In this document: positions 1-64,000 of the stretch, one piece after another
Layout: every line of letters starts with the position of its first letter
How positions within the stretch are numbered: position 1 is the stretch's first letter
Virus record (IMG/VR): IMGVR_UViG_3300043399_000877
Coordinates: 310,001-374,000 of that record
Strand: one strand, 5' to 3'
Length of the DNA: 64,000 nt
The notes under the pieces: model-generated
Told to the model about the DNA's origin: nothing
Database searches by the model: none
What the model saw: only the letters and a program-made list of their open reading frames with translations
Program-made: the position numbers and the translations under genes

Positions 1-566
1 TACCATTTCTTACAACTCCAAAATCTGGCTTTATGGCGTGGTCCCGGATTATCGCAATTGTGTCTTGCTCTAAAACTCCGGCGTCTCGCCGGGTTGGACT
101 TTTTAATTCTCATGTTTGGATCACCAAAGTTAACCTTTACAACATTGCCACCGGGTTTCCGCACATACACTTTGAATTTTTTTACGTCGCCACGCATGGG
201 TTTACCTAACGGGACTGAGCGACCTTGGTATTCTGCCTCGTCGAGAGTTTCATCTTCATTAAACCACATTACACCGTATTCGGCAAAAAAGTCGTCACCC
301 TCGTATGTTTCTTCTTCGATATCTTCATCCATGTCTGTACTAAATTCAATATCAAAGTCATTAAATCCGCTATCAAAAAGGTAAGTGCTTAGTTTGTTTG
401 CATACTCGTCGCTTTCGGTTTCGCTTAATGCTCTTGGTAACGGAATATAAAAACACTGGGCTCCTTGATCAGTTTCAAATAGTTGACTTTCCGGAAATAT
501 AGAACTGTCTATATTCTCAGTCAGTGTATCTTTTTTCTCAAATATAACTCTTACAAAATGTTCCAT
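1..566 (-). CDS. Conserved phage protein, acidic N-half and basic C-half (stop codon runs off window edge)
   Basis: Hand-translated, missing from ORF track: MEHFVRVIFE...EAEYQGRSVPLGKPMRGDVKKFKVYV...RRRSFRARHNC...FWSCKKW; motif typical of T4-like phages. Confidence 0.8.
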   Translation of the reverse strand, partial: MEHFVRVIFEKKDTLTENIDSSIFPESQLFETDQGAQCFYIPLPRALSETESDEYANKLSTYLFDSGFNDFDIEFSTDMDEDIEEETYEGDDFFAEYGVMWFNEDETLDEAEYQGRSVPLGKPMRGDVKKFKVYVRKPGGNVVKVNFGDPNMRIKKSNPARRRSFRARHNCDNPGPRHKARFWSCKKW

Positions 567-584
567 GTCAAGCCTTTTCGTTAT

Positions 585-1250
585 TTACCAGGTGTCGCCA
601 GACCAAGCAACTCTTTTCCATATGTCAGCCACACCGTCAACATAATCCGCAGTGCAATAATAAAAATATGACGAGTCAAATGCTATTGTTCCAACCTTAT
701 CGTTAACACTACCCTTACTCGTAACCGGAGCAGGCGAGATACGAACCGATCCTCCGTTTGGAAACAACATGGACCCGTCTGCAGAAAACTGCCAGGTATT
801 CCCATTCGCTGCAATATTCACCGGGGGGTTTGAACCGCTTAAAACCCTAAAATGACTTGTTTCTCCACCTAGGAAGAGATCGGCTATGCTGTTATCTTGA
901 GAACCGCCTGCGCGAATATGTATGTGGTTCGGGAAAGTAGGTTCTATTATTATGTATTGATCTGTATTATTATTGTTGTATAGTTCGGAGTCTGGAACTA
1001 GTCGTATGGTATCTAGACCAGATTGATCAGCACTGTTAGCATTGCTTCCGTATAAAATCCCCGGACCTAACACTTTGCTTTTAACATGAGTCCTCAGTCC
1101 ATCAAACATAAGCATAACCAGCTTATTTGGATTAGCATTAGTGTCTATAAAAAACCCAACTTCTCCAAACGGTCTTACTTCGTCTGTAGCGTTTGCATTA
1201 GCGTCATTTCCGTCTATTTGGCTTACGTTAATTCTTCTTATGGTGGTCAT
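585..1250 (-). CDS. Virion/tail structural protein
   Basis: C-terminal GTIAFDSSYFYYC...WKRVAW motif typical of large-phage tail proteins. Confidence 0.65.
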   Translation of the reverse strand: MTTIRRINVSQIDGNDANANATDEVRPFGEVGFFIDTNANPNKLVMLMFDGLRTHVKSKVLGPGILYGSNANSADQSGLDTIRLVPDSELYNNNNTDQYIIIEPTFPNHIHIRAGGSQDNSIADLFLGGETSHFRVLSGSNPPVNIAANGNTWQFSADGSMLFPNGGSVRISPAPVTSKGSVNDKVGTIAFDSSYFYYCTADYVDGVADIWKRVAWSGDTW

Positions 1251-1262
1251 ATTTAACTCCTA

Positions 1263-3479
1263 TTAATCCCAGAACTCTGAACCGTAGAAAACTTTAGCAG
1301 TCCAGTGAACTTTGAGAGTTTTTGCTTCCCCGTCAATCCTACGATAACTGATAGTGCCTTCGTTTTGAACTAACCACAAATCGTCATTTTCTGCGTCAGT
1401 GCTACCACTGCTTACTTCGGTGTGACTTATATGTTCTTCACCACTGTCGTCTACAATGTGTATGGTTCCAATCCATGTTGCCTCTCCAGAATACGCATGG
1501 TAGTCTATGACTGCTCCTCTAAAATCAGCAGCCCCACCCGGTAGGTCAGCTTTATTCCACCATACTACCGGTTCTGCTCCGGTGCTTACTCTATAATAAA
1601 TAGGATCGTTTGTATTAATCGTAACCGAACGATCTCCCACGAGATATATTTGTAACCAGTTATTGGTGCTGGACCCTACCACTCTGGCTGGGTACCAGGT
1701 GATGTCATCCAAACTTATTTCAAGTTCAAAATTTGTTGGACCATCATACAAGTTATATAAATCTTGATCCCATATCAAATAGATGTAATAATCAAATCTG
1801 CTATCAAAACTAGCGCCTTGTACAACCGGTTGCGTTATTCTTTCTGTTACTGAAATAGTTTTATTACCAGATACCTCTTCAATTCTTCGGTTACCACTGG
1901 CTGTAGATTTTACTCTTCCGATTCCGGTAGCTGTTTTGAGTACTGTACCATCCGAAAATTTAACTCCCTCGTTGACTTTTGTAATGTCAATTTCTCTGCG
2001 AATGTAACTGAATCCGCCACCGTTACCGCCCTGAGTCCAACTAGTCCATTCTACCGCATAGTATTTTCCAGTATCCGGTACATACATAATAGATTTAGAA
2101 CCGGGAACCCTGTTTCCTAGGTTACCGTTGTAAGCAGCATAAAATGGCAAGTAGGTTCTTGTCGTAATGTTGGAAAGATCGTCGTACCCGTCTATGTTCC
2201 ACAGAGTGCCTGCAGGGCTAGTTTCTTCGTTGTATCCCTGCTCTCTGTACGGGTTATAGATGCTGTTGTTATTACCACGGGTAATCCCTACGCCAGCGCC
2301 AGCGCCGTCGTCTTCTACAATAACATCAACTTCGTTACCGTAGTCGGTTTTTTGAAAATAATTAAGATCAGTTATTTCAGTTCGGGTGTAGGAATATCCA
2401 CCGTTATTACCGCCCCATTGGGTAAAATCAAACTTGTAATATTTGTCATTGATAGTATCATGCATTACAAGCTCAGAACCGATTATGTTATTGCCCACTT
2501 GGTTGTTTAAGGCTGACCGCCAGTTGCTGTAAGATCTGGTTTTTATGTCGCTTAAATCAGCCCAGCCATCTGAATTCCATGTTGTTCCCAATGGGCTAAC
2601 ATAAGAGCTGTTGTCGTATTCTGGTTCAGATGCGCTGTTATAAATTCCCTGTTGAATTCCGCGTGTTAAAATCAATCCGGGACCAATTTCATCAAAAACG
2701 TAGGGTCTATATTGAATACTTGCGTTAGTATACGTTCCTGGAGTATTTGATGCAACACCAACAAATGCAGCGTTGCTTATGGTTAATATCTCTCCGAGCT
2801 CACCCACAGTCTCGACAGTAAAGTCGACGCTGCTGTTATCGTTTGGTCCACCAATGTAATAACTCCAGATTCTATAACGTTGACCAGCAACGTAACCGTT
2901 ACCGGGCGAAGTTACGATAATAGAGTCTATTGTTGGGCCTTCACCGATAATTACAGTAAATTGGGCATTAAATCCCTGCCCTTCTGCGGTCACAGTAACC
3001 GGATTTCCCAGTGTAGGGGGCAGAGTGATAATAGGATTGTTTGTTAACTCTAAATATGGTTGAACTGGCCCGGCGCCACCGCCTCCCTGATTTAGTAATC
3101 CCTCTGTATCAGTTAGGTCTGATATGTCTGTTGGTATCTGATCAACAGTAGCATAGCCGGTCAAGTCAGGTTCTAATAATCCTTGACTGTCAGTTAGGTC
3201 TGATATGTCTGTTGGTATCTGATCAACAGTAGCATAGCCGGTCAAGTCGGTATCTAGCAGTCCCTGTGCATCAGTCAAATCTGATACGTCTGTTGGTATT
3301 TGAAGTTCGTCTATTCTAGTATTAACTTCAGTGTTGTAATTTTCAGCTAAATCAATCGCAGTTTCTGAAAGATCGTAAACCTCATCAAAATTTTCATTGA
3401 TTTTTACAAATGCCGAACGTATGCTTTCACCATCACCGGATTGATCGCCTGACCCTACATTGATTGTTTGTTTTGCCAT
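1263..3479 (-). CDS. Tail fibre / baseplate-attached protein
   Basis: N-terminal MAKQTINVG..GDGESIRSAFVKINENF (T4 gp9/gp10-like anchor); IPTDISDLTD repeats; duplicated ~125-aa domain. Confidence 0.75.
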   Translation of the reverse strand: MAKQTINVGSGDQSGDGESIRSAFVKINENFDEVYDLSETAIDLAENYNTEVNTRIDELQIPTDVSDLTDAQGLLDTDLTGYATVDQIPTDISDLTDSQGLLEPDLTGYATVDQIPTDISDLTDTEGLLNQGGGGAGPVQPYLELTNNPIITLPPTLGNPVTVTAEGQGFNAQFTVIIGEGPTIDSIIVTSPGNGYVAGQRYRIWSYYIGGPNDNSSVDFTVETVGELGEILTISNAAFVGVASNTPGTYTNASIQYRPYVFDEIGPGLILTRGIQQGIYNSASEPEYDNSSYVSPLGTTWNSDGWADLSDIKTRSYSNWRSALNNQVGNNIIGSELVMHDTINDKYYKFDFTQWGGNNGGYSYTRTEITDLNYFQKTDYGNEVDVIVEDDGAGAGVGITRGNNNSIYNPYREQGYNEETSPAGTLWNIDGYDDLSNITTRTYLPFYAAYNGNLGNRVPGSKSIMYVPDTGKYYAVEWTSWTQGGNGGGFSYIRREIDITKVNEGVKFSDGTVLKTATGIGRVKSTASGNRRIEEVSGNKTISVTERITQPVVQGASFDSRFDYYIYLIWDQDLYNLYDGPTNFELEISLDDITWYPARVVGSSTNNWLQIYLVGDRSVTINTNDPIYYRVSTGAEPVVWWNKADLPGGAADFRGAVIDYHAYSGEATWIGTIHIVDDSGEEHISHTEVSSGSTDAENDDLWLVQNEGTISYRRIDGEAKTLKVHWTAKVFYGSEFWD
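3111..3300 (-). repeat. 81-bp-period tandem repeat (about 2.5 copies) in tail fibre gene
   Basis: agttaggtctgatatgtctgttggtatctgatcaacagtagcatagccggtcaagtc identical at 3111 and 3192; degenerate third copy; encodes DLTGYATVDQIPTDISDLTD. Confidence 0.9.
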
Positions 3480-3489
3480 TCTCAAATCC

Positions 3490-3894
3490 TCAATTCATTA
3501 AAATAATACTGTTTACGGTTCCAGCAGTCCAGTTATCAATTTTAGCTCGCAGCCATACATAATTTCCAGCAAAATTGTAACCAAAAACTCCAGTAGTTGA
3601 AGTGGCAAAATTTAAACTAGTTCTTTGAAAACGTGTTACCAAACCAGTGGTGTCCATAGTGTATTCATATTCTTGATTAAATGGTACATCGAACCAGTCG
3701 TTAACGCCAGGAGCAGATTCCAGTGACGCTTGTAATCTCACTTGTCCAACAAAGTTTTCAATGTTAACTTGTAATGAATACAGGCGATTCGTGGATCCGT
3801 AATAGCCGGATCCACGATATTGACCTCCGGTCAATTGCTGGGCACCTGTGCCCGTGTGTGGTTTCAAAGATAAAATAGTAGTACTGTTTGCCAT
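3490..3894 (-). CDS. Putative virion structural protein
   Basis: Beta-rich ORF (LQASL...DWFDV...GNYVWLRA); ATAAATA late-promoter motif just upstream. Confidence 0.55.
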   Translation of the reverse strand: MANSTTILSLKPHTGTGAQQLTGGQYRGSGYYGSTNRLYSLQVNIENFVGQVRLQASLESAPGVNDWFDVPFNQEYEYTMDTTGLVTRFQRTSLNFATSTTGVFGYNFAGNYVWLRAKIDNWTAGTVNSIILMN

Positions 3895-3898
3895 ACTA

Positions 3899-4588
3899 CT
3901 ATTTATCAATATCGTTTATATAGACAATTTTTTCAATTTTGCCAATTCCGCTTCCAATGATCATTTCTATAATTGAAAGGCAACTGGTGTTTTTTATATA
4001 AAAATAATTACCACCAACGTAATAATCATTTTCTAAATTGCGTAAAACAACTGAGCCAGCTTTTGCTTTGTCTGGATTATTTTTGATCCAAGTTGCTAGG
4101 GCAGTTTTATGAACAGCAGACGAGCCGTACTTTAATGTTACTTTGTATTCGTATGCTGATGGTTTTTTGGAAACAATTGTGTTTATATTTCCAGACAGGA
4201 ATGTTTCTGATCCCGGTACCGGCGCCCATAATACACAAGGGGTATCAATACTGGTGTCTTTTGCAATCTGATCTAGTAAACTTAGATTGTTTGTATAAAT
4301 TATCAGACTATACATCTCACAGCGCACTTTAAACTCAGATTGCTTTCCCTTGAGATTTTCGATTATTTTATCGCAGTCCTCAATTTGAGATCGGTAGGCA
4401 GTTTTGAACCTTCCTACTTTTATAGTGTCGTTATTGCCCATAACTAATTTCAAACTGTTAAGAGCACCGGCGGTCACACCCCGGGTGGGGTGTGACCTCA
4501 TTACATGCGACAGTGGCGTTCGTATGTGGAGTTTGTACAAGTATTGGCTATAGAAAAGCTTTTCTGAGTTAAGCGTTTTCGACAACAT
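3899..4588 (-). CDS. Hypothetical protein
   Basis: ORF coupled to clpA; start uncertain. Confidence 0.6.
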   Translation of the reverse strand: MLSKTLNSEKLFYSQYLYKLHIRTPLSHVMRSHPTRGVTAGALNSLKLVMGNNDTIKVGRFKTAYRSQIEDCDKIIENLKGKQSEFKVRCEMYSLIIYTNNLSLLDQIAKDTSIDTPCVLWAPVPGSETFLSGNINTIVSKKPSAYEYKVTLKYGSSAVHKTALATWIKNNPDKAKAGSVVLRNLENDYYVGGNYFYIKNTSCLSIIEMIIGSGIGKIEKIVYINDIDK

Positions 4589-6818
4589 TGTTTGACTCAC
4601 TAACTAACACAAGCTCTGTTCCCTGAACAGTAACTTTTACTGCGCCACCGTGACGCAACTTACCAAACAGTATCTCTCTAGACAGCGGCCGCTTGATCTC
4701 GTTGTCGATAACTCTTTGCAAAGGTCTCGCACCCATCTTACGATCAAATCCACGCTCTACAAGGTAATCCATAGCCGAATCGTCTATAGACATTGTGATA
4801 TTCTTGTCAGCGATTTGATCCTTGAGAGTCTTTAAGAATTTACCAACAATCTTGAGCATAGTAACCTTATCGAGTCTACCGAAAGTAACAACGCCATCTA
4901 GACGGTTTCTAAACTCTGGCGGGAAAAACTTCTTGAGATCGGCATCGCTGTATTGTTTTTCCATAGAGTCCCCAAACCCAATCGCGTTCTTTTCCGAGTC
5001 TGCTGCACCGAGGTTGGTAGTAAGAATTAAGATACAGTTTCTTGCATCCGCTTCCTTACCGTTGCTGCCAGTAATGCGGCCATTGTCCATGATCTGCAAC
5101 AAGACACTGCTTACATCAGGGTGGGCCTTTTCAATCTCGTCAAGCAGTAGTACACAATTGGGGTTTTCCTGAAGGCGAGTAATAAGTTGGCCAGCGTTAT
5201 CTTCAAACCCAACATAGCCAGGAGGGCTACCGATAAGTTTACTAATACTGTGCTTTTCTTGATACTCACTCATGTCGAACCGTACAAGTTTAACACCGAG
5301 ATTTGATGCAAGTTGTTTTGCAAGTTCAGTTTTACCAACGCCAGTTGGGCCCATAAACACAAAGCTACCAACCGGGCGGTTATCTGCTTTAAGACCGGCT
5401 TGTGCAACCAGGATCTTGTCAACAATTTGCTCAATTGCAGTTTCTTGCCCGTATACGTTGCCTTTGAGGTTGCGCTCAAGGTTTACAAGATTTTCAGTTT
5501 CTTGTTCCTTAATCTGTGCTTCAGGAACTTTGATCATTTTTGCAAGCTCATTTTGCACGTTTTCAACATCAACAATGCGGTTTGCTGTCTGATTCTGTAC
5601 CTTGAATCTTGAACACGCGATGTCGATTAAGTCAATGGCTTTGTCCGGCAGCTTTTTGTCAGTCTGATATTTTACACTCAGCTTGACGGCAGCGTCGATG
5701 GCCGAATCAGTAATATCAACATCGTGATACTCCTCATAATACTTTCTCAGTCCTTTGAGGATTTCCACAGTTGTCTCTGCGGTTGGCTCATCTACGGTTA
5801 CTCTTTGGAAACGACGCATCAATGCTCGGTCCTTTTCAAAGTGCTTGCGATACTCGTCCCACGTGGTGCTTGCAATAACTTTGATGTTGCCCTTGCTCAG
5901 TGCAGGCTTAAGCATGTTTGCGAGGTCATTTGCGCTATTGCTGCTGCCTGCGCCAGCACCGCTGATCATATGGGCTTCATCAATAAACATGATGGTCTTG
6001 CCCTTGCTGCGAAGTGCCTGCAGAACCAATTTGAAGCGTTCTTCAAAGTCACCACGATACTTGCTGCCAGCTAACATGCTGCCAATATCCAGGGTATAAA
6101 CACTATACTCTTTCAAGAAATCTGGAACGTCGCCGTTAACGATGCGATATGCAAGACCTTCTGCGATAGCAGTTTTACCAACACCCGGATCACCAACAAG
6201 AATTGCGTTGCTTTTGTTTCGGCGACCTAGCGTTAAAGCAAGTTGCTCGATTTCTTCTTCGCGCCCGATAACCGGGTCAATCTTACCGCGCTTAACGTCT
6301 TCGTTCAAGTTAGCAGTAAACATCTTGAGTGCTTTGTTGGCATTTCCGAGGTTTTCTGGTTGTTCCTCTTCAACACCGGCAGCACTGTATTCGCTATTGA
6401 TGTAGTCAACAAAGTTTTCTTTATTGACACCGGCCTGTTCCAGCGCAAAACATGCATAACTGCGCTTTTCACTCAGCATGCTCAAAAATACATCTGGAAT
6501 CTCAATAACGGTCTTACCACTAAACAGGATTTGTGCAAATGCGCGATTCAACACCCGCTCGACAGTTTGTGTCTTTTTGGGCTTGTACTTTTGCATGTCA
6601 GTTTTGATGTCATCAAGTTTAGTTTTGAGATAGTTCTCAATATTTTTCTTGATGAGTTCAACATCGACTCCGTAAGTCTTAAGCATGCCTTCGAAGTTTA
6701 CTTCGCAGAGCATAGCATAGAGAAGGTGCTCTAGTGTGACGTATTCGTGTTCGAGTTTCTTAGCATCGTTAACTGCCTTATCAAAGACAAGTTGTAACTC
6801 TTTGCTGGGTTCTACCAT
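4569..6818 (-). CDS. clpA: ATP-dependent Clp protease ATPase subunit ClpA
   Basis: Clp-N domain, two AAA+ modules (GDPGVGKT, GPTGVGKT), KYRGDFEER, IGF loop, GARPL; SD before ATG 6818. Confidence 0.95.
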   Translation of the reverse strand: MVEPSKELQLVFDKAVNDAKKLEHEYVTLEHLLYAMLCEVNFEGMLKTYGVDVELIKKNIENYLKTKLDDIKTDMQKYKPKKTQTVERVLNRAFAQILFSGKTVIEIPDVFLSMLSEKRSYACFALEQAGVNKENFVDYINSEYSAAGVEEEQPENLGNANKALKMFTANLNEDVKRGKIDPVIGREEEIEQLALTLGRRNKSNAILVGDPGVGKTAIAEGLAYRIVNGDVPDFLKEYSVYTLDIGSMLAGSKYRGDFEERFKLVLQALRSKGKTIMFIDEAHMISGAGAGSSNSANDLANMLKPALSKGNIKVIASTTWDEYRKHFEKDRALMRRFQRVTVDEPTAETTVEILKGLRKYYEEYHDVDITDSAIDAAVKLSVKYQTDKKLPDKAIDLIDIACSRFKVQNQTANRIVDVENVQNELAKMIKVPEAQIKEQETENLVNLERNLKGNVYGQETAIEQIVDKILVAQAGLKADNRPVGSFVFMGPTGVGKTELAKQLASNLGVKLVRFDMSEYQEKHSISKLIGSPPGYVGFEDNAGQLITRLQENPNCVLLLDEIEKAHPDVSSVLLQIMDNGRITGSNGKEADARNCILILTTNLGAADSEKNAIGFGDSMEKQYSDADLKKFFPPEFRNRLDGVVTFGRLDKVTMLKIVGKFLKTLKDQIADKNITMSIDDSAMDYLVERGFDRKMGARPLQRVIDNEIKRPLSREILFGKLRHGGAVKVTVQGTELVLVSESNNVVENA

Positions 6819-6819
6819 T

Positions 6820-7344
6820 TTATTTCCTTCTTTTGTTTTTTTCAAGCTTCTTCAGAGCCATCTGTCGTTTTATTCTAGATACCCTGTCTGTAAACAATAC
6901 ACCACTTAGATGATCATATTCATGCAAAAACACCCTCGCGTCTATGTCTTCATACGTTTGCCCTACGTGTATAACACTTTTCCCGTCAGGTGTCAAAGTG
7001 TCAAACTCAACTAAAATCTTTTTAGGTCGAGTTACCTGCAAGTATATATTTGGAAAACTCAGGCAACCTTCTACTTGAGTCTCTAATTCTTCCGATATTG
7101 CGCTGATTGACGGATTAATAACGGTTACGGCTCCATTAATTGACATTATTTGTTTGTTAATAACCGGCTTCATCACAAATATTTGAGCATCCAAACCCAC
7201 TTGATTGGCTGACAAGCCAAGGCCGCCGTTGCTGTTCATGACGGTGGCCATTTGTAATGAAACGGTCGGAGCATCGTATTTGTCGTAATCAAATTTAACT
7301 ACTGGGGTTTCTAAAATTTTATCGGGGGCTATTATTAATTGCAT
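6820..7344 (-). CDS. def: Peptide deformylase
   Basis: GLGLSANQVG, EGCLS, HEYDHLSG motifs. Confidence 0.95.
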   Translation of the reverse strand: MQLIIAPDKILETPVVKFDYDKYDAPTVSLQMATVMNSNGGLGLSANQVGLDAQIFVMKPVINKQIMSINGAVTVINPSISAISEELETQVEGCLSFPNIYLQVTRPKKILVEFDTLTPDGKSVIHVGQTYEDIDARVFLHEYDHLSGVLFTDRVSRIKRQMALKKLEKNKRRK

Positions 7345-8146
7345 CTCTTAACTCTTTTATTTTTTCTATAATCTCTTGATCGTTAACTGGCCGTAGTGTT
7401 CCTTTTAAGTGAACATACAAATTACCAACTACCCCAGACCTCACATCTGGCAAACCATGGCCACTTATACTCAAGGTTGTGCCAGGCTGTGTCCCTGCTT
7501 TAATATTAACGCGAGCAGCGCGGCCTGTCAAGTCCTCTATAATCAACTCTGTGCCGCACATTAAATCAAAAACATCCACATTGCATTTTAAAGAAATATT
7601 GTTGTTGTCTCTAGAAAACTTAGGGTGCGGTAATACTCTAATCAATATTAATAAATCGCCACGATTAAAGTTTTTTATACTATCATCACCAAGACCAACA
7701 ACCTTAACAGTCTCGCCATCTCGTACTCCTGGCGGAATTTTAACTGTGGCTGTTTCCAATCTCGAACTTGGCAAATGATAACTGGCTACTATTTCTTTCC
7801 CCACGGCAACATCTTCTAATGTAAGATTTACTGAAATACGAACATCCTTGTTTTTTTTAATCACACGATGCATGTTTCTCCCAAACATTTGATTAAAAAT
7901 GTCTTGGATATCATTAACATCAAAGTCACCGGATCTAAATTGAAAGTTGTTTTCAACCGGTGGATTATCGTATTCTTGTCTTTTTGCAGGATCCCCTAAC
8001 ACATCATATGCAGCAGTTATTTCGGTAAACTTCGTATGGTCACCGCCACGGTCCGGGTGATGTTGCATGACTAGCTTTTTGTATGCTCGTTTGATTTCTT
8101 CTTGGGTAGCGTTTTTTGGTACGCCCAGTGTATCATAATGGTTCAT
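7319..8146 (-). CDS. DnaJ/CbpA-class co-chaperone (no Zn finger)
   Basis: J-domain with HPD, C-terminal DnaJ_C (GDL..I, GTQPG, GNLYV). Confidence 0.9.
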   Translation of the reverse strand: MNHYDTLGVPKNATQEEIKRAYKKLVMQHHPDRGGDHTKFTEITAAYDVLGDPAKRQEYDNPPVENNFQFRSGDFDVNDIQDIFNQMFGRNMHRVIKKNKDVRISVNLTLEDVAVGKEIVASYHLPSSRLETATVKIPPGVRDGETVKVVGLGDDSIKNFNRGDLLILIRVLPHPKFSRDNNNISLKCNVDVFDLMCGTELIIEDLTGRAARVNIKAGTQPGTTLSISGHGLPDVRSGVVGNLYVHLKGTLRPVNDQEIIEKIKELRDAINNSPR

Positions 8147-8180
8147 GCAGTATATATCTGCGGCAGTTTAGTTACGTGAT

Positions 8181-8525
8181 TTATATTGAATAATCTTTAC
8201 TTTCAAGTTTTTCTCTAGTACGACCATATGCCGTAATACCTAACACTGCGCCCATTGCCAAGTGAAAAAATCCACCACTTTTTAATGTTATAGGATCCCA
8301 GGCGATGGTTATGAGAGTTCCTTGGTATACTTGTAAGCTAGACCAAAATATTGGAAATACAATAAAGTCAAATAGTATTACCAACATGTAGACCCATGCC
8401 ATCATAGGTCTCCATGTTGTATTAATAAAATTGCGGTTGGTGTTAGAAAGTATAGGCACCATAGCCTTTAACTTTTCTTTTTCACTGTCTCCAGCTTCTG
8501 TGTCGTTGTATGTTTCGTTTTCCAT
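8181..8525 (-). CDS. Putative 3TM-family holin-like membrane protein
   Basis: WRP..AWVY and MGAVLGITAYGRT.EK motifs, hydrophobic helices. Confidence 0.6.
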   Translation of the reverse strand: MENETYNDTEAGDSEKEKLKAMVPILSNTNRNFINTTWRPMMAWVYMLVILFDFIVFPIFWSSLQVYQGTLITIAWDPITLKSGGFFHLAMGAVLGITAYGRTREKLESKDYSI

Positions 8526-8560
8526 AGCATTTTCCGCCTGCTATGTATTTAAACCACTTC

Positions 8561-9274
8561 TTATATTCTTTTTAGTACAAGTAAATGATTTTTATTTTCG
8601 AAAACTAACTCTTTGCCGTATTTTGTGATGTTGTAATCACCAAAATATTTTGTTAAAAATATAACTTCACCGTAGTCATTTATGTTTATATTTTCAGTAA
8701 TAGCTGTCTGAATTTCCGCATATGGACCAAAATTTACAATTTCAAATTGAACAGGATCGGCCCATGCTTTTTTTACAGTAAGTGTATCGCCTTTTAAATT
8801 AATAGTTTCTAATGCGCTTTTATCAAAAAAGGTTTTAAAATTGTTAATACTTGACTCGTTGACTGAAGATGCATACTCATCTGCAGACTTTGGAACCATC
8901 TTATCTAAATTTTCTCTATCAAGAACATAGCTCTTGAAATTTTTATAATAGCGGAACTTGAAAGGATTTATATTTGATAGTTTCCCGATTCCGTCCATGA
9001 TGTTTAGTATGTTGTCTACAACATTAGAATCACGGTCTAATTCAATATAAACGCGGTGATCAGAACTGTCGTCGTTCACTGCGGCCATGTCGGCATCAAG
9101 AACGAATTTATAGCCTTTTTCTACGAAGCTAACTAGGTCTTCTGCGGGCGCTTTTCCTTGTATTGAAAAGCTCATGACCACTACATCCTTGTCGTCGCCC
9201 ATTTTGCTTTTGTATGCGTCGATTTCAAAAACACCATTGATTAACGACTCAAGATCTCCCGGACGTAAACTCAT
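8561..9274 (-). CDS. Conserved hypothetical phage protein
   Basis: ORF, overlaps neighbour by ATGA. Confidence 0.7.
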   Translation of the reverse strand: MSLRPGDLESLINGVFEIDAYKSKMGDDKDVVVMSFSIQGKAPAEDLVSFVEKGYKFVLDADMAAVNDDSSDHRVYIELDRDSNVVDNILNIMDGIGKLSNINPFKFRYYKNFKSYVLDRENLDKMVPKSADEYASSVNESSINNFKTFFDKSALETINLKGDTLTVKKAWADPVQFEIVNFGPYAEIQTAITENININDYGEVIFLTKYFGDYNITKYGKELVFENKNHLLVLKRI

Positions 9275-9816
9275 TGTGGAATTCCTCCCTGTTCCGGGGC
9301 AATCTCGGGTTGTGGTGCTGGTTCAGCTGCCTGTGCTTCAACTGGCATTTCTTGATCAACTCCTGGAGTATCTTCGGATTTTAGCTCTAAATCTTCAATC
9401 TCACTGTCATAAAAATCAGCTATGAGATTTTTTGGCATTTTTATTTCAACAACCCAAATTGGTTCAGCTTCCAATTTTCCTTTTTTTGTACCTGGTCTAA
9501 AATCATCCTTTGATTCTATTTTTTTAGGTTTTATAAAGTATGTTTTTTCATAAGTTACTTTGCAATCATAATCTGTTAACCGTTTGCCGCCCATGGGGTC
9601 TGGCATCTTGTCTTCTTTCCAGAAAAACTTGCAACTTATCCAGTGTCTGTCAATGTCCGGGCCAGCAGCCAACTCGCCTTCCATCCAATTTTTATAAACA
9701 TAAAGATCGAGTTCGTCTAATACACGTTCAAAATCTTTCAATACATTAAATGCTGTATTGTTTTCATACATGTTTTCTATATTTTTTAAAACGTCTAAGA
9801 CATCGAGATTACTCAT
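9271..9816 (-). CDS. Conserved hypothetical phage protein
   Basis: ORF with MPDPMGGKRL motif and acidic tail. Confidence 0.7.
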   Translation of the reverse strand: MSNLDVLDVLKNIENMYENNTAFNVLKDFERVLDELDLYVYKNWMEGELAAGPDIDRHWISCKFFWKEDKMPDPMGGKRLTDYDCKVTYEKTYFIKPKKIESKDDFRPGTKKGKLEAEPIWVVEIKMPKNLIADFYDSEIEDLELKSEDTPGVDQEMPVEAQAAEPAPQPEIAPEQGGIPQ

Positions 9817-9828
9817 TGGGGCACCTTA

Positions 9829-10305
9829 TTAAATATTTTCTTCGGTTGACGGGGCAGGATCTTGTGGTGGCGGATCTAATACTAATTCTGGAAACACGGG
9901 CCCTAGTTCTGTTACAGCCTCGTTTGTGGCTGGTTCAGGTGGTGGTGGAGCGACAACTTCAACAGGGTCGACGTTGTCATTTTTCCACGGAAGATCTCTT
10001 ACTTCTATGGGTGCAGTAGCCTGCGCTGAAACTTTGTCTGATACTACAGCTTCAAGCTCAAGTTTTTGTTCTGCGCCCAACGACGAAAATAACCATCCAA
10101 GAACAATATCTTCAGTTAAATTTTCATATTCTATAAAATTTTCTGCAGTTGGGTCAAACCCCAATTCTCTCGTTGACTGGTAACTCGCACTATACTGATC
10201 TAATGTTGCAGTAAGCGAGTAATAAATCCGGTAAACTACATTGGTTTTGGTTTCGAAAACTCTTATGCATTCGAGTTTTTCAATTTTCCAAACAATATTT
10301 ATCAT
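9829..10305 (-). CDS. Putative tail-associated protein
   Basis: WKIEKL...FIEYENLTEDIVLGW motif; Pro-rich tail. Confidence 0.55.
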   Translation of the reverse strand: MINIVWKIEKLECIRVFETKTNVVYRIYYSLTATLDQYSASYQSTRELGFDPTAENFIEYENLTEDIVLGWLFSSLGAEQKLELEAVVSDKVSAQATAPIEVRDLPWKNDNVDPVEVVAPPPPEPATNEAVTELGPVFPELVLDPPPQDPAPSTEENI

Positions 10306-10445
10306 GTTATCTCCATTGCTAGTATATCTTATTTATCATAAATCCAATATACGTGCTTTAACTTAGGGGACCGGAGGTAAATAATAGTGCAGGGATTGGC
10401 TCTGCAAAGATGCTAAACCCTGATTAGATACCTTAGGAGGACTTA

Positions 10446-11177
10446 ATGGGTGCTAAGAAAGCCAGACGGCCATTAACCAATAACAACACTAGTAACACTA
10501 ATGTTGTAAAAATCAATAGTTATCTTCCAAAAAAGAGTCGAGATGTTAACATTTTACCTCGTAATAGAAGTCAAGAAACTTATATCCTAAAACTGTTGGA
10601 TCCGGGTAAAGACATTGTCTTTGGGATTGGTCCAGCGGGAACCGGTAAGACTATGCTAGCCTGCCAGGTGGGAGTAAAATTGTTTCTAGAGGGGCAAATT
10701 GACCGCATCGTTGTTACACGTCCAGCAGTAAGTGCTGACGAAGATCTCGGATTTTTACCCGGGACACTGGAACAAAAGATGGCTCCTTGGACAAGACCTA
10801 TTTTCGATGTGTTTAGAGAATACTTTTACGCAAACGAAATTGAGGGAATGATCCAGGAAGGCGTTATTGAAATTTCTCCATTAGCTTACATGCGTGGACG
10901 AACATTTAAGGATGCGTTTATTATCGCAGACGAAATGCAAAACGCGACACCCAACCAGATGAAGATGCTACTTACAAGAATCGGTACCGGTTCAAAAATG
11001 GTTGTAACCGGCGACCTTGCTCAAGCAGACCGTCTTAAAGACAACGGTTTGATTGACTTCGTAAGCCATTTACGTGACTTTGAAGCTAACAGGATTGATG
11101 TTGTAAACTTCAGCCAACGCGATATCGAACGTCACGAAGCTGTAAAAGAAGTCCTCCAAGTATACGGAGACGAATAA
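10446..11177 (+). CDS. phoH: PhoH-family ATPase
   Basis: GPAGTGKT, LGFLPG, YMRGRTF, DEMQN, GDLAQ; SD AGGAGG. Confidence 0.95.
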   Translation: MGAKKARRPLTNNNTSNTNVVKINSYLPKKSRDVNILPRNRSQETYILKLLDPGKDIVFGIGPAGTGKTMLACQVGVKLFLEGQIDRIVVTRPAVSADEDLGFLPGTLEQKMAPWTRPIFDVFREYFYANEIEGMIQEGVIEISPLAYMRGRTFKDAFIIADEMQNATPNQMKMLLTRIGTGSKMVVTGDLAQADRLKDNGLIDFVSHLRDFEANRIDVVNFSQRDIERHEAVKEVLQVYGDE

Positions 11178-11204
11178 TTAAGGGGGCGCAAGCCCCCTTA
11201 ATTA
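11175..11204. terminator. Bidirectional hairpin terminator
   Basis: TAATTAAGGGGGC-GCAA-GCCCCCTTAATTA perfect 13-bp stem between convergent genes. Confidence 0.8.
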
Positions 11205-11438
11205 CATTAACTCCAACATAGTTGAATATTTTTCGTCACTAAACCAAAGCAGAACTTGCAAGTGATTTGTGTGCCAATATACGGTTGAGTCGTTATTGAG
11301 TTTTTTGCACTTTGAAAGAACGTTCTGCATGTAAAGGCTCATTTCCCAACCTTTTTGAAAATCCCGCTTTACCGTAGGCGCCCCCAGCTTCATTTGTTCT
11401 TTAACAGTGAGGTCTGTAATTGATACCAAAAACATCAA
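11202..11438 (-). CDS. Small protein of the F-x-D-E-K...L paralog family
   Basis: C-terminal WFSDEKYSTMLELM. Confidence 0.55.
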   Translation of the reverse strand: MMFLVSITDLTVKEQMKLGAPTVKRDFQKGWEMSLYMQNVLSKCKKLNNDSTVYWHTNHLQVLLWFSDEKYSTMLELM

Positions 11439-11710
11439 AATTTTCCGTAATAATATATCCCTGATTTGGCCACTGGGGGTCTGGGATTTAATTTTGGAGT
11501 CTTCATCATATAAACAACGTATTCTTTTTCATTCATTATTTTATTGTCATACCGGACTATACCAAAAGGTCCAGAATTTCTAATAGATACCCGCCAATAA
11601 TCCCGAAACCATAGCCATTTTCCACTGGTGGTTTTAGTGGGGAACCATGCATATTTTTTACTTTCTGTTGAATGTGGCTGCGGTTGGTACCCGTAATTTG
11701 CTCCCATCAT
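11435..11710 (-). CDS. Hypothetical protein
   Basis: [14 protein letters not shown] motif; coupled to thyA. Confidence 0.65.
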
Positions 11711-12573
11711 ACTGCCATATCTGCTTTAATAGTTTCTTGTGGGTTGTAGTTTTCTAAACGATAGTCTTCGGGCTTTGTTTGGGTTAACTCATCTAAAGTT
11801 TTAAATTCCGGCATCACGAGTGTGGGGCCACGGTCCGGAGTTCTAGTTAGTTGCAGTTTTACGGCATCAAAATGATTCTGATAAATGTGGCAATCTCCGC
11901 CAGTCCAAACAAAATCTCCAACTTTTAAGTTTAGCATCTGCGCAAACATATGCGTGAGCAATGAATAAGATGCAATGTTAAATGGCACACCCAAGAACAT
12001 ATCTGCACTTCTCTGATACAATTGGCAACTTAGTTCATCACCTTGTACATGGAATTGGAAAAGAGTGTGACACGGTGGCAATGCCATAACCGGAACTTGA
12101 TCAGCATTCCAGGCACTTACAATGTGGCGTCTGCCATATGGATCATAATGTAGCCCTTCGAGCACCTGGGCTATTTGGTCAACGTAACCAATCTTTGCAT
12201 CCCAGCTTCTCCATTGATGACCATATACCGGTCCGAGGTCTTTAACAGTGTCTGTATTTTTGTAACCAAGATCCCGGCCCTGTCTGTCTGCATTTGCAGT
12301 CCAAATGGTAGTTTTACCCACCAATTCTTCTCTAGGCTTCCCGTAATGTATTTCTGCAAGACGGCGTTCGTCAGTGCTACCTTCTAAAAACCACAGCAAT
12401 TCACTTACAACAGACCGCCAGGCAAGCTTTTTGGTAGTAACAGCCGGAAATGTATCTCGCAAATCAAATCTCATTTGATAACCAAAAACGCCGCGTGTTC
12501 CTACACCGGTTCGGTCGTCACGATCGTTACCATGAGTTAAGATGTGTTCTAGTGCATCCATATATTGTTTCAT
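11707..12573 (-). CDS. thyA: Thymidylate synthase
   Basis: [38 protein letters not shown]. Confidence 0.97.
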
Positions 12574-13037
12574 TTTTTTCTTTTAGTCCATTTGGTAATT
12601 AGCCCAAAGTCTGTAGACTGAGTGCTTGACGGTTCAAATAATTCGGTTATTTTTTGTTTTGGTAAGAATGTATCGCATTCGTACACACCGCCCACGTTGT
12701 TTAACCATAATTCCCCTATCATGTCTAAACAACTTTCAATCAATCCGGCACCGCCTATAATAAAAATCGGCTGTTCAATTAGAGTATACATCGACCTAAA
12801 CTCGGGGAGAGTATAGCACTCTACTCCGGGAATTGGTCGATTTGTAATTACTATATTACGTCTCTTCGGCAAGGGTTTGGGCATACCGCCGTCCCAAGTA
12901 CCACGGCCCATAACCACTGCGGTTCCTAGAGTGGTCTTTTTAAACCACTCTAGATCTGCGGAATTTTTTGGCCAAGGAAGTTCACCGTTTTTTCCTATGC
13001 CCCAATATGCATCATGTGCGAGTATGGCTCTGATCAT
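12570..13037 (-). CDS. folA: Dihydrofolate reductase
   Basis: [37 protein letters not shown]. Confidence 0.93.
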
Positions 13038-13045
13038 TTGTAACC

Positions 13046-13960
13046 TTACATATTTGCAAGTTTGATAAGAGTGGCTGCCAAATTTATTTCTGGATCAACA
13101 ACCAATGCGTGGTCAACAAGACCTTGTTTTATAATCAAAATTGCGTTATCTTGTTTCTTTTCATCACCGAATATTTCTATATTGTCGTATAACCAACGAT
13201 ATATTTCTTCCATTTCTTCATTTCGAACTCGACCGCACAGCAGCTTTCTTGCTTCGGAAATTTTTCCGGCTTTGAACAGGTCAACCATTGATATTTTCCA
13301 ATCATCCTCACCGCCATCACTTTCGTTTGCAGCTATGAGATTGCCGTCTTGAGTGTTCATTTGAACCATGTTAATGCACTTTCTCAAGTCTGGATAGGTG
13401 GCTTTAACATAGGTATCCAAAACGTCTAAGTCAAAAGTTACATTTTCGCTTATCAATATCTCAGCAACCCGGGCAGTAAATTCAGTTTGATCTACTTTGG
13501 AAATATGAAACCCTTGACAGCGACTATGGATGGCTGGAATTATGCGGTTTGGATAGTTGCAAGTAAGCACAAATCTCGCAGTGCTGTGATATTCCTCCAT
13601 CACACCACGCAGTGCTGCTTGGGCGTTGGGTGACAGATAATCGGCTTCGTCTAATAGTACTACTTTGAATTCACCGAACGGTATCATTCTTACAAAAGTA
13701 ACTATGCGATCCCGGACTTCTTCAACACCGTTTGTACGGCTTGCGTTTATTTCTAGGATATCCAAAGGATTTATGTCAAGTTCGTTAAACAGCAGCTTTG
13801 CAAGTGTGGTTTTTCCGACACCCGCGTTTCCGCTGAATAGTAAATGTGGAATACTTTTTTCTTTAATCCACTGTGCAATCTGATTTCGCTGAACGTCGTC
13901 TCTAAAGACGTACCCGTCAACAGTTTTTGGCCTATATTTTTCTGTCCAAAGTTCACGCAT
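13046..13960 (-). CDS. Sliding clamp loader AAA+ subunit (RFC/gp44-like)
   Basis: WTEKYRP, GNAGVGKT, EINAS, DEADYL, SRC motif. Confidence 0.93.
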   Translation of the reverse strand: MRELWTEKYRPKTVDGYVFRDDVQRNQIAQWIKEKSIPHLLFSGNAGVGKTTLAKLLFNELDINPLDILEINASRTNGVEEVRDRIVTFVRMIPFGEFKVVLLDEADYLSPNAQAALRGVMEEYHSTARFVLTCNYPNRIIPAIHSRCQGFHISKVDQTEFTARVAEILISENVTFDLDVLDTYVKATYPDLRKCINMVQMNTQDGNLIAANESDGGEDDWKISMVDLFKAGKISEARKLLCGRVRNEEMEEIYRWLYDNIEIFGDEKKQDNAILIIKQGLVDHALVVDPEINLAATLIKLANM

Positions 13961-13962
13961 TA

Positions 13963-14394
13963 TTAATCCTTTGTCTGTGTTTTTTTCATATTTTCAAGTA
14001 ATTCATACTGTTCCACAAGCTTGTCGTAACGTTCGTATGAGTGCTCTTTTAATTCAGGATACTTATGATTTAGGTAACCGTTTGATTTATCCAAACGAAC
14101 TCTTACCGACTTGTAATACGAGTCATGTGGATTTTCTGTAAAATCCACAAATGGTACAGTTTTAGAATCTTCCCGTAACCGTACGTCGATGTATCGTTTG
14201 ATTGATACCATCCTACCATCACCCTTGCAGTGCTCACACGAGTGCCTAGTGGTCTCGTAGTCACCTCGGTGATAATCTACGAGCTCTTCAGTTGTGTAAA
14301 AACCAGTCCCCCCACACCTACTACAAAGAGTGATGGTTCTGTCTTCTTTAAAAGTAAAATAGCTGCTGGATAACAGGTCTTCAAAGTCTCTCAA
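13963..14394 (-). CDS. Protein with DnaJ-type CxxCxGxG zinc finger
   Basis: CSRCGGTG and CEHCKGDG. Confidence 0.6.
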   Translation of the reverse strand: MRDFEDLLSSSYFTFKEDRTITLCSRCGGTGFYTTEELVDYHRGDYETTRHSCEHCKGDGRMVSIKRYIDVRLREDSKTVPFVDFTENPHDSYYKSVRVRLDKSNGYLNHKYPELKEHSYERYDKLVEQYELLENMKKTQTKD

Positions 14395-14399
14395 ACAAG

Positions 14400-14879
14400 T
14401 TAGCCCTTATCTTCGATGTATTCTGGCTCATCTGGCATAGTCCACGGAAAACTTTCTATAGGTACTCGACTGTTTTTTGATGTATAGTAAGATTTAAACG
14501 GTTTCCCGTCGTCTATATCATCGCTTGAATACCATTCCCAGAATACCCGCCCACTGCCCCAATATGCTCCGTTGCGATCTTTAAACACATCGCTAGCTCG
14601 TCGATTTTGGTATACCGGGAACCCTTCGTCGTCGTCATAAACATGGTTCCATTCTGAATCGTCGCCTGTTAATGGCGTTAACGGCTTAAAGGATAGCACT
14701 CGTTTTAAGATGTTCAACGCATAGTTTGCACTAAACCCACTGTGACCCTCGTCGCTAAAAGCACGAACCATTTGCATAATATGCTCTCGCATGTGATAGT
14801 CCATGCTTTCACCGGTGGGGTCATTTTTTCCAAGACCAATAATATCCAGCTCTTGTTCTGCGTATTTTATCAAACTCAT
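14400..14879 (-). CDS. Conserved hypothetical phage protein
   Basis: EGHSGFSA...PLTPLTGDDSEW...QNRR motif. Confidence 0.7.
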   Translation of the reverse strand: MSLIKYAEQELDIIGLGKNDPTGESMDYHMREHIMQMVRAFSDEGHSGFSANYALNILKRVLSFKPLTPLTGDDSEWNHVYDDDEGFPVYQNRRASDVFKDRNGAYWGSGRVFWEWYSSDDIDDGKPFKSYYTSKNSRVPIESFPWTMPDEPEYIEDKG

Positions 14880-15121
14880 TCTTTTTGGTCTCCCTTCTCG
14901 AATTTTTTAGCGTATTCTGCTGCGCCCAAGTTAATAAGCATTTCGATGTGCTTTGGGTCAAAGTTCCATGCCGGTTCAACCATATTGGCTAAATTATATC
15001 CGTGCCGGTGACCGCATCGGCCATGATACAGCGCATATCCAGCACCATGACGTTCAATGGTATATTTTGCTTCGCACTTGCAGGATTCAAAAAGTGCAAA
15101 AATACTATCAACTTCACTCAT
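14876..15121 (-). CDS. Hypothetical protein
   Basis: ORF coupled by ATGA overlap. Confidence 0.6.
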   Translation of the reverse strand: MSEVDSIFALFESCKCEAKYTIERHGAGYALYHGRCGHRHGYNLANMVEPAWNFDPKHIEMLINLGAAEYAKKFEKGDQKE

Positions 15122-15390
15122 TTTATGTCCAAACTACTCCACTTTTTAAGTTTTTCCCTTTTTAAAGCTATTCTTTGGTGGATCTCATCTTCAGTAAACA
15201 AGCCCCATTCGACCATGAGCTCTATCATACATGCAACGTCTCCGGCTTCTTCAATAAGTTTTTCACGACGCTCACCAGTCACGTCTTCGACTTTATCAAA
15301 TTTTCTAGAAACTTTTATACAGGCTTGAGTGAGTTCACCACATTCTTCTGCACTGATAGCCATTAGTTCGTGTAGTTTATTCGTAATCAT
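15118..15390 (-). CDS. MazG-like NTP pyrophosphohydrolase
   Basis: EECGELTQA...EEAGDV. Confidence 0.75.
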   Translation of the reverse strand: MITNKLHELMAISAEECGELTQACIKVSRKFDKVEDVTGERREKLIEEAGDVACMIELMVEWGLFTEDEIHQRIALKREKLKKWSSLDIK

Positions 15391-15619
15391 ATTCGTTCAC
15401 CTGTTCAAAATTTAGTTTGTATAATTTTCCTTCCTTATCACGGTAAAACAGTTTTTGAGAGGGTTCGTCCCAGGCCATGTGCCCATTTTGCACAGATTTG
15501 AGGAATCTACGAATAGTGTTCTTTTCTCTTCCCTGCTCGATGACTCCCATAATTGTACGCCGATAAAACTTTACCGACTGCTGTGAGTTGCCTACAAATA
15601 TTTGACCATCAAACTTCAC
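15377..15619 (-). CDS. Hypothetical protein
   Basis: ORF in operon. Confidence 0.55.
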   Translation of the reverse strand: MKFDGQIFVGNSQQSVKFYRRTIMGVIEQGREKNTIRRFLKSVQNGHMAWDEPSQKLFYRDKEGKLYKLNFEQVNEYDYE

Positions 15620-16152
15620 TTCTTAATACCCAGCTGGTTATAAGCTATTTGTACAGCTTTTGCTTGATAATATGCGTCAGCAAGTGCATTGTGTAAATCG
15701 GACTGCATGCTTTTGCGTGGGTCTTCAGGAAGAAGTGAAATCAGTGTGCGGCTATCGCGTATTCTCCAAAAGTCCCAGGGAAATGGCGTTTTAGTTTGGC
15801 GGTAAATGTCTTCTAATATGGTTATATCGAATCCATAACCTTGCGCCCAGATAACATCCGCGCCGACCACATAACGGTTTATTTGTGCGAGAGTTGAAGT
15901 TATTGATTCCCTTCCGTCTTCGCTAAAAGCGTCTTCTTGTATTTTGGGATCTTGCTGACCCCACCATTCAATAGTGCTGTCGCTAACTGAACGCCCTAAC
16001 CGATCTTGTTCGTCAAGATCTAATTTTATGTATAATTCGCTGTGCGGATCGTTAAATGTAAACGGATCAAATTTTACTGCACCCAATGTGAGTACCGATG
16101 CGCTTGGCTTGGTATCCAGTGTTTCCAAGTCGATCATTACGTGTGTTGCCAA
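15616..16152 (-). CDS. DEDDh 3'-5' exonuclease
   Basis: MIDLETL, GFDITIL, RDSRT, HNALADA. Confidence 0.88.
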   Translation of the reverse strand: MATHVMIDLETLDTKPSASVLTLGAVKFDPFTFNDPHSELYIKLDLDEQDRLGRSVSDSTIEWWGQQDPKIQEDAFSEDGRESITSTLAQINRYVVGADVIWAQGYGFDITILEDIYRQTKTPFPWDFWRIRDSRTLISLLPEDPRKSMQSDLHNALADAYYQAKAVQIAYNQLGIKK

Positions 16153-16213
16153 AAGAAAACTCCTTGCTAATTTGTTTTATAATAACACAAATCAACAAGG
16201 AGTCAAAGTTTTT

Positions 16214-16480
16214 TTAAGGACGCATCGGGTACATTCCAACAAGCGCAATCTGTTTTACTGGCTTGTTAGGATCCCAGGGAAGTGGGTGCCCGTTTTCGTC
16301 ACGTGGGCGGAAATCTGGGATAGCAAAGTTTGATCTCGGATCTCCACCGTACCGGTTCCCCAGTAACGAATAAAGTGCAGCAAATTGATTAATTGGCAGC
16401 AAGCGCCCGTCGCAAATTGCCCAACCTTGCATTTCCCAGTTAAACGCTGTTTCTATAAGTTGTCCTATAATTGGATCCAT
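16214..16480 (-). CDS. Stand-alone phage tail-collar domain protein
   Basis: GWAICDGRLLPINQFAALYSLLGNRYGGD...FAIPDFR. Confidence 0.8.
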   Translation of the reverse strand: MDPIIGQLIETAFNWEMQGWAICDGRLLPINQFAALYSLLGNRYGGDPRSNFAIPDFRPRDENGHPLPWDPNKPVKQIALVGMYPMRP

Positions 16481-16488
16481 AATTTTCC

Positions 16489-17172
16489 TTATTCTCTGTT
16501 CCCTAGAAGGCTTAACAACATTTGGAACAGATTAATGAAGTTAAGATACAGGTTAAGAGCCATTTCGATTGCAAACTTGGCAGTTTGTTCAGAATCCAAT
16601 TGGCCGCTGACAAACACACTCTTTGCATGTTGTGTGTCATAGGCTGTTAGCCCTGTAAAGATCAAGACACCAACAACACTAACTGCAAATTGCAGTGCCG
16701 TAGAAGCCAAGAATATGTTCACAATACTGGCAATCACTATGCCTATCAAACCAATCAGCAAGAAACTACCCCATCCACTGAGGTCCTTTTTGGTAGTGTA
16801 TCCGTATAGGCTAGCACTAGCGAAGGTTGCAGCCGTGATGAAAAACACCTGTGCAATACTAGTGGCTGTGTATATGGCGAAGATAGTACTTAAACTGACT
16901 CCCATTAGTGCCGTAAACGCAAAGTAAAATAACCTTGTGGTTTCAAAACTCCAGTTTCGACCAGCAAAGCTGTATAGTAATATTAGACCCAACGGTGCAA
17001 ACACAAATAACCACATAAGTGGCCCCATACTTGCCATCAATCCGCTGGCATAAGTAAAGTATGCGATTGCCCCACTGACTGCCAGACCGACAGCAGTATA
17101 GTTGTATAGGGCAAGCATAAAGGTTCGGAGCGCATCGTCATAGATTGCTCCGGTTAGTACACGAGTATTCAT
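16489..17172 (-). CDS. Bax inhibitor-1/YccA family membrane protein
   Basis: About 7 TM helices, YGYTTKKDLS, LTAYDTQ, ALNLYLNFINLF. Confidence 0.92.
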   Translation of the reverse strand: MNTRVLTGAIYDDALRTFMLALYNYTAVGLAVSGAIAYFTYASGLMASMGPLMWLFVFAPLGLILLYSFAGRNWSFETTRLFYFAFTALMGVSLSTIFAIYTATSIAQVFFITAATFASASLYGYTTKKDLSGWGSFLLIGLIGIVIASIVNIFLASTALQFAVSVVGVLIFTGLTAYDTQHAKSVFVSGQLDSEQTAKFAIEMALNLYLNFINLFQMLLSLLGNRE

Positions 17173-17573
17173 AAGTCACCCTCCTTGCGATTTTCACTGT
17201 AATAAACGTCAAACTGTCCGCCCGGATAACGGGCCTCGAGCTTGCGAACATTTTCGGCAATCACTTCATTCGGATCAACGCCGATTGCGCGACAAGCGTT
17301 AACCCAATACCAAGCAATGTCACCAAGTTCACGTTTCATATGGAAGATGGTTTCTTCATTAAGCGGTTTTCCTTGGAATACACACTTCTTGATAATCTCG
17401 TCAAATTCACCGCCTTCACTGGCTAAGCCGATGCCGCCGGTCATCAGCAGTGAAATATTTACTGTTTGGTTTAGTTCACGAAGTCTGTTTATTAGAACTT
17501 CTAGGTCATTTGATGAATCGCTAGTGACTTCTTTCACAAAATCGCGATATCTGTTTAAGTCTATTTGTGTCAA
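17169..17573 (-). CDS. MazG-like nucleotide pyrophosphohydrolase
   Basis: EGGEFDEIIKK, RELGDIAWY, NVRKLEARYP. Confidence 0.88.
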   Translation of the reverse strand: MTQIDLNRYRDFVKEVTSDSSNDLEVLINRLRELNQTVNISLLMTGGIGLASEGGEFDEIIKKCVFQGKPLNEETIFHMKRELGDIAWYWVNACRAIGVDPNEVIAENVRKLEARYPGGQFDVYYSENRKEGDL

Positions 17574-17576
17574 GTT

Positions 17577-17975
17577 TTACCCTCTTGCAAAAGATTCTGG
17601 AGTTACAGTGTCTGCCTGGAAGTCAGCAACACTGCTGCGTCCGATAAGCACACCTTCTGGTTTCGTGTCGCTATACATTAGTATGCTGGAATTTTCAACC
17701 ATTCTAACTTCTACGGTTTCAGTATCGGTTTTCATTTTAAAAGCACGGGTCCATCTTCCGTGTTCGATAAGAATCCAGTCACCTACCTGATATGGGTCTG
17801 TGTTTTCCGGACCTTTTGCATACACACGACCCCAACGTGGATATATCCCACGGACGTTTCCATCGTCGTTGGTTATAATTAATCCAGCAGCAGTCTTTTG
17901 TTCTCCAAAATACATGTCACTTACTATAACACGGTCGCGTATTGGTGTCAAATTGCCTTCAATATAACTTGTCAT
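17577..17975 (-). CDS. GroES/Cpn10-like co-chaperonin
   Basis: LTPIRDRVIV, EQKTAAGLII mobile loop, VGDWIL. Confidence 0.8.
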   Translation of the reverse strand: MTSYIEGNLTPIRDRVIVSDMYFGEQKTAAGLIITNDDGNVRGIYPRWGRVYAKGPENTDPYQVGDWILIEHGRWTRAFKMKTDTETVEVRMVENSSILMYSDTKPEGVLIGRSSVADFQADTVTPESFARG

Positions 17976-18409
17976 ATTTTAACTTTACCCTCGTTTATTA
18001 ACCTAGTTCTATTCTTTTCGTGTAGTTGCCTTAGATCTTCTTTGCTTTCGCCATTGTACTTGACTGCAAAGCCTTCTGATATTAAAATTTCAGAAAGTGT
18101 TTTTTGGTTTTCTGGTAACTTGAAATCTGCAAGTATCCTACCAAATTTTTCTTTTAAATCTGTTTTAGTACCTGATATATGTGTTGTGATAATATATTGC
18201 TCGCCGATCAGTAGTAAACTCTCGACTCTTGATTTTGCTGCTAGACCAAAAATTTTTTCTACGGGATCTGAAGTACGAGATTCCGGAGTATCTATATTAT
18301 AAATTCTAAGTCGCTGGTTTCTTAACCAGACGTCAAAGCCCAAATCGATGTCCACATCCACAGTGTCGCCGTCAATTATTTTTTTGATAACACACTTATA
18401 CGTATACAT
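17972..18409 (-). CDS. Staphylococcal nuclease-like (thermonuclease)
   Basis: IDGDTVD, RIYNIDTPE, KFGRILA. Confidence 0.88.
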   Translation of the reverse strand: MYTYKCVIKKIIDGDTVDVDIDLGFDVWLRNQRLRIYNIDTPESRTSDPVEKIFGLAAKSRVESLLLIGEQYIITTHISGTKTDLKEKFGRILADFKLPENQKTLSEILISEGFAVKYNGESKEDLRQLHEKNRTRLINEGKVKI

Positions 18410-18741
18410 TATTTTTTAACAAAATCTCCGTTTTCATCTTCGGTCCAATCATCCTCATCTAAACCAGAATTTGCATCGGGCTCTAGTTGAGAGGCTGGGC
18501 GATCTTTTGGAGCAGGTATGGGCTCGTTAACAAGTATGTTGTTTTGATTATAGTAATCTTTTAAAATATCTTCTTTTTTTCTAATGATTTTTCCGCCCGG
18601 GCCGAGCTCGTCACCACGTGCGTTTACACGGGCATTGCCCACTGCTGGAACCAGTTCATTTCTGGTAATCAAAAGATCTAAGTCTACAACTTTTCCGTTT
18701 GCAGATTTATATATCTTTTTTTGAGGTTGCTTTGTTGGCAT
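18409..18741 (-). CDS. Conserved hypothetical phage protein
   Basis: AVGNARVNARGDELGPGG motif; TAAATA and SD upstream. Confidence 0.7.
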   Translation of the reverse strand: MPTKQPQKKIYKSANGKVVDLDLLITRNELVPAVGNARVNARGDELGPGGKIIRKKEDILKDYYNQNNILVNEPIPAPKDRPASQLEPDANSGLDEDDWTEDENGDFVKK

Positions 18742-18766
18742 GTTAATCTCCTTTGCGTTATATTTA

Positions 18767-19291
18767 TTATCGCATAAATTCTTTAAAGTCTAAATTGTAT
18801 TTAATGCTATCAACTCTGTGAATACCGATCAAATATAGCACATAGCTTGCAACACTTGATCCTCGACCTACTCCCCACACTATATTGTTTTCTTTCATAA
18901 AGTCGACAAGATAGATCATAAATCGTAAAAGCATTAGCATATCACGACGAGTGAACTCTGCTAGTTCGTCTATTACTCTTGCTTTTTCCTCTTCAGTGTT
19001 GCATTGTTCGAGAAGACGGTCACTGAGATTTATATTTTTATACTCTTCAGGAATAAACCATTCTTGCTGTAACTGTTTGTGTATGTATTGAATTTCAGAA
19101 TCAGAAAGATCTGACTCAGTGTACAAATTTAGATTATCAGATTCTCTTTCAAAAAGAATCTGATTGAACTTTTCAGTTTCAGAACTTTTCAATATTAATA
19201 GTTCTGTTATCTTGTCAAAGTGTCCCTGATACATTAATTGCATCAGGTCACTGCTGTCAAAAACTGAAAATCCGCACTTGTCTATATCCAT
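18767..19291 (-). CDS. DNA polymerase III alpha (DnaE)-like fragment
   Basis: VWGVGRGSSVASYVLYLIGIHRVDSIKYNLDF matches the DnaE GxGRGS..SLV.Y.LGIT.VDP motif; only 174 aa. Confidence 0.8.
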   Translation of the reverse strand: MDIDKCGFSVFDSSDLMQLMYQGHFDKITELLILKSSETEKFNQILFERESDNLNLYTESDLSDSEIQYIHKQLQQEWFIPEEYKNINLSDRLLEQCNTEEEKARVIDELAEFTRRDMLMLLRFMIYLVDFMKENNIVWGVGRGSSVASYVLYLIGIHRVDSIKYNLDFKEFMR

Positions 19292-19300
19292 ACAAGTATT

Positions 19301-19528
19301 TTAGCTTACTTTTATAAGATTGTCAAATTGACCGTTATCGTCTGAGTTATTTTTACGAGCTTCAATTCTTCTTTCTTGAAGTTCATCTCTGTATGAATCC
19401 ATCATCATAACTATCTGTTCACGCAATTCTGGATTAGCAGTCATCCAGTAATTGCGTGTTAATTGATTTAATTTGTCTTCTATCTGAGAGTCTGTTAAAT
19501 TTTTTAAACTGCCGAGCAATGGATGCAT
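19301..19528 (-). CDS. Hypothetical protein
   Basis: ORF in operon. Confidence 0.65.
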   Translation of the reverse strand: MHPLLGSLKNLTDSQIEDKLNQLTRNYWMTANPELREQIVMMMDSYRDELQERRIEARKNNSDDNGQFDNLIKVS

Positions 19529-20088
19529 TATTGATAAGTTCCTACCAGTCTTCCAAGAACCGTCGCGCCGCCGTCGATACTCACGAACTCAAATATACTA
19601 ATAGAGCCATCATTATTGATAGTTACTGGGTTAGTAAATCCAGATCGCTTTATAACACCAACACCGGGAACGGCAAACGTAAGTGTACGGTTTGCACCTT
19701 GCGCACTCACTTGTACGTACATTTTTGCAGCAATGCCCTTGCTGGTTACTGGCCAATCACTTAATGTAAGCGTTAGGTTGCCGTTAAGCACTGCTGCAAA
19801 ATATCCACCCTGGCTCCATGGAAGTTCAGTATTACCTGAAAGGATATTTTTATTGTTTACAGTGTCACCAGATGCAATAAATCTTGCCTCATTTATAGCA
19901 TTACCGTTAAAGTTGTTGCTGGCATTTAGTTTAGCAGTGTTTGATTGCAAACTGGTTATTTCGGTATTCGCTGTTTCAAGACCGGTCTTGATTATTCTAA
20001 AGTTGTCTCTAAATCCTTGGGTATCGTTATCGACCCCGGCAACTGGGTAGTTTGCGTCTATACTATTAAAAACGATATTACTGCTCAT
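19528..20088 (-). CDS. Virion structural protein
   Basis: YPVAGVDNDTQGFRDNF motif; beta-rich C-terminus. Confidence 0.65.
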   Translation of the reverse strand: MSSNIVFNSIDANYPVAGVDNDTQGFRDNFRIIKTGLETANTEITSLQSNTAKLNASNNFNGNAINEARFIASGDTVNNKNILSGNTELPWSQGGYFAAVLNGNLTLTLSDWPVTSKGIAAKMYVQVSAQGANRTLTFAVPGVGVIKRSGFTNPVTINNDGSISIFEFVSIDGGATVLGRLVGTYQ

Positions 20089-20104
20089 ACTATTTTTCCT
20101 TTAA

Positions 20105-23100
20105 TTATGCATTGTATTTGTAATTAGCGAACATAATGTATCTTTCGCCAACATTTGAAGTCACAGTATCGACAATATATCGATCTATGTCATAGTCTAT
20201 TTTGGTAAAGTCAAATCCGCTGTTTATTATGTTTTCTAAAATCGTCTGTGATTGTCCTGGTAAAGTATAGCACAACGGTACTGCTGGCACATAAAATACT
20301 TGCTCACTTTGATCGGTTTGTTGTGTTCTCATCCACAATGGCAAAAACTGACGTCCAATTTTTCCAGATTCTGAAATTCGATCTCGCATGTGTTCTAAAC
20401 TGCTCATAAAGAACTTGGTTATTGCGTTTTGACCAGCATTTACGGCATTGCTATCAACAGTAATTGTATTATCATTTATGTTTATAAATTCAAATTTTGG
20501 TATATTTCTCTTGTTGTCGATAGTCAATAGATTAGCATTCTTAACATTAAACGTGGATTTTGTTTTTCCACGCTCTGTCATCTTGGGATCTTTTAATTCA
20601 AGGTATACAACTTCATAGACGACGGTGTTTGAACCCGGTACCTTGGCAACCGCAGTCTTTATATCCCCGAGATTGAACCGCTTTCTTTTATGATTTTTTG
20701 CGATTGCTGCATGGAATTCATCCAAAGTTTTTGTTTCAATCCCAGCAAATACAAGTGTGCGCAATTCTTTTTGTAACCCAAAATTTGGATCACCTAGTCG
20801 GTAGATAAGTGCGGGATCAAATACCGACACATCATTGATAAACGTTTCAAATTCAGTTCGTTGAGCTTGACTTAACAACGGTTTCATGTATATGTTACTA
20901 TATTGTACGTCGTCTATATCGCTTACTGTTATAGTAAATTCGCGTGTCACTGCACTGAACCCAAATCTATCTCTTGCTATGGCTGTAAATTTGTAAACGC
21001 GATCGTATGTGGCAGACCCCCCGTCAAATGTGGTGGTACCGTTGTCAAAAGTAACTAATCCAGGTATTTCAGCTGAACCAAATTGAACAACTTTTCCAGA
21101 TATTTCACCATTTGATAGCAATTGCAATCCTGGCGGCAGTTTTCCGGAAATTAAATTGTATTTTAACGTTGAATCTACCAAAGTTGTTTCGGCTTTTATG
21201 TTAAGTGTACTCGGGCGATTTGCTATGATCGATCCCAAATTTGATGCAGTTAACCACTTTACTGTAGATTCTATTTCACCCAATACTGTGAGCGTAAACG
21301 TTTTTGACGACTCAGCAGTCTCTAGTTGTGCAACATTTATTTCTTCACTAAAACTGTTTCCCTTTAATACGGCAAGGCGATATGTTTGAAGAACATTTCC
21401 AGACATAACATCGCCGTCAACCAGTTTAACTCGATCGGGTGTTGCAAGAGTGTTTACAACTACCGATGTTGAGTTGTTAGAAACAAACAAACTTTGTATA
21501 TTGCTTAGTGAACGATTTGCCGCAGTTGACGGTATCAATATTTTTATAAGAGTGGCTTGATTTGTATTATTTGAGTTATAGGTTACTTCTGCATATGCCG
21601 CATACTGTGAAGTTTTTAATACATTTTCCAAAACTGTTTTTAAGTTTTGTCCGGGATATCCGGGCATTGTAACATATGATGATCCACTTACTGGGGCAAT
21701 TTCCCATTCTATATAAGGATACACATTTTCTATCTGGAATGGTTCTACTCCAGCCGGTCTTATAGTTCTACCAACATATGAATTTTTAGAATAGTCAGAT
21801 ATGGGTTCAACAAAGAAGTAATTTTGGTTTGTTGCACTTCTTTCTAACACCAAACTGTCTACATTTCTTTTTGGTAAGAGATTTGACGTTAGTATTATTT
21901 CGTCATATAACGGATTACCTTTTATTACATTCTCCACAGTGTACAGCCGTTGTTCAATAGATATTGAACGGCCCACCAATGAGTACAGGTCTTCTAATCC
22001 GTCATCAACGCCTTCCGGTAACTTGTATATTTTTACACTACGACCGCCAACCAGCGTATCTTCATAAAAATTTCCGGAAATAAATGCTCTATCAAGATCA
22101 CTAAAATAACGTGAAGCAGTTATTGTAAATTTATATTCTCTAGATATTGCTGGCTGATAGGGAATTTTTCCAAAAAGTTCGCCTGTTTGGTTATCTAACA
22201 CTAGCCCCGGCGGCACTTCGCTCGGGGACCCGTCGTCGTTAACGTCACTTACTCTATAAAATACTATACCGGATAGTGTGGGTGGATTTATTATATCTAA
22301 AAATACAGTGGCGTAATTGTTAGCACGTCTTACTCCTAAGTTTGATGGAGTAATCCACACGGGTCTTCTGATATTTGTAGCATCAGAAGTAAAAATACCA
22401 TTTCCCACCTTCATGATTGTGTTGTCGGCTTTTAGGTAATCGTCACCTACTAAGTATATTTTAAAAGTTCTTTTTACTTCAGTTACGCCGTCGGTCGCAG
22501 TTACTATAAATTGATAATAACGATTTAACTTTCGCGGAGTAACTGCGGACACCCCAAAATCATATACTGTAAAGTCATAAAAGAAACTGTCTATACCCTG
22601 CACACTTTTGTTTACACCAAAGTCAAGCGGGTATTTGCTAAAAGGACTTGTGTCATAACCACCATCACCAGCGTCTGTGTCTAAAGACAATAGTGGATCT
22701 ACAATTCCAACAAGACGCCCGTCTGACGTGAGCGTTATTCCCGGTGGCAATTCTCCGCTATCGCGTCCCATATAAAAAGTAATTTTTTCATTTGCCGAGA
22801 GATCTGTGTCTGAAACTGAAAGTTGAAAATCTATAGGTGAACTATCAAGTATGAAAAATTGATTGTTATCACCTACTGGAAGCAGCCCCTCCGGTGTCAT
22901 CCACACCGGGGCGTCTTCGCCGTTTACAATTATAGAAAAAGTTCTATCTGCAACAGTTGTCCCGAGTTTTGCTCGTATCACAAATCTAAACTTTTTTACA
23001 TTTGGAACTTCTAACGCTGTACCAACGATGCGATTGTTTTCTAAGCGCAATCCTGAAGGTAACTTACCGGATATCAGTGTTGTCGTTGCGTTGTTATTAG

Positions 23101-23185
23101 ACAACGGAAGATTGATACGTTGTTTTACACGTTCTTCTATGTTAGCCAACACAGTATCGTTTTTTACGGTCCATAAGTCTGCCAT
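20105..23185 (-). CDS. Baseplate wedge-like protein with Ig-like repeats
   Basis: Repeated SGKLPxGLxL...G.I.G...Y.FT..A motifs; 1026 aa; LPLWMRT near C-terminus. Confidence 0.7.
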   Translation of the reverse strand: MADLWTVKNDTVLANIEERVKQRINLPLSNNNATTTLISGKLPSGLRLENNRIVGTALEVPNVKKFRFVIRAKLGTTVADRTFSIIVNGEDAPVWMTPEGLLPVGDNNQFFILDSSPIDFQLSVSDTDLSANEKITFYMGRDSGELPPGITLTSDGRLVGIVDPLLSLDTDAGDGGYDTSPFSKYPLDFGVNKSVQGIDSFFYDFTVYDFGVSAVTPRKLNRYYQFIVTATDGVTEVKRTFKIYLVGDDYLKADNTIMKVGNGIFTSDATNIRRPVWITPSNLGVRRANNYATVFLDIINPPTLSGIVFYRVSDVNDDGSPSEVPPGLVLDNQTGELFGKIPYQPAISREYKFTITASRYFSDLDRAFISGNFYEDTLVGGRSVKIYKLPEGVDDGLEDLYSLVGRSISIEQRLYTVENVIKGNPLYDEIILTSNLLPKRNVDSLVLERSATNQNYFFVEPISDYSKNSYVGRTIRPAGVEPFQIENVYPYIEWEIAPVSGSSYVTMPGYPGQNLKTVLENVLKTSQYAAYAEVTYNSNNTNQATLIKILIPSTAANRSLSNIQSLFVSNNSTSVVVNTLATPDRVKLVDGDVMSGNVLQTYRLAVLKGNSFSEEINVAQLETAESSKTFTLTVLGEIESTVKWLTASNLGSIIANRPSTLNIKAETTLVDSTLKYNLISGKLPPGLQLLSNGEISGKVVQFGSAEIPGLVTFDNGTTTFDGGSATYDRVYKFTAIARDRFGFSAVTREFTITVSDIDDVQYSNIYMKPLLSQAQRTEFETFINDVSVFDPALIYRLGDPNFGLQKELRTLVFAGIETKTLDEFHAAIAKNHKRKRFNLGDIKTAVAKVPGSNTVVYEVVYLELKDPKMTERGKTKSTFNVKNANLLTIDNKRNIPKFEFININDNTITVDSNAVNAGQNAITKFFMSSLEHMRDRISESGKIGRQFLPLWMRTQQTDQSEQVFYVPAVPLCYTLPGQSQTILENIINSGFDFTKIDYDIDRYIVDTVTSNVGERYIMFANYKYNA

Positions 23186-23194
23186 CACAAATCC

Positions 23195-23851
23195 TTAAAT
23201 AAACGACCCAGTATCGCCCAAGTCTATAAGAACGTTGTTGGGTTCAAGTATTGTGCCCATGTTAATGTCAAATTGATTTATTATAAGATCAATAATATTT
23301 TGAATATTAACAGCAATGGGGCCTAAGTCTAAATCAAACAACCTTGACACTGTCTGATCCCACGGCACTCCGTTTATACTTAGAACATTTATTATGTCAT
23401 TTTGATTTGCATTTAATGTTTGAGAAAGGGTTGGATTTGTTTCATTTACCAACCCTCCAGTAACAGTTATTCTGTTAGTTAATGGATTGGCGTCGACGGT
23501 GATCCCTTCGCCACCAATCAGTGAATAAGTTGACCCTGGCACAAGAACTAGGGATCCGGTGTTGCCATTAATAAACGTACCCGGAGCATCGCTTGCTGAT
23601 ATCCTAATTGTATCAGCAGTTTGCTCTATGGTTATGTTGGTATTACCCGGGACAATGCTTCTAAAATTAATAGTATTCTCTACGCTGTCTTTAAATACTG
23701 TAGCACCGGGTGCTACAGTATTGCCGAACACAGAAACTTTCTCAAGTTCTAAAAATGAAAAGTTTGCGTTTATTTTTTCAAATGCAGTTCTAAGATCGTC
23801 GCCGGTTCCATCGTTTGCATAGTTACCCAAATTAATAAGAGTTACTGCCAT
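23195..23851 (-). CDS. Baseplate/tail protein with gp9/gp10-like N-terminus
   Basis: INLGNYANDGTGDDLRTAFEKINANF. Confidence 0.7.
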   Translation of the reverse strand: MAVTLINLGNYANDGTGDDLRTAFEKINANFSFLELEKVSVFGNTVAPGATVFKDSVENTINFRSIVPGNTNITIEQTADTIRISASDAPGTFINGNTGSLVLVPGSTYSLIGGEGITVDANPLTNRITVTGGLVNETNPTLSQTLNANQNDIINVLSINGVPWDQTVSRLFDLDLGPIAVNIQNIIDLIINQFDINMGTILEPNNVLIDLGDTGSFI

Positions 23852-23875
23852 TTTATTCTCCAATCAATATATTTA

Positions 23876-26653
23876 TCAGTAACCGTTGCCGACGACAAGC
23901 CAGCCATTTGAGTTAGATATTTCTAAATGTCCGCAGGATTTACCCAACAGTGCATCGGGCGCAGTAGTAACGTTGAGTATAAAGTTTCCGTCATCGTTGT
24001 TGGGTGCCAAGAGTTGCAAATCTGTTATCGGAATCCTTGCAGGTATAGATGCCCCATCACTGTCTATTTCTATAGAAAAGTCGTTGACATCAGATATCTC
24101 TAACCCGAGAGTTACTTCACTGGGGACCAGGAATATATCACTGGGTATTAAAACTCGGAATGTATTGTTAGTTCTCACAACACCGGTGCCCACTCTAGTG
24201 TTTGCTCCGGACCATTTTAATAGATAGTTGTTGTATTTGCGAGCATCCACTATTGTTTTATCCTCTGGAGGATTTTGGCCAGCCCACGCAGTTACTCCAT
24301 GAATTTTTGTATTGGACCAAATGCTTTGTTGAGTTCCGGTAGTTAAAGTAAAAATAAGGCTAGTGACGTCATTTATATCGATCGGAGATCCGCCGTCTGG
24401 TCCGAGAGAGCCCAATGCCGCAGTGGTTTCAATCATCCAATATCCGCGAGCAAATGACGGAACCGTTGTTGCACTTGCACTAACCGGAACAGTAACTCCA
24501 TTTACCGTAAAACCAAAAGTAATACCGTTTGTTGGCGGTTCGCCGGATCCGTATACTCGGTATGTCATGACGTTTCGGTCTATCAATGATGCTACTCTTC
24601 GGGCATCAGCGCCAACCCAAGTTTGTGTTATGCCTGTAAAATCGTTAGAAGAACTGCCATTCAGTAATAGTTCTTTGGACCATTGCGTGTATATGCCACG
24701 CTTTGTTTCAGTTATATTTGAGATAGTTGCAGTAATAGACATACCAGACGGTTGAAGTACCCATCTGTCAGAAATGTTTATATTTGTTGTTCCAGAAGTG
24801 CTAAAGCTAGTTCCTCTTGAATTTTCCCTAAAACCAGGATTGTCTAGTATTTGCACACATTGGTTTTGGGCAGGTTTTACTAATTTTATTCCCTGACTTA
24901 TGCATATTAGTTGTGAGTTTGATCCACGGCTGTCCGCCGGTCCGCTACCGGCTTTTAAGAAATGTATATACGGTGCTACGGTATCATTTTCATTCTGTTT
25001 TAATTGTATAGAATGACAATATCCCATAGCCGACGCGGGCAAAACTGCCACGGTTGTTCTTGGTCGTCTGTCAAGGGACGTAGCATTTAACCACACGTCA
25101 TCAGCATTAACTGAAATGCAAAATAAATGATTATCCGGTAAGCTGCCAACAAACCTGTCTCGATCGGTTATCAATAAATGTAATTTTCCACCATAATATA
25201 ATGAATGAACTGGATTTTCTCCTAATGGAACTTTGGTACTCTGCCATGAGGTCCAAGTGCCTATCGCTCCGTTAGTTGACTTCGACACGTACATTGGATA
25301 CGGGGATGCTGACCCACCCACGCGAGTAAACATCATCCAACCATATCCGGGTATTTGGACTATACTTGGTTCTACTGGAACAGCGTTTAACGGCAAACCT
25401 TGACTCCCATTCAATAACTCTTCATTCCAAGTAACACCGTTGTCCTGTGTTCGTAATACAGCAGCCCCGACGCCATCATCATATGATGCAACCATCCAAT
25501 CAGATGCGTTTCCACTAAATCCCGGAATCAACTGTCCGCATACGCGATGTTTTTTTGTAAATATTGGTTGATTACCAGTTCCAGTCCCCAATTGTATTCT
25601 AGCCCAAGTGCTGCCCCAGTTATCACTGTAAACAAACCATTGCTTTCTTGGATCCGGCCCACCAGTACCGTCAGTTCCGGTAGTTATAACTCCCCCGATT
25701 CTGTTGCTGTTCATCAAACCAAATGCAGCTGACAGTATTTTTGGATTTGATTCATCGCTGAAAATAGTTTTTCTTCCGGTTGTTGTCAGCCCAAAATCTT
25801 TAGAAACACTCCATAATATTGACGAACCTCTTGAGTAGTCCGGAGTCGATCCTACAATCTCAAACAAGTGTAGCTCATCAGATCCGGTATCAAATGCTGT
25901 ACCTGCAAAAGTAAATTCGTATGGATAAGATCTTAGTGAAACTGCTTCACCAGTGAAAGGTGTTTCTGGCTTTGAAGGTGCGTAATATGCAACATTGTTA
26001 ACTAGCCAAATACCATTGTATCCTGTAAAGTGTGTGGGTATTGCTGTTACAAGATAGGATTTTCCTTGTAAATCAATAGAGTACCCTCTAGGTACTCTAT
26101 TGAAAGCACTTGTATCATTTACAATTCCGTTTCCAACGGCGCCATACGCTGCGGCCTGCCCGGTATTTGCGACACTCAAAACTTTCCATTTTGCACCATC
26201 AGCACTTGAATATGCGCCAGTACCGTCACGGACTAAATTAAAAACTTTATTTGATGAAATAACTTGTATAAAATTTACTGTAGTGGGAACTGTCGCAAGT
26301 GACAATGCGCTGAATGATGCATACGGAGTTTTGACGTATGTTAAATCGGAAAATCCTTTGTTTATTAAAAATTGAGAATCTGATACTGTTTCACCGTAAG
26401 CTGATTCGTATATTGTTTTTAAACTGTATGGCCCAACGTTTCTACCTTCATCGGATAGCATTTTTTGAGAAACTTCTTGGTTATATGCTATAACTCCGGT
26501 TCCCTTTAGAGTTCCAACACTAGCGTTTCCGCCTTGCCCAAAAACCGAATATAGTTCTTTAAAGTTTTCGTTTACTTTGCGAAAACTTTCTCTAATGCTG
26601 TCTCCGGTTCCGTCGTTTCCTTCGATACCAATATTAACTTCCTGTCTAGCCAT
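23876..26653 (-). CDS. Tailspike/receptor-binding protein with BNR (Asp-box) sialidase-like propeller
   Basis: GNDGTGDSIRESFRKVNENF anchor; YGAVGNGIVNDTSAF; Asp-boxes SKDFGLT, YSDNWGSTW, TQDNGVTW. Confidence 0.75.
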   Translation of the reverse strand: MARQEVNIGIEGNDGTGDSIRESFRKVNENFKELYSVFGQGGNASVGTLKGTGVIAYNQEVSQKMLSDEGRNVGPYSLKTIYESAYGETVSDSQFLINKGFSDLTYVKTPYASFSALSLATVPTTVNFIQVISSNKVFNLVRDGTGAYSSADGAKWKVLSVANTGQAAAYGAVGNGIVNDTSAFNRVPRGYSIDLQGKSYLVTAIPTHFTGYNGIWLVNNVAYYAPSKPETPFTGEAVSLRSYPYEFTFAGTAFDTGSDELHLFEIVGSTPDYSRGSSILWSVSKDFGLTTTGRKTIFSDESNPKILSAAFGLMNSNRIGGVITTGTDGTGGPDPRKQWFVYSDNWGSTWARIQLGTGTGNQPIFTKKHRVCGQLIPGFSGNASDWMVASYDDGVGAAVLRTQDNGVTWNEELLNGSQGLPLNAVPVEPSIVQIPGYGWMMFTRVGGSASPYPMYVSKSTNGAIGTWTSWQSTKVPLGENPVHSLYYGGKLHLLITDRDRFVGSLPDNHLFCISVNADDVWLNATSLDRRPRTTVAVLPASAMGYCHSIQLKQNENDTVAPYIHFLKAGSGPADSRGSNSQLICISQGIKLVKPAQNQCVQILDNPGFRENSRGTSFSTSGTTNINISDRWVLQPSGMSITATISNITETKRGIYTQWSKELLLNGSSSNDFTGITQTWVGADARRVASLIDRNVMTYRVYGSGEPPTNGITFGFTVNGVTVPVSASATTVPSFARGYWMIETTAALGSLGPDGGSPIDINDVTSLIFTLTTGTQQSIWSNTKIHGVTAWAGQNPPEDKTIVDARKYNNYLLKWSGANTRVGTGVVRTNNTFRVLIPSDIFLVPSEVTLGLEISDVNDFSIEIDSDGASIPARIPITDLQLLAPNNDDGNFILNVTTAPDALLGKSCGHLEISNSNGWLVVGNGY

Positions 26654-26667
26654 ACTCTTACTCCGAT

Positions 26668-27024
26668 TTAAACTTGCACAAAGCGATCCATGTCAAAATT
26701 GACACTAACACCACAACCACAACTGCTCTTTGCATTGGGGTTTCTAATTTCAAAATTACTACCTATTAAACTTTTGACATAGTCTACTTCGGTACCGATT
26801 AAAAACATCAAACTGGATGCACCTATTACAAAGTTTCCTGACCCAGTATTCACAATAACATCATTTTTTTCAACATCTTCCGCTTTTTCAACGGTGCCCC
26901 AGTCATACTCAAATCCTGCACAGCCGCCGCCTTTTAAGTTTAAACTTATTGCATATACTCCGTGATCTTCGCAGAGTCTGTTGATTTGTGTTTTTGCTGA
27001 TTCAGTCAGTTTGCAAATATCCAT
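26668..27024 (-). CDS. IscA/HesB-family Fe-S cluster carrier
   Basis: GGGCAGFEY and NPNAKSSCGCGVS. Confidence 0.93.
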   Translation of the reverse strand: MDICKLTESAKTQINRLCEDHGVYAISLNLKGGGCAGFEYDWGTVEKAEDVEKNDVIVNTGSGNFVIGASSLMFLIGTEVDYVKSLIGSNFEIRNPNAKSSCGCGVSVNFDMDRFVQV

Positions 27025-27086
27025 TGTTGTCCCCTTCTTGATATTTAGCGTAAAATTCTACAACCTTAATGCTAATAAATAATTAT

Positions 27087-27374
27087 ATGTTTATTCGTGA
27101 AGAAAGTCAAATATTTGAATATACCAGAACCAGTAAAAATGGGAATATTCATACCTATAAACGGTCACGCCGTACAGTATTTTTTATTTGTGACAATTGT
27201 GACAGAGAATTTTCCAGACCCAGAGAACAAATGGACCCTAAACGATTAAGCAACAATTATTTTCATGTTTGTCCGGACTGCAACTCAAAAAAATTCGCCC
27301 AACGCCGAAGCATTGAGCGAAAAAAGAGTTGGGATCTTTTGGCTAGTAGTAGTTTGCCAGTAAGTAGATTATAG
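27087..27374 (+). CDS. Zn-finger hypothetical protein
   Basis: CDNC...CPDC; TAAATA upstream. Confidence 0.65.
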   Translation: MFIREESQIFEYTRTSKNGNIHTYKRSRRTVFFICDNCDREFSRPREQMDPKRLSNNYFHVCPDCNSKKFAQRRSIERKKSWDLLASSSLPVSRL

Positions 27375-27536
27375 CTTTTTATTTTTTATTTTTATGATAT
27401 AATCTGTGTTTGTGCGGGTCTGCTTTGCATCCCAGCCAAACCTCTTTGCAGAAGTTTCGTAAAACTTCTTGGGGTCCGTTGCATAGTATTTATCATAAAG
27501 CTCAAATAAAATTTTGTCTATTTCTATCCAATTCAT
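27369..27536 (-). CDS. Small hypothetical protein (55 aa)
   Basis: Hand-translated MNWIEIDKILFELYDKYY...; ATGA overlap with upstream gene. Confidence 0.55.
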   Translation of the reverse strand: MNWIEIDKILFELYDKYYATDPKKFYETSAKRFGWDAKQTRTNTDYIIKIKNKKL

Positions 27537-27850
27537 GTATCAAAACGCCGATTAATACTATCTGCTATATTTTTTTGAACTAACGCTATGTTGCGTTGAT
27601 CGTTACCCACACTGCGCAGTTTTTTTTCTAGTACAGATATACGAGCGTCCTGAAGTCTAATTTTTTCTTCAAGAGCTTGTACATAACGTCTAGACGGTAC
27701 TTCTCTTTCAGTACCGTCTTCACCAAGTAGTGTGTAATGATCTGATCCCTGTCCGCGCAACCCACCGGCTACACGGTTTGGATTTTTATTTGAATTTGCC
27801 GCGGGCTGTGCTGGTCGCGACGCACCATACATGCGATTTAAATAACTCAT
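27533..27850 (-). CDS. Coiled-coil hypothetical protein
   Basis: ATAAATACTGT-ATG start; KNPNRVAGGLRGQG. Confidence 0.65.
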   Translation of the reverse strand: MSYLNRMYGASRPAQPAANSNKNPNRVAGGLRGQGSDHYTLLGEDGTEREVPSRRYVQALEEKIRLQDARISVLEKKLRSVGNDQRNIALVQKNIADSINRRFDT

Positions 27851-27879
27851 ACAGTATTTATTTTTTTGGCAGTTTAATG

Positions 27880-28161
27880 TCAAGGTTTTAGAGATAAAAT
27901 AACAAACTGCCGATCAGTCAAATAAATTGTCGTTTTTCCAATAGCATAGTCATAGCCTTCACTGCTAAACTCATATGGAACCGGACACTTGTAAGTGTAT
28001 CTAACAGTTAGCCCGCGCCGTAAGAACATTGATTTTTTGGTCAACAAATTTTTTGCAAAGGGATTTAGAATTCGTCCTTCTTTGACTATTTCAACTTCAG
28101 TAACGTATTCAAAAATACCATTAGGGTCGACTATAGATTGGATGGCTGATTCAATACCCAT
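27880..28161 (-). CDS. Hypothetical protein
   Basis: ORF in operon. Confidence 0.55.
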   Translation of the reverse strand: MGIESAIQSIVDPNGIFEYVTEVEIVKEGRILNPFAKNLLTKKSMFLRRGLTVRYTYKCPVPYEFSSEGYDYAIGKTTIYLTDRQFVILSLKP

Positions 28162-28165
28162 TGCA

Positions 28166-29188
28166 TTACATCTTTCTATACTGTTCGTATAACGCTATAC
28201 TGGCAAGATTCTTCATCTTTGCCTCTACCATTATATCACCATGTTCTAGAAATCCCAGAGCCCATTCATTGCATGCATGGTTCCACATGTAATCGCTGTG
28301 CGCCCTTAGTTTGGCTTTTTTGTGTCCGGTAGCAAGCAGTCCGGCAAAATCGGGCCGTACACTAGGATCATGTTGTGACAACTGGTCTTCCCTTGATACA
28401 CTGTAATGAAAAACAGGGCGTACGCCGCGCCAGCTATCAACAATACGAGCAACCCGAGTATCGTCTGGTTCAATATATTCTCCTTCACTGTTGCACCAGT
28501 GATGGTGCAGATCTAATACCAGTGCAACATGCTTCTCAAGTTCAAGACTTGCATCGATGCCCCAGCTATTCTCGTCATTTTCGATAGTGATACTGTTACG
28601 TGCTTCCGGACTCAAACGTGGCAATACGTCGATGATTCCTTGAGGACCACGCCGGCCGCTAATATGAACGTTGCATTTGAAGTCCTGAAATTTCAAGCCA
28701 TAACCCATCCAACGGATAAGGTCAGCATGATATTCAAATTCTTCTACACTACGAGCGACAATATCATCATTATCACTTGCGAGAACAGTAAACTGGCCAG
28801 GATGCATAGACAGGCGAACATCAAGGCGCCGTGCAGCCTCACCCACACGATTGTACGCATGTTCACAATACCTTTTGACATCGCTTTGGCGCCAGAAATA
28901 ACTCCAAGAAGACTCAGTATAAAGAGGAAGCTGGTTAGAACCGAGACGGACCATCCGAAGACCATCAGGCAAACTCCCCACATACTCTACTAAATTCAAT
29001 GCGGCTTGCGCATTGTGTTTCATGATTTCCCATAGTTTATCCTCCGCTACGGAACGTTTCTGTCTGTTCATCCAAGCAACAGTTGTGCTTTTTTCAGAGT
29101 AGTTGCGTTGAATTTCTTCCAGCAATTTCACTGGCTGCTTTTGGTCTGGATGCATGTATTTACATGCGAATCCGATACGTCGTGTCAT
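28166..29188 (-). CDS. uvsE: UV-damage endonuclease
   Basis: RIGFACK, RLSMHPGQF, IENDE, LDLHHH, RAHSD, MVEAKMK. Confidence 0.93.
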   Translation of the reverse strand: MTRRIGFACKYMHPDQKQPVKLLEEIQRNYSEKSTTVAWMNRQKRSVAEDKLWEIMKHNAQAALNLVEYVGSLPDGLRMVRLGSNQLPLYTESSWSYFWRQSDVKRYCEHAYNRVGEAARRLDVRLSMHPGQFTVLASDNDDIVARSVEEFEYHADLIRWMGYGLKFQDFKCNVHISGRRGPQGIIDVLPRLSPEARNSITIENDENSWGIDASLELEKHVALVLDLHHHWCNSEGEYIEPDDTRVARIVDSWRGVRPVFHYSVSREDQLSQHDPSVRPDFAGLLATGHKKAKLRAHSDYMWNHACNEWALGFLEHGDIMVEAKMKNLASIALYEQYRKM

Positions 29189-29430
29189 GCTCGTCCTGCC
29201 AATATTTTAAAAATTTGATGATAGCTGTTTTTGCACTGTTGCAACGCCCAGTCTAACTGCCGTGCGGGCATGTTGTCAACTACTTGATCGATGTCTCGAT
29301 CAAGGTCAGTATGACTGTACATTCTCTTAAAAACCAAACGGTTACTTTCGTCTAACTTGGAGAGTATGCGTTTAATTTCAGATCTTTTCTGTTTTGGGGT
29401 CATAGATTTTGTGTGCATTTGCAATAACAA
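29185..29430 (-). CDS. Hypothetical protein
   Basis: ORF; true start probably downstream of 29430. Confidence 0.55.
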   Translation of the reverse strand: MLLQMHTKSMTPKQKRSEIKRILSKLDESNRLVFKRMYSHTDLDRDIDQVVDNMPARQLDWALQQCKNSYHQIFKILAGRA

Positions 29431-29455
29431 TAGCGTAAAGTTTTAACACTGTCAA
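29427..29455 (-). promoter_or_regulatory. Sigma70-type early promoter
   Basis: TTGACA-17-TATTGT. Confidence 0.6.
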
Positions 29456-30147
29456 CACCAATTATTCTGCACCCATGAATCAGCACATTCATGAGGATTT
29501 GGCTTTCCATGAAAAACTGCAATACAGGTATCGTCGCCAAACTTTGGTGGCTCGTCTACGAGAAAATTCAAACCATTAGTGGTTTTTACCAACTGTGTTT
29601 TATTGCGCATTTCCCATTTGTAACTCATGACCCATTCATCTGGCCAAAACTCAAATTCTTTAATCTGATCATACAAATAGTCTTGATCACCGGCATACCG
29701 TGCTGTATACGATGTTTTGTTTTTTGTAAAATTATCATATACCTCTGAATGATGCCCACTTTCAAATCTAAATACGCTGCTGTTCATACGCTTCCATGAC
29801 GGAATTTGGTGACGGGTAAAATCTCTTATAATACAAAACTCTCCGGGCTTGTATTCAAAAAACTTATCTAGTGATCCAAACACCACTACATCTAAATCTA
29901 AAAACAGGATAGAACCGCTTAACGGCAAGTCATTACTCAAGAACCACAGTTTGTTCCACCATCCTGCTACTTTTATATCAGGTATATTGTATACGCTAAC
30001 AGCGGGGTCTATGCCACTACGGTCGTCAGTAAAACATGTAAATTGATATGGTAGGGACAAATTTCTCCCTACCATACTGTGCAGTCGATTTACATAGTCT
30101 GCTGAATATTTTGTACCCCACTTGAGGCACACTACGTGATTAGTCAA
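29452..30147 (-). CDS. GT-A fold glycosyltransferase (GT8-like)
   Basis: CLKWGTKY, WWNKL, FLDLDVV (DxD), NSSVF, GDQDY, FHGKPNP; probable TTG start overlapping queD end. Confidence 0.8.
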   Translation of the reverse strand: MTNHVVCLKWGTKYSADYVNRLHSMVGRNLSLPYQFTCFTDDRSGIDPAVSVYNIPDIKVAGWWNKLWFLSNDLPLSGSILFLDLDVVVFGSLDKFFEYKPGEFCIIRDFTRHQIPSWKRMNSSVFRFESGHHSEVYDNFTKNKTSYTARYAGDQDYLYDQIKEFEFWPDEWVMSYKWEMRNKTQLVKTTNGLNFLVDEPPKFGDDTCIAVFHGKPNPHECADSWVQNNWC

Positions 30148-30646
30148 GAAGGTTTTCGTTCCATTCACGATGGCCTTCGCGGAAAGCCATATTTGCTTGA
30201 GTTTCACGAACTTCAACACGGAAACACCACAAACGTTCGGCTTCTCCCGGCCCCCACATGTCCGGAATGTACACGCCGTTTACATACTTATAGAGCATGT
30301 CAGCCAAACTTTCACAGCCCAACTTGGGTAATACAGTTAGTTTGGCCATCTTTCTACGTTCCAGTTCACGATAAATGTCCATGTTGGGATCGTCTTCAGC
30401 AACCAAAAGTGTGTGATCAAATTGGTCTTCCAATACCTTTTTTAATTCTTTTAGACCGCCGTAGTCTGCTGCCCAGTTTCTAATGTCTAAGTCGTTTGTT
30501 CCAAAATAAAATTTCATACTAAAACTGTAGCCATGAATGGTATTGCAATGGCTGTCAGCCCGCCATTGTCTATAAGCACACGGGAATGCATCAATATATT
30601 CTTTTGTGCTAACATATTTGTAAGTAATTGGTTCAAATCTTGCCAT
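30140..30646 (-). CDS. queD: 6-carboxytetrahydropterin synthase
   Basis: SHCNTIHGYS, DYGGLK, FDHTLL, ESLA, VRET; SD GGAGG before ATG 30646. Confidence 0.88.
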   Translation of the reverse strand: MARFEPITYKYVSTKEYIDAFPCAYRQWRADSHCNTIHGYSFSMKFYFGTNDLDIRNWAADYGGLKELKKVLEDQFDHTLLVAEDDPNMDIYRELERRKMAKLTVLPKLGCESLADMLYKYVNGVYIPDMWGPGEAERLWCFRVEVRETQANMAFREGHREWNENLLD

Positions 30647-30722
30647 CTCTTGCCTCCATGAAGTAAGTTTGATGACACGCAGAGTATTTAAAGTGGGATG
30701 AGCGTCCGAGTCCACTATTCAT
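30647..30722 (-). promoter_or_regulatory. Structured 5' leader of queD, preQ1-I-riboswitch-like
   Basis: AGUGG-ACUCGGACGCUCAUC-CCACU-UUAAAUACUCUGCGUG; stem plus possible loop-tail pseudoknot; promoter TAGACT-17-TACAGT directly upstream. Confidence 0.5.
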
Positions 30723-30750
30723 AAACTGTAGCATAGGATTTGTAAAAAGT

Positions 30751-31134
30751 CTAGTCATTATTTGAAGAAGATGCTATTAATAAATCACCACTTCTTTCTA
30801 ACCACATTAATTCACATTCGTATTCTACAGATATATTTAATGTTTCTGTAAAATTTGTTTCTGCTATTGATATTAATATACTGGTACCTTGATCATCTAC
30901 CTTTGTTACCGGGACCGGTTTGTTTTCTGCCAACATAATTACCGATCCCACAGTACAATAATTGCTTTTTTTGATTTCTAGAATAGATTCAGTTAGTCGA
31001 TCGTGGAAGAACATTTCTGTATGGTTTATTGGATCTATATTTAAAAATTTCAAATATGTTACTCCAAACGAGATCAGTATCGCAAACGACATGCAAGAAA
31101 TTAATAACGGTACTGCATTAAATGTCCTGGTCAT
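30751..31134 (-). CDS. Membrane-anchored hypothetical protein
   Basis: N-terminal TM helix, two Cys in soluble domain. Confidence 0.55.
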   Translation of the reverse strand: MTRTFNAVPLLISCMSFAILISFGVTYLKFLNIDPINHTEMFFHDRLTESILEIKKSNYCTVGSVIMLAENKPVPVTKVDDQGTSILISIAETNFTETLNISVEYECELMWLERSGDLLIASSSNND

Positions 31135-31444
31135 CTATTACTTCTTGTCTCATAATTGATCTTATTTCTTCGATTTCTTTAATTGCAGTATTTATTCCGT
31201 TGTGTGCATTTCGAAGATAATCAGTAAGTTTAATTATGGAGTACAAAATCCACAGCCACCAGGCAAACATAGATGCTCCCAATATGGATGAACCTATCCA
31301 AAAAACCAATCCAAAATCTATTGTGTCAGTAACCAACAGGATTACCCCGATCAGCAAAAATGCTGGCGGGGTAATTGTCGCGTAGGCTATCCACTTACGC
31401 ACTTGTTCTGGGATTTTTTGAATTTTATTTTCTAGTTCTTCCAT
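31118..31444 (-). CDS. Two-TM membrane protein (holin-like?)
   Basis: Two hydrophobic helices plus coiled-coil tail. Confidence 0.55.
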   Translation of the reverse strand: MEELENKIQKIPEQVRKWIAYATITPPAFLLIGVILLVTDTIDFGLVFWIGSSILGASMFAWWLWILYSIIKLTDYLRNAHNGINTAIKEIEEIRSIMRQEVIDDQDI

Positions 31445-31473
31445 ATCAATATTTAATACGGAATCACTGATTT

Positions 31474-32655
31474 TTAATGTACTGCTTTAAGTATAACCGT
31501 TTCTTCGTTAAGTCTTCCGTTGAGCTTTGTGTCAGTAGTTTTGATTTCATCCATAAACTTGCGCAGTTTTATCTTACCGGCTGCTTTAAACTCTTTCAGT
31601 GTTTCATCCGGCTTGCGCAGTGTTTTTTGGACACTCAGTTCTTCATCAAATCCCACTAGGGCTGAACCTTTAACAGTCATGATCCTGCAATCTTCAGCTG
31701 CAACATATTTTCCGAGTTTACGTGTCTTAACGTTAAAGACCCACACTTCGGTGCTGTCCAGCAGTTCAAGAGGATTTACACTGACGATATTATATTTGGT
31801 ATCGCTAGCACAATACTTGACTTTTGCCACCAGCTTTTCCTTGCTGACAGGCTTTTTAACCCTGGGCTTCCTTACTGCTTTGCTCATGCCTATCACGAGC
31901 TCGCAGGCGCTGACAACGCTCTCTAGGGCCTCTAGCCATGCTTGGCTAGTCTTTTTAGTCCTGTGTGCGTAGCCCTCGCGCAGTTGCTCTGCCATGTCAC
32001 GCTCTCGTGGATCTTTGATTTTAGCAACTGCTGCGGCTGTGGGCATGTTCAACACAAGACGCGCCTCTTCAAGTTCTCCCTGATAGAACTTGAGTATTTG
32101 TCTCGCGTGTGCCTGTGTTATTTCATTTTTCTTAAAATGATCATTAACATTAAAACCTTTAGGATCAAAAGACCCAGGATCCCTAATAAAACCATCTAAC
32201 CACTCATCTATGTCATCAGCCACTTCTTTAGCTTTTTCAAGAACTCTGTCCTGAATAGTCATAATCGGACTAGCAATTTTTGTTTTTTGCTCGTCCTTTT
32301 TCTGTTCTAGAACCTTAGCGCCTTCTTCGAACAACTGCTTGCAGTAGCGTTCTAATGCTGCTTTGGACTTTTCATCTATTTCTAAACCTTGAGTAAGCCA
32401 AAACGCAAAAGTTGCCCAATGACTTGCATATGTAAACTTCCATTCCGGCAACACCATAGCTGCTGCATACTCGGATTTAGAATAGAATTTCTTTATGTAA
32501 TCTTTGAATACCTTACTGTACTCTCGATTTTCAATTTCGTAATGAACGTAGTGCTTTGCTTTGTCCAAACTGTCGGTTGGCATTGCTGCAAAACCGGTTA
32601 ACCTGCGTGTTGCTCGGACCGGCTTCTTTTTTCTTGTTGTTGTTTTTGCTACCAT
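31474..32655 (-). CDS. Conserved large-phage hypothetical protein
   Basis: 393-aa ORF; VWVFNVKTRKLG...QKTLRKP...NGRLNE. Confidence 0.75.
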   Translation of the reverse strand: MVAKTTTRKKKPVRATRRLTGFAAMPTDSLDKAKHYVHYEIENREYSKVFKDYIKKFYSKSEYAAAMVLPEWKFTYASHWATFAFWLTQGLEIDEKSKAALERYCKQLFEEGAKVLEQKKDEQKTKIASPIMTIQDRVLEKAKEVADDIDEWLDGFIRDPGSFDPKGFNVNDHFKKNEITQAHARQILKFYQGELEEARLVLNMPTAAAVAKIKDPRERDMAEQLREGYAHRTKKTSQAWLEALESVVSACELVIGMSKAVRKPRVKKPVSKEKLVAKVKYCASDTKYNIVSVNPLELLDSTEVWVFNVKTRKLGKYVAAEDCRIMTVKGSALVGFDEELSVQKTLRKPDETLKEFKAAGKIKLRKFMDEIKTTDTKLNGRLNEETVILKAVH

Positions 32656-32883
32656 TTATTTGTTACCATACTTTATGTTGTAGAATGTAACATGCTTTTC
32701 AGGCAAGTCAAATTCAAATACGATGTCGTATTCGTATGTATGTTGAACAGGGTGTATATCGTAATTTATGAATGAACCGTGTTTGGCTAGATACTGAATT
32801 GGGTCTTGATAAAAAAGCTCTTGTGATAATTCAGAAACCAACCTGCTGTCTTGTGGGACGCGATAAGACTTACGTATTAGCAT
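32656..32883 (-). CDS. Small hypothetical protein
   Basis: C-terminal PEKHVTFYNIKYG resembles the paralog family. Confidence 0.55.
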   Translation of the reverse strand: MLIRKSYRVPQDSRLVSELSQELFYQDPIQYLAKHGSFINYDIHPVQHTYEYDIVFEFDLPEKHVTFYNIKYGNK

Positions 32884-33154
32884 TATCTGGAATCAATTCA
32901 AGTAATTGGCGGTATCGTTCATAGGCCGCCTGTGCTGCCGGACATCTTTCTCGTCGTATACGTTCCCGATCGGCTTCAGAAAAATCTTTGATTAGTCTTG
33001 TGAAACTGGACTGGAGCATGGTTATCGTTACTTCATGTTCCACCTGAAAATCATCACTATGTGTTTTGGTTACATAAAACTCGTGATTCGTGTCTACTTC
33101 AATATCCAATACTTGATATCTACTTATAAAAGCATATTGATAATCTTTACTCAT
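32870..33154 (-). CDS. Hypothetical protein
   Basis: PAAQAAYERYRQLL motif. Confidence 0.6.
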   Translation of the reverse strand: MSKDYQYAFISRYQVLDIEVDTNHEFYVTKTHSDDFQVEHEVTITMLQSSFTRLIKDFSEADRERIRRERCPAAQAAYERYRQLLELIPDNANT

Positions 33155-33425
33155 CTTCCCTCGCGGCGCGTAACTCGTCCAATAACATTAACTTGTCGTA
33201 TGCATCTTGGACGGATTCAAATTTCTTTTGTAAATCTCTTATATTACTTGCCAGATAGGAAAACTGACCTTTGCTTAAATTGCGCAATGCAGCAAGTGTT
33301 TCGAATAGTTTTTCTAAATCACTTTCGTCACCGATGTTGGGAGTTGTATCATTAAAGATTTTATACAACTCGCGCCGGCTCATTTCACAAATAAACCCAT
33401 CTTTGGTTGATGCTATTACTTTCAT
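33147..33425 (-). CDS. Hypothetical protein
   Basis: ORF in operon. Confidence 0.55.
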   Translation of the reverse strand: MKVIASTKDGFICEMSRRELYKIFNDTTPNIGDESDLEKLFETLAALRNLSKGQFSYLASNIRDLQKKFESVQDAYDKLMLLDELRAAREDE

Positions 33426-33766
33426 TAGTCCCACCCTCCCCAATTCCAGCCAATTTTATTGAAATAATGTTTAAATTCTTCTCTAGTTCCGGCCATAATG
33501 TGTTCATATGTAAAATCGGCATCATCTTCAACGACAAGAAACATTAATTCTGATGTAAACAATGATTCAGTACATTCGAACAATCTGTATGACTGAGTTC
33601 CGTCTTTTTTAATTGCCCGACGTTTCCAATTACTAGCTTTTGTATGACCTTTTTCTAAGACCTTAAGTCTCTTTTCACCAACAAATTCCCAGTTTCCTTT
33701 GGGGAGACTGCCGTAATTGTCAATGGTCCATTTTATTAAAGACTCGACGCTTGTTTTAGAACTCAC
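33425..33766 (-). CDS. Hypothetical protein
   Basis: ORF in operon. Confidence 0.55.
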   Translation of the reverse strand: MSSKTSVESLIKWTIDNYGSLPKGNWEFVGEKRLKVLEKGHTKASNWKRRAIKKDGTQSYRLFECTESLFTSELMFLVVEDDADFTYEHIMAGTREEFKHYFNKIGWNWGGWD

Positions 33767-33960
33767 AGTTTTTCATCCAGTGCTTGTTTGACTGACTTCC
33801 AAAATTGCTGTTTGGCAAACTCATTTGTTGTTACTAAGTTAAGTTGTTCTTCCCATTGATCCTGTTCGTCTAAATAAAACTTGATCTTATCTGTTACAAT
33901 TTCTTTTTTGTCGTTATATTTTACTGATAAAAAATATACGTATGGTCTAAATTCTGTCAT
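33763..33960 (-). CDS. Hypothetical protein
   Basis: ORF coupled to ligase. Confidence 0.55.
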   Translation of the reverse strand: MTEFRPYVYFLSVKYNDKKEIVTDKIKFYLDEQDQWEEQLNLVTTNEFAKQQFWKSVKQALDEKL

Positions 33961-35282
33961 AGTTTTTCTCCAGGTGTAAATCCACGGAATGTTTTAAAAC
34001 GTGGAAAACGCAAACTATACGTTCCATCCTGATTTTGCGTTACTGCATCAGCCCTAACTTCCACAAGAGATCCAGCAAGACGATTACGGTCACGCCAAAA
34101 AGAATCACGCTCATCGTCTGTGAATCCGCTACCAACATTAACCCTAATATCTTTCCCGTCATCTTCCCCAGCGCATACCAGAGCCCCGAGTCTTCCCGCA
34201 TTTTTTCCAGTTCCTTCTTCAACTGCTATGATTTCCAGTGTTACTTCAATAAACGGCTTCGCTTTGAGCCAGCTTGCAGTTCGTTTGCACTCATACGGCG
34301 CATCAACGTCTTTAATCATAACGCCTTCGTATCCACCCGCTACAGCCGCCTTATTGAGTTCCACAAAGCGTTGATAGCCTTCGGGAGTGTCTAGGTCAAC
34401 AGTTTCCCAGCCTAGCGACGCCACGTGTTCCAGCCGATCTGCATGATCTTCAACCCATGCACTGATCATTTCACTACGAAAGCTTTGAGGCTTGTTCCAC
34501 TTTTTGTTTTTGAAAGATCCAAGTGGGATCACATCAAACAGATTAAGCACGGCATCTTTTGCGTCGGCATTTTTCTTTCGACGTGCTTGCCGCATGAGAT
34601 CCTGAAAGCTTGCACTCATGATCTCGCCGTCAAGTACCAGGGGATAGGGAGCAGGAGATTCTTGTAGCACACTGCGAATTTCTTCAATGATGTGATCAAA
34701 ATTGTGAAATTGTTTGCCGTTGCGGCTAAACATTTCGATGCTTTTGCCGTGTGTATCATTAATTACAGTAAGCACACGAACACCATCTAGCTTTACTTCG
34801 ATTTGCTTCTTACCGGTCATCTTGCCTTCATGGTTCGCACTGTCATGTGCAAGCTGGCATTCAAAAACCGGAACTTGATATTCTGGATGCTTTTTAGTGA
34901 CCTTGTTGACAGTCTTTTCGCTCACGCCGCAGCGCAAATCTTTGATAAGGATTCTACGGTACCAATCGTTCCATTGCTTTTGGGTAGCAACATCCATGGC
35001 CAGTTTGATAGCATCACGAGCGGCATTACCGGTAAGATTTCTATACTGAAGATCGTTTGCCAGCTCTCGAAACACGGTCCACGGAAGCCCCTGCCCCGCG
35101 TTTTCGTGTTTGATCGGAACTTGCTTCACACCAAAAGTAATCATCGGATCCAAAGCCATACGAATTCCTTCAAAGAATTCGGTTAGTCCCTCGTCAACCG
35201 CCTCTGCTAGAATAGCTTCTTTTTCCAGACGGCCGTTGTGTTCTTCCAGCCGACGAATAATCCAGTCAGGTTGTGTGCGCAT
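33957..35282 (-). CDS. ATP-dependent DNA ligase
   Basis: KLDGVR (motif I), LDGEI, EGVMIK, WLKAK, VGSGF, SLRFPRF. Confidence 0.95.
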   Translation of the reverse strand: MRTQPDWIIRRLEEHNGRLEKEAILAEAVDEGLTEFFEGIRMALDPMITFGVKQVPIKHENAGQGLPWTVFRELANDLQYRNLTGNAARDAIKLAMDVATQKQWNDWYRRILIKDLRCGVSEKTVNKVTKKHPEYQVPVFECQLAHDSANHEGKMTGKKQIEVKLDGVRVLTVINDTHGKSIEMFSRNGKQFHNFDHIIEEIRSVLQESPAPYPLVLDGEIMSASFQDLMRQARRKKNADAKDAVLNLFDVIPLGSFKNKKWNKPQSFRSEMISAWVEDHADRLEHVASLGWETVDLDTPEGYQRFVELNKAAVAGGYEGVMIKDVDAPYECKRTASWLKAKPFIEVTLEIIAVEEGTGKNAGRLGALVCAGEDDGKDIRVNVGSGFTDDERDSFWRDRNRLAGSLVEVRADAVTQNQDGTYSLRFPRFKTFRGFTPGEKL

Positions 35283-35303
35283 GTAGTTCTCCTTGTCAAG
35301 GAC

Positions 35304-35332
35304 ACATTAGCACGAGCTTGCCGCAACGTCAA
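35304..35332 (-). promoter_or_regulatory. Sigma70-type promoter
   Basis: TTGACG-17-TAATGT with TG/GCTA context. Confidence 0.6.
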
Positions 35333-35339
35333 CTGTTAA

Positions 35340-35978
35340 TTATTCAAGAGTTACGACTGTATACGGGGTTTCGCCATCGGGTAATACAGCGAGAGGATCA
35401 TCTGATTTGAATTTTAATAAATCGTCTGTGCTAGTAAAATTTAAAAAAGTTTTGTTTGAAGTATTTTCTAAAATTCTTCTGTAAAATTCTAGAGTGTACC
35501 CGTTGGCCAAAAACCACTCAACTAATGCCACATGTGAAATGCTGGACATCAAAAACAGATCATTAAGTGAGTCAGCTGTTGACACGACTGGGAAGTACGG
35601 AGTATGAAAAAGCAGGTTTCCGTTTACTTGTAACTGTTTGGATGCCATAACTGCAAAGGCACATGCACTTATACATTCGGTATTTTCTCTTATTAAAACC
35701 TCAACGTCAGAATTTTTTAAGTAAGTTCCTATAATGAGCGATGCATTCATTTCGCCACCGGGACTTATCATCACTAGTGTTTTTGGTTTTTGGATGCTCA
35801 ATACTTCTACTAGAGAAAATGCTGCACTTTCGCTGATTTCTCCGTAAAAAACCACAGCGTCTTCTTCTTTAAAAATACCGAAAGTATATGATATAACGAG
35901 AGGTTTTGTTTCTGCTTGGATTGATCCAGGCCATAGCAAGGTTAATATCAATGTTATAAAAAACAAAACACGTCTCAT
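35340..35978 (-). CDS. Exported ClpP/crotonase-fold protein
   Basis: Signal peptide; SPGG and CISACAF motifs. Confidence 0.65.
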   Translation of the reverse strand: MRRVLFFITLILTLLWPGSIQAETKPLVISYTFGIFKEEDAVVFYGEISESAAFSLVEVLSIQKPKTLVMISPGGEMNASLIIGTYLKNSDVEVLIRENTECISACAFAVMASKQLQVNGNLLFHTPYFPVVSTADSLNDLFLMSSISHVALVEWFLANGYTLEFYRRILENTSNKTFLNFTSTDDLLKFKSDDPLAVLPDGETPYTVVTLE

Positions 35979-36020
35979 ATATTATTTATTAAAAATGGTG
36001 CTGGTTTCCCAGCACCATTG

Positions 36021-36503
36021 TTAAGCATCGACGGTTCCACGACCGTGTGCAACACCGTCGGCACCGTAGCTTGCAGCAAAACCATCTGGTTTGAGTTTAG
36101 GCTCAATTCCAGTGACTCCCAACACATAACCGGCTGCTTGGCTTGCGACACAGTTACTTCCGTGTTTGGGATCAGTGTTGACGTCAATGTGTATTTCTAC
36201 ATCATACTCATCAATAAATGGTGCAAGTTGGGTGTAGAGTTCACACACCTTCATGACCTCGTTCATAAGACGCATACTTGGACGATTTTTCTTTAGATCG
36301 TAGTCAGGTTCAATTGACTTTGTGCTAAAGAGTCGGCATCCGCGATTACCGTTCATATGGACTATAGCCACTGTCGCGTATCTTGCATACCAGCGCCCGT
36401 CCTTACGGAATCTTACGCTGTCGCAACCCAGATAGATTTTTGTATTGGAGTTTAACACTGCCAATAAATCTACCATATCTTCTATCTGTTTTTGTGTGAA
36501 CAT
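36021..36503 (-). CDS. RNase H-like YkuK-family protein
   Basis: IYLGCDS, RLMNEV, EIHIDVN, KPDGFAASYGAD. Confidence 0.8.
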   Translation of the reverse strand: MFTQKQIEDMVDLLAVLNSNTKIYLGCDSVRFRKDGRWYARYATVAIVHMNGNRGCRLFSTKSIEPDYDLKKNRPSMRLMNEVMKVCELYTQLAPFIDEYDVEIHIDVNTDPKHGSNCVASQAAGYVLGVTGIEPKLKPDGFAASYGADGVAHGRGTVDA

Positions 36504-36528
36504 TTTTACTTCCTCGTTTATCTACTTT

Positions 36529-36813
36529 CTATTCATTCTTCTTCCACTTTACAATTCCATCCCCATCAACTGTCCAGTCGTAACCGAGACTTTTAAGGAA
36601 ACTTCTTGTTTGATACAAACTGCTTACCACAGATGTCAACGAACCCGCACAATGTCTCGGGTCATCATCCAACAACGGATAACGACCGGTCGATGCCAGG
36701 GACTCCGCCATCATTTGAACGTGCCGACTAGCCGGACAAGTATTATCCGGAAAATGGCGGCTATCGATCATATGTTTTATTTCTTTTTCAAGACTGTATG
36801 TTGAGTCACTCAT
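36529..36813 (-). CDS. Hypothetical protein
   Basis: ORF in operon. Confidence 0.55.
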   Translation of the reverse strand: MSDSTYSLEKEIKHMIDSRHFPDNTCPASRHVQMMAESLASTGRYPLLDDDPRHCAGSLTSVVSSLYQTRSFLKSLGYDWTVDGDGIVKWKKNE

Positions 36814-37078
36814 CTTCTTCGCCCGTAATGTTTGACCATTCAGTTGTCATGCTAAATGTTGCATATAGATTTTCTTTATCTTCAGGCAACCCGTAGACAT
36901 GAACTGATGGCCCGTTCAAGTCATCTGTAAGAATTACAGTATGTGTTATTAGACTACACGCTTCATCAAGATTGTCAACAATTTTGTTGAGCTCCAGGAT
37001 AGTCTGTGCTACTTCTTCATCGTTCGGGACGGTATTCCCGGTCCAACGGATGTTGAATTTCTTTAGTTTCATGGTCAT
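36806..37078 (-). CDS. Hypothetical protein
   Basis: ORF in operon. Confidence 0.5.
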   Translation of the reverse strand: MTMKLKKFNIRWTGNTVPNDEEVAQTILELNKIVDNLDEACSLITHTVILTDDLNGPSVHVYGLPEDKENLYATFSMTTEWSNITGEEDE

Positions 37079-37418
37079 TTTTGTACCCCACTGTTTCGCG
37101 TTTTATGTCGTGATGGCTAAATTCTGCCCAATACAATTCAAATGCCACGCCGCTTTCAAGACACTCAAATTGGTGATATACTCCGGGTTTTACTTTTGTA
37201 TATTCACCTGGTCCCAGGATAGTCTCGTCAATCAAATCATAGTCTTTTTGCCAAACTCTCACAATCATGCGACCGGACTCGACAAAAAATCCATTCCATT
37301 TATACTCGTGAAGATGCTTACTGCAAACTCCACCGGCATTCATTTCTATTCTGTGAAATTCTAAAACACCGTTTGCTTCGACAAGCTCAGTTGTGCCCCA
37401 TATTTTTCCTGCTTTCAT
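37017..37418 (-). CDS. Cupin-domain protein
   Basis: KIWG, CSKHLHEYKWNGFFVESG, PGVYHQF. Confidence 0.8.
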   Translation of the reverse strand: MKAGKIWGTTELVEANGVLEFHRIEMNAGGVCSKHLHEYKWNGFFVESGRMIVRVWQKDYDLIDETILGPGEYTKVKPGVYHQFECLESGVAFELYWAEFSHHDIKRETVGYKNDHETKEIQHPLDREYRPER

Positions 37419-38184
37419 AGTTAAACTCCTTTATATTACTTATTAGACTTTCGAACTTGTCTAAATAGATCATATTGGGGCCATCACTAGGAGCCATAGA
37501 AGGATCAGTATGGGTTTCAATAAAAAAATTACTAATACCAAGAGCGCTAGCAGCCCTAGCCAAGCCAGGGACGTAATCGCGATTTCCACCACTTGAGTCG
37601 CCGTTACCTCCGGGTCGTTGTACGCTGTGAGTAACATCGAAAACAATTGGAACATCATAACTATCGAGCATATACTGGAGACCAGTAAAATCAACAACAA
37701 GATTGTTATAACCAAAACTTGTACCCCTTTCAGTTATCCAAACTTCCGCGGTCCCGGTTTTTGAAAGTATACCTGCAACGTCCCAGGGTGCGAGGAATTG
37801 TCCTTTTTTAATGTTGACCGGTTTACCTGACTTGCAAGCAGCTACTATAAGATCGGTTTGCCGACATAAGAACGCAGGAATTTGTATAACGTCGACCTCG
37901 TCTGTGTATACATCCTTGATTAACATGACCTGTGCAACCGTATGTACGTCAGTCAGGATTTTTAAACCCGGAAGATATTCTTTTAATTTACGGAAGTCTG
38001 CCATAGTGGCTTCAAGACCCTGGCCACGCTTACCGGAAATACTGGTTCGGTTCGCTTTGTCAAAACTGGCTTTAAAATAGTATTCAAAGCCGTATGACTC
38101 GCATACGGCTTTGCAATGTGTCGCAATTTCTAATGATTGGTCAAAACTTTCGTGTTGACACGGACCTGCAATAATTCTCTTCAT
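37387..38184 (-). CDS. kdsA: KDO-8-phosphate synthase
   Basis: IAGPC, KASFDKANRTS, IPAFLCRQTDL, KKGQF, ERGTSFGY, APSDG. Confidence 0.95.
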   Translation of the reverse strand: MKRIIAGPCQHESFDQSLEIATHCKAVCESYGFEYYFKASFDKANRTSISGKRGQGLEATMADFRKLKEYLPGLKILTDVHTVAQVMLIKDVYTDEVDVIQIPAFLCRQTDLIVAACKSGKPVNIKKGQFLAPWDVAGILSKTGTAEVWITERGTSFGYNNLVVDFTGLQYMLDSYDVPIVFDVTHSVQRPGGNGDSSGGNRDYVPGLARAASALGISNFFIETHTDPSMAPSDGPNMIYLDKFESLISNIKEFNYESRKNMGHN

Positions 38185-38187
38185 CCA

Positions 38188-38508
38188 TTACTTAGTCCGG
38201 GAGGCAAACTCGGTAATGCTAGAATTGGATAAAGCCGTACAGTCGACAGCATCAAGTCCCAGTCCATGCGGGGTTCCTTTGATATAAACAAAGCACAGAC
38301 CGGTGGTAGTGTCTCGGAAAAACTCGATACCTGACAGATATTCTACTGTGGCTTTGCGTGATGCCTCAGCCTGTTCGGCAGCACGTTGGGCAATCTGTTC
38401 CGGAGTAGGCTGCTCAAAATTGTACAGTACATAACCCAGATATCCGAGCATGCTGGTTACGACGAGCAGCCCTACAAAAATAAGAAAGTTTTGAATTCTT
38501 TTGATCAC
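38188..38508 (-). CDS. Membrane-anchored hypothetical protein
   Basis: N-terminal TM; FFRDTTTGLCF. Confidence 0.6.
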   Translation of the reverse strand: MIKRIQNFLIFVGLLVVTSMLGYLGYVLYNFEQPTPEQIAQRAAEQAEASRKATVEYLSGIEFFRDTTTGLCFVYIKGTPHGLGLDAVDCTALSNSSITEFASRTK

Positions 38509-39209
38509 GTTTTTTCTCCGATTTTTTCAGATGATCTGTAAGTTCCGATTCTTGGGGCCACACTAAGGTTGATCCACGATTCCATGCCCATGCCATCATG
38601 CGCTTCTTCAATAACATACGCCAGTTTATTCAAACTGAGTCGCTTTTGTTGCTCGTTCCATATGTCTTGATGCTCAGCCTTGCCATCCCGCGCATTGCGG
38701 ATCCATTGTTGCATGTCGTAATCTTTGACCTTCTTTAATGGTACGCGACCCTGCATAATCGACTTTACCACATAACCGTAAAAGTCATTGAGAAAGTTAT
38801 AAACCTCAAGACGACGTTTGCGGATTTTTTCCCGGTCGGCATTGGCTTTTTCTTCTAGACTTTTGATTTTTGCAGCTTCAAGCTCTTCAAGAATATCTTT
38901 TAGCTGATCACCGAGGCTGGGTTGTTTGTTGATATCGAGAGTTTTGGGCTCATAATTTTCGCAAGATGGAATGCATTCTGCAAAAAGACCGCACGGGCAT
39001 CCACCACCATAATCATACTTTGCCACTCTACTAGCCTCCGGTTTGTTTAACTCTCTGAGTTGACGAACCAACTCGGGATTGGGTTGGCAAAGGCCCGGAC
39101 CGTGTCCGGACCCCACCATGTTAAGTCCCGGAGCACCACAGGTCAGACAATAGTATCCCCGATACAACCCGTCCGGTCTCTGATGCTCTGCGGGCATGTC
39201 ATTCACCAA
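38505..39209 (-). CDS. Hypothetical protein (Cys-rich N-terminus)
   Basis: ORF. Confidence 0.6.
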   Translation of the reverse strand: MVNDMPAEHQRPDGLYRGYYCLTCGAPGLNMVGSGHGPGLCQPNPELVRQLRELNKPEASRVAKYDYGGGCPCGLFAECIPSCENYEPKTLDINKQPSLGDQLKDILEELEAAKIKSLEEKANADREKIRKRRLEVYNFLNDFYGYVVKSIMQGRVPLKKVKDYDMQQWIRNARDGKAEHQDIWNEQQKRLSLNKLAYVIEEAHDGMGMESWINLSVAPRIGTYRSSEKIGEKT

Positions 39210-39897
39210 TACGCTTGGTCAGCAACTTAACCCCTTTGAACGCCACAGTAGCAGCTTCGCTACGGGTGTTCACCGAAGTGACGCGAGCGATTTCGCTCTT
39301 GCCAACCGGGCTGTTATCCAGGATAACATAATCGCCGACTTCGACGTCGCCCTCGACGCCCAGGTAGTGGTACTCGGTCCCGTTGTTAGGGAAACGGATA
39401 CCAAACGTGTAAGGCATAACAACGTCAACTTCGTTTTTGTCGAATGCCAGCACTTCACCAGTGCCCTTCATTTCCAGGACCAGCTTACCTTGGCTGTTAA
39501 CAGCCAGCATGGTACCGAAGCGAGGGGTGGCTTCTCGGGTTTGATACAGTTTGTTCTTCATGTCAGTGTTCCTTTCTTCGGTTTCAATAACAGTTTCGTC
39601 GTTGTTGGGTGTGCTGTAAAACACAAAGTCGCTTTCTGGCCGCCACTTGAGGCATCCAGCATATCCTGCTCGGGTTCGACTCACATAGTCTGCTTGCACA
39701 GCATGACCACGGGTCTTTACGATCTTCATCATAGCTCGGCCATGGCGCAGCCTAACCGAGTCACCTACCGAAAACTTTCCGGTAGATTCTTTTGGGGGCG
39801 ACTTCTTATCTCCTAGAAAGCGCACAGTGTCCCAGCACATCTCGCGGTCACTCGAACCATGCCGCCAAATGTCATTTAAATATTCATCTTGCCACAT
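39199..39897 (-). CDS. Hypothetical protein
   Basis: ORF with SD (GAGG); SH3-like segments. Confidence 0.6.
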   Translation of the reverse strand: MWQDEYLNDIWRHGSSDREMCWDTVRFLGDKKSPPKESTGKFSVGDSVRLRHGRAMMKIVKTRGHAVQADYVSRTRAGYAGCLKWRPESDFVFYSTPNNDETVIETEERNTDMKNKLYQTREATPRFGTMLAVNSQGKLVLEMKGTGEVLAFDKNEVDVVMPYTFGIRFPNNGTEYHYLGVEGDVEVGDYVILDNSPVGKSEIARVTSVNTRSEAATVAFKGVKLLTKRIGE

Positions 39898-39922
39898 GGC
39901 GTTACCTCGTGTTATTTGTTGT

Positions 39923-39951
39923 ATAGTAACAGTGTTGCACTAGCTTGTCAA
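39923..39951 (-). promoter_or_regulatory. Sigma70-type promoter
   Basis: TTGACA-17-TACTAT. Confidence 0.6.
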
Positions 39952-40709
39952 CGGGTTTTCCAAGGATCTTTGCCGTAAGAGAAGCTCTTTTTAAAAGGTG
40001 TAGTGGATTTCCTGCTCAGTGTAGCAATGGTTTGCGCACGGTCATGTACGTATTTTTCGGCTTCAAGAGTCTTGGCAATACCCGGCCAATCGTCCAAGAA
40101 GAAACTCACCCCGTAAGTGTAGATGTTGTTGCCACCACCGCCACCGGTACCGGTATGAATTCTAGTGCTCTTGAAGATATCGCTGCAAAAACTCGGAGTA
40201 TCGTGGGTAAGTTTGAAACTAATCCTTCCGCCAAACCCCGGATAGCCGCGCGGTGCCGGTGAACCGTCCGGCAGTTTATTATCTCCACCCCAGTTTGTAA
40301 CACCAGTGTGCGGGCAGCTATGGCTATTGCTGATACTTTCGCTAAAGTCCAGTGAAAGATATTGAATTTTTATTCCAAATTCGTCGCGGACTTTGGCCCA
40401 TTTTGTCTTTCCGCTATGCCAACAATTGCGATCTGCGAGAGTCCAAAAGACATCCGGATTTGCTTCAATCCACTCAATAACGCTCATAAAGTCTGGCTGA
40501 TCCCACAGTCCTTGCAGACGACGCGTGAACGCAAGGTCTCGAGCTCGCTTGTGCATGCGAGATGTTCTGAGTGATTTCAAATGGGCCACGTAGCTGCGTT
40601 TTGTCGCGTAGAGTTCTTTGGTCCAAGGACAAATGTAAGCCCGAGATTTTTTTGCCTCGTCAACCGGGATCATAATTCCGTTGCTTTTGTATACTTGAAT
40701 CGCTGGCAT
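39948..40709 (-). CDS. Hypothetical protein
   Basis: SNSHSCPHTGVTNW, IHTGTGGGG, FLDDWPG. Confidence 0.7.
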   Translation of the reverse strand: MPAIQVYKSNGIMIPVDEAKKSRAYICPWTKELYATKRSYVAHLKSLRTSRMHKRARDLAFTRRLQGLWDQPDFMSVIEWIEANPDVFWTLADRNCWHSGKTKWAKVRDEFGIKIQYLSLDFSESISNSHSCPHTGVTNWGGDNKLPDGSPAPRGYPGFGGRISFKLTHDTPSFCSDIFKSTRIHTGTGGGGGNNIYTYGVSFFLDDWPGIAKTLEAEKYVHDRAQTIATLSRKSTTPFKKSFSYGKDPWKTR

Positions 40710-40747
40710 GGCTTGGCCCCCGTTAAAATTACTCAGTATGTCTAGTG

Positions 40748-41050
40748 TCAGCGTGACGGGAAGTCAACAGGTTTTTTGACGGCGGCGCGGCGTTCTTCCA
40801 TAGTCATGGGTTCTCTGGGTTCTTCAGTCCAGTGACCGCCCCAGCGTCTCCGCTGATTTTCTTCGTATGTCAACTCTTTGCTAAGATATTCGCCACTCCA
40901 ACTGTCAATTACGTCAGCCATTTCGTACAGTGCTGCAATCACACTGTTTTGATCTCCCCAACCGTATTCCATATAAGAGTTAGAATTGCGAGCATTGAGG
41001 AACGCTGCACGTTCTCTCATAGCGTCTGCTAGGCTTTTCGGGTCTTTCAT
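40748..41050 (-). CDS. Hypothetical protein
   Basis: ORF in operon. Confidence 0.55.
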   Translation of the reverse strand: MKDPKSLADAMRERAAFLNARNSNSYMEYGWGDQNSVIAALYEMADVIDSWSGEYLSKELTYEENQRRRWGGHWTEEPREPMTMEERRAAVKKPVDFPSR

Positions 41051-41385
41051 TGGGTTGCACTGCTCCATTTTAAGCTAAAGAATGTTGCATCTCGTTCGTC
41101 TTTAAAATACCAACAGTTACTATAAATTCGATACTCGTCTTTAATAAATTGTCTGCACCATTCATCGCTTATTTTTGCTTTAGTATGCTGTATTACTTCG
41201 GTCCAACCTTGAGATTTTAGTGTAGCCTTTTCGACTTCTCTTAAGACTTCTCGATCAAGTTCTTCTTGTAATATTTTGGCAAGATTGTCGTTTATTTCTG
41301 TGTAAAGATCATCTGCCTTCTCGACGGTCCAAGTTGCTTTCAGAGTTCTGCTTTTTGCTAGTACAACTGTTTTTTCTATTTTCAT
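41047..41385 (-). CDS. Major-capsid-protein (gp23) fragment fused to small paralog domain
   Basis: IEKTVVLAKSRTLKATWTVE...LAKILQEELDREVL resembles T4 gp23 IDKQVIEAKSRQLKAAYSIE...EINREV; C-terminal FKDERDATFFSLKW. Confidence 0.75.
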   Translation of the reverse strand: MKIEKTVVLAKSRTLKATWTVEKADDLYTEINDNLAKILQEELDREVLREVEKATLKSQGWTEVIQHTKAKISDEWCRQFIKDEYRIYSNCWYFKDERDATFFSLKWSSATQ

Positions 41386-41398
41386 TCACTCCACCTCA

Positions 41399-41602
41399 TC
41401 ACTCCCCCGTATACTTTAACATCATTAGCAACATTTCTGACTCACTCTGCACTCGCCTAATATCCGGATATTTTTCAAAGAATCCTTCGCTCGCCTGACC
41501 GGGTTTACAATGCCATACTTTGCTAGCAGTCCAGTCAAATTCTGCCCAATATCCAGTGTCGGGATCAGACAACCGCATCTTGTTTATACGAGTGATTTTC
41601 AT
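41399..41602 (-). CDS. Small paralog-family protein
   Basis: C-terminal SESEMLLMMLKY. Confidence 0.55.
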   Translation of the reverse strand: MKITRINKMRLSDPDTGYWAEFDWTASKVWHCKPGQASEGFFEKYPDIRRVQSESEMLLMMLKYTGE

Positions 41603-41835
41603 TAACCGAACCTTAAAATAAACATGATAGCGTCCCGCTCATTTTCAAAAAGAAAATACCCCACACTGCCTTCAGCGAAGTCAACTTCATATACAAAAGT
41701 TGCACCGAACTTTTGTTTAATATAATCACGAAAAATGCTATCCGATTCGGGATTTTCTTTAAGATAGCGATTTAAGTTTTGATTTTCTTGAACATCTGCA
41801 AAGTATCGCCCGCTCGTTACTTTTATCATGACCAC
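41602..41835 (-). CDS. Small paralog-family protein
   Basis: FENERDAIMFILRFG. Confidence 0.7.
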   Translation of the reverse strand: MVMIKVTSGRYFADVQENQNLNRYLKENPESDSIFRDYIKQKFGATFVYEVDFAEGSVGYFLFENERDAIMFILRFG

Positions 41836-42257
41836 CTCAACAAAAACAAAATATAGTCTCGTTCGTCTTTAAAAGCAAAGAACAATTCGTCACTGCCACC
41901 GATTCCGTTGGGAAGGTATTGTCCTTCGTGGTCCATTATTACACGTTCCCAATGCCAACGGAATTTACCTCGGCAATTTTGATTGCACCAATTGGCAATA
42001 CGTTCACCATTCCAGTATTCACCCCACATAGCATCAAAATTCCAATCAAGATTGCGATACGGTACATGTGCAATATACGGATATCCAAATAACTGGTCTT
42101 TGACAGTATCGCCACGCTCGTTAAAATCAGGATCATATCTCCTAAAATAACGTTCCCAGGTCTGGCAACCGCTCCGTTCGAGCGCGCGGTCCCAACTGCG
42201 TTCAAGTAACAGATATTTTATCCATAAAAATGGGTTGCGGGGTCTTATATCTTTCAT
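41826..42257 (-). CDS. Paralog-family protein
   Basis: WCNQNC...FKDERDYILFLLRWS. Confidence 0.7.
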   Translation of the reverse strand: MKDIRPRNPFLWIKYLLLERSWDRALERSGCQTWERYFRRYDPDFNERGDTVKDQLFGYPYIAHVPYRNLDWNFDAMWGEYWNGERIANWCNQNCRGKFRWHWERVIMDHEGQYLPNGIGGSDELFFAFKDERDYILFLLRWS

Positions 42258-42640
42258 GTTTGGGGCCATCGTAGACTGAACAACAGTGCATCGCGTTCGT
42301 ATGCAAACCAAAAGTCATTCATGCTGCGAATATATGTGCCCGGTTTAAACGTTTTCCGACACCATTCTTTTGCTTCAATTACATCGCTGTAACGGATTCG
42401 GAATTTTTCGTATCCCAGAGACGTAATATAATCCGGATGATGAGCAATACGGCGATTGTAAATTTTTAAGAAATGACCAAAATGCGACTTCGTTAGAACA
42501 ACCCTTCCGCTGTAACCGGTTTTGCTGGTAAGAATATCTATAATCGGACCAGTCATGGGTTGAACGCCCAAGATATCTTGTGCAATTATGGTTGGCATCA
42601 CCCTGCGTATAATAGGTATTAAAACTTTTGCGTCTGACAT
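42254..42640 (-). CDS. Gol-like major-capsid fragment fused to small paralog domain
   Basis: VLIPIIRRVMPTIIAQDILGVQPMTGP resembles gp23 Gol region; C-terminal FAYERDALLFSLRW. Confidence 0.78.
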   Translation of the reverse strand: MSDAKVLIPIIRRVMPTIIAQDILGVQPMTGPIIDILTSKTGYSGRVVLTKSHFGHFLKIYNRRIAHHPDYITSLGYEKFRIRYSDVIEAKEWCRKTFKPGTYIRSMNDFWFAYERDALLFSLRWPQT

Positions 42641-42861
42641 TCCGTTGCCCGCTTTTGTCCACCGCGCCGAAAGTCCCAGCCTTGGCCTCCCATTGCTTCA
42701 AGACTTTTCCACATTTCAGCGATCTCAACGCATTGCCGTGGCTGTCCGATGCTGCCTACCATTGCAAAACAACTGGTACAGCGATAACCCATTTCACTGG
42801 GGATATCGAATTCAGCTGTGCTTCCACAGGGTAAAAATATTTGAGTTGGTGTTGGTATCAT
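42619..42861 (-). CDS. Cys-rich hypothetical protein
   Basis: LPCG...YRCTSCFAMVGSIGQP..C. Confidence 0.6.
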   Translation of the reverse strand: MIPTPTQIFLPCGSTAEFDIPSEMGYRCTSCFAMVGSIGQPRQCVEIAEMWKSLEAMGGQGWDFRRGGQKRATECQTQKF

Positions 42862-42865
42862 GTCG

Positions 42866-43105
42866 TTAACCGTGTTTGAGAATGAATATTGTTAAGTAGC
42901 GTTCATCGCCACTAAACTTGAGGTAGCGTCGTTTATTTTTTTGCACAACAGTAAATCCCTGAGTCCAGAGCCAGTCTTCAAATCTTTGATTTTTGGTAGT
43001 GTTGGGATATTGATATTTTTGTGGCCAACGTGTATCGGCCAAACTGTCTCCGTACTTCCACTTTTGATAAACTCGATCTAAAAAATCAGGATCTAGTATT
43101 GTCAT
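42866..43105 (-). CDS. Small paralog-family protein
   Basis: FSGDERYLTIFILKHG; start reassigned to MTILDPD. Confidence 0.6.
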   Translation of the reverse strand: MTILDPDFLDRVYQKWKYGDSLADTRWPQKYQYPNTTKNQRFEDWLWTQGFTVVQKNKRRYLKFSGDERYLTIFILKHG

Positions 43106-43289
43106 TCGGACACCCAAGCAAAAACAGAGTATGGTACCGTTCTTCACTAAATTGCACATAGTAGTCATTGTATATGAACCCAGTGCATGTAATTTTAAAA
43201 GCACTAGGGTCCAAATTTTTTCTTATCCAGGCAACCCGCGCGCGAACAGTTGGATCGTCTTCATCACCCAAGCAGATTTTCATGACCAC
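43086..43289 (-). CDS. Small paralog-family protein
   Basis: FSEERYHTLFLL. Confidence 0.6.
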   Translation of the reverse strand: MVMKICLGDEDDPTVRARVAWIRKNLDPSAFKITCTGFIYNDYYVQFSEERYHTLFLLGCPNDNTRS

Positions 43290-43543
43290 CTCAGCATAAA
43301 AAGCGTAACATACTTTTCATCGGGGAACTCCAAATCAACATACCTGACTGTTTTGACTATAGTATGATTTTGTACGTGAAGTGTTTTACACTTATAAGTT
43401 TCTTCAAGATACCGATATACGGATTTAGTGCCGTTGAGCCCACCGTTTTTTATTAAAACGTGAACAGACTCGTTAACAGCACGTTTCCAAGAACGGTAAA
43501 TAGGGCTATTGGCCCGTAAACCATGATATTGTATCATCCCCAC
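43280..43543 (-). CDS. Small paralog-family protein
   Basis: FPDEKYVTLFMLRWS. Confidence 0.7.
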   Translation of the reverse strand: MGMIQYHGLRANSPIYRSWKRAVNESVHVLIKNGGLNGTKSVYRYLEETYKCKTLHVQNHTIVKTVRYVDLEFPDEKYVTLFMLRWS

Positions 43544-43731
43544 CTCAATCGCACCAGTGTTAGTTTTTTTGGATCATATACCTGAATTCCCTGAGTCTTC
43601 ATTCTAATTTTGATCCAATCATAGTCTTTACCGGCCTGGCCAACACTACATGACAACCAGTCGCACACTTCTTGGTAGTTTGACGCATCTATGTTAAAGA
43701 AAACACAGTTGTCTTCCATAGTTAGCCCCAC
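43534..43731 (-). CDS. Small paralog-family protein
   Basis: WL...G..GKDYDW...DPKKLTLVRLRWG. Confidence 0.65.
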   Translation of the reverse strand: MGLTMEDNCVFFNIDASNYQEVCDWLSCSVGQAGKDYDWIKIRMKTQGIQVYDPKKLTLVRLRWG

Positions 43732-43925
43732 CTCAGCATAAACAACGTGCGTTTGTGATCGTCAAATATTTTTATACCAGCACACTGGTAATCAATAAAA
43801 ATCAGTTGGTAGTCGACATCTTTTTTGCCCATGTTTTGATCAATCCAAGACAGTAAGCCATGATAATAACCGGCCCGTCGCCGTTCAAACATTATAATGT
43901 CGTCTGTTATACTCTCAGATTTCAT
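43722..43925 (-). CDS. Small paralog-family protein
   Basis: WIDQNMG..DVDY...FDDHKRTLFMLRWG. Confidence 0.65.
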   Translation of the reverse strand: MKSESITDDIIMFERRRAGYYHGLLSWIDQNMGKKDVDYQLIFIDYQCAGIKIFDDHKRTLFMLRWG

Positions 43926-44331
43926 AATCCAAGTCGCCAGTGTCGCTCATGTTGTCACGACGGCCGCGCTGGCCGTCGTACTCTAGATGGCGGATATAAT
44001 TACGCAAATATCTTTCGATATTTTCACGGCCCACGGGATTCATGCTATGAACATAGAAATCAAAATCTGCAGGAATTTCGAGGTTCCCGTCCATATGCTG
44101 GTCCACAATCCACTGAGCAATATTGAAGCCAGTGGGCTCGTTGTTGCCGAGGTCGTGATCGAAAGAAATGAAGTTCGGAGCAATTAATCCATGATTGATT
44201 ATGGCTTGAATTGCTTGATCTCGATTGCGCACAACTGTCCACTGCTGCTCACGATAACGCTCTTGCATACGGCGAGGGGCCCAAGTAACGTCCTGCAAAT
44301 TGCGCTCGTCATCAATAAAAAGATTCCACAT
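43915..44331 (-). CDS. Cyclic-phosphate-processing receiver-like domain protein (RNA repair associated)
   Basis: LFIDDER, ISFDHDLG, TG, VHSMNPVG. Confidence 0.75.
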   Translation of the reverse strand: MWNLFIDDERNLQDVTWAPRRMQERYREQQWTVVRNRDQAIQAIINHGLIAPNFISFDHDLGNNEPTGFNIAQWIVDQHMDGNLEIPADFDFYVHSMNPVGRENIERYLRNYIRHLEYDGQRGRRDNMSDTGDLDYEI

Positions 44332-44352
44332 GACTGTCTCCTAGTTTAGCTT

Positions 44353-44381
44353 AACCTAGCATGTCTAGCAACATATGTCAA
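44353..44381 (-). promoter_or_regulatory. Sigma70-type promoter
   Basis: TTGACA-17-TAGGTT (TGCTA context). Confidence 0.55.
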
Positions 44382-44391
44382 TGCGGTTTTT

Positions 44392-44475
44392 TGGTGCCGC
44401 CGGGGAGACTCGAACTCCCACGACCGAAGTCACAAGCACCTCAAGCTTGCGTGGCTACCATTACACCACGGCGGC
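44392..44475 (-). tRNA. tRNA-Leu(GAG)
   Basis: Cloverleaf, long variable arm, loop TT-GAG-GT, encoded CCA. Confidence 0.9.
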
Positions 44476-44492
44476 AATTGTCCTTAATATAA

Positions 44493-44660
44493 TCATTTAA
44501 GTTTTTGTATGGCATCTTCTATTTGTTTCAACGCAAAAGTAGTAAGGAGATACTCACTTCTTTTGTCACATTTGTCGCTTAAGAAAAGTTCTAAGTTACA
44601 AATAGCAGATTTAATATCACCCTCTATTGTACCTTTTGTGTTAATACAGAACAATCCCAT
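44493..44660 (-). CDS. Small hypothetical protein
   Basis: MGLFCINTKG..., SD GAGG. Confidence 0.5.
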   Translation of the reverse strand: MGLFCINTKGTIEGDIKSAICNLELFLSDKCDKRSEYLLTTFALKQIEDAIQKLK

Positions 44661-44675
44661 GTAACTTCCTCTAAA

Positions 44676-44752
44676 TGGTACCCCCGGCAGGACTCTAACC
44701 CACAACCCTCGCGTTCGAAGCGCGATGCTCTATACAATTGAGCTACGGAGGC
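44676..44752 (-). tRNA. tRNA-Arg(TCG)
   Basis: TCGCG-CT-TCG-AA-CGCGA; T-loop TTAGAGT; CCA. Confidence 0.85.
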
Positions 44753-44757
44753 AAAAA

Positions 44758-45006
44758 TTATCTAAGTCGAGGATTCTGGACAAACCGTCCACCGGCACCG
44801 CGAACTTTAGGACGAACTATCTTGTTCGCCTTCATCTGAGTGGCTGCGATATCACATCCGTCATTGAAACTGGGACTGGAACTGTCACATGGATCCAGTT
44901 TATTACGACTACGAGCGTAGCGATATCCAGCGGCATGACCACTGCAATCTTTGGTGCAGGGTCTGCCCTGGAAAGTTAGTTCGGTTATGATATCACGTAA
45001 CAACAT
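44758..45006 (-). CDS. Late-expressed small protein
   Basis: ATAAATACTGT-ATG; CTKDCSGHAAGY. Confidence 0.65.
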   Translation of the reverse strand: MLLRDIITELTFQGRPCTKDCSGHAAGYRYARSRNKLDPCDSSSPSFNDGCDIAATQMKANKIVRPKVRGAGGRFVQNPRLR

Positions 45007-45021
45007 ACAGTATTTATGCCA

Positions 45022-45387
45022 TTACAGCAGTTTTAGATCCCCGGTTATGGGTTGCAGACGCTCGTGCGTGTCTGGGCCCACAGCAATGCAGGTGTTGGTG
45101 GGCGTGCCGTTAAACACAGTCAAGCCTGCGTCCGTGACAAGCTCAGCGATGAGCCCTGCCGCACGGGCGCGATTGTATACGTCCAGCAACTCTTCCTCGC
45201 TGCTGACACCCACTGCAATCTTGGTAAACTTACCTTCTAGCCATTCTTTGACTCTCGGGTCAGCAAAGTTCACAAGAGTGGCTTTCATGCTTGCATGTGC
45301 GCCCTGCGCGATCTCTTTACCACGCGGCATCTTGAGATCTTTTCTCATTACAATAATCTGTTTCATAGCAGTATCCTTAGTCGTCAA
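45022..45387 (-). CDS. Peptidyl-tRNA hydrolase type 2 (Pth2)
   Basis: KQIIVMRKDLKM..GK..AQGAHA, DAGLT, TCIAVGP, ITGDLKLL. Confidence 0.93.
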   Translation of the reverse strand: MTTKDTAMKQIIVMRKDLKMPRGKEIAQGAHASMKATLVNFADPRVKEWLEGKFTKIAVGVSSEEELLDVYNRARAAGLIAELVTDAGLTVFNGTPTNTCIAVGPDTHERLQPITGDLKLL

Positions 45388-46348
45388 CAGTTACTTCGGT
45401 CTTTGTCTTTTTGGTCTTGATCAGGGAGTAGATGACTCCGGCAGCCAAGATAGCAAAGGTTATAGCCAGTGATATCTCCGGTGGAAATTTTGCCAAGCCA
45501 AGAAGATCGGCTATAAAGATTTTGCTTCCTATAAACACTAGAAGTATAGCCAGTGCTGTTTTTAGGTATTCAAATCTGTGCAGTACCGCCGCAAGAGCAA
45601 AGTACAAGGCTCGCAATCCGAGTATTGCAAAAATATTGCTGGTATAGACAATGAACGGATCTGTTGTAATAGCAAAAACAGCAGGCACACTATCGACTGC
45701 AAAAATCAAATCTGCAAGTTCAACAAGAACCAGTGCAAGGAACAGCGGAGTCACAAACCATTTGCCGGCATGTTTTACGAAGAAACTGTTGCCGTGTAGT
45801 CGTTCGGTTACGTTGAATTTTGCCCTCATGAACTTTAGGGCAGGATTGTTTTCCAAGTCTGTTTCGGACTCTTTTACAAACAACATCTTGACGCCGGTAA
45901 AGATCAAGAACGCAGCAAAAATGTAAAGTATCCAACCAAACTGGCTAACAAGCGTTGCACCCAGCCCAATCATAATACCACGAAGGACGATAACGCCCAA
46001 AATACCCCAGAAAAGAACGCGGTGTTGATATTCTTTTGGAATAGAGAAGAAGCTGAAAATAAGAGCTATAACAAAGATGTTATCGAGCGCCAGTGTTTTC
46101 TCTACAACAAAAGCAGTTAGGTATTCAAATGACTGAACTGCACCGATCTGATACCAGACAAAACCGGAAAATGCCAGTCCTATTGCGATATAAACCGCTG
46201 AAAGTCTTAGACTTTCAGCAACACCGATTTCATGAGAATCTCGATGCAAAACACCTAGGTCAAAAACCAGCAGTGCAAGGACGATTGCCAAAAACAGCAA
46301 CCACATCCACACCGGAGTGCCTAGAAAGAGAAGTGTTAAAAATTCCAA
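45377..46348 (-). CDS. TerC/Alx-family membrane protein
   Basis: EKTLALDNIFV, QHRVLFWG, DLIFAVDSVPA, SNIFAILGLRALYF. Confidence 0.93.
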   Translation of the reverse strand: MEFLTLLFLGTPVWMWLLFLAIVLALLVFDLGVLHRDSHEIGVAESLRLSAVYIAIGLAFSGFVWYQIGAVQSFEYLTAFVVEKTLALDNIFVIALIFSFFSIPKEYQHRVLFWGILGVIVLRGIMIGLGATLVSQFGWILYIFAAFLIFTGVKMLFVKESETDLENNPALKFMRAKFNVTERLHGNSFFVKHAGKWFVTPLFLALVLVELADLIFAVDSVPAVFAITTDPFIVYTSNIFAILGLRALYFALAAVLHRFEYLKTALAILLVFIGSKIFIADLLGLAKFPPEISLAITFAILAAGVIYSLIKTKKTKTEVTVDD

Positions 46349-46374
46349 TTATTTTCCCCTGTATGAGTCGTTAT

Positions 46375-46590
46375 TTACTGGTCAGTTCGCCATCTTTTGC
46401 GACAATCTGGACAGAAAAAATCTATCCAATAACTGTCAGCACTAGGGTCATAATTACCGGTGTTGCTGTCATATTTTTTAGTCACACCGGGATGAGTGCA
46501 TAATGCCTGCAACTTCGCAAGTTCATGGGCTAAACGTTCTTCTCTGCGATCGATACTAGCCCATTTACGCCTAACCTGCGCTGGCGTCAT
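46375..46590 (-). CDS. Small Zn-binding hypothetical protein
   Basis: CTH...CPDC. Confidence 0.6.
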   Translation of the reverse strand: MTPAQVRRKWASIDRREERLAHELAKLQALCTHPGVTKKYDSNTGNYDPSADSYWIDFFCPDCRKRWRTDQ

Positions 46591-47015
46591 GATGCAGCCT
46601 CCTTTTCAATATATCGTGAACACTTTGCACGATCCGTCATGTTGCGTTCGGCTAGGTCTTCCCAAAATTTTTCATTTGGTTTTACCACGCTGTACGCGAG
46701 TTGGCCCCCAAAATAGACCAAACACTCTCTGTTGTAGTTGCTGCTGAGAACCACAGTATATGCCGTGCTCACAGCAGCGCCTCCGATGCCCCCGTGCCCG
46801 AGTGCTGTGCTGCCCCAGGTTTGTGGGAACATTCCGATTACGGAAAAATCACGAGTGGTGTGACGACGTGTTTTCTTAACGGTGGCGTTCTTATCACCAC
46901 TTCGGCGGAATTCTTCCCAATCACGAGAGTCGTACTCAATCTCGGAAAATCCCGCGTACTCAGCATGTGCCAAAACTGCGGCAAGTTCTCCGATTGGATT
47001 ATCAGTGTAGGTCAT
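46587..47015 (-). CDS. Conserved hypothetical phage protein
   Basis: FPQTWGSTALG.GGIGG. Confidence 0.7.
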   Translation of the reverse strand: MTYTDNPIGELAAVLAHAEYAGFSEIEYDSRDWEEFRRSGDKNATVKKTRRHTTRDFSVIGMFPQTWGSTALGHGGIGGAAVSTAYTVVLSSNYNRECLVYFGGQLAYSVVKPNEKFWEDLAERNMTDRAKCSRYIEKEAAS

Positions 47016-47358
47016 CGTAAGGTTCTCCTCGAGTGCGCAACACTCTCCATGTGTATTCTTTTTCTACTCGTTCTGCGTAACGTTTGCGCATCCCATCCGG
47101 ATCAGTCATCCAGTATTTCATACCTTCCGGGTGTCCATAGCTGTGCGCTGGCGCATTGAAATTGAGCCAACGAACAATATCCGGAAGTCGCTGGATGTTA
47201 ATATGATCAGCACTGGTGATTGCCCCGTAAAGGTTGTTGCACAACACATTTGTCAAAAAACCTCCGGGCGGTAATCCGTAAACCAGATAGTTATCTAGAG
47301 ATTTTCTAGTGTGTTCCGGAATTTCTCGTCCATAGCTGTCACTATCAAAATCAATCAT
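47002..47358 (-). CDS. Hypothetical protein
   Basis: PPGGFLTNVLCNNL...AD. Confidence 0.65.
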   Translation of the reverse strand: MIDFDSDSYGREIPEHTRKSLDNYLVYGLPPGGFLTNVLCNNLYGAITSADHINIQRLPDIVRWLNFNAPAHSYGHPEGMKYWMTDPDGMRKRYAERVEKEYTWRVLRTRGEPYDDLH

Positions 47359-47764
47359 GCACATTTGTTGTCCCATTCGGAAAAAATACCATGGTTGGCT
47401 TGCCGGTTTTCTTCGCATAGTCGTGCGTATACCAAGTGCCGCCGTTGTTCTGCCACGAATTTTGATATGGCACAACTAACAGCACATCACACTCATTGAC
47501 TATCTGTCTATTTCTTGCGAAATAACTGAGTGGTTCTCGAAAATCGTCTGATCGGTGGTGCGCCCTAAGTTCTGTTTTAATCGGTGGATGACAGACCACC
47601 TTAATACCCATTTCCGCAGCCAATATAGCAACCTGTTCATCTACTCCCACACAGTCTCCGTGATGCAATTCTGTGATGCCGTTTCGACTGGTTAGATAGT
47701 TTCTAACCAGTCGAAACTGTTCATCATTCATTCCGGAACGGGTACCAGTTACGCCAACTTTCAT
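47351..47764 (-). CDS. SLOG/DprA-like nucleotide-binding protein
   Basis: VGVTGTR, HHGDCVGVD, ARNRQIV, GGTWYT. Confidence 0.7.
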   Translation of the reverse strand: MKVGVTGTRSGMNDEQFRLVRNYLTSRNGITELHHGDCVGVDEQVAILAAEMGIKVVCHPPIKTELRAHHRSDDFREPLSYFARNRQIVNECDVLLVVPYQNSWQNNGGTWYTHDYAKKTGKPTMVFFPNGTTNVHD

Positions 47765-48279
47765 TATCTCTCGTTCCATTGTCCAACAATGCTCATAGCA
47801 TGTTTCATATGCTTGTAAAGCAATCCGTTTTCTGGATCAGTTCGTACTAGGCGTTTTTTGCCCAGCACTTCGTCAAATCGATAAGCGTTGTCATCAAACA
47901 AGATGAAGTCACGCACGTCAGTTCCGTAGTTAGCAAGGTACTCTTGAACCTCGTGTGCGCGGTCATTAAGACCTGCACGTTGCCAGATAACGTTATCCGG
48001 ATCAGTTTTCCACGGGCTTGCAAGTTTTCCACGGAAGCCGCTGTTGCCGAAGGCAGCAGAGACCCAGTGCAGCACCATATTGTCATCGTTACGGAGATAA
48101 TTTTTCCAGGTTGACATAAGAACAAACTCAACCGGGTAACGGTCGTGAAGTTTGTTCATGAAATCAACAGCAACCGGGTCAAAGCGATGCCACATTTCAT
48201 AAGTGGCGTTATGTGCATAATGCACACGGCTGCTGGTAAAGACGCCGTCGATGTCTAAAAAAACTAGATATCTGCTCAT
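47764..48279 (-). CDS. HAD-family phosphatase (Swiss-Army-knife RNA repair type)
   Basis: FLDIDGV, STW, R..EV, ILFDD, GL. Confidence 0.8.
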   Translation of the reverse strand: MSRYLVFLDIDGVFTSSRVHYAHNATYEMWHRFDPVAVDFMNKLHDRYPVEFVLMSTWKNYLRNDDNMVLHWVSAAFGNSGFRGKLASPWKTDPDNVIWQRAGLNDRAHEVQEYLANYGTDVRDFILFDDNAYRFDEVLGKKRLVRTDPENGLLYKHMKHAMSIVGQWNER

Positions 48280-48302
48280 AGCACCACACCTTTCTTAGAG
48301 TT

Positions 48303-48331
48303 AATATAGTGTAGATATATCTGTGTGTCAA
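48303..48331 (-). promoter_or_regulatory. Sigma70-type promoter
   Basis: TTGACA-17-TATATT. Confidence 0.7.
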
Positions 48332-48345
48332 GTAAGATTACGATC

Positions 48346-48900
48346 TTACCAGACACTCCAGATGTGTTTTTTACCGAGATAGGTGTCGGGATAGGGAAGA
48401 TAATCCCAGTCTTGATCTTTGAGGACACGACGTTCAAGCTGACGAACAGCGTTGCGAACAGTCTCTTTGCTGAGAGTTTTGTAAGCAGTGTTGCAGCCAG
48501 TTTCGTTGCCGTATCCGTCTCGAGTACGTTTTGCAAATTCGCGACGAGCCCAGTCACGTTCTGCTTCCCAATCAATGTCACAAGGTTCGTAACGGAACTT
48601 GCTAACATAATAACGATAACGTTCGGGCAATGCACGAACATAGCAACTGTACATAATGCTTTCGGGATTGTTCCAACAAAACCAATAGTTTTTGCGGACT
48701 ACCCGGCAGTCAGCTTCGTAACGTGCTTCTGCTGCTGCAACTTCGTGTTGGTATTCTTCCTGAGTTTTCTTCACTTTTTTACGGTGATACATGCCAGGAT
48801 ATCTGGCGGCGCGAAGCGCCAGATCTTTTATATGCTCATCCACGTATTGAGATTCCGATTTGGAATGATCAAACTTGGGTTTACGGTACGTTCTACTCAT
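48346..48900 (-). CDS. Basic hypothetical protein (MSRTYRK start)
   Basis: SD AAGGAG partly inside an upstream hairpin. Confidence 0.7.
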   Translation of the reverse strand: MSRTYRKPKFDHSKSESQYVDEHIKDLALRAARYPGMYHRKKVKKTQEEYQHEVAAAEARYEADCRVVRKNYWFCWNNPESIMYSCYVRALPERYRYYVSKFRYEPCDIDWEAERDWARREFAKRTRDGYGNETGCNTAYKTLSKETVRNAVRQLERRVLKDQDWDYLPYPDTYLGKKHIWSVW

Positions 48901-48908
48901 TTTGACTC

Positions 48909-48957
48909 CTTATAAGCTATTAGCTCATAAGTCGTCGTAAAACTTTCTGTATCTCAT
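48909..48957 (-). promoter_or_regulatory. 10-codon uORF (MRYRKFYDDL) plus SD-occluding hairpin
   Basis: uORF 48957-48925; 10-bp stem CTTATGAGCT/AGCTTATAAG. Confidence 0.55.
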
Positions 48958-48972
48958 TTCGTTTCCTTTATT

Positions 48973-49077
48973 TGGTGGAGAGGGATGGAATCGAACCATC
49001 GACGCGGCAAGTTACCAGCCTGCCCGCTCTACCCAGACCAACTTCAAGATTGGTGATCTTGCTGAGCTACCGTCTCC
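48973..49077 (-). tRNA. Atypical tRNA-Thr(GGT)-like RNA with D-loop insertion
   Basis: GCTC/GAGC D-stem with 34-nt loop, 6-bp anticodon stem with CT-GGT-AA loop, normal T-arm, CCA. Confidence 0.6.
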
Positions 49078-49084
49078 GTTATTT

Positions 49085-49160
49085 TGGCGCCCCCGGCAGG
49101 AGTCGAACCCACAACCTAGGGAGTAGAAATCCCTTGCTCTTCCAGTTGAGCTACGAAGGC
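49085..49160 (-). tRNA. tRNA-Arg(TCT)
   Basis: AGGGA-TT-TCT-AC-TCCCT; CCA. Confidence 0.92.
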
Positions 49161-49393
49161 ATGTCATTTAGTAATTCATTTAGAACTGCGTCAACCAGTT
49201 CTTCTACGAACTCATCTTCTTCACTTGCGAGTACAAAATCGTCTGCACTCATAGTACCAACCACCCATGCATCCCAGTGCCGTGTGCAAAACATTGCATC
49301 AGACAAAGATTCTCTAACGCGGTCTCGGAGTCGCCGTTTTAACGGCTCCGACACAGTTGCAATCAGGGCACGTCGGTCAAGTGCAGTGGTCAC
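49151..49393 (-). CDS. Hypothetical protein
   Basis: CTRHWDAWVVGTMSADDF motif; stop lies within tRNA-Arg(TCT). Confidence 0.65.
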   Translation of the reverse strand: MTTALDRRALIATVSEPLKRRLRDRVRESLSDAMFCTRHWDAWVVGTMSADDFVLASEEDEFVEELVDAVLNELLNDMPS

Positions 49394-49833
49394 AACACGT
49401 AAACCACTGGTTCAACGTCAGTCATTTCATCTTCGATGATCTGACTGATAATGTTCCAATTCCCGCCGCCGAGCCCAGCACCGATTTGCGGCATAGCAAC
49501 CTGCGTTTCACCACTTTGACGAAGAACGCTGTTGATGGTGCGCATACAATCAGCCACTGCTTCGTAGTTCACAAAACGACTACCGTCTCGACCATACAAA
49601 TGCTGAGTAATTGCGTTGATGATTACTTTGCCATTTGAAGGTACAAACTGTACATCACCCAGCTTGAGGCCATGCTCGTCGTACTGCTCAACATAAAACC
49701 GGTATGCGTCAAAGTGGTCGTCACGAACTATACGTGCAACACCTGAACCCATAACGCCCTGGGCATTGCAACCGTGTGCAATGTGCAGGATGTCGGTCTC
49801 GAAAAGATTGCCCTTGCGGTATTGGATTTTCAT
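49390..49833 (-). CDS. Macro domain (ADP-ribose processing) protein
   Basis: GNLF, HGCNAQGVMGSGVA, MPQIGAGLGGGNW. Confidence 0.9.
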   Translation of the reverse strand: MKIQYRKGNLFETDILHIAHGCNAQGVMGSGVARIVRDDHFDAYRFYVEQYDEHGLKLGDVQFVPSNGKVIINAITQHLYGRDGSRFVNYEAVADCMRTINSVLRQSGETQVAMPQIGAGLGGGNWNIISQIIEDEMTDVEPVVYVL

Positions 49834-49836
49834 CTT

Positions 49837-49950
49837 TTACTTCCGGAAAAGATTGGTAACTTTTGCTTGCAGGTCTTTTGCCCATTGCGGCTGAGGAAGG
49901 TTCCAACCAATACCCAGTCCGATAGCGATTCCAACTGCTAGTGTAAACAT
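49837..49950 (-). CDS. 37-aa membrane peptide
   Basis: Hand-translated MFTLAVGIAIGLGIGWNLPQPQWAK...; SD AAGGAG; promoter upstream. Confidence 0.65.
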   Translation of the reverse strand: MFTLAVGIAIGLGIGWNLPQPQWAKDLQAKVTNLFRK

Positions 49951-49972
49951 CTGTGTCTCCTTTGTTAACTGT

Positions 49973-50001
49973 AATATAGTGCCGGGTGTTGCTGTTGTCA
50001 A
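49973..50001 (-). promoter_or_regulatory. Sigma70-type promoter
   Basis: TTGACA-17-TATATT. Confidence 0.7.
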
Positions 50002-50013
50002 GCAACAATACGA

Positions 50014-50586
50014 TTAATCGTCTATTGCCAATGGATCTGTGATAACTGGAACCGATCCACGAAACATAAGATTTGATATTCCGAAATCTAAATCATATTG
50101 CCCGTGTTGTTTTAATTTTTCCAATACTGCCATGATTTCTGGATAAGACCTTGATATATCAGCAACTACTCGTTGATACTGGTCACGATCTCTTCCATCA
50201 TTTGAGAGTATGTAATCGATCATATTGAACACATTACGATTATCTGTGCTGCGCGGATCAAAACTATCAAGCCGTTCCATTCTCACTACGCGAAAGTTGT
50301 TGGGAAGTTTTATAATATTTCCACGAAGTTTTGGAACATGAGGGTTCCCGCGTAGCTGCATAATGTACTGTAAATACTGATCATAACCGGCGTCGTTTTT
50401 ATAAATTTTAACAACGTAATCGGCGCCCGGTTTAGCCAACACATGGGCATATAATCCGCTCCCCAAAGATTCAAACTCAAATCCACGCTGCTGTAGTTGT
50501 TTGACGTAATCTTCTACGCCCAAGACCTCTTGGGCAGAAGCATACGCTGGGTTTTTTCTGTATCCGGTTAATTCACGTAATCGCAT
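50014..50586 (-). CDS. Protein-kinase-like protein (T7 gp0.7-like)
   Basis: LGSGLYAHV, VVKI, HVPK, MERL, DFGISNLM, ITDP; TATAAATACTGT-ATG start. Confidence 0.7.
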   Translation of the reverse strand: MRLRELTGYRKNPAYASAQEVLGVEDYVKQLQQRGFEFESLGSGLYAHVLAKPGADYVVKIYKNDAGYDQYLQYIMQLRGNPHVPKLRGNIIKLPNNFRVVRMERLDSFDPRSTDNRNVFNMIDYILSNDGRDRDQYQRVVADISRSYPEIMAVLEKLKQHGQYDLDFGISNLMFRGSVPVITDPLAIDD

Positions 50587-50600
50587 ACAGTATTTATATT

Positions 50601-50678
50601 TGGTACTCCCGAGAGGATTCGAACCCCTGACCTTCGCGTTCGTAGCGCGACGCTCTAATTCCACTGAGCTACGGGAGT
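50601..50678 (-). tRNA. tRNA-Arg(ACG)
   Basis: TCGCG-CT-ACG-AA-CGCGA; CCA. Confidence 0.92.
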
Positions 50679-50679
50679 A

Positions 50680-51162
50680 TTAATTTATCGATCGATTATC
50701 GGCAAATTGAATAGTTTTTCCAACATAGTTGGCTTCGGCACCGGTCATCATAGCGCGACCGGAGGATTCCAGATCCCAAACAAAATCTGCCATAAATTCT
50801 TGAATGTCTCCGGTCACCTTTTTTAGTTTGTTGACCACCGCTGCGTTTATTGGTCTTACAGCTTCCAATTCTTGCTGGACTTCTGGTGGCAGGTTTCCCG
50901 TCACCGGTACCCATTGTGGTGGATTGGCGTTTCCGAGTTCTGAATGTATTTTGCCCATAACACCGGTTTGGGGGTCATACTCGGTACCCTTGGTTGACTC
51001 ATCTTCAACAGCATTTGCAAGCATCATGAATGTTCTTGCAACGTCCGGTGCAGCTTTAATCAACCAAACATCACCGTCTGCAAATTCATCTATATAACCT
51101 ATGAGAACAGTATTTGCACTTTCATTAATACTGTCTAATTTATTCAGTAATGATCTAAACAC
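50680..51162 (-). CDS. Late hypothetical protein
   Basis: ATAAATA, SD AAGGAG, GTG start MFRSLLNKLDSINES. Confidence 0.65.
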   Translation of the reverse strand: MFRSLLNKLDSINESANTVLIGYIDEFADGDVWLIKAAPDVARTFMMLANAVEDESTKGTEYDPQTGVMGKIHSELGNANPPQWVPVTGNLPPEVQQELEAVRPINAAVVNKLKKVTGDIQEFMADFVWDLESSGRAMMTGAEANYVGKTIQFADNRSIN

Positions 51163-51197
51163 AGCGACTCCTTTTTTATTATTTATGTGAAAGTCTC

Positions 51198-51272
51198 TGG
51201 TGCAGCCTGGAGGATTTGAACCTCCGACATCTGTCGAGTCAGGACAGCGCTCTACCACTGAGCTAAGGCTGC
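51198..51272 (-). tRNA. tRNA-Val(GAC)
   Basis: CTGTC-CT-GAC-TC-GACAG; CCA. Confidence 0.88.
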
Positions 51273-51273
51273 A

Positions 51274-51351
51274 TGGAACTGGCTGGGGGATTTGAACCCG
51301 CCGCTACAAGATCCACAATCTTGTGTGCTAAACCGCTAACACTAAACCAGC
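51274..51351 (-). tRNA. tRNA-His(GTG)
   Basis: CAAGA-TT-GTG-GA-TCTTG; G1:U72, no G-1. Confidence 0.88.
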
Positions 51352-51355
51352 ATTA

Positions 51356-51547
51356 TTAGATTACAATGAACTTGTGATCAGTCAATTCTTCTCTAAGAAC
51401 AAAGTCCTCGTCGAGTTTTACAACTTGCCCTTCTAAAACTCGTTCAATAAGTTTCTTGCTCTCTGCAAGGCTCATTCCAGTGTGCTGTCTCACAGACAGT
51501 ATAGCACTATATGAATTTGCGCCTTTTTTAAAACCTATGATTTGCAT
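51356..51547 (-). CDS. Ribosomal protein L7/L12 C-terminal-like domain
   Basis: AILSVRQHTGMSLAESKKLIE resembles VIK.VR..TGLGLKEAK.LVE. Confidence 0.65.
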   Translation of the reverse strand: MQIIGFKKGANSYSAILSVRQHTGMSLAESKKLIERVLEGQVVKLDEDFVLREELTDHKFIVI

Positions 51548-51563
51548 ACCGATACTCCTCTAT

Positions 51564-51634
51564 TGGTGCCCCCTGTAGGAATCGAACCTACCGATCCGGG
51601 CTTAGGACGCCTGAGCCGGCCCAGCGGAGAGGGC
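51564..51634 (-). tRNA. Atypical tRNA-Arg(CCT) with reduced D-arm
   Basis: 7-bp acceptor, loop GT-CCT-AA, GTAGG-TTCGATT-CCTAC, CCA; 71 nt. Confidence 0.6.
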
Positions 51635-51640
51635 TAAATT

Positions 51641-51718
51641 TGGCGGATAAGGTTGGACTCGAACCAACAACGCAAGGCCTCAACCTGGCACCCGCTCTAC
51701 CTCTTGAGCTACCGATCC
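51641..51718 (-). ncRNA. tRNA-like RNA with degenerate anticodon arm (GTT-centred loop)
   Basis: Canonical D- and T-arms and CCA; anticodon arm GCC-AGGTTGA-GGC irregular. Confidence 0.55.
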
Positions 51719-51729
51719 GCATAATATTT

Positions 51730-51879
51730 TGTCAGCGAACTACAAGCTGGTGGACTCGAACGCACCATCGCCGGCTGTACGCCGGTGTCCTATCCTTTAG
51801 ACGAAACTTCAATCTTATCAGCACTTTTCCGCACCCCGGCGTGGGTTGGGAAGTTACTGGCAACAAAGGTTCGCTGACA
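51730..51879 (-). ncRNA. About 150-nt structured RNA containing a tRNA-like domain
   Basis: Perfect 11-bp closing stem TGTCAGCGAAC/GTTCGCTGACA enclosing a hairpin and D/anticodon/T-like arms; no CCA. Confidence 0.6.
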
Positions 51880-51902
51880 TGGACGATCGCCGCGCCCTAA
51901 CT

Positions 51903-51979
51903 TGGTTGTCCCTCTCGGAGTCGAACCGAGGACCCCAGTCTTATCAGGACTGTGCTCTAACCACCTGAGCTAAGGGACA
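51903..51979 (-). tRNA. tRNA-Ile(GAT)
   Basis: CAGTC-CT-GAT-AA-GACTG; CCA. Confidence 0.93.
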
Positions 51980-51987
51980 GAAATTTT

Positions 51988-52064
51988 TGGTGTGCCGGGT
52001 GAGATTTGAACCCACGACCTTGGAGTTAAGAGCTCCCTGCTCTAGACCACTGAGCTACCGGCGC
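51988..52064 (-). tRNA. tRNA-Lys(CTT)
   Basis: GGAG-CT-CTT-AA-CTCC; CCA. Confidence 0.9.
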
Positions 52065-52070
52065 ATTATT

Positions 52071-52137
52071 TGGAAGATACGCTCGCTCTCCCAGCCAGGG
52101 CACTTTCGCTCCCCAACAAAAGCACAAGCGTATCATC
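52071..52137 (-). ncRNA. CCA-ended long hairpin RNA
   Basis: GATACGCTTG/CGAGCGTATC stem, GAAA apical loop, ends TTCCA. Confidence 0.4.
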
Positions 52138-52144
52138 GAAATAA

Positions 52145-52231
52145 TGGTGAACCGGGTAGGATTTGAACCTACGTTGGCATTGCTGCTACAGATTAAAAGT
52201 CTGTCCCCATCGGCCTCTCGGGCACCGGTCC
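52145..52231 (-). tRNA. tRNA-Lys(TTT) with class II (long variable arm) body
   Basis: ACAGA-CT-TTT-AA-TCTGT; variable arm GCA-GCAA-TGC; CCA. Confidence 0.8.
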
Positions 52232-52370
52232 TAATGAATTCTGTGAAGTTTTGCTTTTCACGTTTGCGTTTCGATTTATATGGTTTATCGTGTGCGCCCG
52301 CAACTCGAAACCGTGCTGCGGCCACAAACGGATTCCTCTGTTTAGGAATCTTCTGACGTTTTCGTTTCAT
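52232..52370 (-). CDS. Small basic protein, possible alternative ribosome-rescue factor; no stop before the tRNA
   Basis: MKRKRQKIPKQRNPFVAAARFRVAGAHDKPYKSKRKREKQNFTEFI; frame continues through tRNA genes to 52026. Confidence 0.55.
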
Positions 52371-52512
52371 CTAAAAATCTTTCCTTGTATTTGCGTATAG
52401 CTGCTATCAGTGCCGCTGTGGGCGCGGGTGGTCGGTTACACGCTTCTACGATACGGTCATACTCTTCCTGAGTCAACAGTATCGTCTCGGTCTCCTGATC
52501 GGTCGTCTTCAT
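52342..52512 (-). CDS. DUF1778/TacA-antitoxin C-terminal-like peptide (56 aa)
   Basis: Hand-translated MKTTDQETETILLTQEEYDRIVEACNRPPAPTAALIAAIRKYKERF... Confidence 0.6.
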   Translation of the reverse strand: MKTTDQETETILLTQEEYDRIVEACNRPPAPTAALIAAIRKYKERFLDETKTSEDS

Positions 52513-52645
52513 TTTTTCTACTTCCTGCTCGGTTCATTACTATAAGATATTCTGGATCAGTAACTCCAAAATCTCCGGGATTCTGTATAATCTGCTCCAT
52601 CTGCTGTTCTGACAGCAATGAAAAAAAACTGTTTGATCCAGTCAT
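52457..52645 (-). CDS. Small hypothetical protein
   Basis: SD AGGAG before ATG. Confidence 0.5.
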   Translation of the reverse strand: MTGSNSFFSLLSEQQMEQIIQNPGDFGVTDPEYLIVMNRAGSRKNEDDRSGDRDDTVDSGRV

Positions 52646-52661
52646 TTTTTACTCCTGTTAA

Positions 52662-52737
52662 TGGTCCCCAGGGACGGGATCGAACCGCCGACACCATGCT
52701 CTTCAGGCACGTGCTCTACCAACTGAGCTACCTGGGG
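52662..52737 (-). tRNA. tRNA-Phe(GAA)
   Basis: CGTGC-CT-GAA-GA-GCATG; CCA. Confidence 0.92.
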
Positions 52738-52743
52738 ATTATT

Positions 52744-52829
52744 TGGTGGGTCGTCTAGGAATCGAACCTAGCATGGGAGTTAACCCGGCGGATTTACAAT
52801 CCGCTGCCACACCTTGTAGCATACGACCC
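52744..52829 (-). tRNA. tRNA-Tyr(GTA)
   Basis: GCGGA-TT-GTA-AA-TCCGC; long variable arm; CCA. Confidence 0.9.
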
Positions 52830-53141
52830 TTAAATTATGTTATTTTGTCTATCAAATTCTTCTTCGTCGAACTCGTCTAGTGTACAAGTGGGATTCCAAA
52901 TGTACACGTCTGTTCGTTTAGCGCCTTTGCCAATAGTAAACTCGGCCCAACCAGTGGGAATTGGTCGATCCCATCCGTTGCGCTTTGCATCCTTGACTGA
53001 ACTGAATTTACCAATTCTAGCCAGCAAGTGTGCCATATTTGTCTCTGTTTCCAGAATCGGCAACAGGACATTTGTGTCTGCAAACAGCATTGTCTTGTCT
53101 GATTCTTCGCATTTTTTACCGATAAAACAAAACTCAGCCAT
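52830..53141 (-). CDS. TyrRS C-terminal/S4-like RNA-binding protein
   Basis: MAHLLARIGKFSSVKDAKRNGW...FTIGKG. Confidence 0.55.
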   Translation of the reverse strand: MAEFCFIGKKCEESDKTMLFADTNVLLPILETETNMAHLLARIGKFSSVKDAKRNGWDRPIPTGWAEFTIGKGAKRTDVYIWNPTCTLDEFDEEEFDRQNNII

Positions 53142-53160
53142 TTTCAGTTCCTCTTGTGTT

Positions 53161-53238
53161 TGGTAGCCCCAACGGGGATCGAACCCGTTTCTCCAGATTG
53201 AAAGTCTAGTATCCTAACCTGCCGTAGACGATGGGGCC
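53161..53238 (-). tRNA. tRNA-Glu(TTC)
   Basis: CTAGA-CT-TTC-AA-TCTGG; CCA. Confidence 0.92.
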
Positions 53239-53243
53239 ATGTT

Positions 53244-53319
53244 TGGTGGTGCTGGTAGGGATCGAACCTACGACACGTGGAATATGAGTCCACTGCTCTA
53301 CCCGCTGAGCTACAGCACC
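53244..53319 (-). tRNA. tRNA-Met(CAT) elongator (or Ile2)
   Basis: GTGGA-CT-CAT-AT-TCCAC; G1-C72; CCA. Confidence 0.88.
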
Positions 53320-53325
53320 GTTATA

Positions 53326-53400
53326 TGGAGGTCAATAGTGGAATCGAACCACTCTAAGCGGATTTGCAATCCGCGGCATAAGCCACTCTGCCAATTGACC
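53326..53400 (-). tRNA. tRNA-Cys(GCA)
   Basis: GCGGA-TT-GCA-AA-TCCGC; U73; CCA. Confidence 0.92.
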
Positions 53401-53408
53401 ATGTATTT

Positions 53409-53485
53409 GCATTTATGAAACACACTCTACGCTATGCGCCCGCTTCGGCTTCGAAGGCCGCCGGACGAGTGTGTTTGATAAATGC
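53409..53485 (-). other. Long inverted repeat (possible RNase III processing stem)
   Basis: GCATTTATCAAACACACTC / GAGTGTGTTTCATAAATGC, 18 of 19 bp paired. Confidence 0.65.
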
Positions 53486-53486
53486 C

Positions 53487-53592
53487 TGTTAGTATTTTAC
53501 TCCGGTGTTATCGCCACACGTTTCATCCACTAACCCGCCCGTTCCCCGTTTTTTAAAGTGCTTGGGTTGGACCTCGTTTCCAATCTGCACTG
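53487..53592 (-). promoter_or_regulatory. Structured tRNA-operon leader with boxB/boxA-like elements
   Basis: TTGGA-AACGAGG-TCCAA hairpin, GCACTTTAAAAA, GTTAGT/ACTAAC stem. Confidence 0.45.
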
Positions 53593-53595
53593 AAT

Positions 53596-53629
53596 AAAAA
53601 AACCCTCCGAGTATTGCTACCGGAGGGTT
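53596..53629 (-). terminator. Intrinsic terminator (attenuator)
   Basis: AACCCTCCGGTA-GCAA-TACTCGGAGGGTT followed by TTTTT. Confidence 0.88.
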
Positions 53630-53655
53630 CCTAAACCTATTGATGTTACGTTAAG

Positions 53656-53754
53656 TTAACATCCGGTTCCACCTCCAGAGCGATTGCCAAAGCAATACTC
53701 ACGACGCATTCTAATGCGCTCAATTTTATTGACATGTTTAAACATGGTGGTCAT
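53656..53754 (-). CDS. Attenuator leader peptide MTTMFKHVNKIERIRMRREYCFGNRSGGGTGC
   Basis: Hand-translated 32-aa ORF between promoter and terminator; its 3' part is complementary to the terminator. Confidence 0.75.
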   Translation of the reverse strand: MTTMFKHVNKIERIRMRREYCFGNRSGGGTGC

Positions 53755-53794
53755 TGCGTTGTCTTTCTTTCTGTTTGTTTTAACTTACTCTGTT

Positions 53795-53823
53795 AACATA
53801 CTACAAGTTTATTTAGCTGTCAA
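53795..53823 (-). promoter_or_regulatory. Sigma70 promoter of tRNA operon (spacer contains TAAATA)
   Basis: TTGACA-17-TATGTT. Confidence 0.75.
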
Positions 53824-53833
53824 CACATTTTAT

Positions 53834-54154
53834 TTATCTTTTTTGATTATCTTTTTTCCATTTACGGATGTAGTCAATTTTCTGTTCTGTAGTCCACTGA
53901 CTAAGATAATCGTTGTCACGGTCAAAAAGTTCGATGAGTCGGTCCTGGTCTACTACTTCGTAATCGACAATTTGCTCACCCAACCATTTTTGGCTGAATT
54001 CTTCAACTTCTTCACAAGTCACACTATCCAATGCCCATTCGGGTTGAACTGTTTTTTCAACGTTTAGTGCTTGTAGGTCGTCCATAGGTACCACATAGCG
54101 CATACGGTGTGTGCTTGTGGTAGTAACGACAACATACTTGTTATACAACGTCAT
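53834..54154 (-). CDS. Conserved T4-like hypothetical protein
   Basis: RMRYVVP...EFSQKWLGEQI. Confidence 0.7.
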   Translation of the reverse strand: MTLYNKYVVVTTTSTHRMRYVVPMDDLQALNVEKTVQPEWALDSVTCEEVEEFSQKWLGEQIVDYEVVDQDRLIELFDRDNDYLSQWTTEQKIDYIRKWKKDNQKR

Positions 54155-54155
54155 G

Positions 54156-55052
54156 TCAATCCCTCGTTAGGTCATCAGCCAAGTTTATTATTTTATCCAG
54201 CGCATACAATTGATCCCGCCAACCGGATCGTATCCCGCTGAGTCCATAGTATGCACCGGCAATCTGCCCGGTTACTGCTGCAACAGTGTCGGTATCATCT
54301 CCGAGGTTTGTGGCTAGCAACACGGCTTCATCAAAACTATCGGTATTATAAAAACACCAAATAGCTGCTTCCAACGTATCAATTACATATCCGCTGCTGC
54401 GAATATCGTTGCGCTTTCTTGACCACAGGTCCCGGTTGGTCATTTGCTTGACCTCGTCAGCCCAGTGTTCTGCGGGCTTGACAGCTAGTGCCGCCTCCTT
54501 GCTAGTAGCGTGTAGGGCGCGATGCAAGATGCTTGCTAGAAGCTCGCAGCTATGCACGGCAAGGCTGTATGCATGGGTTGTTTTGCTCTGCGCCGCCGCA
54601 ATGCTCACAGCCAAATCTGGATCCTCGTGGTAATACAAAACCACCGGCGCCAGTCGCATTATACTGCCGTTTCCGCTGTAATTTCTACTTGCATTGTTTT
54701 CAACAGCACCACGTTCTATAAAGTTTTCCAGAGCGTTAACAGTGGTCATCCCGATATCAAAACATACACCGGTACTGCTGTTGTGTCCACGAAGATACCA
54801 GTTTGTAAAACGATTTAATAGATCAACCGGTTGTAGACCGTCGCAGTCTCTCAAACTTTCGGCAAGGCAAAGAGCCATGCTGGTATCATCGGTCCAGTAT
54901 CCCACTGGCAAGTTGAACGGTCCGCCGCCCAGCATATCTGTAACCGGAGGATAACTGTCTCTCTTTTTAAATTCAACTGCGGCGCCCACAGCATCACCTA
55001 CTGCAAGTCCCACAAGCATTCCACGAAGTCGATCTTTTAATTTTTCGTCCAT
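54156..55052 (-). CDS. ADP-ribosylglycohydrolase (DraG/ARH family)
   Basis: GLAVGDAVG, WTDDTSM, GNGSIMR, NLGDDTDT. Confidence 0.93.
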   Translation of the reverse strand: MDEKLKDRLRGMLVGLAVGDAVGAAVEFKKRDSYPPVTDMLGGGPFNLPVGYWTDDTSMALCLAESLRDCDGLQPVDLLNRFTNWYLRGHNSSTGVCFDIGMTTVNALENFIERGAVENNASRNYSGNGSIMRLAPVVLYYHEDPDLAVSIAAAQSKTTHAYSLAVHSCELLASILHRALHATSKEAALAVKPAEHWADEVKQMTNRDLWSRKRNDIRSSGYVIDTLEAAIWCFYNTDSFDEAVLLATNLGDDTDTVAAVTGQIAGAYYGLSGIRSGWRDQLYALDKIINLADDLTRD

Positions 55053-55120
55053 TAAGGTACCTCTTGTGTTTAAGTTAGCAAAATTTGTTCAGTTGTCAAG
55101 CACAAAATTATAAATATGTT

Positions 55121-55765
55121 ATGAGACTTAGACATTTATTTGAGGGACCAAACGACCCACATATTTTTAAGGCAGTATTCCTGGCCGGTGCAGCCGGATC
55201 CGGCAAATCAACCATTGCTCGTAAATTGTTCGGCGGTACTGGATTGCGGTTTGTTGATATGGACAATTTTAGTAGAATGTATCGAAAAACTGGAAAAACT
55301 GGTGTTAGTAGAAAAGAGTTGCGATATCATACCCGCAAGCATCGTGAAGGACTCATGGACGGCAGAATCGGAATGGTTATTGACGGAACTGGAAGAAATC
55401 CACAGGACATAGTTGACGTACGGGAACAATTGGAAGAGCTCGGTTATGATACTATGATGTTGTTTGTAAATGTGGATCTTGAAACAAGTCTTAGTAGGAC
55501 TGCAAAACGTGCCGTGACTCCCGGTCCAGATTTTGGAAGAATTATACCACCGGATCATGTAGAAGATATGTGGTATGAAGTAAAATACGGGGCGCGTGAT
55601 CTAAAGTTGGAATTTGGGTCTGACTTTATAATGGTTGACAACAATGGCGACGGACTACCGGATCTTTCCGAGGTTCAAAAACAGTTTAACCGATGGCTAT
55701 CTGCGCCACCGGCATCGCCAGCAGCGCAGGATTGGTTGTCTAATTTTCAAAATCAGCGAAGCTGA
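55121..55765 (+). CDS. Zeta-toxin/AAA_33-like P-loop kinase
   Basis: GAAGSGKS, VIDGTG; TATAAATATGTT-ATG start MRLRHLFEG. Confidence 0.8.
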   Translation: MRLRHLFEGPNDPHIFKAVFLAGAAGSGKSTIARKLFGGTGLRFVDMDNFSRMYRKTGKTGVSRKELRYHTRKHREGLMDGRIGMVIDGTGRNPQDIVDVREQLEELGYDTMMLFVNVDLETSLSRTAKRAVTPGPDFGRIIPPDHVEDMWYEVKYGARDLKLEFGSDFIMVDNNGDGLPDLSEVQKQFNRWLSAPPASPAAQDWLSNFQNQRS

Positions 55766-56298
55766 ATTGCTTCTTCTTGTCCGGTTCTGAAAGCATCTTC
55801 GGTTCTGGCGTTGGTGACAATTCCAAACTCGTCAAGGTCAATTCTGGGATATCCGGCAACTCCCATCCAGGTACCTTGCCAGAAGCTACCCAGTGCAGTT
55901 TCATAGACACGCTTCTGATCCAGCAGCCTGGTTTGTGCAGTCTGGAAGTCCTGACGACCGGCAACAATAATGCGTTGCAGTTCGACATACACAGTGCTGT
56001 CAATCGTGGGATTCTGTTCCTGAATCCACTGGAACATGGCTTGCGACCCCTCGTTCCCGTATCGTGCATCCAGCGCCGCAGTAACAACCGCGGTCAGGTC
56101 GTCACGCTGCATCGCCGGAACCTGTGCCGCTTCTGCGATACGATTCGAATATTGTGCGAGCACGTTTTGGTTGTCTTCGTAGGTAGCTTGGATTTGCTGT
56201 TCAAGACGATTGGCGGTGTTATACGCACTGATGTAGCTGATAGCAACAGTGCCAACGATACCACCCAGAATCACAGCAGTAACAATAAGTGCCTTCAT
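55753..56298 (-). CDS. LemA-like membrane-anchored protein
   Basis: N-terminal TM; WIQEQNP; helical. Confidence 0.6.
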   Translation of the reverse strand: MKALIVTAVILGGIVGTVAISYISAYNTANRLEQQIQATYEDNQNVLAQYSNRIAEAAQVPAMQRDDLTAVVTAALDARYGNEGSQAMFQWIQEQNPTIDSTVYVELQRIIVAGRQDFQTAQTRLLDQKRVYETALGSFWQGTWMGVAGYPRIDLDEFGIVTNARTEDAFRTGQEEAIQLR

Positions 56299-56311
56299 TT
56301 TTTCCTCTCGG

Positions 56312-57421
56312 TTAAGCTACATCGTTGCGATGTAGGTAGTAGGTTACAAACGGACTGACAATCAACAGTAGAATACCAGCCACAATTATTGCCCAAGTGG
56401 GCGGAGTCATTTCATCAGCAAGATACTCAAACTCTTTCATGTCTTGTAGGGTATAGTGCCGTTCAACGCTGTCCTGTATAATAGCGTTGATTGCAGCATT
56501 GTCAAGGGTCCCCAACTCAAGAATACGATTCTTTATTTCAAGTTCAACACGGCTGGTTGCACTCCAACTACGAACGTCCACCCAAGCCACACGGTCAGCG
56601 GACATACCGATTGACACGACAACATCGTTGATATTGTGGCTTTCCCAGGCACGGGCTAGTTCAGTTGCAAAAGTCTCGTCGCTACCGGTAACCACAACAA
56701 TAACGTTCGCGCCAGTTTTTCTGATGTCTGCGTTAAGTTGTGCAAGTTGCTGGTTCCATTCCCGCTGAACGTCTTCTGAGATACTGTATTGATCAACAAT
56801 GAGACGATTTGCATAGTAGTAATCTTGGACCCACGGATAGGGAATTGGAACCACGCCAGTTGGGTCACCATCGTTAAACAGGCTCGCGCTGGCTCCACGA
56901 ATATAATTGGTATAGCTGCGGCTAACAGTTACCGGATCACCTAACCGCACTTGGCTGAAACGTTCCGGAGTATTCACACCTTGACGATCTACACGATCAA
57001 TTTCAAAGTTTTGCGGGACATCGCTAATCACAAAATATCTGCGTTCCCAGGGAAAAATATAGCGATATTCTGTATCGTAGATCGGTGTACATGTCCGTGT
57101 ACCGTTGCTACTTGTGCTGCAACTTTCACCACGTTTGACTGTCCGGGTAGTATATTCCGTGCAAAAGTCGTCACGGAAGTCTCGCCAACCCACCGGACAT
57201 GATTGCTGGATAGGACGCAAATCAGTAACCACACCGTTCACCAGTTGGGTGTCCGTGGTTATACTATACCCTGCTGTTTGAAACAGCACAAAAATCACTG
57301 CCAGCGTTCCCACTGCCTGGATGGCAAATTCCCGCCAGGTAATGGTGTAATTGAAGTAAACTTTTGCAATACCCATGGCAACCAGTGCCGGGATAAAATA
57401 CAGCAGGGCATAGTAGGTCAT
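56312..57421 (-). CDS. Membrane protein with periplasmic domain
   Basis: Two N-terminal and one C-terminal TM; paired with LemA-like gene. Confidence 0.65.
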   Translation of the reverse strand: MTYYALLYFIPALVAMGIAKVYFNYTITWREFAIQAVGTLAVIFVLFQTAGYSITTDTQLVNGVVTDLRPIQQSCPVGWRDFRDDFCTEYTTRTVKRGESCSTSSNGTRTCTPIYDTEYRYIFPWERRYFVISDVPQNFEIDRVDRQGVNTPERFSQVRLGDPVTVSRSYTNYIRGASASLFNDGDPTGVVPIPYPWVQDYYYANRLIVDQYSISEDVQREWNQQLAQLNADIRKTGANVIVVVTGSDETFATELARAWESHNINDVVVSIGMSADRVAWVDVRSWSATSRVELEIKNRILELGTLDNAAINAIIQDSVERHYTLQDMKEFEYLADEMTPPTWAIIVAGILLLIVSPFVTYYLHRNDVA

Positions 57422-57423
57422 CT

Positions 57424-57885
57424 TCAGATCCCGTAGAGTTCGGTTACAATTTCACCAGCGCGGCGCATGTCAACACGGGCACCATACTCGTCACGAATGA
57501 CCTTCATAGCGATGCCTTTGTTCTTGGGCTTTTCATCTCCGATGACAGTCCGCAGCAGATCGCGTACTTCAGCGTCGCTAGCCATTTGCGGCAGGAAACT
57601 TTCCAGGATCTGTCGCTCACGAGCAAGGTCCTCGGCAACCGCAGACCCGGCATCCACCAGCTTCTGGTTTTGGTCGATCGTAGCGATGATTTTCTGGATC
57701 GTCTTGATCGCCTCGTCTTCGGTAGTAGCACGATTACCGTCGTTTTTGCCCACCTTGTCGATCTCGCTGATTGCAAAGGTCAGCTTAACAGCCAGCGGAT
57801 CACGGTCTTTACGCATTTGCAGTGCAGCGCGGCGGATTTGATCAGTTACAGACATTCTAAACTCCTGTCCTGTGTTTGTTTGCAT
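57424..57885 (-). CDS. GatB/YqeY-domain protein
   Basis: ERQILESFLPQM, MKVIRDEYGARVD. Confidence 0.8.
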   Translation of the reverse strand: MQTNTGQEFRMSVTDQIRRAALQMRKDRDPLAVKLTFAISEIDKVGKNDGNRATTEDEAIKTIQKIIATIDQNQKLVDAGSAVAEDLARERQILESFLPQMASDAEVRDLLRTVIGDEKPKNKGIAMKVIRDEYGARVDMRRAGEIVTELYGI

Positions 57886-57914
57886 ACTATACTAGGCCGC
57901 AGGCCCTGTGTCAA
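57886..57914 (-). promoter_or_regulatory. Sigma70-type promoter
   Basis: TTGACA-17-TATAGT. Confidence 0.75.
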
Positions 57915-57927
57915 GCAACTGTTTCAG

Positions 57928-58245
57928 TTAAGTATAATCCCAGTTGTTGGGCTGATCGGGATCGTAAACTTCCCAGGTGCCCTTTTCGTAATCCCAGTGT
58001 CGGTGATCATACAACTTTATGTTAAGTTGATACTTTCCAATACCAATTTCCAAACTGGGGCCAGCATGGTCCTCGCCACGCCAGCTGAGATCCAGGTTTA
58101 GTTCAAAAAGGTCGTAGAAGCTGTCGCGAAAGAGCTGTATTTCAAAACTTTTGTTTTTGCTAACTTGCCAATGACGATAAAAGTAGTCACGGTGCGGCAA
58201 GTCTCGACCCCACGGATTTCGGATACGGAAACTGAATCTAATCAT
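57928..58245 (-). CDS. Hypothetical protein
   Basis: DHAG...YDHRHWD. Confidence 0.65.
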   Translation of the reverse strand: MIRFSFRIRNPWGRDLPHRDYFYRHWQVSKNKSFEIQLFRDSFYDLFELNLDLSWRGEDHAGPSLEIGIGKYQLNIKLYDHRHWDYEKGTWEVYDPDQPNNWDYT

Positions 58246-58451
58246 CGCATGTACACCGGATCATCGATACGCTTGGTGCTAAATCCGTTCTTAACTAGAA
58301 CATCCAGCACATCTTCGCGATTGCATACAGTGGAAAACACTGTAGTATGCACTCCCCATTTAGTTGAACGATCTGTAATTCTAGTGTCATCGATGTAGAT
58401 GGCACCTTTGTCTGTCACTTCAAGTAAAACTTTCTTCATTCTTTTGTCCAC
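58242..58451 (-). CDS. Hypothetical protein
   Basis: ORF in operon. Confidence 0.55.
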   Translation of the reverse strand: MDKRMKKVLLEVTDKGAIYIDDTRITDRSTKWGVHTTVFSTVCNREDVLDVLVKNGFSTKRIDDPVYMR

Positions 58452-58645
58452 CTAATTTTAGCCATAATCGATTCGTGCCACTCAAGATGTTCGTCGTACC
58501 AGGCAGCGCGGCCACCGCCGTCTTGATAATCTTCCACCATTGCTTCCAACTTTTTTGCGAGCATCTTACGCTTATACTCGGATAAGATTTCCGCTACATG
58601 GTCTGCCGCAAAGTCGTCAAGATTAGGGATAGTTAGAGTGTGCAT
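58436..58645 (-). CDS. Hypothetical protein
   Basis: ORF in operon. Confidence 0.55.
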   Translation of the reverse strand: MHTLTIPNLDDFAADHVAEILSEYKRKMLAKKLEAMVEDYQDGGGRAAWYDEHLEWHESIMAKIRWTKE

Positions 58646-58648
58646 GGC

Positions 58649-58846
58649 TTATCCTAAATTAAAGATTTTATCAGCGATAACACACATCACAAGCACCAGC
58701 GCACTTGCAACAAGGATTCGCAATCCAATATCAAATCCAAAAAACAAGATTCCAATTGCTGTCCCTAAAAACACGCTGGCAAAACTACCGAGCCCCAGTA
58801 TTGCTATGATTAGCTGCATTAGAAGTCCGCCCCGCTCTGGTTGCAA
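58649..58846 (-). CDS. Small membrane protein
   Basis: Two TM helices. Confidence 0.55.
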   Translation of the reverse strand: MQPERGGLLMQLIIAILGLGSFASVFLGTAIGILFFGFDIGLRILVASALVLVMCVIADKIFNLG

Positions 58847-59265
58847 TCAAATACCCAAATTCCGGCATCACGCCACATACGAACAACACGCGGGCGATCG
58901 TCAAAAACCATGTCCGGCTTTTGTCCATAGTCAGCGATGATTTGCTCTAGCATTTCACCTTTGACAATGTCGTCGGCGCGATAGTCACCGTCCGCCCGCA
59001 TGTAAATTTTCAAGTAGCCACGAAGGCGGTTGTTGGCCAGCCAGGTTTCAGTAGCTACACGGCTGGCTTCATTCCTGCCAGTGGCCAAAATAACAGCATG
59101 ACCAGCATCAGTCATTTGACGGAACACTTCCGCAGTAGACTGGATTAAGGTATCATGCGGAATACCAGCGTCAAAAGCCGCCCAATTTTTGGGCTTTGTG
59201 CGAACATAATGCAGCCGGTGCCGACAGTCTGCGAGAGTTCCGTCGATGTCAAAACAAATTAGCAT
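58819..59265 (-). CDS. PNKP-type HAD 3'-phosphatase (PseT C-terminal-like)
   Basis: FDIDGTL, TGR, MR..GD.R.D..VK, FDDR. Confidence 0.88.
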   Translation of the reverse strand: MLICFDIDGTLADCRHRLHYVRTKPKNWAAFDAGIPHDTLIQSTAEVFRQMTDAGHAVILATGRNEASRVATETWLANNRLRGYLKIYMRADGDYRADDIVKGEMLEQIIADYGQKPDMVFDDRPRVVRMWRDAGIWVFDCNQSGADF

Positions 59266-59354
59266 TATTTTTTTCGCCTCTTTCCAATCTTAACGGCGCT
59301 CCTGGCCATCGCTTTAACTTTTGCTGGCCCTCTGGGCTTACGTGGCTTGCGCAT
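59265..59354 (-). CDS. 29-aa highly basic peptide
   Basis: Hand-translated MRKPRKPRGPAKVKAMARSAVKIGKRRKK; SD AGGAG; promoter 59378-59406. Confidence 0.55.
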   Translation of the reverse strand: MRKPRKPRGPAKVKAMARSAVKIGKRRKK

Positions 59355-59377
59355 CTACATTCTCCTATGCTATGCGC

Positions 59378-59406
59378 TATCTAGCATACACTCATAGGGC
59401 AGTCAA
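59378..59406 (-). promoter_or_regulatory. Sigma70-type promoter
   Basis: TTGACT-17-TAGATA (TGCTA context). Confidence 0.5.
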
Positions 59407-59418
59407 CGCCAAGTTTGA

Positions 59419-59619
59419 TTACTTGGCGCGTTTCTTGATGCTCAGGTAAAACTCAATGGTTTTACAATCTTCTTCATCCAACTTAACTTTTGGCAACAAC
59501 AACAATTTGTCTGAAAGTCTGGCAAGTTTGTTGCTTTCTGCATCGTTAGGCCAGGTACGGGCCACTGCGCTTATGTTCCTGCTGATTTTTGCTATTTCGG
59601 CTATGTTTATGTTTCTCAT
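59419..59619 (-). CDS. Hypothetical protein
   Basis: ORF with SD. Confidence 0.55.
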   Translation of the reverse strand: MRNINIAEIAKISRNISAVARTWPNDAESNKLARLSDKLLLLPKVKLDEEDCKTIEFYLSIKKRAK

Positions 59620-59625
59620 TTTTTC

Positions 59626-60009
59626 CTATTTGTGCAAATCGTACTGGCGCATGTATTCCAGTTCGGCGTCCTCCCAGACAAAAGCCCACATGCAAGTTAC
59701 TTCATTCGAAGTAAAAATTTTCCCATACCAGTTGCGCCACGGATACGTGGGATCAACAGTAAGATCACTGTGTTTGATTTGAGTGCGAATGTCGTGCATT
59801 TGATTCAGTGTAGTGCTGAGAACCAGCGTAACACCAAAATTCCGATCTTCGCACCAATTCACGTATGCAGCGCGGAATTCATCTTGATTCATGAAATTTT
59901 TTGCATAAGCATCAAAGTCAGCCTGTGCATGTGCAGCCTGAGCCATGCCCTTGCCGGGATTCATGTCCTGCAGGTCTTCCCTCATGATAATATACAGTCT
60001 CGGTTCCAT
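59626..60009 (-). CDS. Second Pth2-like protein
   Basis: LYIIMREDLQDMNPGKGMAQAAHA. Confidence 0.75.
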   Translation of the reverse strand: MEPRLYIIMREDLQDMNPGKGMAQAAHAQADFDAYAKNFMNQDEFRAAYVNWCEDRNFGVTLVLSTTLNQMHDIRTQIKHSDLTVDPTYPWRNWYGKIFTSNEVTCMWAFVWEDAELEYMRQYDLHK

Positions 60010-60019
60010 GCCGTTCCTT

Positions 60020-60355
60020 TCAGCTATAGTGTGTAAGCGTCATTAGACGAAAACGGTCTTCCAACAGGTGAGTAAAGTCCGGAAACCACCGCGCAAAATC
60101 CATGCGATATTCGCGTTCAATTTCCGGAAGTTCTTCAGGAAGAATTTCTTTACGGCAGTCACCATCACCGTCGTCCCAACGGAAATTTGGGCTACTGAAA
60201 AGGATCCTACCTAGGATAATGTATTTGCCACCCATACCGTCGATAATCATATCTGCGGTACAGTCGTTGTAGATGTCATCATAGTGATCCATCAATTCTT
60301 CGTTCATTGGAATTTGGACACCGTAAACGGTATACACATGAACGTCAATTCCCAT
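60020..60355 (-). CDS. Hypothetical protein
   Basis: DGMGGKYIILG. Confidence 0.6.
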   Translation of the reverse strand: MGIDVHVYTVYGVQIPMNEELMDHYDDIYNDCTADMIIDGMGGKYIILGRILFSSPNFRWDDGDGDCRKEILPEELPEIEREYRMDFARWFPDFTHLLEDRFRLMTLTHYS

Positions 60356-60699
60356 CAGCTTTTCTCCACACAGGTTATGAATCCCAAACGAGATTCCGGT
60401 TGTCTTAATCCAGCACGTATCAGCATCTCACCCTGATCGTTGTATCGGACCAGCCAATACGGATATTGGGTGTTGTGCAATTTAAACGCAGTCAAACGAC
60501 CCAGCATGTTTGCCGGATACTCGTAGTGTGCATATTGATCTGCAAGGTATTGTTTGCCCTTGAGAGCAAAATATGTGCTACGGCGTTCGAAATAGTCTCG
60601 GTTGAGCGGAGTAAAACTTATGCGCTCGTAACTTTGGATAAACTTTTTTGACAGTTTATCCATGTCTAATTCTCTGATGATTATTCTACGTTTGGCCAT
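60355..60699 (-). CDS. Hypothetical protein
   Basis: ORF in operon. Confidence 0.55.
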   Translation of the reverse strand: MAKRRIIIRELDMDKLSKKFIQSYERISFTPLNRDYFERRSTYFALKGKQYLADQYAHYEYPANMLGRLTAFKLHNTQYPYWLVRYNDQGEMLIRAGLRQPESRLGFITCVEKS

Positions 60700-61332
60700 T
60701 TAAATCTCCACATCAATGTAGTCAAGCTCAGCCAAGCACTGAAATACTGTTCCTTCAATCTTCTCACGGCTCGTGTAGTGCCAGTGACCGAAGTACCACT
60801 GCTCAGGCTGATGCTGCTCAAACATATATTGCAGCATTTCTCCCGTGCGTGTCAAGTACAATTTTGGCTGGCCGCCCCAAACACGTTTGCCGGTACGGAT
60901 GAACATGCGATAGGCAGTGAGTGTTGGGCAGTCATGAGTGATCATAACTCTCGGACGGACCGTTAGGTATGTATCAAGTACACGCTCAAATTCAGAAGAA
61001 CTAAGTTGCTCAGTCTGCCACCAGTCGTATCCGGGAGTACGATAATCAGCATCGATACTCCAGGCACCGCCCACAAACATCACATCATTCTCTACTGTAC
61101 CGTCTGCTATCCAAGAAAGCATTTTAGGACACTGATTGGGATTATCGTGATTACCACGAATAAATCTGTGGCCAGTTCCACCAATAGTGTCGTTTACACG
61201 ATCGTGCCAATAATCACCTTGTCCCATACCGACGCCGAAATCGCCCAGCTGAATACTACGATCGCAGTCGGCGATTACAGTTTGATAGTCGTTCCAGAGA
61301 CCGTGGACGTCTCCGATTATTCTTGTTAACAT
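60700..61332 (-). CDS. Calcineurin-like metallophosphoesterase
   Basis: GDVHG, GDFG, GNHD, THDCP, GHWH. Confidence 0.9.
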   Translation of the reverse strand: MLTRIIGDVHGLWNDYQTVIADCDRSIQLGDFGVGMGQGDYWHDRVNDTIGGTGHRFIRGNHDNPNQCPKMLSWIADGTVENDVMFVGGAWSIDADYRTPGYDWWQTEQLSSSEFERVLDTYLTVRPRVMITHDCPTLTAYRMFIRTGKRVWGGQPKLYLTRTGEMLQYMFEQHQPEQWYFGHWHYTSREKIEGTVFQCLAELDYIDVEI

Positions 61333-61340
61333 TGTTTTCC

Positions 61341-61727
61341 TTACTGTAGAGCTCTTAACAGGTACTCTACCGCTGTTATTACATTGCCCTGCGTTAAAGG
61401 CAGTGCAGTTCTACCTTTACACTTAGGGCATTCTGCGGGTTTGTCAAGTTTAATGTGATAAAAATTAACTTCTTTTTCACCAGTGAATGTGCTGACGTAT
61501 TCTTTTCGTTCCAGTGTACATTCAATTTTATCGCACCATCCACAACTGGGGCAAAAATGCGTGGTTCTTCTTGTAACAAAACTGGTTTTTACGTCGTTGC
61601 CCATCTTCGTTTCCAAAACAGATTTTTGAGTATCACTCTCAGTGGGGGGTTCTCCAGACACTGTTTTTTCACCAAAAGTGGAGAGTACGGAGGAGAGTAA
61701 TTTTCCAAAAGATCCTGCATTTTTCAT
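61341..61727 (-). CDS. Zn-ribbon hypothetical protein
   Basis: CPSC...CPKC. Confidence 0.6.
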   Translation of the reverse strand: MKNAGSFGKLLSSVLSTFGEKTVSGEPPTESDTQKSVLETKMGNDVKTSFVTRRTTHFCPSCGWCDKIECTLERKEYVSTFTGEKEVNFYHIKLDKPAECPKCKGRTALPLTQGNVITAVEYLLRALQ

Positions 61728-61729
61728 TG

Positions 61730-61972
61730 TTATGTGTTTGTTTGTTCTTTAAGTTTGCGGCAACATACCACTGGCATACCAACCACTTCAAGTTTTTCGT
61801 GATCGTATATATAGCCCGGTTTGTCGAGAATAACTAGGGCAATTGTTTTTGCGTAATCACCCCAGCCGCCGATCCGGCCTTGCATCCCATCCATACTGCT
61901 GGCAGTATGACAAAATTCAATGCGATCTCCGACTTTTGCCAGTTCCCCACGATCTCTGTCATATTTAAACAT
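61730..61972 (-). CDS. Hypothetical protein
   Basis: ORF coupled to RNA ligase. Confidence 0.55.
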   Translation of the reverse strand: MFKYDRDRGELAKVGDRIEFCHTASSMDGMQGRIGGWGDYAKTIALVILDKPGYIYDHEKLEVVGMPVVCCRKLKEQTNT

Positions 61973-63117
61973 TAGTTGCCTCCTTTGAGCAAAAACTCGT
62001 TGCTGATAGTTTTGAAGCTGAAGCTCGGGTCTTCGTTACACTTCCAGACAAGACCTTCGCGGACCTTGTGGTTGATGCTCGGACCTTCTGCAAGAACAAG
62101 ACCTTCTTCGACACTGACGGGTGCTTTCCAGTTAGTACCATGCAGCGGAACATGTTCAAGACCGATCATGTGGCAGACGCTGCGGCGTTCACCTGGAGCG
62201 AGGTATGTGTGCTTTGCAATATCAAAGATGTCGAACACAAAGAATCGATGTTCTTTGAAGCCTTCACGGTTACCTTGAATGCCCGGCCCCATGATTTCGC
62301 CCTGAAAAGCAAGACCATCCGGAATCCTATCGCCGATCTTCAGGGCCATAGCTACAAAGGTGTTGTCTTTGTTCTCTTCGTTGATCTTCAGTTCAAGGTT
62401 CCGGCTGCAAACACGAAGTTCGCCTTCCCAACGGAAGATCGTGCAGCTTGAGCCATCGAGCTTCATGGTGACTTCGTAAGTCGGCTCTTTGAAGTCTTCT
62501 GGCACGACGACCGGATGCTCTTCAAGAGTCTGAGTCTCGGCGTTCCAGACCTTCTCCGTAGCGAACCGCTTGGCCCGCTTTTGGATGTCGCCAAAGCAGT
62601 TCTGAATCCGCTCCTGATCGGTCTTGGGAATCAGCGAAGTCGGGAACGTGCCAGCAGCTTGACCTTGAAGCTGAGCAGGAATAGGTGCTTCCCACTTCTG
62701 GATGCCAAGAATTTCAGTAAGATCGGTATCTACTTCAAACAGTCTAACTGGTTCAAGATCACCAAACTGAACATAACCTCCGGGAAGGTATTGAATAAAC
62801 TGTTGTGGAAGTTCACGAACAGTTTCGTCAATCTTGAGTAGAAGCCCCTGCGAAACTTGTCCACGAAGCTTAATAGTCCGCAGACGTTCACCCTTGACAC
62901 CGTTGTATTCACGAGGTTCTTGACCTTTCGAGAGGAATGGAGCAAGTTCATGAGGAACCCATGAGTCAATTTCTAGGTAGAGAGCAAGATCACCAACCTT
63001 GAACTCATCTTTCTTGACGACGACTTTCCAGCCGTCAACAGTGGCAACCACGATGGCGTCGGCGCCTTCAATAGGTTGAATGTCGGCGATACGCCGAATA
63101 GTGGCAAGTTTACGCAT
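61972..63117 (-). CDS. RNA ligase, DRB0094/Rnl2-like family
   Basis: MRKLATI N-domain, LRGQVSQG, KLDGSS, QGEIMG, FDI, REGLVWK, FKTISNEFLL. Confidence 0.92.
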   Translation of the reverse strand: MRKLATIRRIADIQPIEGADAIVVATVDGWKVVVKKDEFKVGDLALYLEIDSWVPHELAPFLSKGQEPREYNGVKGERLRTIKLRGQVSQGLLLKIDETVRELPQQFIQYLPGGYVQFGDLEPVRLFEVDTDLTEILGIQKWEAPIPAQLQGQAAGTFPTSLIPKTDQERIQNCFGDIQKRAKRFATEKVWNAETQTLEEHPVVVPEDFKEPTYEVTMKLDGSSCTIFRWEGELRVCSRNLELKINEENKDNTFVAMALKIGDRIPDGLAFQGEIMGPGIQGNREGFKEHRFFVFDIFDIAKHTYLAPGERRSVCHMIGLEHVPLHGTNWKAPVSVEEGLVLAEGPSINHKVREGLVWKCNEDPSFSFKTISNEFLLKGGN

Positions 63118-63475
63118 ATTTGTTCCTTCCGATTCCGGCAATGTCGTTAAGCATTTTTTCCTGTTCAGCCCACTTGAGTTGTTGATCTACACGAATCTTC
63201 AAATAGTCACGAATCAGTTCTCTGTTATTCCAAATCCACTGTTCATAGCGAGCCAGCTTCTTGCAGCACTCTTCGCATTCTTCTACGAAAGTATGTCCTT
63301 CGACTTCAACATATCGAAACCAACGACTGCTTTCCCACTCTTCTTCATCGTAGTCTTCGGGTGGGTTCCAATCGATACCGCAGTCACAGTGTAACCATGC
63401 ACTGTACCCACCGCGGCCGGCATCCCACATCATATCGCTTGCAATCCCATCTCGGGGCATGGTATATTGTGTCAT
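63110..63475 (-). CDS. Hypothetical protein
   Basis: CDCG...CEECC. Confidence 0.6.
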   Translation of the reverse strand: MTQYTMPRDGIASDMMWDAGRGGYSAWLHCDCGIDWNPPEDYDEEEWESSRWFRYVEVEGHTFVEECEECCKKLARYEQWIWNNRELIRDYLKIRVDQQLKWAEQEKMLNDIAGIGRNKYA

Positions 63476-63495
63476 AGGCTTTCCTTGTTTAAGTT

Positions 63496-63524
63496 AACCT
63501 AGCAGATGCCGGCAGCGTTGTCAA
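63496..63524 (-). promoter_or_regulatory. Sigma70-type promoter
   Basis: TTGACA-17-TAGGTT (TGCTA context). Confidence 0.55.
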
Positions 63525-63543
63525 CAGTTAGATCGTTACTGCA

Positions 63544-63771
63544 TTAAGTTTGTGGCCGTGCGACCCATTTTCCCGAAAGGATCGCAAATGGGCCAATGTA
63601 CCAATGAGTAAAATGAACCAATTTGCTTTCGCTAAGTTCAGATACTTTTGAAAAGTATGGTTGAACTATTTCGTTATGCTTCCATGGAGTCAACGAGCGC
63701 CAATCATTTGATAGCAACAGTTTAATTATATGCTTTTTTGACTTGATTTCGTAGAGCTCGATGGCCATCAT
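63544..63771 (-). CDS. Hypothetical protein
   Basis: ORF with SD GAGG. Confidence 0.5.
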   Translation of the reverse strand: MMAIELYEIKSKKHIIKLLLSNDWRSLTPWKHNEIVQPYFSKVSELSESKLVHFTHWYIGPFAILSGKWVARPQT

Positions 63772-63789
63772 TCCCTCGTTTAGTTTAGT

Positions 63790-64000
63790 TTAGTTCACTG
63801 GATACAGCACAACGCAACGAGGTTTGGCGAGTATTTCTGCCCATTCGTCCGGGCCCATATCCGCCTCGTCAGGTGTCCAATTCGTGCTGTATACACTGCC
63901 GTACCAAGTGGTTTCGGCAATGTATACACAGTTTTCATCAGCGCCCTCAAGCGGGCTGTACCCGTTGCCTTCGGCATCCTTTTGCAGGATTACTTCTGAG
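63790..64000 (-). CDS. Partial hypothetical protein (5' end outside window)
   Basis: Hand-translated ...VILQKDAEGNGYSPL...CVVLYPVN*. Confidence 0.65.
   Translation of the reverse strand, partial: SEVILQKDAEGNGYSPLEGADENCVYIAETTWYGSVYSTNWTPDEADMGPDEWAEILAKPRCVVLYPVN

What the first reader, a model, noticed from the sequence alone, without database searches (positions are those of the whole stretch)
30647..30753. preQ1-I-like pseudoknot leader in front of phage queD
Seen: promoter, then AGUGG-[ACUCGGACGCUCAUC]-CCACU-UUAAAU-ACUCUGCGUGUCAUC. Loop ACGC can pair with GCGU; ACUC-N6-UCAUC occurs twice; a small CUUC/GAGG hairpin covers the SD. Recalled preQ1-I type I riboswitch: GUGGUUCG..ACCAUCCCAC.UAAAAAAACUAG, sharing GUGG...CAUCCCAC..UAAA. 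QueD lies in the preQ0/7-deazaguanine pathway phages use for DNA modification. Inference: a variant phage riboswitch sensing preQ0/preQ1 or a pterin, or a QueD autoregulatory site.
Basis: partly seen in the sequence, partly recalled or inferred. Interest (0 to 1): 0.65.

Follow-up and report, generated by a model that had tools for sequence, protein, structure and literature searches.

The report
Phage queD leader pseudoknot, riboswitch-like
The leader of a jumbo phage's queD-like gene folds into a small RNA pseudoknot, conserved in over 300 phage contigs, that resembles the preQ1-I riboswitch but matches no catalogued RNA family and appears wired to switch translation on rather than off.

Summary
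Folded alone it is no more stable than shuffled sequence (z about -0.2). No Rfam 15 family matches it, PreQ1 included, even at E<=10.

Comparison shows it is real. I found the element in 305 phage contigs (251 distinct sequences). In about 95% a QueD/PTPS-type ORF starts within 90 nt.

Covariation supports an H-type pseudoknot:
- P1 has 5 bp and is paired in 99-100% of cells.
- A further pair is A-U in 163 sequences, G-C in 87, mismatched in 1.

The pocket-side features match preQ1-I type I: a G-C floor, an invariant C before the P1 3' strand, and an A-rich L3. L1, L2 and P2 differ.

The P2 3' strand is also the 5' arm of a hairpin that sequesters the SD or AUG in 161 of 163 instances. Pseudoknot formation should therefore free the ribosome site.

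Best reading: a new, essentially phage-only, riboswitch-like ON element. The ligand is unknown and untested; I infer a guanine-like heterocycle.

The parts
30718..30753 (-). Promoter-like hexamers. TTTACA (30746-30741), 17 nt, TATGAA (30723-30718). Alternatively TAGACT (30753-30748), 17 nt, TACAGT (30730-25). The upstream gene's stop codon TAG is at 30753-30751.
   Evidence: Read from the sequence. Neither pair passed the consensus scan. Relatives place the -10 end 5-11 nt before P1, which favours the weaker second pair. No RNA data are available. Uncertain.
30712..30716 (-). P1 5' strand, AGUGG.
   Evidence: Pairs with 30692-30696. Paired in 99.7-100% of cells across relatives. Three of five pairs show compensatory changes, and the top two G-C pairs are invariant.
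30707..30711 (-). L1, ACUCG. The family pattern is N-C-U followed by 1-7 variable nt.
   Evidence: Alignments A3-A5. C-U is nearly invariant.
30699..30706 (-). P2 5' strand. P2b is GACGC (30706-30702), then a conserved U (30701), then P2a, which is CA (30700-30699).
   Evidence: P2b is 80% paired with 5 of 5 pairs compensatory. For P2a, C-G is found in 71 of 75 rows. The A-U/G-C pair counts AU 38, GC 33, other 4; the 4 others are misaligned rows. Over 251 unique sequences the same pair counts 163 A-U, 87 G-C and 1 mismatch.
30697..30698 (-). L2, UC. The C at 30697 is invariant and directly precedes the P1 3' strand, the position of the preQ1-I specificity cytosine.
   Evidence: Invariant column. 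The comparison with preQ1-I comes from PMC11625349.
30692..30696 (-). P1 3' strand, CCACU.
30682..30691 (-). L3, UUAAAUA plus CUC. The family pattern is NNANANA followed by Y-U-C.
   Evidence: A at positions 3 and 7 is invariant and A at position 5 nearly so. The segment is always 7 nt before YUCYGC.
30674..30681 (-). P2 3' strand. P2a is UG (30681-30680), then a conserved C (30679) opposite U30701, then P2b, which is GUGUC (30678-30674).
   Evidence: G·U pairs in P2 fit only this strand.
30641..30677 (-). Alternative (sequestering) hairpin. UGUCAUC (30677-30671) pairs with GAUGGCA (30647-30641, which includes the AUG). Inside it, CUU/AAG and CUUC/GAGG cover the SD GGAGG (30657-30653).
   Evidence: MFE fold. 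It shares 4 nt with the P2 3' strand. Blocking those nt lowers its stability from -11.2 to -3.0 kcal/mol. The same overlap occurs in 161 of 163 family members.
30140..30646 (-). The regulated gene, a QueD-like (PTPS/T-fold) protein of 168 aa. ATG is at 30646-30644.
   Evidence: Pfam PF01242 at 54 bits. PHROG 2389 'QueD-like' at E 4e-36. It is 52-54% identical to QueD-like proteins of phages ACP17 and R5C, which sit in FolE/QueE/QueC/QueF/TGT clusters.
29452..30219 (-). Downstream gene, glycosyltransferase-like and probably co-transcribed. The listed GTG start overlaps the end of queD, so the true start may lie just after the queD stop.
   Evidence: PHROG 1962 glycosyltransferase at E 1.8e-26. 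ORF list.

Best explanation
**What it is**
The 5' leader of the phage queD-like mRNA is a cis-acting RNA switch built on an H-type pseudoknot of about 45 nt.
- P1 has 5 bp.
- P2 forms between the P1 loop and the 3' tail. It has 3-7 variable pairs, a conserved U·C mismatch, and two conserved pairs (C-G and R-Y).
- L2 is 2 nt and ends in an invariant C next to the G-C pair that closes P1.
- L3 is 10 nt and A-rich, and would lie in the P1 minor groove.

**How it works**
- The P2 3' strand is also the 5' arm of a downstream hairpin that buries the Shine-Dalgarno sequence or the start codon.
- The two structures therefore cannot both form.
- When the pseudoknot is stabilised, the inhibitory hairpin loses 4-8 kcal/mol and queD is translated. 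When it is not, translation is blocked.
- I infer that stabilisation comes from a small ligand held between P1 and P2 and paired to the invariant C.

**Shown versus inferred**
- Shown by comparison: the pseudoknot, its conserved unpaired nucleotides, its exclusive link to queD-type genes, and the mutually exclusive hairpin.
- Inferred: that a ligand is involved, that it is a guanine-like heterocycle (a 7-deazaguanine such as preQ1, preQ0 or CDG, or the pterin substrate made by FolE), and that the effect is activation.
For: **Conservation**
- The covariance model finds the element in 74 of the 80 loci encoding the closest relatives of the protein.
- It occurs once in the window (53 bits, E 2.6e-16) and once in the 381,886-bp phage genome (E 1.9e-16).
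- Pattern scans bring the total to 305 loci and 251 distinct sequences.

**Covariation**
- 90% of cells are paired, against 71-72% in shuffles (0 of 500 reach the observed value) and 33-53% with slid partners.
- P1 is 99-100% paired.
- All five P2b pairs show compensatory changes.

**The extra pair**
- A-U in 163 sequences, G-C in 87, mismatch in 1.
- Scans for the G..U and A..C combinations returned 11 and 13 stretches, none of them a real instance.

**RNA, not protein or the opposite strand**
- Loop lengths run from 13 to 19 nt, not in multiples of 3, so this is not coding sequence.
- The G·U pairs fit only the queD strand.

**Expression platform**
- In 161 of 163 instances the P2 3' nucleotides pair, in the fold of the downstream region alone, with the SD (76 instances), with AUG plus the next codons (84), or across both (1). 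The platforms differ in sequence.
- The partner sequence mimics the P2 5' strand, for example GACUU / AAGUC / GACUU.
- Blocking the P2 3' strand costs the hairpin a median of 3.9 kcal/mol, and 8.2 in the window.

**Gene link**
- 235 of 251 distinct sequences have a QueD/PTPS-signature ORF within 90 nt. These include divergent subfamilies and a canonical CxxxHGH QueD.
- In five exceptions looked at (L051, L104, L167, L174, L220) queD is the second gene after the motif; in L104 this is a degenerate second copy.

**Position**
In 37 relatives a promoter scoring at least 10 of 12 puts the start site at or just before P1.

**Likeness to preQ1-I**
The G-C floor, the invariant C preceded by U, the A-rich L3, and a tail C followed by a U that pairs with an A are as in the type I structure (PMC11625349 and PMC10018353).
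Against: - No ligand binding, and no RNA data of any kind. No RNA-seq run holds this sequence.
- The window sequence alone folds no better than shuffles.
- No Rfam model, PreQ1 included, recognises it.
- An end-product ON switch on a biosynthetic gene is counter-intuitive. The direction rests on secondary-structure logic and nearest-neighbour energies that ignore pseudoknot and tertiary terms.
- A compact pseudoknot close to the SD can itself lower translation, as in the C. antarcticum riboswitch (PMC10018353).
- The pathway's end use in these phages is unclear. There is no TGT/DpdA hit in six genomes, QueF is present in only two of the six, and the QueC hits are weak.
- The window's best-scoring promoter would start transcription inside P1.
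Confidence: 0.58

Rival explanations
1. A ligand-independent RNA device. The pseudoknot forms during transcription and keeps the ribosome site open on fresh transcripts. Later refolding, or 5' processing that removes P1 and the P2 5' strand, lets the hairpin close and shuts queD off. This would act as a timer or a stability element.
For: The mutually exclusive structures need no ligand in principle. The element sits at the very 5' end of the transcript in relatives, where a 5' hairpin could also protect the mRNA. Phage T4 uses transcript-specific RBS hairpins (my own knowledge).
Against: About 14 unpaired nucleotides are invariant or nearly so: N-C-U, the U·C mismatch, the C of L2, A3/A5/A7 of L3, and Y-U-C. 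That is far more than a simple competing helix needs, and they are laid out like a known ligand pocket. The element is tied to a single gene family across very different phages and promoters.
Confidence: 0.15
2. A protein-binding operator. QueD itself, or another phage or host protein, binds the pseudoknot and controls translation. The precedent is the 5' pseudoknot of the T4 gene 32 mRNA, which nucleates autoregulation by gp32.
For: The exclusive association with queD-type genes is what autoregulation would give. Phage precedent exists (my own knowledge).
Against: The downstream proteins span at least three groups with under 50% identity, including a canonical QueD, yet the RNA core is unchanged. 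T-fold enzymes are not known RNA binders (my own knowledge). The pocket layout matches a small-molecule aptamer.
Confidence: 0.13
3. An ordinary preQ1-I riboswitch (OFF type) that is simply too divergent for the Rfam model. Under this reading preQ1 binding represses queD by feedback.
For: The topology and pocket-side nucleotides are shared with type I. queD is the first committed step of the pathway. This genome encodes FolE, a QueE-like protein and QueF. A relative has a Vut_1/YhhQ-type transporter gene near queD.
Against: RF00522 does not hit this site at E<=10, nor any family a compact G-C-type relative. The SD is never part of P2. Instead the P2 3' strand pairs with the SD or AUG in the alternative fold in 161 of 163 cases, which is ON wiring. 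L1, L2 and P2 differ systematically.
Confidence: 0.07

Closest known systems
preQ1-I riboswitch, type I (Rfam RF00522; e.g. Carnobacterium antarcticum, PDB 7REX/8FB3 as cited in PMC10018353)
   Same: - H-type pseudoknot with a 5-bp P1 closed by a conserved G-C 'floor'.
- An invariant cytosine directly 5' of the P1 3' strand, preceded by U.
- An A-rich L3.
- A conserved C at the end of the tail, followed by a U that pairs with an A of the loop.
- Sits upstream of queuosine-precursor genes.
   Different: - L1 is 5-10 nt (N-C-U...) instead of UU.
- L2 is 2 nt instead of 5.
- P2 covers 8 or more positions, with a conserved U·C mismatch, instead of 3-4.
- L3 carries an extra Y-U before the C.
- RF00522 gives no match.
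- The P2 3' strand is an anti-SD/anti-AUG sequence (predicted ON), not the SD (OFF).
- Found essentially only in phage contigs.
Guanidine-III riboswitch (ykkC-III)
   Same: A small classic H-type pseudoknot aptamer with a triple-helix-like loop-helix contact (abstract of PMC5696562). It is thought to turn translation on when the ligand stabilises the pseudoknot (my own knowledge).
   Different: Unrelated sequence, ligand and gene context. No Rfam match here.
Phage T4 gene 32 mRNA 5' pseudoknot (autoregulatory operator)
   Same: An H-type pseudoknot at the 5' end of a phage mRNA leader that controls translation initiation (my own knowledge).
   Different: It is protein-operated and acts through cooperative binding to an unstructured AU-rich stretch. 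It has no competing SD hairpin that shares a strand with the pseudoknot.
Glutamine riboswitch (glnA motif) in marine myophages
   Same: One of the few riboswitches reported in phage genomes (PMC9004378).
   Different: That class is shared with bacteria and is present in Rfam. The element here matched no Rfam family and had one hit among 185,579 prokaryote species genomes.

Membership tests
preQ1-I riboswitch (RF00522) | Covariance-model score at or above the gathering threshold (39 bits) | tested here: not met
   No match at gathering score on the window. No match at E<=10 on 401 nt or 63 nt. On the whole phage genome at E<=10 four weak hits appear elsewhere and none at this site. A compact G-C-type relative also gives no match.
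preQ1-I riboswitch (RF00522) | H-type pseudoknot: a 5-bp P1, with P2 formed between the P1 loop and the 3' tail | tested here: met
   Covariation counts on three alignments.
preQ1-I riboswitch (RF00522) | Strictly conserved 'specificity' cytosine immediately 5' of the P1 3' strand (UC in type I, AC in types II and III), above a conserved G-C closing pair | tested here: met
   The C at 30697 was required by my search patterns, so its invariance rests (invariant column C22 in alignment A1, which was built from protein-found loci with this C also required by the extraction regex). It is preceded by U in most A-U-type members and by A, U or C in the G-C-type members. The top two P1 pairs are always G-C. 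The feature definition is from PMC11625349.
preQ1-I riboswitch (RF00522) | A-rich L3 running directly into the P2 3' strand | tested here: inconclusive
   L3 is NNANANA, which is A-rich, but three more conserved nt (Y-U-C) come before P2. Type I also ends its tail in a C (PMC11625349).
preQ1-I riboswitch (RF00522) | Two-nucleotide L1 with a conserved U (U6) right after P1 | tested here: not met
   L1 is N-C-U plus 1-7 nt, and the first position varies among A, U and C.
preQ1-I riboswitch (RF00522) | The P2 3' strand contains SD nucleotides (or feeds a terminator), so the ligand represses | tested here: not met
   The SD lies 12-25 nt downstream. The P2 3' strand pairs with the SD or AUG in the alternative fold.
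preQ1-I riboswitch (RF00522) | Binds preQ1 or preQ0 | not testable with these tools
   Needs in-line probing or ITC.
preQ1-II / preQ1-III riboswitches | Match to their Rfam models (HLout pseudoknots of about 80-100 nt) | tested here: not met
   All 4227 Rfam families were scanned at E<=10 with no hit.
Riboswitch (general) | A conserved aptamer in a 5' leader, plus an expression platform whose pairing excludes an aptamer helix | tested here: met
Riboswitch (general) | Direct, protein-free ligand binding that changes expression | not testable with these tools
QueD / PTPS (the regulated protein) | T-fold PTPS domain | tested here: met
   PF01242 at 54.3 bits against a cut-off of 22.4. PHROG 2389.
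QueD / PTPS (the regulated protein) | NCBIfam QueD equivalog score, and the three zinc-binding His residues (E. coli H16, H31, H33) | tested here: not met
   TIGR03367 scores 35.7 bits against a cut-off of 89. In the alignment to E. coli QueD (4ntm), Tyr stands at the H16 and H33 positions while the Cys and H31 are kept. That these are the zinc ligands is from my own knowledge.
QueD / PTPS (the regulated protein) | Genomic linkage to FolE, QueE and other 7-deazaguanine genes | tested here: met
   Relatives show a queE-queD-folE order. ACP17 and R5C have full clusters. In this genome the genes are dispersed: FolE and a QueE-like gene at 288-289 kb, QueF at 15 kb.

The most novel reading that the evidence does not exclude
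This is a previously undescribed riboswitch class, or a fourth and structurally expanded type of preQ1-I. It is confined to phages and senses a 7-deazaguanine or pterin intermediate. It activates, rather than represses, translation of QueD, the first committed enzyme of 7-deazaguanine synthesis. On this reading phages took over and rewired a host-type aptamer to time their own modified-base metabolism.
Probability: 0.42. Interest if true: 0.85.

Novelty: new variant of a known kind. Interest (0 to 1): 0.76.

Why it matters
- Riboswitches are rare in phages (PMC9004378). The few reported ones I saw there were a class shared with bacteria (glutamine) and a cyanophage psbA candidate.
- This is a well-defined motif in several hundred contigs. 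It had one hit among 185,579 prokaryote species genomes, on an 8-kb MAG contig. Rfam 15 does not hold it, and it was not found in the papers searched.
- It controls the first committed step of 7-deazaguanine synthesis, the pathway behind queuosine and phage DNA hypermodification.
- If it binds preQ1 or preQ0, it would be an ON-type member of a family in which the review I read describes only repressing switches. It would also show how a minimal aptamer pocket tolerates a rebuilt 'ceiling'.
- If it binds something else, such as the pterin substrate, guanine or CDG, it is a new ligand class.
- Either way it offers a compact aptamer of about 45 nt for testing, and a handle on what these jumbo phages do with QueD when no DpdA is detectable.

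Tried and rejected
- **Rfam.** I scanned at gathering score on the window, at E<=10 on 401 and 63 nt, on 16 related or pathway loci, and on a compact relative. Only tRNAs and one chance snoRNA hit came back.
- **RF00522 on the whole phage genome.** Four weak hits appeared elsewhere and none at the site.
- **Single-sequence folding.** Not significant.
Rejected by covariation.
- **DNA similarity to GenBank phages.** No match.
- **Consensus promoter and terminator scan.** It lists no promoter or terminator inside the leader.
- **Reading the leader as coding.** An in-frame GTG at 30715 would extend the ORF. I rejected this because loop lengths vary by non-multiples of 3 and the changes are RNA-compensatory.
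- **A late-promoter reading of the A-rich L3.** Considered and not favoured. Only alternate positions are fixed, and a separate ATAAATA/ATAAGTA-like motif lies upstream of P1 in relatives (by eye).
- **Bacterial genomes.** One hit, on an 8-kb MAG contig.
- **Public RNA runs.** None hold the sequence.
- **Literature.** Searches for a queD, preQ0 or 7-deazaguanine motif or for phage riboswitches turned up nothing describing this element. McCown 2014 could not be read.
- **Not used.** The large protein searches, structure prediction and complex prediction were not needed.
Full report
**Setting.** The window is bases 310001-374000 of a 381,886-bp IMG/VR phage record, a jumbo phage that CheckV rates complete. 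Near-identical DNA occurs in freshwater, estuary and aquaculture metagenomes from several studies. The finding lies on the minus strand. It occupies the 104-nt gap between a 127-aa ORF (stop TAG at 30753-30751) and a 168-aa ORF (ATG 30646-30644, CDS 30140-30646). The 168-aa protein belongs to the PTPS/QueD T-fold family: PF01242 at 54 bits, and PHROG 2389 'QueD-like' at E 4e-36.

**The observation.** Taken alone the leader is unremarkable. Its minimum free energy is within 0.3 sd of dinucleotide shuffles. No Rfam 15 family matches at the gathering score, or at E<=10 on 401 or 63 nt. RF00522 (PreQ1) run over the whole phage genome at E<=10 does not hit this site.

**Comparative evidence.**
- A search of IMG/VR with the protein gave 80 loci at 79-92% identity. 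Their upstream regions share an obvious element.
- A covariance model built with P1 only finds it in 74 of those 80 loci. It occurs once in the window (30670-30718, 53 bits) and once in the whole genome.
- On the model-derived alignment, P1 (AGYGG/CCRCU) is paired in 99.7% of cells, with compensatory changes at three of five pairs.
- A pseudoknot helix, P2, joins the five nucleotides before 'UCAUC' to the five after an invariant YUCYGC. It is paired in 80% of cells with compensatory changes at all five pairs.
- Overall 89.8% of cells pair, against 71.3% in shuffles (0 of 500 reach it) and 37-49% when partners are slid.
- A second set, found by a DNA pattern, gives the same numbers.
The same strand slid 2 nt towards the 3' end scores 81.7%.

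**A further helix element.**
- Position 3 of 'UCAUC' and position 4 of 'YUCYGC' change together.
- Four pattern scans of IMG/VR tested this. G..U and A..C returned 11 and 13 stretches, and none has a P1 or a queD gene.
- In a mixed alignment the pair counts AU 38, GC 33, other 4. The 4 others are rows with a 6-nt L2 that are misaligned. The neighbouring C-G is found in 71 of 75 rows.
- Over all 251 distinct sequences the counts are 163 A-U, 87 G-C and 1 mismatch.
- P2 therefore continues across a conserved U·C mismatch into two conserved pairs. L2 shrinks to N plus the invariant C. L3 becomes NNANANA plus Y-U-C.

**Final architecture in window coordinates (minus strand).**

| Element | Sequence | Coordinates |
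|---|---|---|
| P1 5' strand | AGUGG | 30716-30712 |
| L1 | ACUCG | 30711-30707 |
| P2b 5' strand | GACGC | 30706-30702 |
| Mismatch U | U | 30701 |
| P2a 5' strand | CA | 30700-30699 |
| L2 | UC | 30698-30697 |
| P1 3' strand | CCACU | 30696-30692 |
| L3 | UUAAAUACUC | 30691-30682 |
| P2a 3' strand | UG | 30681-30680 |
| Mismatch C | C | 30679 |
| P2b 3' strand | GUGUC | 30678-30674 |

Three points confirm this is an RNA on this strand. Loop lengths range from 13 to 19 nt, so the region is not coding. The G·U pairs are valid only on the queD strand. In 37 relatives a strong sigma-70-type promoter ends 5-11 nt (most often 7) before P1, so the element starts the transcript.

**The window's own promoter is unclear.** TTTACA-17-TATGAA ends 1 nt before P1. 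A weaker TAGACT-17-TACAGT has the usual spacing. No RNA data exist to decide between them.

**Expression platform.**
- I folded the region from the end of YUCYGC to +13 of the ORF. In 161 of 163 instances the P2b 3' nucleotides are paired there. In 76 they pair with the SD core, for example CCUAUG...CAUAGG. In 84 they pair with the G of AUG plus the next codon, for example UGUCAUC...GAUGGCA in the window. In one the pairing spans both.
- The partner sequence copies the P2 5' strand, for example GACUU / AAGUC / GACUU. Two upstream and downstream segments thus compete for one strand.
- Forbidding the P2 3' nucleotides from pairing weakens the hairpin by a median of 3.9 kcal/mol. In the window the change is from -11.2 to -3.0.
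- This is the layout of a riboswitch expression platform, and it predicts that pseudoknot formation opens the ribosome site.
- The energies ignore pseudoknot and tertiary terms, so the direction is an inference.

**Gene association and pathway.**
- Of 251 distinct sequences, 235 have an ORF with the PTPS/QueD signature starting within 90 nt. The proteins fall into 8 groups at 60% identity and 3 at 50%. They include a canonical CxxxHGH QueD.
- In five exceptions looked at, queD is the second gene after the motif. It follows a cupin, a methyltransferase or a small ORF.
- Relatives that lack the motif have queD directly behind a QueE-like gene and ahead of folE.
- The closest proteins in cultured phages, at 52-54% identity (ACP17 and R5C), sit among FolE, QueE, QueC, QueF and TGT genes. 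They carry the same unusual AYRQW...SHCxxIHGY motif.
- This genome encodes FolE and a divergent QueE-like protein (288-289 kb), QueF (15 kb), and a weak QueC-like PP-loop protein (271 kb). No TGT/DpdA was found.
- Five other large motif-bearing genomes also lack a PF01702 hit, and only one has QueF.
- The gene is therefore a QueD analogue by context. The idea that these phages use the pathway to modify their DNA is not supported by what I could detect.

**Comparison with known systems.**
- According to the review PMC11625349, class I preQ1 riboswitches are H-type pseudoknots. The ligand stacks between P1 and P2 on a conserved G-C floor. It pairs with a strictly conserved cytosine just 5' of the P1 3' strand (UC in type I, AC in types II and III). 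It is read by a U of L1 and an A of the A-rich L3. Type I adds a conserved C at the end of the tail.
- The C. antarcticum sequence is UGUGG UU CGCAA CCAUC CCACA UAAAAAAAC UAGGAGG, with an A12-U32 pair in the ceiling (PMC10018353).
- The phage element shares the floor, the cytosine with its preceding U, the A-rich L3, and the tail C followed by a pyrimidine that pairs with a loop purine.
- It differs in several respects. L1 is 5-10 nt starting N-C-U. L2 is 2 nt rather than 5. P2 is longer and contains a U·C mismatch. Two extra tail nucleotides are present. The SD plays no part in P2.
- It fails the Rfam model, so I do not file it as a member of RF00522. It works like a relative of that family with a rebuilt ceiling and inverted logic.

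**Distribution and prior description.**
- A stringent pattern found the commonest variant once among 185,579 prokaryote species genomes, on an 8-kb MAG contig.
- Literature searches found no description of this element.
- Phage riboswitches are described as rare (PMC9004378).

**Verdict.**
- The structure is real; I put this at over 0.95.
- It acts in cis on queD translation through a competing hairpin; I consider this likely.
- That it is a ligand-sensing ON riboswitch I put at about 0.58.
- A guanine-like ligand is suggested by the invariant cytosine and by the pathway, but nothing here tests it.
- The rivals are a ligand-free folding device, a protein operator, and a divergent ordinary OFF-type preQ1-I switch.

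Noticed in passing
window 44395-53400, minus strand: An array of 14 tRNA genes, all at or above Rfam's gathering score.
   Followed up: no
G000:C1:241626-271200 (outside the window): Fourteen radical-SAM (PF04055) genes, all on the + strand, clustered within about 30 kb. They are followed by a weak QueC-like PP-loop gene at 271.5 kb. Their purpose is unknown.
   Followed up: partly
window 30140-30646 (protein residues 25 and 41): The QueD-like protein and its phage relatives, including ACP17 and R5C, have Tyr where E. coli QueD has His16 and His33. By my recollection these are two of the three zinc ligands. The motif reads AYRQW...SHCxxIHGY. The family still sits in QueE/FolE clusters.
   Followed up: partly
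L104:6-54, and L047:1358-1383 / L058:2303-2328: Degenerate or partial second copies of the element lie 0.6-1 kb upstream of the intact one. In L104 the copy has P1 ACCAG/CUGGU, hexamer CUUCGC and no clear P2, and it precedes a 309-aa ORF that looks methyltransferase-like by eye (no family scan run).
   Followed up: partly
Upstream of P1 in many relatives (e.g. L099, L102, L109, L134, L148): Where no sigma-70-type promoter is present, a motif like ATAAATA or ATAAGTA lies about 8-14 nt before P1. It recalls T4-type late promoters (TATAAATA). Seen by eye and not quantified.
   Followed up: no
L051:3796-4404; L167 and L174 downstream of queD; L104:1735-3515: The neighbours of queD in relatives include a Vut_1/YhhQ-type transporter, a KdsA/DAHP-synthase-family gene, a cupin and a methyltransferase (Pfam hits). 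Also seen, without a family hit, are a recurring 'ILLPTRGRT' ORF of about 245-277 aa and an ORF that looks like an NAD-dependent epimerase/dehydratase by eye. This hints at a sugar-linked pathway.
   Followed up: partly
window 28166-29188 and 33957-35282, minus strand: A UvdE UV-endonuclease homologue (PF03851), and a 441-aa ORF that by eye looks like an ATP-dependent DNA ligase (not tested).
   Followed up: no
window 45494-45534, plus strand: A weak hit of the new covariance model (13.2 bits, E 0.04) inside the tRNA region. Probably chance.
   Followed up: no

What the first reader, a model, noticed from the sequence alone, without database searches (positions are those of the whole stretch)
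41047..43925. Tandem array of about 10 divergent paralogs sharing an F-x-(D/N)-E-(R/K)...F-x-L-(R/K)-W terminus
Seen: C-termini FKDERDATFFSLKW, SESEMLLMMLKY, FENERDAIMFILRF, FKDERDYILFLLRW, FAYERDALLFSLRW, FSGDERYLTIFILKH, FSEERYHTLFLL, FPDEKYVTLFMLRW, YDPKKLTLVRLRW, FDDHKRTLFMLRW, mostly translationally coupled. Outliers at 11202 and 32656. A constant C-terminal module with variable N-terminal payloads (two are capsid fragments) suggests a modular adaptor or decoy-display family docking on one common partner, e.g. the phage ClpA (inference).
Basis: partly seen in the sequence, partly recalled or inferred. Interest (0 to 1): 0.7.

Follow-up and report, generated by a model that had tools for sequence, protein, structure and literature searches.

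The report
Uncharted phage tail-domain gene array
Nine neighbouring small genes of a 382-kb freshwater jumbo phage end in the same uncatalogued ~50-residue folded domain, two of them carry conserved pieces of the phage's major capsid protein, and what these proteins do is still unknown.

Summary
Window 41047-43925 (minus strand) carries nine genes, not ten, that end in one ~50-aa domain. The domain has a W in its first helix, an F-x-F strand and an E-x-D-A helix cap, and it ends F-x-L-(R/K)-W plus one small residue. The 67-aa ORF at 41399-41602 is not a member, and the outliers at 11202 and 32656 are not supported.

The similarity is not chance. Leave-one-out and external HMMs recover the members. 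An exhaustive search finds 674 clusters of small proteins, mostly viral, with the domain at the very C-terminus. AlphaFold gives a confident beta-alpha-beta-beta-alpha fold. Pfam, PHROGs, NCBIfam and PDB have no match, and the fold matches are generic (Z 6.3 or less).

Two N-terminal parts are real pieces of the T4-type major capsid protein. Both fusions recur in relatives under purifying selection.

The last codons (xTG AGG TGG NNA TGA) also serve as the ribosome-binding site and start of the next gene. Cassettes are gained, lost or swapped at these junctions.

Function is inferred only. I read the domain as a stable handle that presents variable peptides, including capsid mimics. I found no support for ClpA as the partner, and the self-pairing prediction gave no answer.

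The parts
43722..43925 (-). m10, 67 aa; domain 43725-43868; ends FDDHKRTLFMLRWG
   Evidence: (E 2.8e-9). Absent from relative L004.
43534..43719 (-). m9, 61 aa; domain 43537-43680; ends YDPKKLTLVRLRWG
   Evidence: E 3.5e-5. It is 35% identical to m10. Ortholog in L004, dN/dS 0.24.
43280..43537 (-). m8, 85 aa; domain 43283-43432; ends FPDEKYVTLFMLRWS
   Evidence: (E 4e-6). In L004 and run X3 a different 255-nt member replaces it, between 43293 and 43531.
43086..43283 (-). m7, 65 aa; domain ends ...TLFLLGC, where R-W has become G-C. The stop is lost, so the gene reads 7 codons into m6.
   Evidence: E 4.6e-10. Orthologs P0002 and P0007 share this ending, while P0091 keeps the canonical FLLRWA.
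42866..43105 (-). m6, 79 aa; domain 42869-42994; ends FSGDERYLTIFILKHG
   Evidence: E 1.5e-4. Many orthologs end in LLRWS. Weak local likeness to T4 Cef, below the cut-off.
42619..42861 (-). 80-aa ORF inside the array, not a member; C-x-x...C-x-x-C pattern
   Evidence: No domain hit. Conserved in L004 at 95% aa identity, dN/dS 0.10.
42254..42640 (-). m5, 128 aa. The capsid piece (MCP N-arm, the segment that aligns with T4 gp23 93-122) lies at 42512-42628. A linker follows, then the domain at 42257-42388.
41826..42257 (-). m4, 143 aa. It has its own conserved N-terminal part (two helices and two strands), then the domain at 41829-42011 with a long hairpin.
   Evidence: pLDDT 88.5; E 3.4e-16
41602..41829 (-). 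m3, 75 aa; domain 41605-41745; ends FENERDAIMFILRFG
   Evidence: E 7.4e-11. In run X3 a 230-nt alternative replaces it exactly between 41603 and 41832.
41399..41602 (-). m2, 67 aa. It lies in the array but is NOT a member of the family.
   Evidence: (E 540). It is a real gene with orthologs (P0021, and L004).
41047..41385 (-). m1, 112 aa. The capsid piece (MCP strand plus spine helix) lies at 41161-41385. The domain is at 41050-41178.
   Evidence: (hhalign 96.9%, E 1.6e-10)
41826..41840 (-). Example of a junction: TTG AGG TGG TCA TGA. This is the end of the domain (L-R-W-S-stop), the SD sequence GAGGTG, and the ATG of the next gene overlapping the stop. The same design is found at 43280, 43534 and 43722.
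   Evidence: Recombination breakpoints fall at such junctions.
43915..44331 (-). Upstream neighbour, 138 aa, cREC_REC domain. The first gene of the coupled run after the tRNA cluster.

Best explanation
SHOWN. The stretch is a tandem array of nine small, translationally coupled genes. Their products share a previously uncatalogued C-terminal domain of about 50 residues.
- The predicted fold is a two-layer beta-alpha-beta-beta-alpha sandwich, like an alpha-beta plait that lacks its last strand.
- The conserved residues are core residues: W in helix 1, F-x-F in strand 3, an E-x-D-A helix cap, and F-x-L-(R/K)-W in helix 2. No catalytic-looking polar set is conserved.
- The family is large. Its annotated relatives are viral, and it is multi-copy in this lineage of jumbo phages.
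- The N-terminal halves are unrelated 'payloads'. Two of them are the two best-conserved segments of the T4-type major capsid protein.
- The array changes by gain, loss and replacement of whole genes. Breakpoints lie at the gene junctions. There the last domain codons (xTG AGG TGG NNA TGA) also form the ribosome-binding site and start codon of the next gene.

INFERRED.
- The domain is a small, self-folding handle for binding protein. It lets the phage make, stabilise and co-express short, fast-changing N-terminal peptides.
- The members are accessory binders aimed at host or rival-phage proteins.
- The two capsid fusions act as mimics of capsid-protein segments. They could be decoys or competitors for whatever binds those segments: a host sensor, EF-Tu, a chaperone, or a neighbouring capsid subunit.
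For: Family is real: (674 clusters at E 1e-3 or better among 1.84 billion representatives). The domain ends 0-1 residue from the stop in 145 of 171 hits, with endings LRWS 75, LRWG 18 and LKWS 14.

Fold: m5 residues 75-128 have pLDDT 90-97. The m4 model has mean pLDDT 88.5 and the same topology.

Not catalogued.

Viral and lineage-rich. Sinorhizobium phage Phosso has at least 14 copies. T4, 121Q, RsoM2USA and Atu_ph07 have none at the thresholds used.

Protein-level conservation, independent of the SD: Phosso copies use CGC, AGG or Thr codons at that position.

SD overlay: AGG makes up 6.4% of Arg codons genome-wide, but 5 of 6 at the L-R-W position.

Genes are under purifying selection, with dN/dS 0-0.24 for m9, m7, m6, m5, m4 and m1.

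Cassette flux at junctions.

Capsid pieces. Their recurrence.

The m5 N-part has low pLDDT (44-60), which fits a peptide that folds only on a partner.

Domain charge is near neutral (mean -0.6, median pI 6.2), which argues against a dedicated nucleic-acid binder or DNA mimic.
Against: No partner, no expression timing and no phenotype are known. The function part rests on architecture alone.

The self-pairing prediction gave no answer. Fold matches are generic and carry no function.

The capsid pieces could have begun as debris of partial MCP duplications. One such split mini-MCP sits beside a 601-aa DUF7487 protein in relative L027.

m3 has dN/dS 0.72, from few changes.

Part of the terminal motif is constrained by the next gene's SD, so the motif overstates the protein-level constraint in this genome.
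Confidence: 0.5

Rival explanations
1. Cis-element hitch-hiking, or a gene nursery. The domain's 3' end persists mainly because it carries the SD and start of the next gene and gives short homology for recombination. New N-termini, including captured capsid debris, are fused onto it. Most members then have no shared function, or no function at all.
For: The SD is encoded in the L-R-W codons. Breakpoints fall at junctions, and one falls inside m1's domain. The 3' end of m4 is joined to many different flanks in run X3. Turnover between close relatives is rapid. A split mini-MCP in L027 shows how capsid pieces can arise.
Against: The whole 50-aa fold is conserved, not only its last codons, across hundreds of clusters with different codon usage. 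dN/dS is well below 1. Both capsid-fusion types persist in distant lineages with MCP-invariant residues kept.
Confidence: 0.15
2. Small RNA-binding proteins. The alpha-beta-plait domain binds RNA, and the members act on tRNA or mRNA.
For: The array lies directly downstream of 15 tRNA genes, a PTH2 peptidyl-tRNA hydrolase and a cREC_REC gene. The best, though weak, fold matches include KH and RRM domains. The m6 type shows a weak local match to T4 Cef, E 0.0035. That Cef is a tRNA-processing factor is from my memory.
Against: Z scores are 6.3 or less, within the range the tool calls common for unrelated folds. Domain charge is near neutral and varies widely. The Cef match is below Pfam's cut-off and covers only 24-27 residues. 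Copies in Phosso are scattered over the genome.
Confidence: 0.12
3. One reading: an adaptor or degron family that docks on the phage ClpA-like unfoldase.
For: A ClpA-like 758-aa gene lies in the window at 4569-6845. A homologue is also present in Phosso, which has the domain. The C-terminus is strictly conserved and free.
Against: ClpA-like genes are also present in Atu_ph07 and 121Q, where the domain profile finds nothing. No ClpS-like structural match appeared. The terminal W lies within the last predicted helix of the fold, not on a free tail.
Confidence: 0.06
4. A head-targeting tag. The domain binds the inside of the prohead, so the payloads are packaged and injected, as with T4 internal proteins.
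For: The layout is a constant part plus variable payloads, and some payloads derive from the capsid protein. That T4 internal proteins share a capsid-targeting sequence is from my own knowledge.
Against: No link to head genes was found. The MCP gene lies 160 kb away, at genome 188935-190122. The domain shows no homology to MCP. No protease-site evidence was sought.
Confidence: 0.07
5. Chance similarity of composition in unrelated small ORFs.
For: The members are only 14-35% identical overall.
Against. This reading holds only for m2 and the two outliers.
Confidence: 0.01

Closest known systems
Alpha-beta-plait / ferredoxin-like small domains (RRM, ACT, type I KH, secretin ring-building motif)
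   Same: Two-layer sandwich with beta-alpha-beta-beta-alpha order. This is the best structural description of the domain.
   Different: Z scores are only 4-6.3, and Foldseek against PDB gives nothing at E below 1. The last strand is missing, or an N-terminal extension supplies extra strands, as in m4. No sequence relation was found. No RNP motifs were looked for.
T4 major capsid protein gp23 (Pfam PF07068) and its Gol segment, which activates the Lit protease
   Same: m5 and m1 carry true homologues of two gp23 segments. The m5 piece aligns with T4 gp23 residues 93-122. From memory, that is the Gol peptide. The review PMC3014915 confirms only a 29-residue region in the first quarter of gp23 that binds EF-Tu.
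   Different: The pieces cover only 40-84 of the 376 profile positions, so these proteins cannot form a capsid. The shared domain itself is not related to gp23: hhalign probability 0.2%.
Modular shuffling of small ORFs in hyperplastic regions of T4-type phages (PeSL cassettes; Arbiol et al. 2010, from memory)
   Same: Small accessory genes are gained, lost and swapped between close relatives at short conserved boundary sequences.
   Different: Here the boundary is coding. It is the end of a protein domain plus the SD and ATGA overlap, not a promoter-stem-loop. No promoter or terminator excess was found.
T4 internal proteins with a shared capsid-targeting sequence (from memory)
   Same: A constant targeting part is joined to variable payloads in small phage accessory proteins.
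   Different: That tag is a ~10-residue N-terminal peptide removed by the head protease. This one is a 50-residue folded C-terminal domain. Packaging was not tested.
T4 Cef (Pfam PF24050)
   Same: The m6 type shares a local FED-L...VVQK stretch with Cef.
   Different: Scores are 12-18 bits against a cut-off of 27. Cef lacks the E-x-D-A...L-R-W helix.

Membership tests
The new C-terminal 'LRW' domain family (defined here) | Significant match to a profile built without the sequence itself | tested here: met
   Met for m1 and m3-m10. Not met for m2 or for the outliers at 11202 and 32656.
The new C-terminal 'LRW' domain family (defined here) | Domain lies at the extreme C-terminus and ends F-x-L-(R/K)-W plus 0-1 small residue | tested here: met
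   145 of 171 database hits end 0-1 residue after the domain. In the window, m3, m4, m8, m9 and m10 do. m1 and m5 have 3-4 extra residues. m6 ends KHG. m7 ends GC and reads on 7 codons further.
The new C-terminal 'LRW' domain family (defined here) | Shared beta-alpha-beta-beta-alpha fold | tested here: met
   Modelled with high confidence for m5 and m4. Not modelled for the other seven. Both alignments contain family members, so the models are not independent of the family assignment.
Pfam PF07068 Gp23 (major capsid protein) | Score over the gathering cut-off | tested here: met
   m1 scores 35.4 bits and m5 37.4 bits, against a cut-off of 24.4.
Pfam PF07068 Gp23 (major capsid protein) | Full-length HK97-type capsid fold | tested here: not met
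   Only profile positions 6-44 (m5) and 136-219 (m1) of 376 are matched. The rest of each protein has no detectable homology to the capsid protein. They are fragments, not capsid proteins.
Pfam PF24050 T4_Cef | Score over the gathering cut-off of 27 bits | tested here: not met
   12.3-17.6 bits.
RRM / KH RNA-binding domains | Clear structural match and RNA-binding signature motifs | tested here: inconclusive
   Z is 4-6.3, within the tool's stated background. Signature motifs were not examined. Pfam gives no RRM or KH hit.
ClpS-type adaptors of ClpA | ClpS-like fold or sequence, and co-occurrence with ClpA | tested here: not met
   There is no ClpS match by sequence or fold. ClpA-like genes also occur in phages where the domain profile finds nothing. 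Binding itself cannot be tested here.

The most novel reading that the evidence does not exclude
The domain is a universal docking handle of one jumbo-phage lineage. It presents short peptides to one cellular or viral machine. The two recurrent capsid fusions are evolved mimics of the most conserved capsid segments, including the segment that in T4 binds EF-Tu and triggers Lit. They would be made to blunt host immunity that senses capsid protein, or to sabotage the capsid assembly of rival phages.
Probability: 0.15. Interest if true: 0.85.

Novelty: new variant of a known kind. Interest (0 to 1): 0.6.

Why it matters
Large phages carry many small genes of unknown function. Here several hundred clusters of them fall into one domain family that the family and structure libraries searched here (Pfam, PHROGs, NCBIfam, PDB sequences) do not hold. 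The family has a clear fold model and a cultured relative in which it can be studied: Sinorhizobium phage Phosso, with at least 14 copies.

The array also shows a tidy way of building and exchanging genes. The end of a protein domain is at the same time the ribosome-binding site and the joint for swapping cassettes.

If the conserved capsid-segment fusions are mimics, they would be a new kind of phage counter-measure or weapon against rivals. They would also offer a handle on what the most conserved part of T4-type capsid proteins binds inside the cell.

Tried and rejected
1. The domain as a shrunken remnant of the capsid protein. A global MAFFT alignment suggested this. hhalign gives probability 0.2%, and no capsid protein appears among the fold matches. 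Rejected.

2. A terminase fragment as the payload of P0090. The score is no better than shuffled sequences. Rejected.

3. An RF3_C-fragment relative, suggested by the protein atlas at 0.65-0.69. The genome has no RF3_C match. Dropped.

4. Self-pairing of the domain. The complex prediction scored 0.15 against a mark of 0.42. The tool says this is no evidence either way.

5. Known families. Pfam, PHROGs, NCBIfam and PDB sequences give nothing for the domain.

6. Named phages. No DNA or protein match in the phage collection except the MCP piece and Phosso. The profile finds nothing in T4, 121Q, RsoM2USA or Atu_ph07.

7. Promoters, terminators and the T4 late-promoter motif. None exceeds chance.

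8. Literature. String searches for the motif, and searches for capsid decoys, found nothing relevant.

9. Transcription. One RNA-labelled run holds four short contigs from the array. The tool warns that this does not show transcription.

10. Payload searches against the phage's own proteome. Only the MCP and the members' own orthologs match. A Pfam scan of 44 longer family members found only Gp23, in 2 of them.


Full report
SETTING. The window is bases 310001-374000 of a single 381,886-bp virus record with 42% G+C. CheckV rates the record complete. Near-identical DNA is held by freshwater metagenome runs, and parts of it by wastewater, aquaculture and other aquatic runs. Almost all genes in the window lie on the minus strand. 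The major capsid protein (MCP) is of the T4 gp23 type and lies at genome 188935-190122. The closest cultured relative by MCP is Sinorhizobium phage Phosso at 72% identity. Next are Ralstonia phage RsoM2USA at 46% and, by a short DNA match, the 121Q/Rak2 group. Upstream of the finding in transcription order lie 15 tRNA genes, a TerC gene, a PTH2 peptidyl-tRNA hydrolase and a cREC_REC gene. A ClpA-like AAA+ gene lies at 4569-6845.

THE OBSERVATION. The junction sequences fix the real starts. m10 is 43722-43925, m9 43534-43719, m8 43280-43537, m7 43086-43283 and m6 42866-43105. An unrelated 80-aa ORF follows at 42619-42861. Then come m5 42254-42640, m4 41826-42257, m3 41602-41829, m2 41399-41602 and m1 41047-41385. 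Neighbouring genes overlap by ATGA or TAATG, or are 2-13 nt apart.

IS THE SIMILARITY REAL? I tested this in three ways.
- Leave-one-out HMMs, scored against all 6216 six-frame ORFs of the genome, recover m8, m4, m1, m3, m5 and m7 at E below 0.01. They recover m10 and m6 at E 0.02-0.03. m9 scores only E 4.8, and m2 is not recovered at all, at E 540.
- An HMM built from 159 metagenomic relatives, with window-identical sequences removed, finds all nine of m1 and m3-m10 at E 1.5e-4 or better. It again misses m2.
- Protein-language-model neighbours of m10 are the same viral clusters as for a consensus-like family member, at score 0.88. m2 reaches only 0.60, and its stored model is poor, with beta-rich neighbours.
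The array therefore holds nine members. Three weak copies lie elsewhere in the genome.

HOW FAR THE FAMILY REACHES. A 47-position profile (A2) was scored against 1.84 billion representative proteins. It finds 674 clusters at E 1e-3 or better.
- Members are mostly 50-150 aa long.
- The domain ends at the stop codon, or one residue before it, in 145 of 171 hits. The commonest endings are LRWS (75), LRWG (18) and LKWS (14).
- The consensus reads roughly x-W-C-x-x-N-F-G-x-x-G-x-W...F-y-F-k-d-E-k-D-A-t-l-F-x-L-R-W-S.
- Three large repetitive proteins in the hit list are spurious.
- Atlas and BFVD neighbours are uncharacterised viral proteins.
- Phosso has at least 14 copies, in several small clusters. 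T4, 121Q, RsoM2USA and Atu_ph07 give no match at the thresholds used.
- Pfam, PHROGs, NCBIfam and PDB sequences have no entry for the domain. Literature searches for the motif found nothing.

FOLD.
- The AlphaFold2 model of m5, made with an 88-row family alignment, gives pLDDT 90-97 for residues 75-128. The order of elements is strand 78-81, helix 84-97, strands 103-106 and 109-112, then helix 115-124. The capsid-like N-terminus has low confidence, 44-60.
- The m4 model, made with 22 relatives, has mean pLDDT 88.5. It shows the same core with a longer hairpin, plus two further strands and two helices from its own N-terminal part.
- Foldseek finds nothing in PDB at E below 1.
- VIA-align gives Z of at most 6.3. 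The matches are KH, RRM, ACT, secretin N-domains and designed ferredoxins, which the tool's notes place within background.
- AFDB and Atlas searches return only nameless small proteins.
- The nearly invariant residues are aromatic or aliphatic: W93, F112, F121, L123 and W125 of m5. This suggests a structural domain, not a catalytic one.
- Net charge averages -0.6 with a standard deviation of 3, and the median pI is 6.2.

THE TERMINUS HAS TWO JOBS. In m3, m4, m8, m9 and m10 the residues L-R-(W/F) are written xTG AGG TGG, or TTA AGG TTC in m3. One codon ending in A follows, then TGA, so that GAGGTG...ATG-A forms the Shine-Dalgarno sequence and start of the next gene. AGG makes up only 6.4% of Arg codons in 322 long ORFs of this genome, but 5 of the 6 Arg codons at this position. 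SD-like words are five- to six-fold enriched upstream of starts. In Phosso the same position is written CGC, AGG or ACC (Thr), and the residue after W varies, yet L, W and the helix are kept. The motif is therefore ancestral at the protein level. The SD coding is an overlay in this lineage.

THE ARRAY IS IN FLUX. The relatives compared are:
- L004, a syntenic 46-kb contig. It lacks m10, has a different 91-aa member in place of m8, and has two extra members of 84 and 64 aa.
- L024, which carries an m4-type gene before an m5-type gene, the reverse of the window's order.
In blastn against L004, a 95% identical block runs from 41597 to 43293. That is from the m3/m2 junction to the m8/m7 junction. 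The flanks are 75-84% identical or replaced. In other metagenomes m3 is replaced by a 230-nt insert exactly between 41603 and 41832, and m8 by 255 nt between 43293 and 43531. The 3' end of m4 is joined to many different flanks. The tool warns that such short joints may come from other organisms or repeats. dS between adjacent orthologous genes ranges from 0.05 to above 1, which fits a mosaic history. dN/dS is 0-0.24 for m9, m7, m6, m5, m4 and m1, so these are working genes. m3 gives 0.72, from few changes.

THE CAPSID PIECES.
- m5 residues 5-44 match the phage's own MCP 59-98 at 55% identity. m1 residues 1-48 match MCP 154-209 at 39%. Both exceed Pfam's Gp23 cut-off.
- The m1-type profile aligns to an MCP profile with 96.9% probability, E 1.6e-10.
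- The m5 piece aligns with T4 gp23 residues 93-122. From memory, that is the Gol peptide. The review PMC3014915 states only that a 29-residue region in the first quarter of gp23 binds EF-Tu and so triggers the Lit protease.
- Both fusion types recur. There are 16 clusters of full-length m5-type proteins at 45-90% identity, some on contigs of up to 374 kb. Several representatives are of the m1 type. An Atlas cluster of 113 members is of m1 length and carries Gp23 hits. The fusions keep MCP-invariant residues such as I-R-R...G-V-Q-P-M.
- A relative (L027) has a recently split mini-MCP of 81 plus 190 aa beside a 601-aa DUF7487 protein. This shows that such pieces can arise by partial duplication of the capsid gene.
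- The shared domain itself is not derived from MCP.

HOW IT MOST LIKELY WORKS. The following are shown: a conserved folded C-terminal domain, unrelated N-termini, purifying selection, translational coupling, and cassette exchange at junctions. My reading is inference. I take the domain to be a self-folding, protein-binding handle that stabilises and co-expresses short variable peptides. I take the members to be accessory binders, and the capsid fusions to be mimics of capsid segments. I give this about 0.5, with most of the weight on the structural and evolutionary part. The rivals are cis-element hitch-hiking or a gene nursery (0.15), RNA binding (0.12), a head-targeting tag (0.07), a ClpA adaptor (0.06) and chance (0.01). 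The self-pairing prediction gave no answer. ClpA-like genes do not track the domain.

NOVELTY. Paralogous families of small genes in plastic regions of large phages are a known kind. This domain, its scale, its dual-use junction and the conserved capsid-segment fusions were not found in any library or paper that I could search. I rate it a new variant of a known kind, with interest 0.6.

Noticed in passing
window 45377-46348 (-): A TerC-family membrane protein gene sits between PTH2 and the next gene. It is missing at the same spot in the syntenic relative L004, so it is a clean presence/absence difference.
   Followed up: partly
window 44392-53400 (-): A cluster of 15 tRNA genes includes four tRNA-Arg with different anticodons. 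PTH2 (45022-45387) and a cREC_REC gene (43915-44331) follow it. The result is a neighbourhood of translation and RNA-repair genes just upstream of the array.
   Followed up: partly
genome 69763-72466 (+), outside the window: A second run of small overlapping ORFs has C-termini that look like a degraded version of the motif, for example FAFRSERDRLLASMMI and IYFKSERMITMVQLLL. Only two of them reach E below 0.01 with the family HMM.
   Followed up: partly
window 43086-43105: m7 has G-C where other members have R-W (GGG TGT instead of AGG TGG). It has lost its stop, so it runs 7 codons into m6. Relatives share this ending, while one distant ortholog (P0091) keeps the canonical LRWA ending.
   Followed up: yes
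window 42619-42861 (-): An 80-aa ORF with a C-x-x...C-x-x-C pattern sits inside the array without the domain. It is conserved in L004 at 95% aa identity with dN/dS 0.10. No family match was found.
   Followed up: partly
L027 3001-5736: A related phage has a split, shortened capsid-protein paralog of 81 aa plus 190 aa, with most of the middle deleted. It lies next to a 601-aa DUF7487 protein with repeated K-Y-G-V motifs. This may be a mobile-element-linked partial duplication of the capsid gene.
   Followed up: partly
window 42866-43105; T4 NC_000866 6273-6482: The m6 type shows a short local likeness to T4 Cef (FED-L...VVQK). The score is below Pfam's cut-off.
   Followed up: partly
window 42606: Relative L004 has a 9-nt insertion here. 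It duplicates three residues (P-I-I) inside the capsid-like segment of m5.
   Followed up: no
window 4569-6845 (-): A ClpA-like two-ring AAA+ protein of 758 aa is encoded by the phage. Homologues occur in Phosso, Atu_ph07 and 121Q, but not in RsoM2USA.
   Followed up: partly
window 41826-42257 and relatives: The m4 type has its own conserved N-terminal part (R-F-L-K-K-H-G-C-x-S-W-x-E-Y...Y-D-P-D...G-Y-P-Y). It appears in more than ten representative clusters. Its model is confident but matches no known structure.
   Followed up: partly

Follow-up and report, generated by a model that had tools for sequence, protein, structure and literature searches.

The window analysed here is a 64,000-nucleotide stretch of a 382-kb (381,886 bp) freshwater jumbo phage (IMG/VR record IMGVR_UViG_3300043399_000877, positions 310,001–374,000). 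On its minus strand, a motif scan and iterative HMM search delineated a tandem array of about ten small paralogs with an F.F..E.DA..F.LRW tail (window positions 41047–43925); the C-terminal motif common to these tandem ORFs reads F.F..ERDA..F.LRW. ORFs 1–5 occupy 43722–43925, 43534–43731, 43280–43543, 43086–43289 and 42866–43105, and ORFs 6–10 occupy 42254–42640, 41826–42311, 41602–41835, 41399–41602 and 41047–41385, all on the minus strand; an unrelated 80-aa ORF (42619–42861) lies inside the array. The member at 41399–41602, with the tail ...MLLMMLKYTGE, was counted on tail resemblance only; because it is not listed in the final search (E ≤ 1e-3), nine ORFs of the window count as detected by HMM. 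The array, which is of a cassette-swapping type and whose order is kept in relatives, lies beside 15 tRNA genes and a cREC_REC-type gene (43915–44331, minus strand; PHROG 1479, E 1e-28). The latter served as a context marker; it precedes the array in syntenic relatives, and its orthologues match PF20274. An Rfam scan returned nothing beyond two flanking tRNAs, a scan for sigma-70 promoters and terminators stayed at chance level and was uninformative, and the T4 late-promoter motif was not found near the array.

The tail is part of a family signature in which a C-terminal W-C helix is followed by RW...F.F..E.DA..F.LRW at the protein end. The family profile covers 4,894 representative clusters; nearly all of the 150 matches listed have the domain C-terminally or close to that end, and most of the clusters bear unrelated N-termini. 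The gene ends can be dual-coding: at 41826–41840 (minus strand), for example, TTGAGGTGGTCATGA encodes L-R-W-S-stop, contains the Shine-Dalgarno word GAGGTGG and, through an ATGA, overlaps the stop codon with the start of the next paralog. Such an ATGA overlap is present at 74 of 131 distinct family 3' ends, a feature of translational coupling that the array shows. No relative of the domain was found in Pfam, PHROG or NCBIfam, and neither Foldseek (PDB, BFVD, AFDB) nor VIA-align wide returned anything specific for its fold. An identity as an RRM is unsupported: the best PDB sequence match was to the RRM-like domain of UPF3 (E 0.23, without a Pfam match), and RRMs reached Z 3.5–3.7 in VIA-align, where even the best overall score (Z 5.1) lay under the noise level of the tool. 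An origin from the A domain of the major capsid protein (MCP) was rejected, because hhalign gave 0.1% when the family without its MCP-like members was compared with MCPs.

The final member of the array encodes a 112-aa protein from an ATG start (41047–41385, minus strand), with a strong Shine-Dalgarno word, GAGGTGGAG, 5' of the gene. Its residues 1–55 (41221–41385, minus strand) are an MCP-derived segment, delimited by alignment to T4 gp23, and comprise the post-E-loop P-domain strand (residues 1–22), a shortened loop and the equivalent of the spine helix. The Pfam Gp23 profile (PF07068) matches the protein with E 1.1e-8 and 35.4 bits, above the curated cut-off of 24.4; the match is only partial and pairs residues 1–75 with profile positions 136–219 of 376. 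PHROG 138 ('major head protein') matches with E 2.5e-8, a profile built from 13 homologues matches T4 gp23 chains with E 2.6e-8, and hhalign against ten real MCPs gives a probability of 98.2% (E 3.8e-14), the alignment past the helix being of low confidence. In the homologue-profile alignment, the protein falls on T4 gp23 residues 252–306 (FRIDKQVIEAKSRQLKAAYSIE...EIMLEINREV). Residues 147–206 of PA5oct-type MCPs also align to its capsid segment; these MCPs were used as a proxy for the phage's own MCP, and the contig of this phage is not among the best 80 loci or 120 proteins of the very large clade covered by the Paride MCP scans. About 55 of the 112 residues are MCP-like, and a complete HK97 fold (A plus P domain, about 390–520 residues) is absent. 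The earlier note on this locus, made from sequence alone, had read the ORF as a capsid fragment corresponding to the return strand after the E-loop and the spine helix of gp23. Its ORF, coordinates, quoted sequence and capsid similarity were confirmed, far above chance, and the homology held in the Pfam search, the profile alignment to residues 252–306 and hhalign; the Gp23 match was significant, contrary to the failure that the note had named as a possible refutation.

A second gene of this kind lies 869 nt away, in agreement with the roughly 0.9 kb noted earlier, and encodes a 128-aa Gol-type fusion (42254–42640, minus strand). This protein matches Pfam Gp23 with E 2.6e-9, and MCPs with 98.7% in hhalign. 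Its MCP-derived segment, residues 5–44 by MCP alignment (42509–42628, minus strand; pLDDT 44–51 in the monomer model), comprises the end of the N-arm, an IRRVMPxxIA...GVQPM motif and the start of the pre-E-loop strand. It aligns to T4 gp23 residues 96–131 and thus meets the Gol homology feature (about 93–122), a stretch not matched by the 112-aa ORF, which maps to 252–306. Both N-termini are therefore homologous to MCP, and to different parts of it; no other ORF of the array matches MCP profiles. The Gol-type segment is 57–63% identical to residues 59–98 of the PA5oct-type MCP, which is its nearest match, rather than foreign MCPs. The strand of the 112-aa protein in the window lineage, on the other hand, is closer to classical T4-like MCPs (HMM E 2.7e-8, 42–47% identity) than to the PA5oct-type MCP (E 2.6e-3, 34–38% identity).

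Each capsid segment is followed by a carrier domain of the tail family. In the Gol-type protein, the folded carrier spans residues 45–126 (42263–42508, minus strand; AF2 pLDDT ~93). In the 112-aa protein it spans residues 61–108 (41062–41205, minus strand; AF2 pLDDT 86–91), adopts a beta-alpha-beta-beta-alpha fold ending in ...WYFKDERDATFFSLKW, matches the family HMM with E 4.8e-14 and bears the family signature; the AF2 monomer shows a helix at residues 24–58 plus this small alpha/beta domain, with the strand at pLDDT <50. Within the array, the carrier of the 112-aa protein best matches the last 55 residues of the Gol-type protein, the local score between the two being 78, compared with ≤57 to any other array paralog. 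The carriers are thus each other's closest paralogs, which bears out the earlier note's description of the scaffolds as paralogous. Its statement that the two segments are neighbours in the HK97 fold also fits the topology: they flank the I-domain and linkers, which together are the E-loop equivalent in T4 gp23 (PMC9546572). Between them, the two fragments account for the N-arm and some of the P domain, and neither contains the E-loop tip, the A domain or the C-terminal strands of the P domain. No further captured fragments were detected among 48 long family members, none of which has a Pfam match.

Both fusions recur, at 49–100% identity, on metagenomic jumbo-phage contigs; the architecture of the 112-aa protein stands on independent contigs from ENA, JGI and Logan at 49–90% identity, and near-identical contigs from other metagenomes span its gene. 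Homologues form 13 clusters for the 112-aa protein and 16 full-length clusters for the Gol-type protein, with constant length and intact frames, in independent samples and from different assemblers. An assembly chimera is thereby excluded. Purifying selection acts on each half of each protein: dN/dS is 0.13–0.20 for the whole 112-aa protein, 0.14–0.22 for its capsid part alone and 0.12 for the Gol-type fusion. Conservation within the 112-aa protein peaks in the strand of capsid origin (0.85, as opposed to 0.65 for the carrier), and the MCP-invariant residues AK.R.LKA, QDL and E..E are retained. The proposal of selection rather than debris thus held, on the grounds of the constant-length clusters, the strand conservation and dN/dS values of 0.12–0.20 for the two proteins.

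Where both genes are present, the Gol-type gene lies 5' on the same strand, 0–1.5 kb away, which is the order of the corresponding parts in MCP itself. The two genes are hence linked in MCP order. This holds for the window, L034, a 5188-bp contig, L004/L131, L118 and L120, and the genes directly adjoin in L119, L121 and L122; the arrangement is retained across lineages only about 50% identical. The survey of related phages proposed in the earlier note accordingly found co-occurrence, with some lineages (L001; L005/L123–L130) having the strand/helix gene without a nearby Gol-type gene. In a wider subfamily (L007, L010, L018–L032), only the helix (AKILQEEIDWE) and the carrier remain, the strand being lost or decayed; the Gol-type gene also accompanies this helix-only form in L010 and L132. 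In L024 the Gol motif has decayed, and the carrier persists in such decayed lineages. The suggestion that the two segments might co-assemble remains an inference, supported by the conserved colinear linkage alone and weakened both by the lineages without a nearby Gol-type gene and by poor conservation of the putative partner strand in the Gol-type protein (0.47).

The pair is accessory and occurs in few phages. The 13 and 16 fusion clusters stand against at least 8,000 clusters for MCPs of this type. Searches of deposited phages, PA5oct-like cultured phages among them, and of 185,579 genomes of bacteria and archaea returned neither fusion. No head-morphogenesis module (portal, protease, scaffold) was found around the 112-aa gene, which is surrounded by small ORFs and tRNA genes instead; in Paride, the real MCP sits with portal and protease genes. 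The MCP donor is unresolved: the concatenated segments gave a star-like tree with three groups. Another contig, L133, carries a second, independently built MCP derivative without an A domain in a non-structural region; it retains other parts of the MCP P domain and is possibly a degenerate copy. In an RNA-labelled metagenomic run, three unitigs of 151–154 nt map only to the two capsid-fragment genes, with DNA carry-over not excluded. The single family member in PA5oct goes unmentioned in the main text of the transcriptome study of that phage.

As a best guess, we suggest that the two genes form a functional pair presenting a soluble, split N-arm and part P domain of a T4-type MCP, each half mounted on a small folded carrier domain drawn from an accessory gene family that diversifies fast. 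The MCP homology, the purifying selection, the linkage in MCP order, the mutual closeness of the carriers and the A-domain-less derivative in L133 speak for this explanation. We infer that the two strands of capsid origin, located on either side of the E-loop in MCP, pair up and that the spine helix packs on them, which would give an MCP look-alike unable to form capsomers. This mimic may act as a competitive decoy or antagonist that occupies a host factor recognising a conserved MCP face, for example a Lit-type sensor reading the Gol epitope with EF-Tu, or another capsid-sensing abortive-infection system. With the sensor occupied but not triggered, the late burst of real capsid protein would set off no cell suicide. 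The function is untested, and we regard the decoy role as the likeliest single use but as clearly more apt to be wrong than right. Its support comes by analogy and context: only two array members match MCP profiles, the setting is accessory and conflict-like, and capsid proteins recurrently trigger bacterial immunity, twice with EF-Tu (Lit/Gol and CapRelSJ46; PMC9712102) and also through Avs7/Dsr1 (PMC13581612). The low-confidence capsid segments beside confidently modelled carriers would fit peptides that fold on binding.

Several points speak against a decoy. There are no functional, binding or expression-timing data, and the host, hence any capsid sensor, is unidentified. The T4 Gol peptide alone is known to activate Lit, so a protein with the Gol stretch might set the sensor off instead of blocking it. 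The MCP A domain, which both fragments lack, is what Avs7-type sensors chiefly bind (PMC13581612). In addition, some lineages have the strand/helix gene without a nearby Gol-type gene, others show decay of the strand or of the Gol motif, and the putative partner strand of the Gol-type protein is poorly conserved. A bolder version of the decoy reading, towards which we lean no further than towards the decoy itself and which we would not yet favour, holds that an MCP copy was split at the E-loop and its halves placed on paralogous carriers, and that the product antagonises capsid-sensing immunity or poisons rival capsids.

Two other explanations remain possible. In one, the fragments interfere with or control capsid assembly, an A-domain-less MCP piece binding MCP subunits or capsomer edges and thereby either poisoning the capsids of co-infecting T4-type phages or delaying premature polymerisation of the phage's own MCP. 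Retention of the MCP-invariant residues, the greater likeness of the window-lineage strand to classical T4-like than to PA5oct-type MCPs and the existence of a second reduced MCP copy without an A domain in L133 favour this idea. It entails, however, a risk of self-poisoning, because the phage's own MCP has the same conserved motifs; the location outside the head module and the absence from most phages with this MCP type argue against an essential assembly role; and the Gol part is nearest the PA5oct-type MCP and not foreign ones, with the tree leaving the donor unresolved. The other explanation is plain exaptation, in which pieces of a duplicated MCP became N-terminal extensions (a long helix, a flexible arm) serving the carrier's own function, such as oligomerisation, so that the capsid similarity is merely historical. 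The helix-only subfamily, the decay of the Gol motif in L024, the unrelated N-termini of most family clusters and the lack of Pfam matches among the 48 long members are in line with this view. Against it, the window lineage keeps exactly the MCP-invariant residues, and its strand varies less than its carrier; lineages only about 50% identical retain both of two distinct MCP pieces, in MCP order; and L133 independently retains other MCP P-domain parts.

We consider it unlikely that the segments are capsid-docking signals, inserting next to genuine MCP in the prohead and thereby getting the carriers packaged and delivered to the next host. The strands are flexible and strongly conserved and could extend a β sheet edge, and jumbo phages do package many proteins, with 93 virion-associated proteins in PA5oct (PMC7318152). 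However, the one family member found in PA5oct, EST35_0247, has no mass-spectrometry note in its record, whereas its neighbour has one; MCP segments occur in only two of about ten array members, and nothing points to protease sites or to presence in virions. Least likely of all, and contradicted by the data, is that the genes are debris, either the decaying leftovers of a partly duplicated MCP or the product of a chimeric assembly. The capsid-like parts have indeed decayed in some lineages, and the L133 derivative may be degenerate, but intact frames of constant length in 13 and 16 clusters, dN/dS of 0.12–0.20 and near-identical contigs across the gene speak against it.

The known systems closest to the pair differ from it in several respects. 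The Gol/Lit/EF-Tu system of the e14 prophage resembles the present case in that the N-terminus of the partner gene is homologous to the Gol-bearing stretch of gp23 (96–131); here, this stretch is on a separate small protein with a carrier, outside the capsid gene, and the 112-aa ORF has another piece (252–306). The T4 vertex protein gp24 is likewise a second MCP-derived gene, and the fragment profile matches it with E 0.0026, but gp24 has a full-length HK97 fold, builds pentamers and belongs to the head module, whereas the proteins here retain 40–55 MCP residues each, have no A domain and belong to an accessory array. P4 Sid, SaPI CpmB, PLE TcaP and cf-PICI Ccm, small accessory proteins that redirect or disturb the assembly of HK97-type capsids in a genetic conflict, are possible analogues for the assembly explanation; they are encoded by phage satellites, unlike the pair. 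Apart from Ccm, these proteins are not known to derive from MCP, and no split MCP piece mounted on a carrier is known among them. The nearest conceptual precedents for an interfering protein of capsid origin are the animal restriction factors Fv1 and enJS56A1, capsid-gene pieces or copies that are under selection and used against capsids. Both belong to eukaryotic hosts, which acquired them from retroviruses, whereas here the virus carries the fragments. In its mode of action, the proposed decoy would resemble DSAD1, a phage protein that occupies DSR2, the sensor of a virion protein, the tail tube (PMC11087589). That work does not report DSAD1 to be a piece of the triggering protein, whereas the candidate decoy is a homologue of its own trigger.

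Capsid proteins are among the main signals by which bacteria recognise phage infection (Lit, CapRel, Avs7/Dsr1 and TIR systems), and the full-text literature searched yielded no account of a phage countermeasure made out of the capsid protein itself. The linked, conserved pair is a concrete candidate for such a countermeasure. If the decoy reading is true, it would mark the first instance of a virus turning pieces of its own capsid protein into decoys, and would provide the first function for a family of small phage proteins with about 4,900 clusters. Regardless of that guess, parts of a split capsid gene have been put to new use as small accessory proteins that purifying selection maintains. 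The roughly 4,900 clusters have in common a domain without a Pfam, PHROG or structural relative, and the genes of this family are chained by a junction that is at once protein tail, ribosome-binding site and next start codon.

The gene for the 112-aa protein (41047..41385, minus strand) starts with ATG, is preceded by a strong Shine-Dalgarno word, GAGGTGGAG, and closes a dense minus-strand array in which neighboring genes share a few bases. An earlier note, made from the sequence alone, had quoted this ORF and pointed to a kinship with T4 gp23, spanning the strand that returns from the E-loop and the spine helix. Both claims held: the translation is identical to the quoted sequence and the Gp23 profile match is significant. 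Indeed, the protein scored 35.4 bits against Pfam Gp23 (curated cut-off 24.4; E 1.1e-8), with residues 1-75 aligned to profile positions 136-219, and matched PHROG 138, "major head protein", with an E of 2.5e-8. A profile of 13 homologues found the T4 gp23 chains (E 2.6e-8; aligned gp23 residues 252-306), and a profile-profile comparison of the family with ten real major capsid proteins (MCPs) gave 98.2% probability (E 3.8e-14).

The second fusion, the 128-aa Gol-type protein, is encoded 869 nt away on the minus strand (42254..42640), in line with the distance of about 0.9 kb given in the earlier note. It matched Pfam Gp23 (E 2.6e-9) and, in hhalign, MCPs (98.7%), and aligned to T4 gp23 96-131, including the Gol peptide stretch, which is not carried by the 112-aa protein. 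These two proteins were the only array members with MCP-profile matches. On PA5oct-type MCPs, our stand-in for the MCP of this phage, the Gol part corresponds to residues 59-98 (57-63% identity) and the strand/helix part to residues 147-206 (34-38% identity, one 8-residue gap). Neither protein includes the E-loop tip (99-146) or any MCP sequence beyond the spine helix. The Gol piece stops where linker 1 begins, and the strand/helix piece opens with the strand returning from the E-loop equivalent and extends through the spine helix. Based on the T4 gp23 alignments and the T4 head structure (PMC9546572), the two pieces thus flank the E-loop equivalent, and in this sense the notion that they are neighbors in the HK97 fold held. 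In that structure, gp23 aa 66-105 form a flexible N-terminal region (PMC9546572).

While the 112-aa protein passes the Pfam Gp23 threshold, it is not an MCP: the A domain is missing, as is most of the fold, and its gene lies outside the head module. AF2 predicted a confident β-α-β-β-α core for both fusion proteins (pLDDT 86-96), with low confidence in the capsid-derived N-termini (residues 1-22 of the 112-aa and 1-40 of the 128-aa protein); the model of the 112-aa protein contained a long helix over residues 24-58.

Both capsid pieces are fused to a carrier domain ending in F.F..E.DA..F.LRW, which is shared by about ten tandem ORFs at 41047-43925. As the earlier note had held, the scaffolds are paralogous, the two carriers being mutual best matches in the array (score 78 vs at most 57). 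An iterative HMM search of the window and 28 related loci yielded 164 such LRW-tail ORFs of 54-161 aa, in arrays reaching more than 25 genes per 7 kb. With a profile from 34 diverse members, 4,894 representative clusters (50% identity; E ≤ 0.001) were found among 1.84 billion proteins; of 150 such hits, almost every one had the carrier C-terminal or nearly so. No Pfam, PHROG or NCBIfam model and no sequence relative in the PDB was found for this family, members are named only "hypothetical protein", and PA5oct-like phages have a single one (Paride_0044 / EST35_0247). Structure searches revealed no specific relative of the carrier fold (Foldseek best E 0.85-0.9; VIA-align best Z 5.1, below tool noise), and BFVD matches were uncharacterized small phage proteins throughout. 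A capsid origin of the carrier itself was ruled out, since the family without its capsid-like members showed only 0.1% probability against MCPs.

The tail L-R-W-S/G-stop is encoded by TTGAGGTGG(T/G)CATGA (41826-41840, 43280-43294 and 43534-43548, minus strand; family-wide in L001-L032), and its codons double as a Shine-Dalgarno word, GAGGTGG, and as an ATGA in which the stop overlaps the start of the next paralog. Among 131 distinct 3' ends in the family, 74 show this overlap, so constraint on the RNA may account for part of the "protein motif". Two further metagenomes (sequencing runs X3 and X4) hold contigs with matching flanks but, in place of a 77-aa paralog (41603-41832), unrelated sequence of similar length (230 and 84 letters); array cassettes thus turn over between strains. 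Within the array, an 80-aa ORF without the LRW tail (42619-42861) overlaps the Gol-type gene start and has four cysteines in zinc-ribbon-like spacing (C12, C28, C31, C44). The most widely conserved paralog is a 137-161-aa member (41826-42311; motif …WERYFRRYDPDF…GYPY…WC..NC.GK.R…GG.D..F.AFK.ERDY), usually found near capsid-fragment genes, with orthologues in L001, L004, L007, L010, L018, L019, L021, L024 and L028.

The contig (IMGVR_UViG_3300043399_000877; 381,886 bp; subtracting 310,000 from a contig coordinate gives the window coordinate) derives from a phage with 15 tRNA genes and T4-type core genes, including a baseplate wedge protein, clamp loader, thymidylate synthase, DNA ligase, UvdE (Pfam; 28166-29188), a ClpB-like double AAA+ chaperone (Clp_N, AAA_2, ClpB_D2-small; 4569-6845), a full DnaJ-like protein (J and C-terminal domains; 7319-8146) and TerC (Pfam membrane protein family; 45377-46348). 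Besides TerC and UvdE, the auxiliary genes include what we take to be, from reading the sequence, KDO-8-phosphate synthase (37387-38184); its L033 orthologue carries the DAHP_synth_1 family. The nearest cultured relatives are Pseudomonas phage PA5oct and kin (clamp loader 56% identity), followed by Phosso, Atu_ph07 and RsoM2USA. Metagenomes from freshwater, aquaculture, wastewater and retting contain near-identical DNA.

Purifying selection acts on both fusion genes. Homologues of the 112-aa protein form 13 clusters (49-100% identity), all of 106-116 aa with both halves kept, and those of the Gol-type protein 16 full-length clusters; IMG/VR and metagenome contigs provided additional fusion loci. 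Nei-Gojobori dN/dS of the 112-aa gene was 0.20 against L033 (90% aa identity; capsid part 0.18, carrier 0.27), 0.13 against L034 (85%; 0.14 and 0.12) and 0.20 against L004 (51%; capsid part 0.22, carrier not computable as dS was saturated). The Gol-type gene gave 0.12 against L034 (Gol part 0.21, remainder 0.08). The capsid strand, residues 1-22, is the best-conserved segment of the 112-aa family (0.85 vs 0.65 for the carrier), and the residues retained are the MCP-invariant ones (AK.R.LKA, QDL, helix acidic positions). An MCP-like loop (H.[IV]D.E.EL), shortened in the window lineage, is still present in homologues P0011-P0013 and L118. The pair is accessory in distribution: the PA5oct-type MCP clade comprises at least 8,000 clusters (~78% identity) vs 13 and 16 for the fusions, neither of which turned up in any of 50,697 deposited phage records or in 185,579 genomes of bacteria and archaea. 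X15, an aquatic metagenome, was the sole RNA-Seq-labelled run with the region; its three unitigs (41179-41471 and 42243-42393; at most one mismatch each) are confined to the two capsid-fragment genes within a 3.7-kb stretch, a mere hint of expression, as DNA carry-over is not excluded.

Where the two genes co-occur, they share a strand and the Gol-type gene is always the upstream one, matching the order within the MCP. They are 0.4-1.5 kb apart in the window, L034, a 5188-bp contig, L004/L131, L118 (374-kb contig) and L120, and directly adjoin in L119 (uncalled ORF), L121 and L122 (329.5-kb contig). In L010 and L132, the Gol-type gene accompanies a helix-only form, a wider subfamily consists of helix AKILQEEIDWE and carrier only, and the Gol motif has decayed in L024. 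The Gol-type gene was not found in L001 or the L005/L123-L130 lineage within the available flanks. In the simplest history, which remains an inference, a partial MCP copy might have entered the array, where a carrier cassette, duplicated or inserted at the E-loop, then split it in two. The donor lineage could not be placed, the tree being a three-group star; the L005 lineage retains a PA5oct-type signature (AKTRKLSAEWTFE vs AKTRKLSARWTFE), and for the window lineage the scores favor classical T4-like MCPs. In PA5oct-like phages, the next gene downstream of the real MCP gene encodes a homing endonuclease (Paride; L036:5569-7146), conceivably a route for partial duplication or mobilization of MCP gene pieces.

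Other, independent reduced copies were found on separate contigs. In a non-structural region of another jumbo-phage contig (L133:3920-4709), an 81-aa Gol-only ORF overlaps a 190-aa ORF that keeps the post-E-loop strand and C-terminal P-domain part and lacks spine helix, A domain and LRW carrier. P0030 and P0055 (3.8- and 13.4-kb contigs) are stand-alone, carrier-less Gol-only proteins of 73-75 aa, laid out as unrelated N-terminus, Gol stretch and following strand; PHROG 12830, a "major head protein" profile of 128 positions that closes with the Gol stretch, could represent the same kind of protein. Together with the window fusions, these cases show that A-domain-less reduced MCP copies arose more than once in this phage group.

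We judge the capsid-fragment pair to be real and conserved, and the sources searched offered no precedent: the full-text literature covered described neither MCP-fragment proteins encoded by phages nor the carrier family. The nearest analogues in possible action are satellite capsid-redirecting proteins, animal restriction factors derived from capsid genes, and trigger-competing anti-defense proteins such as DSAD1, but none consists of a split MCP fragment fused to a carrier. Debris or a chimeric assembly is all but excluded; the earlier note's preference for selection held (whole-gene dN/dS 0.12-0.20; 13 and 16 clusters), and the fusions are not unique to one assembly, as homologues at 49-100% identity lie on other contigs and both genes are linked in several loci. 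Beyond the inferred mimic structure, the evidence discriminates poorly among functional readings. Interference with, or control of, capsid assembly remains possible and ranks just below the decoy reading that we favor with low confidence; in T4, capsid expansion involves a concerted movement of I-domain linker 2, the P-domain strands and the spine helix, which also contribute to inter-capsomer contacts (PMC9546572). Structural exaptation of the pieces without mimicry ranks only slightly lower again, and docking to the capsid for packaging is unlikely.

The data establish that the two genes are MCP homologues in part, are under selection, are linked and colinear with the MCP, have paralogous carriers and an accessory distribution, and encode capsid-derived segments that are flexible yet highly conserved. 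The mechanism is inferred, as is co-assembly of the two proteins, an idea of the earlier note for which linkage is the only support. The capsid-derived strands of both proteins would pair as at the E-loop base, the spine helix of the 112-aa protein would pack on them, and the product would be a soluble copy of part of the MCP N-arm and P-domain face, unable to form capsomers. Two points count against a decoy: the T4 Gol peptide alone activates Lit, and Avs7-type sensors bind chiefly the A domain (PMC13581612). We prefer it because the array diversifies and has tRNA genes and a cREC_REC gene associated with RNA repair as neighbors, the setting of conflict genes, because the Gol stretch has been documented as an epitope of bacterial immunity that acts with EF-Tu (PMC9712102), and because capsid sensing is widespread, with EF-Tu again involved in Avs7/Dsr1 (PMC13581612). 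Although functional data are lacking, the pair may thus serve the phage by decoying or antagonizing a host factor that recognizes this conserved face of the MCP.
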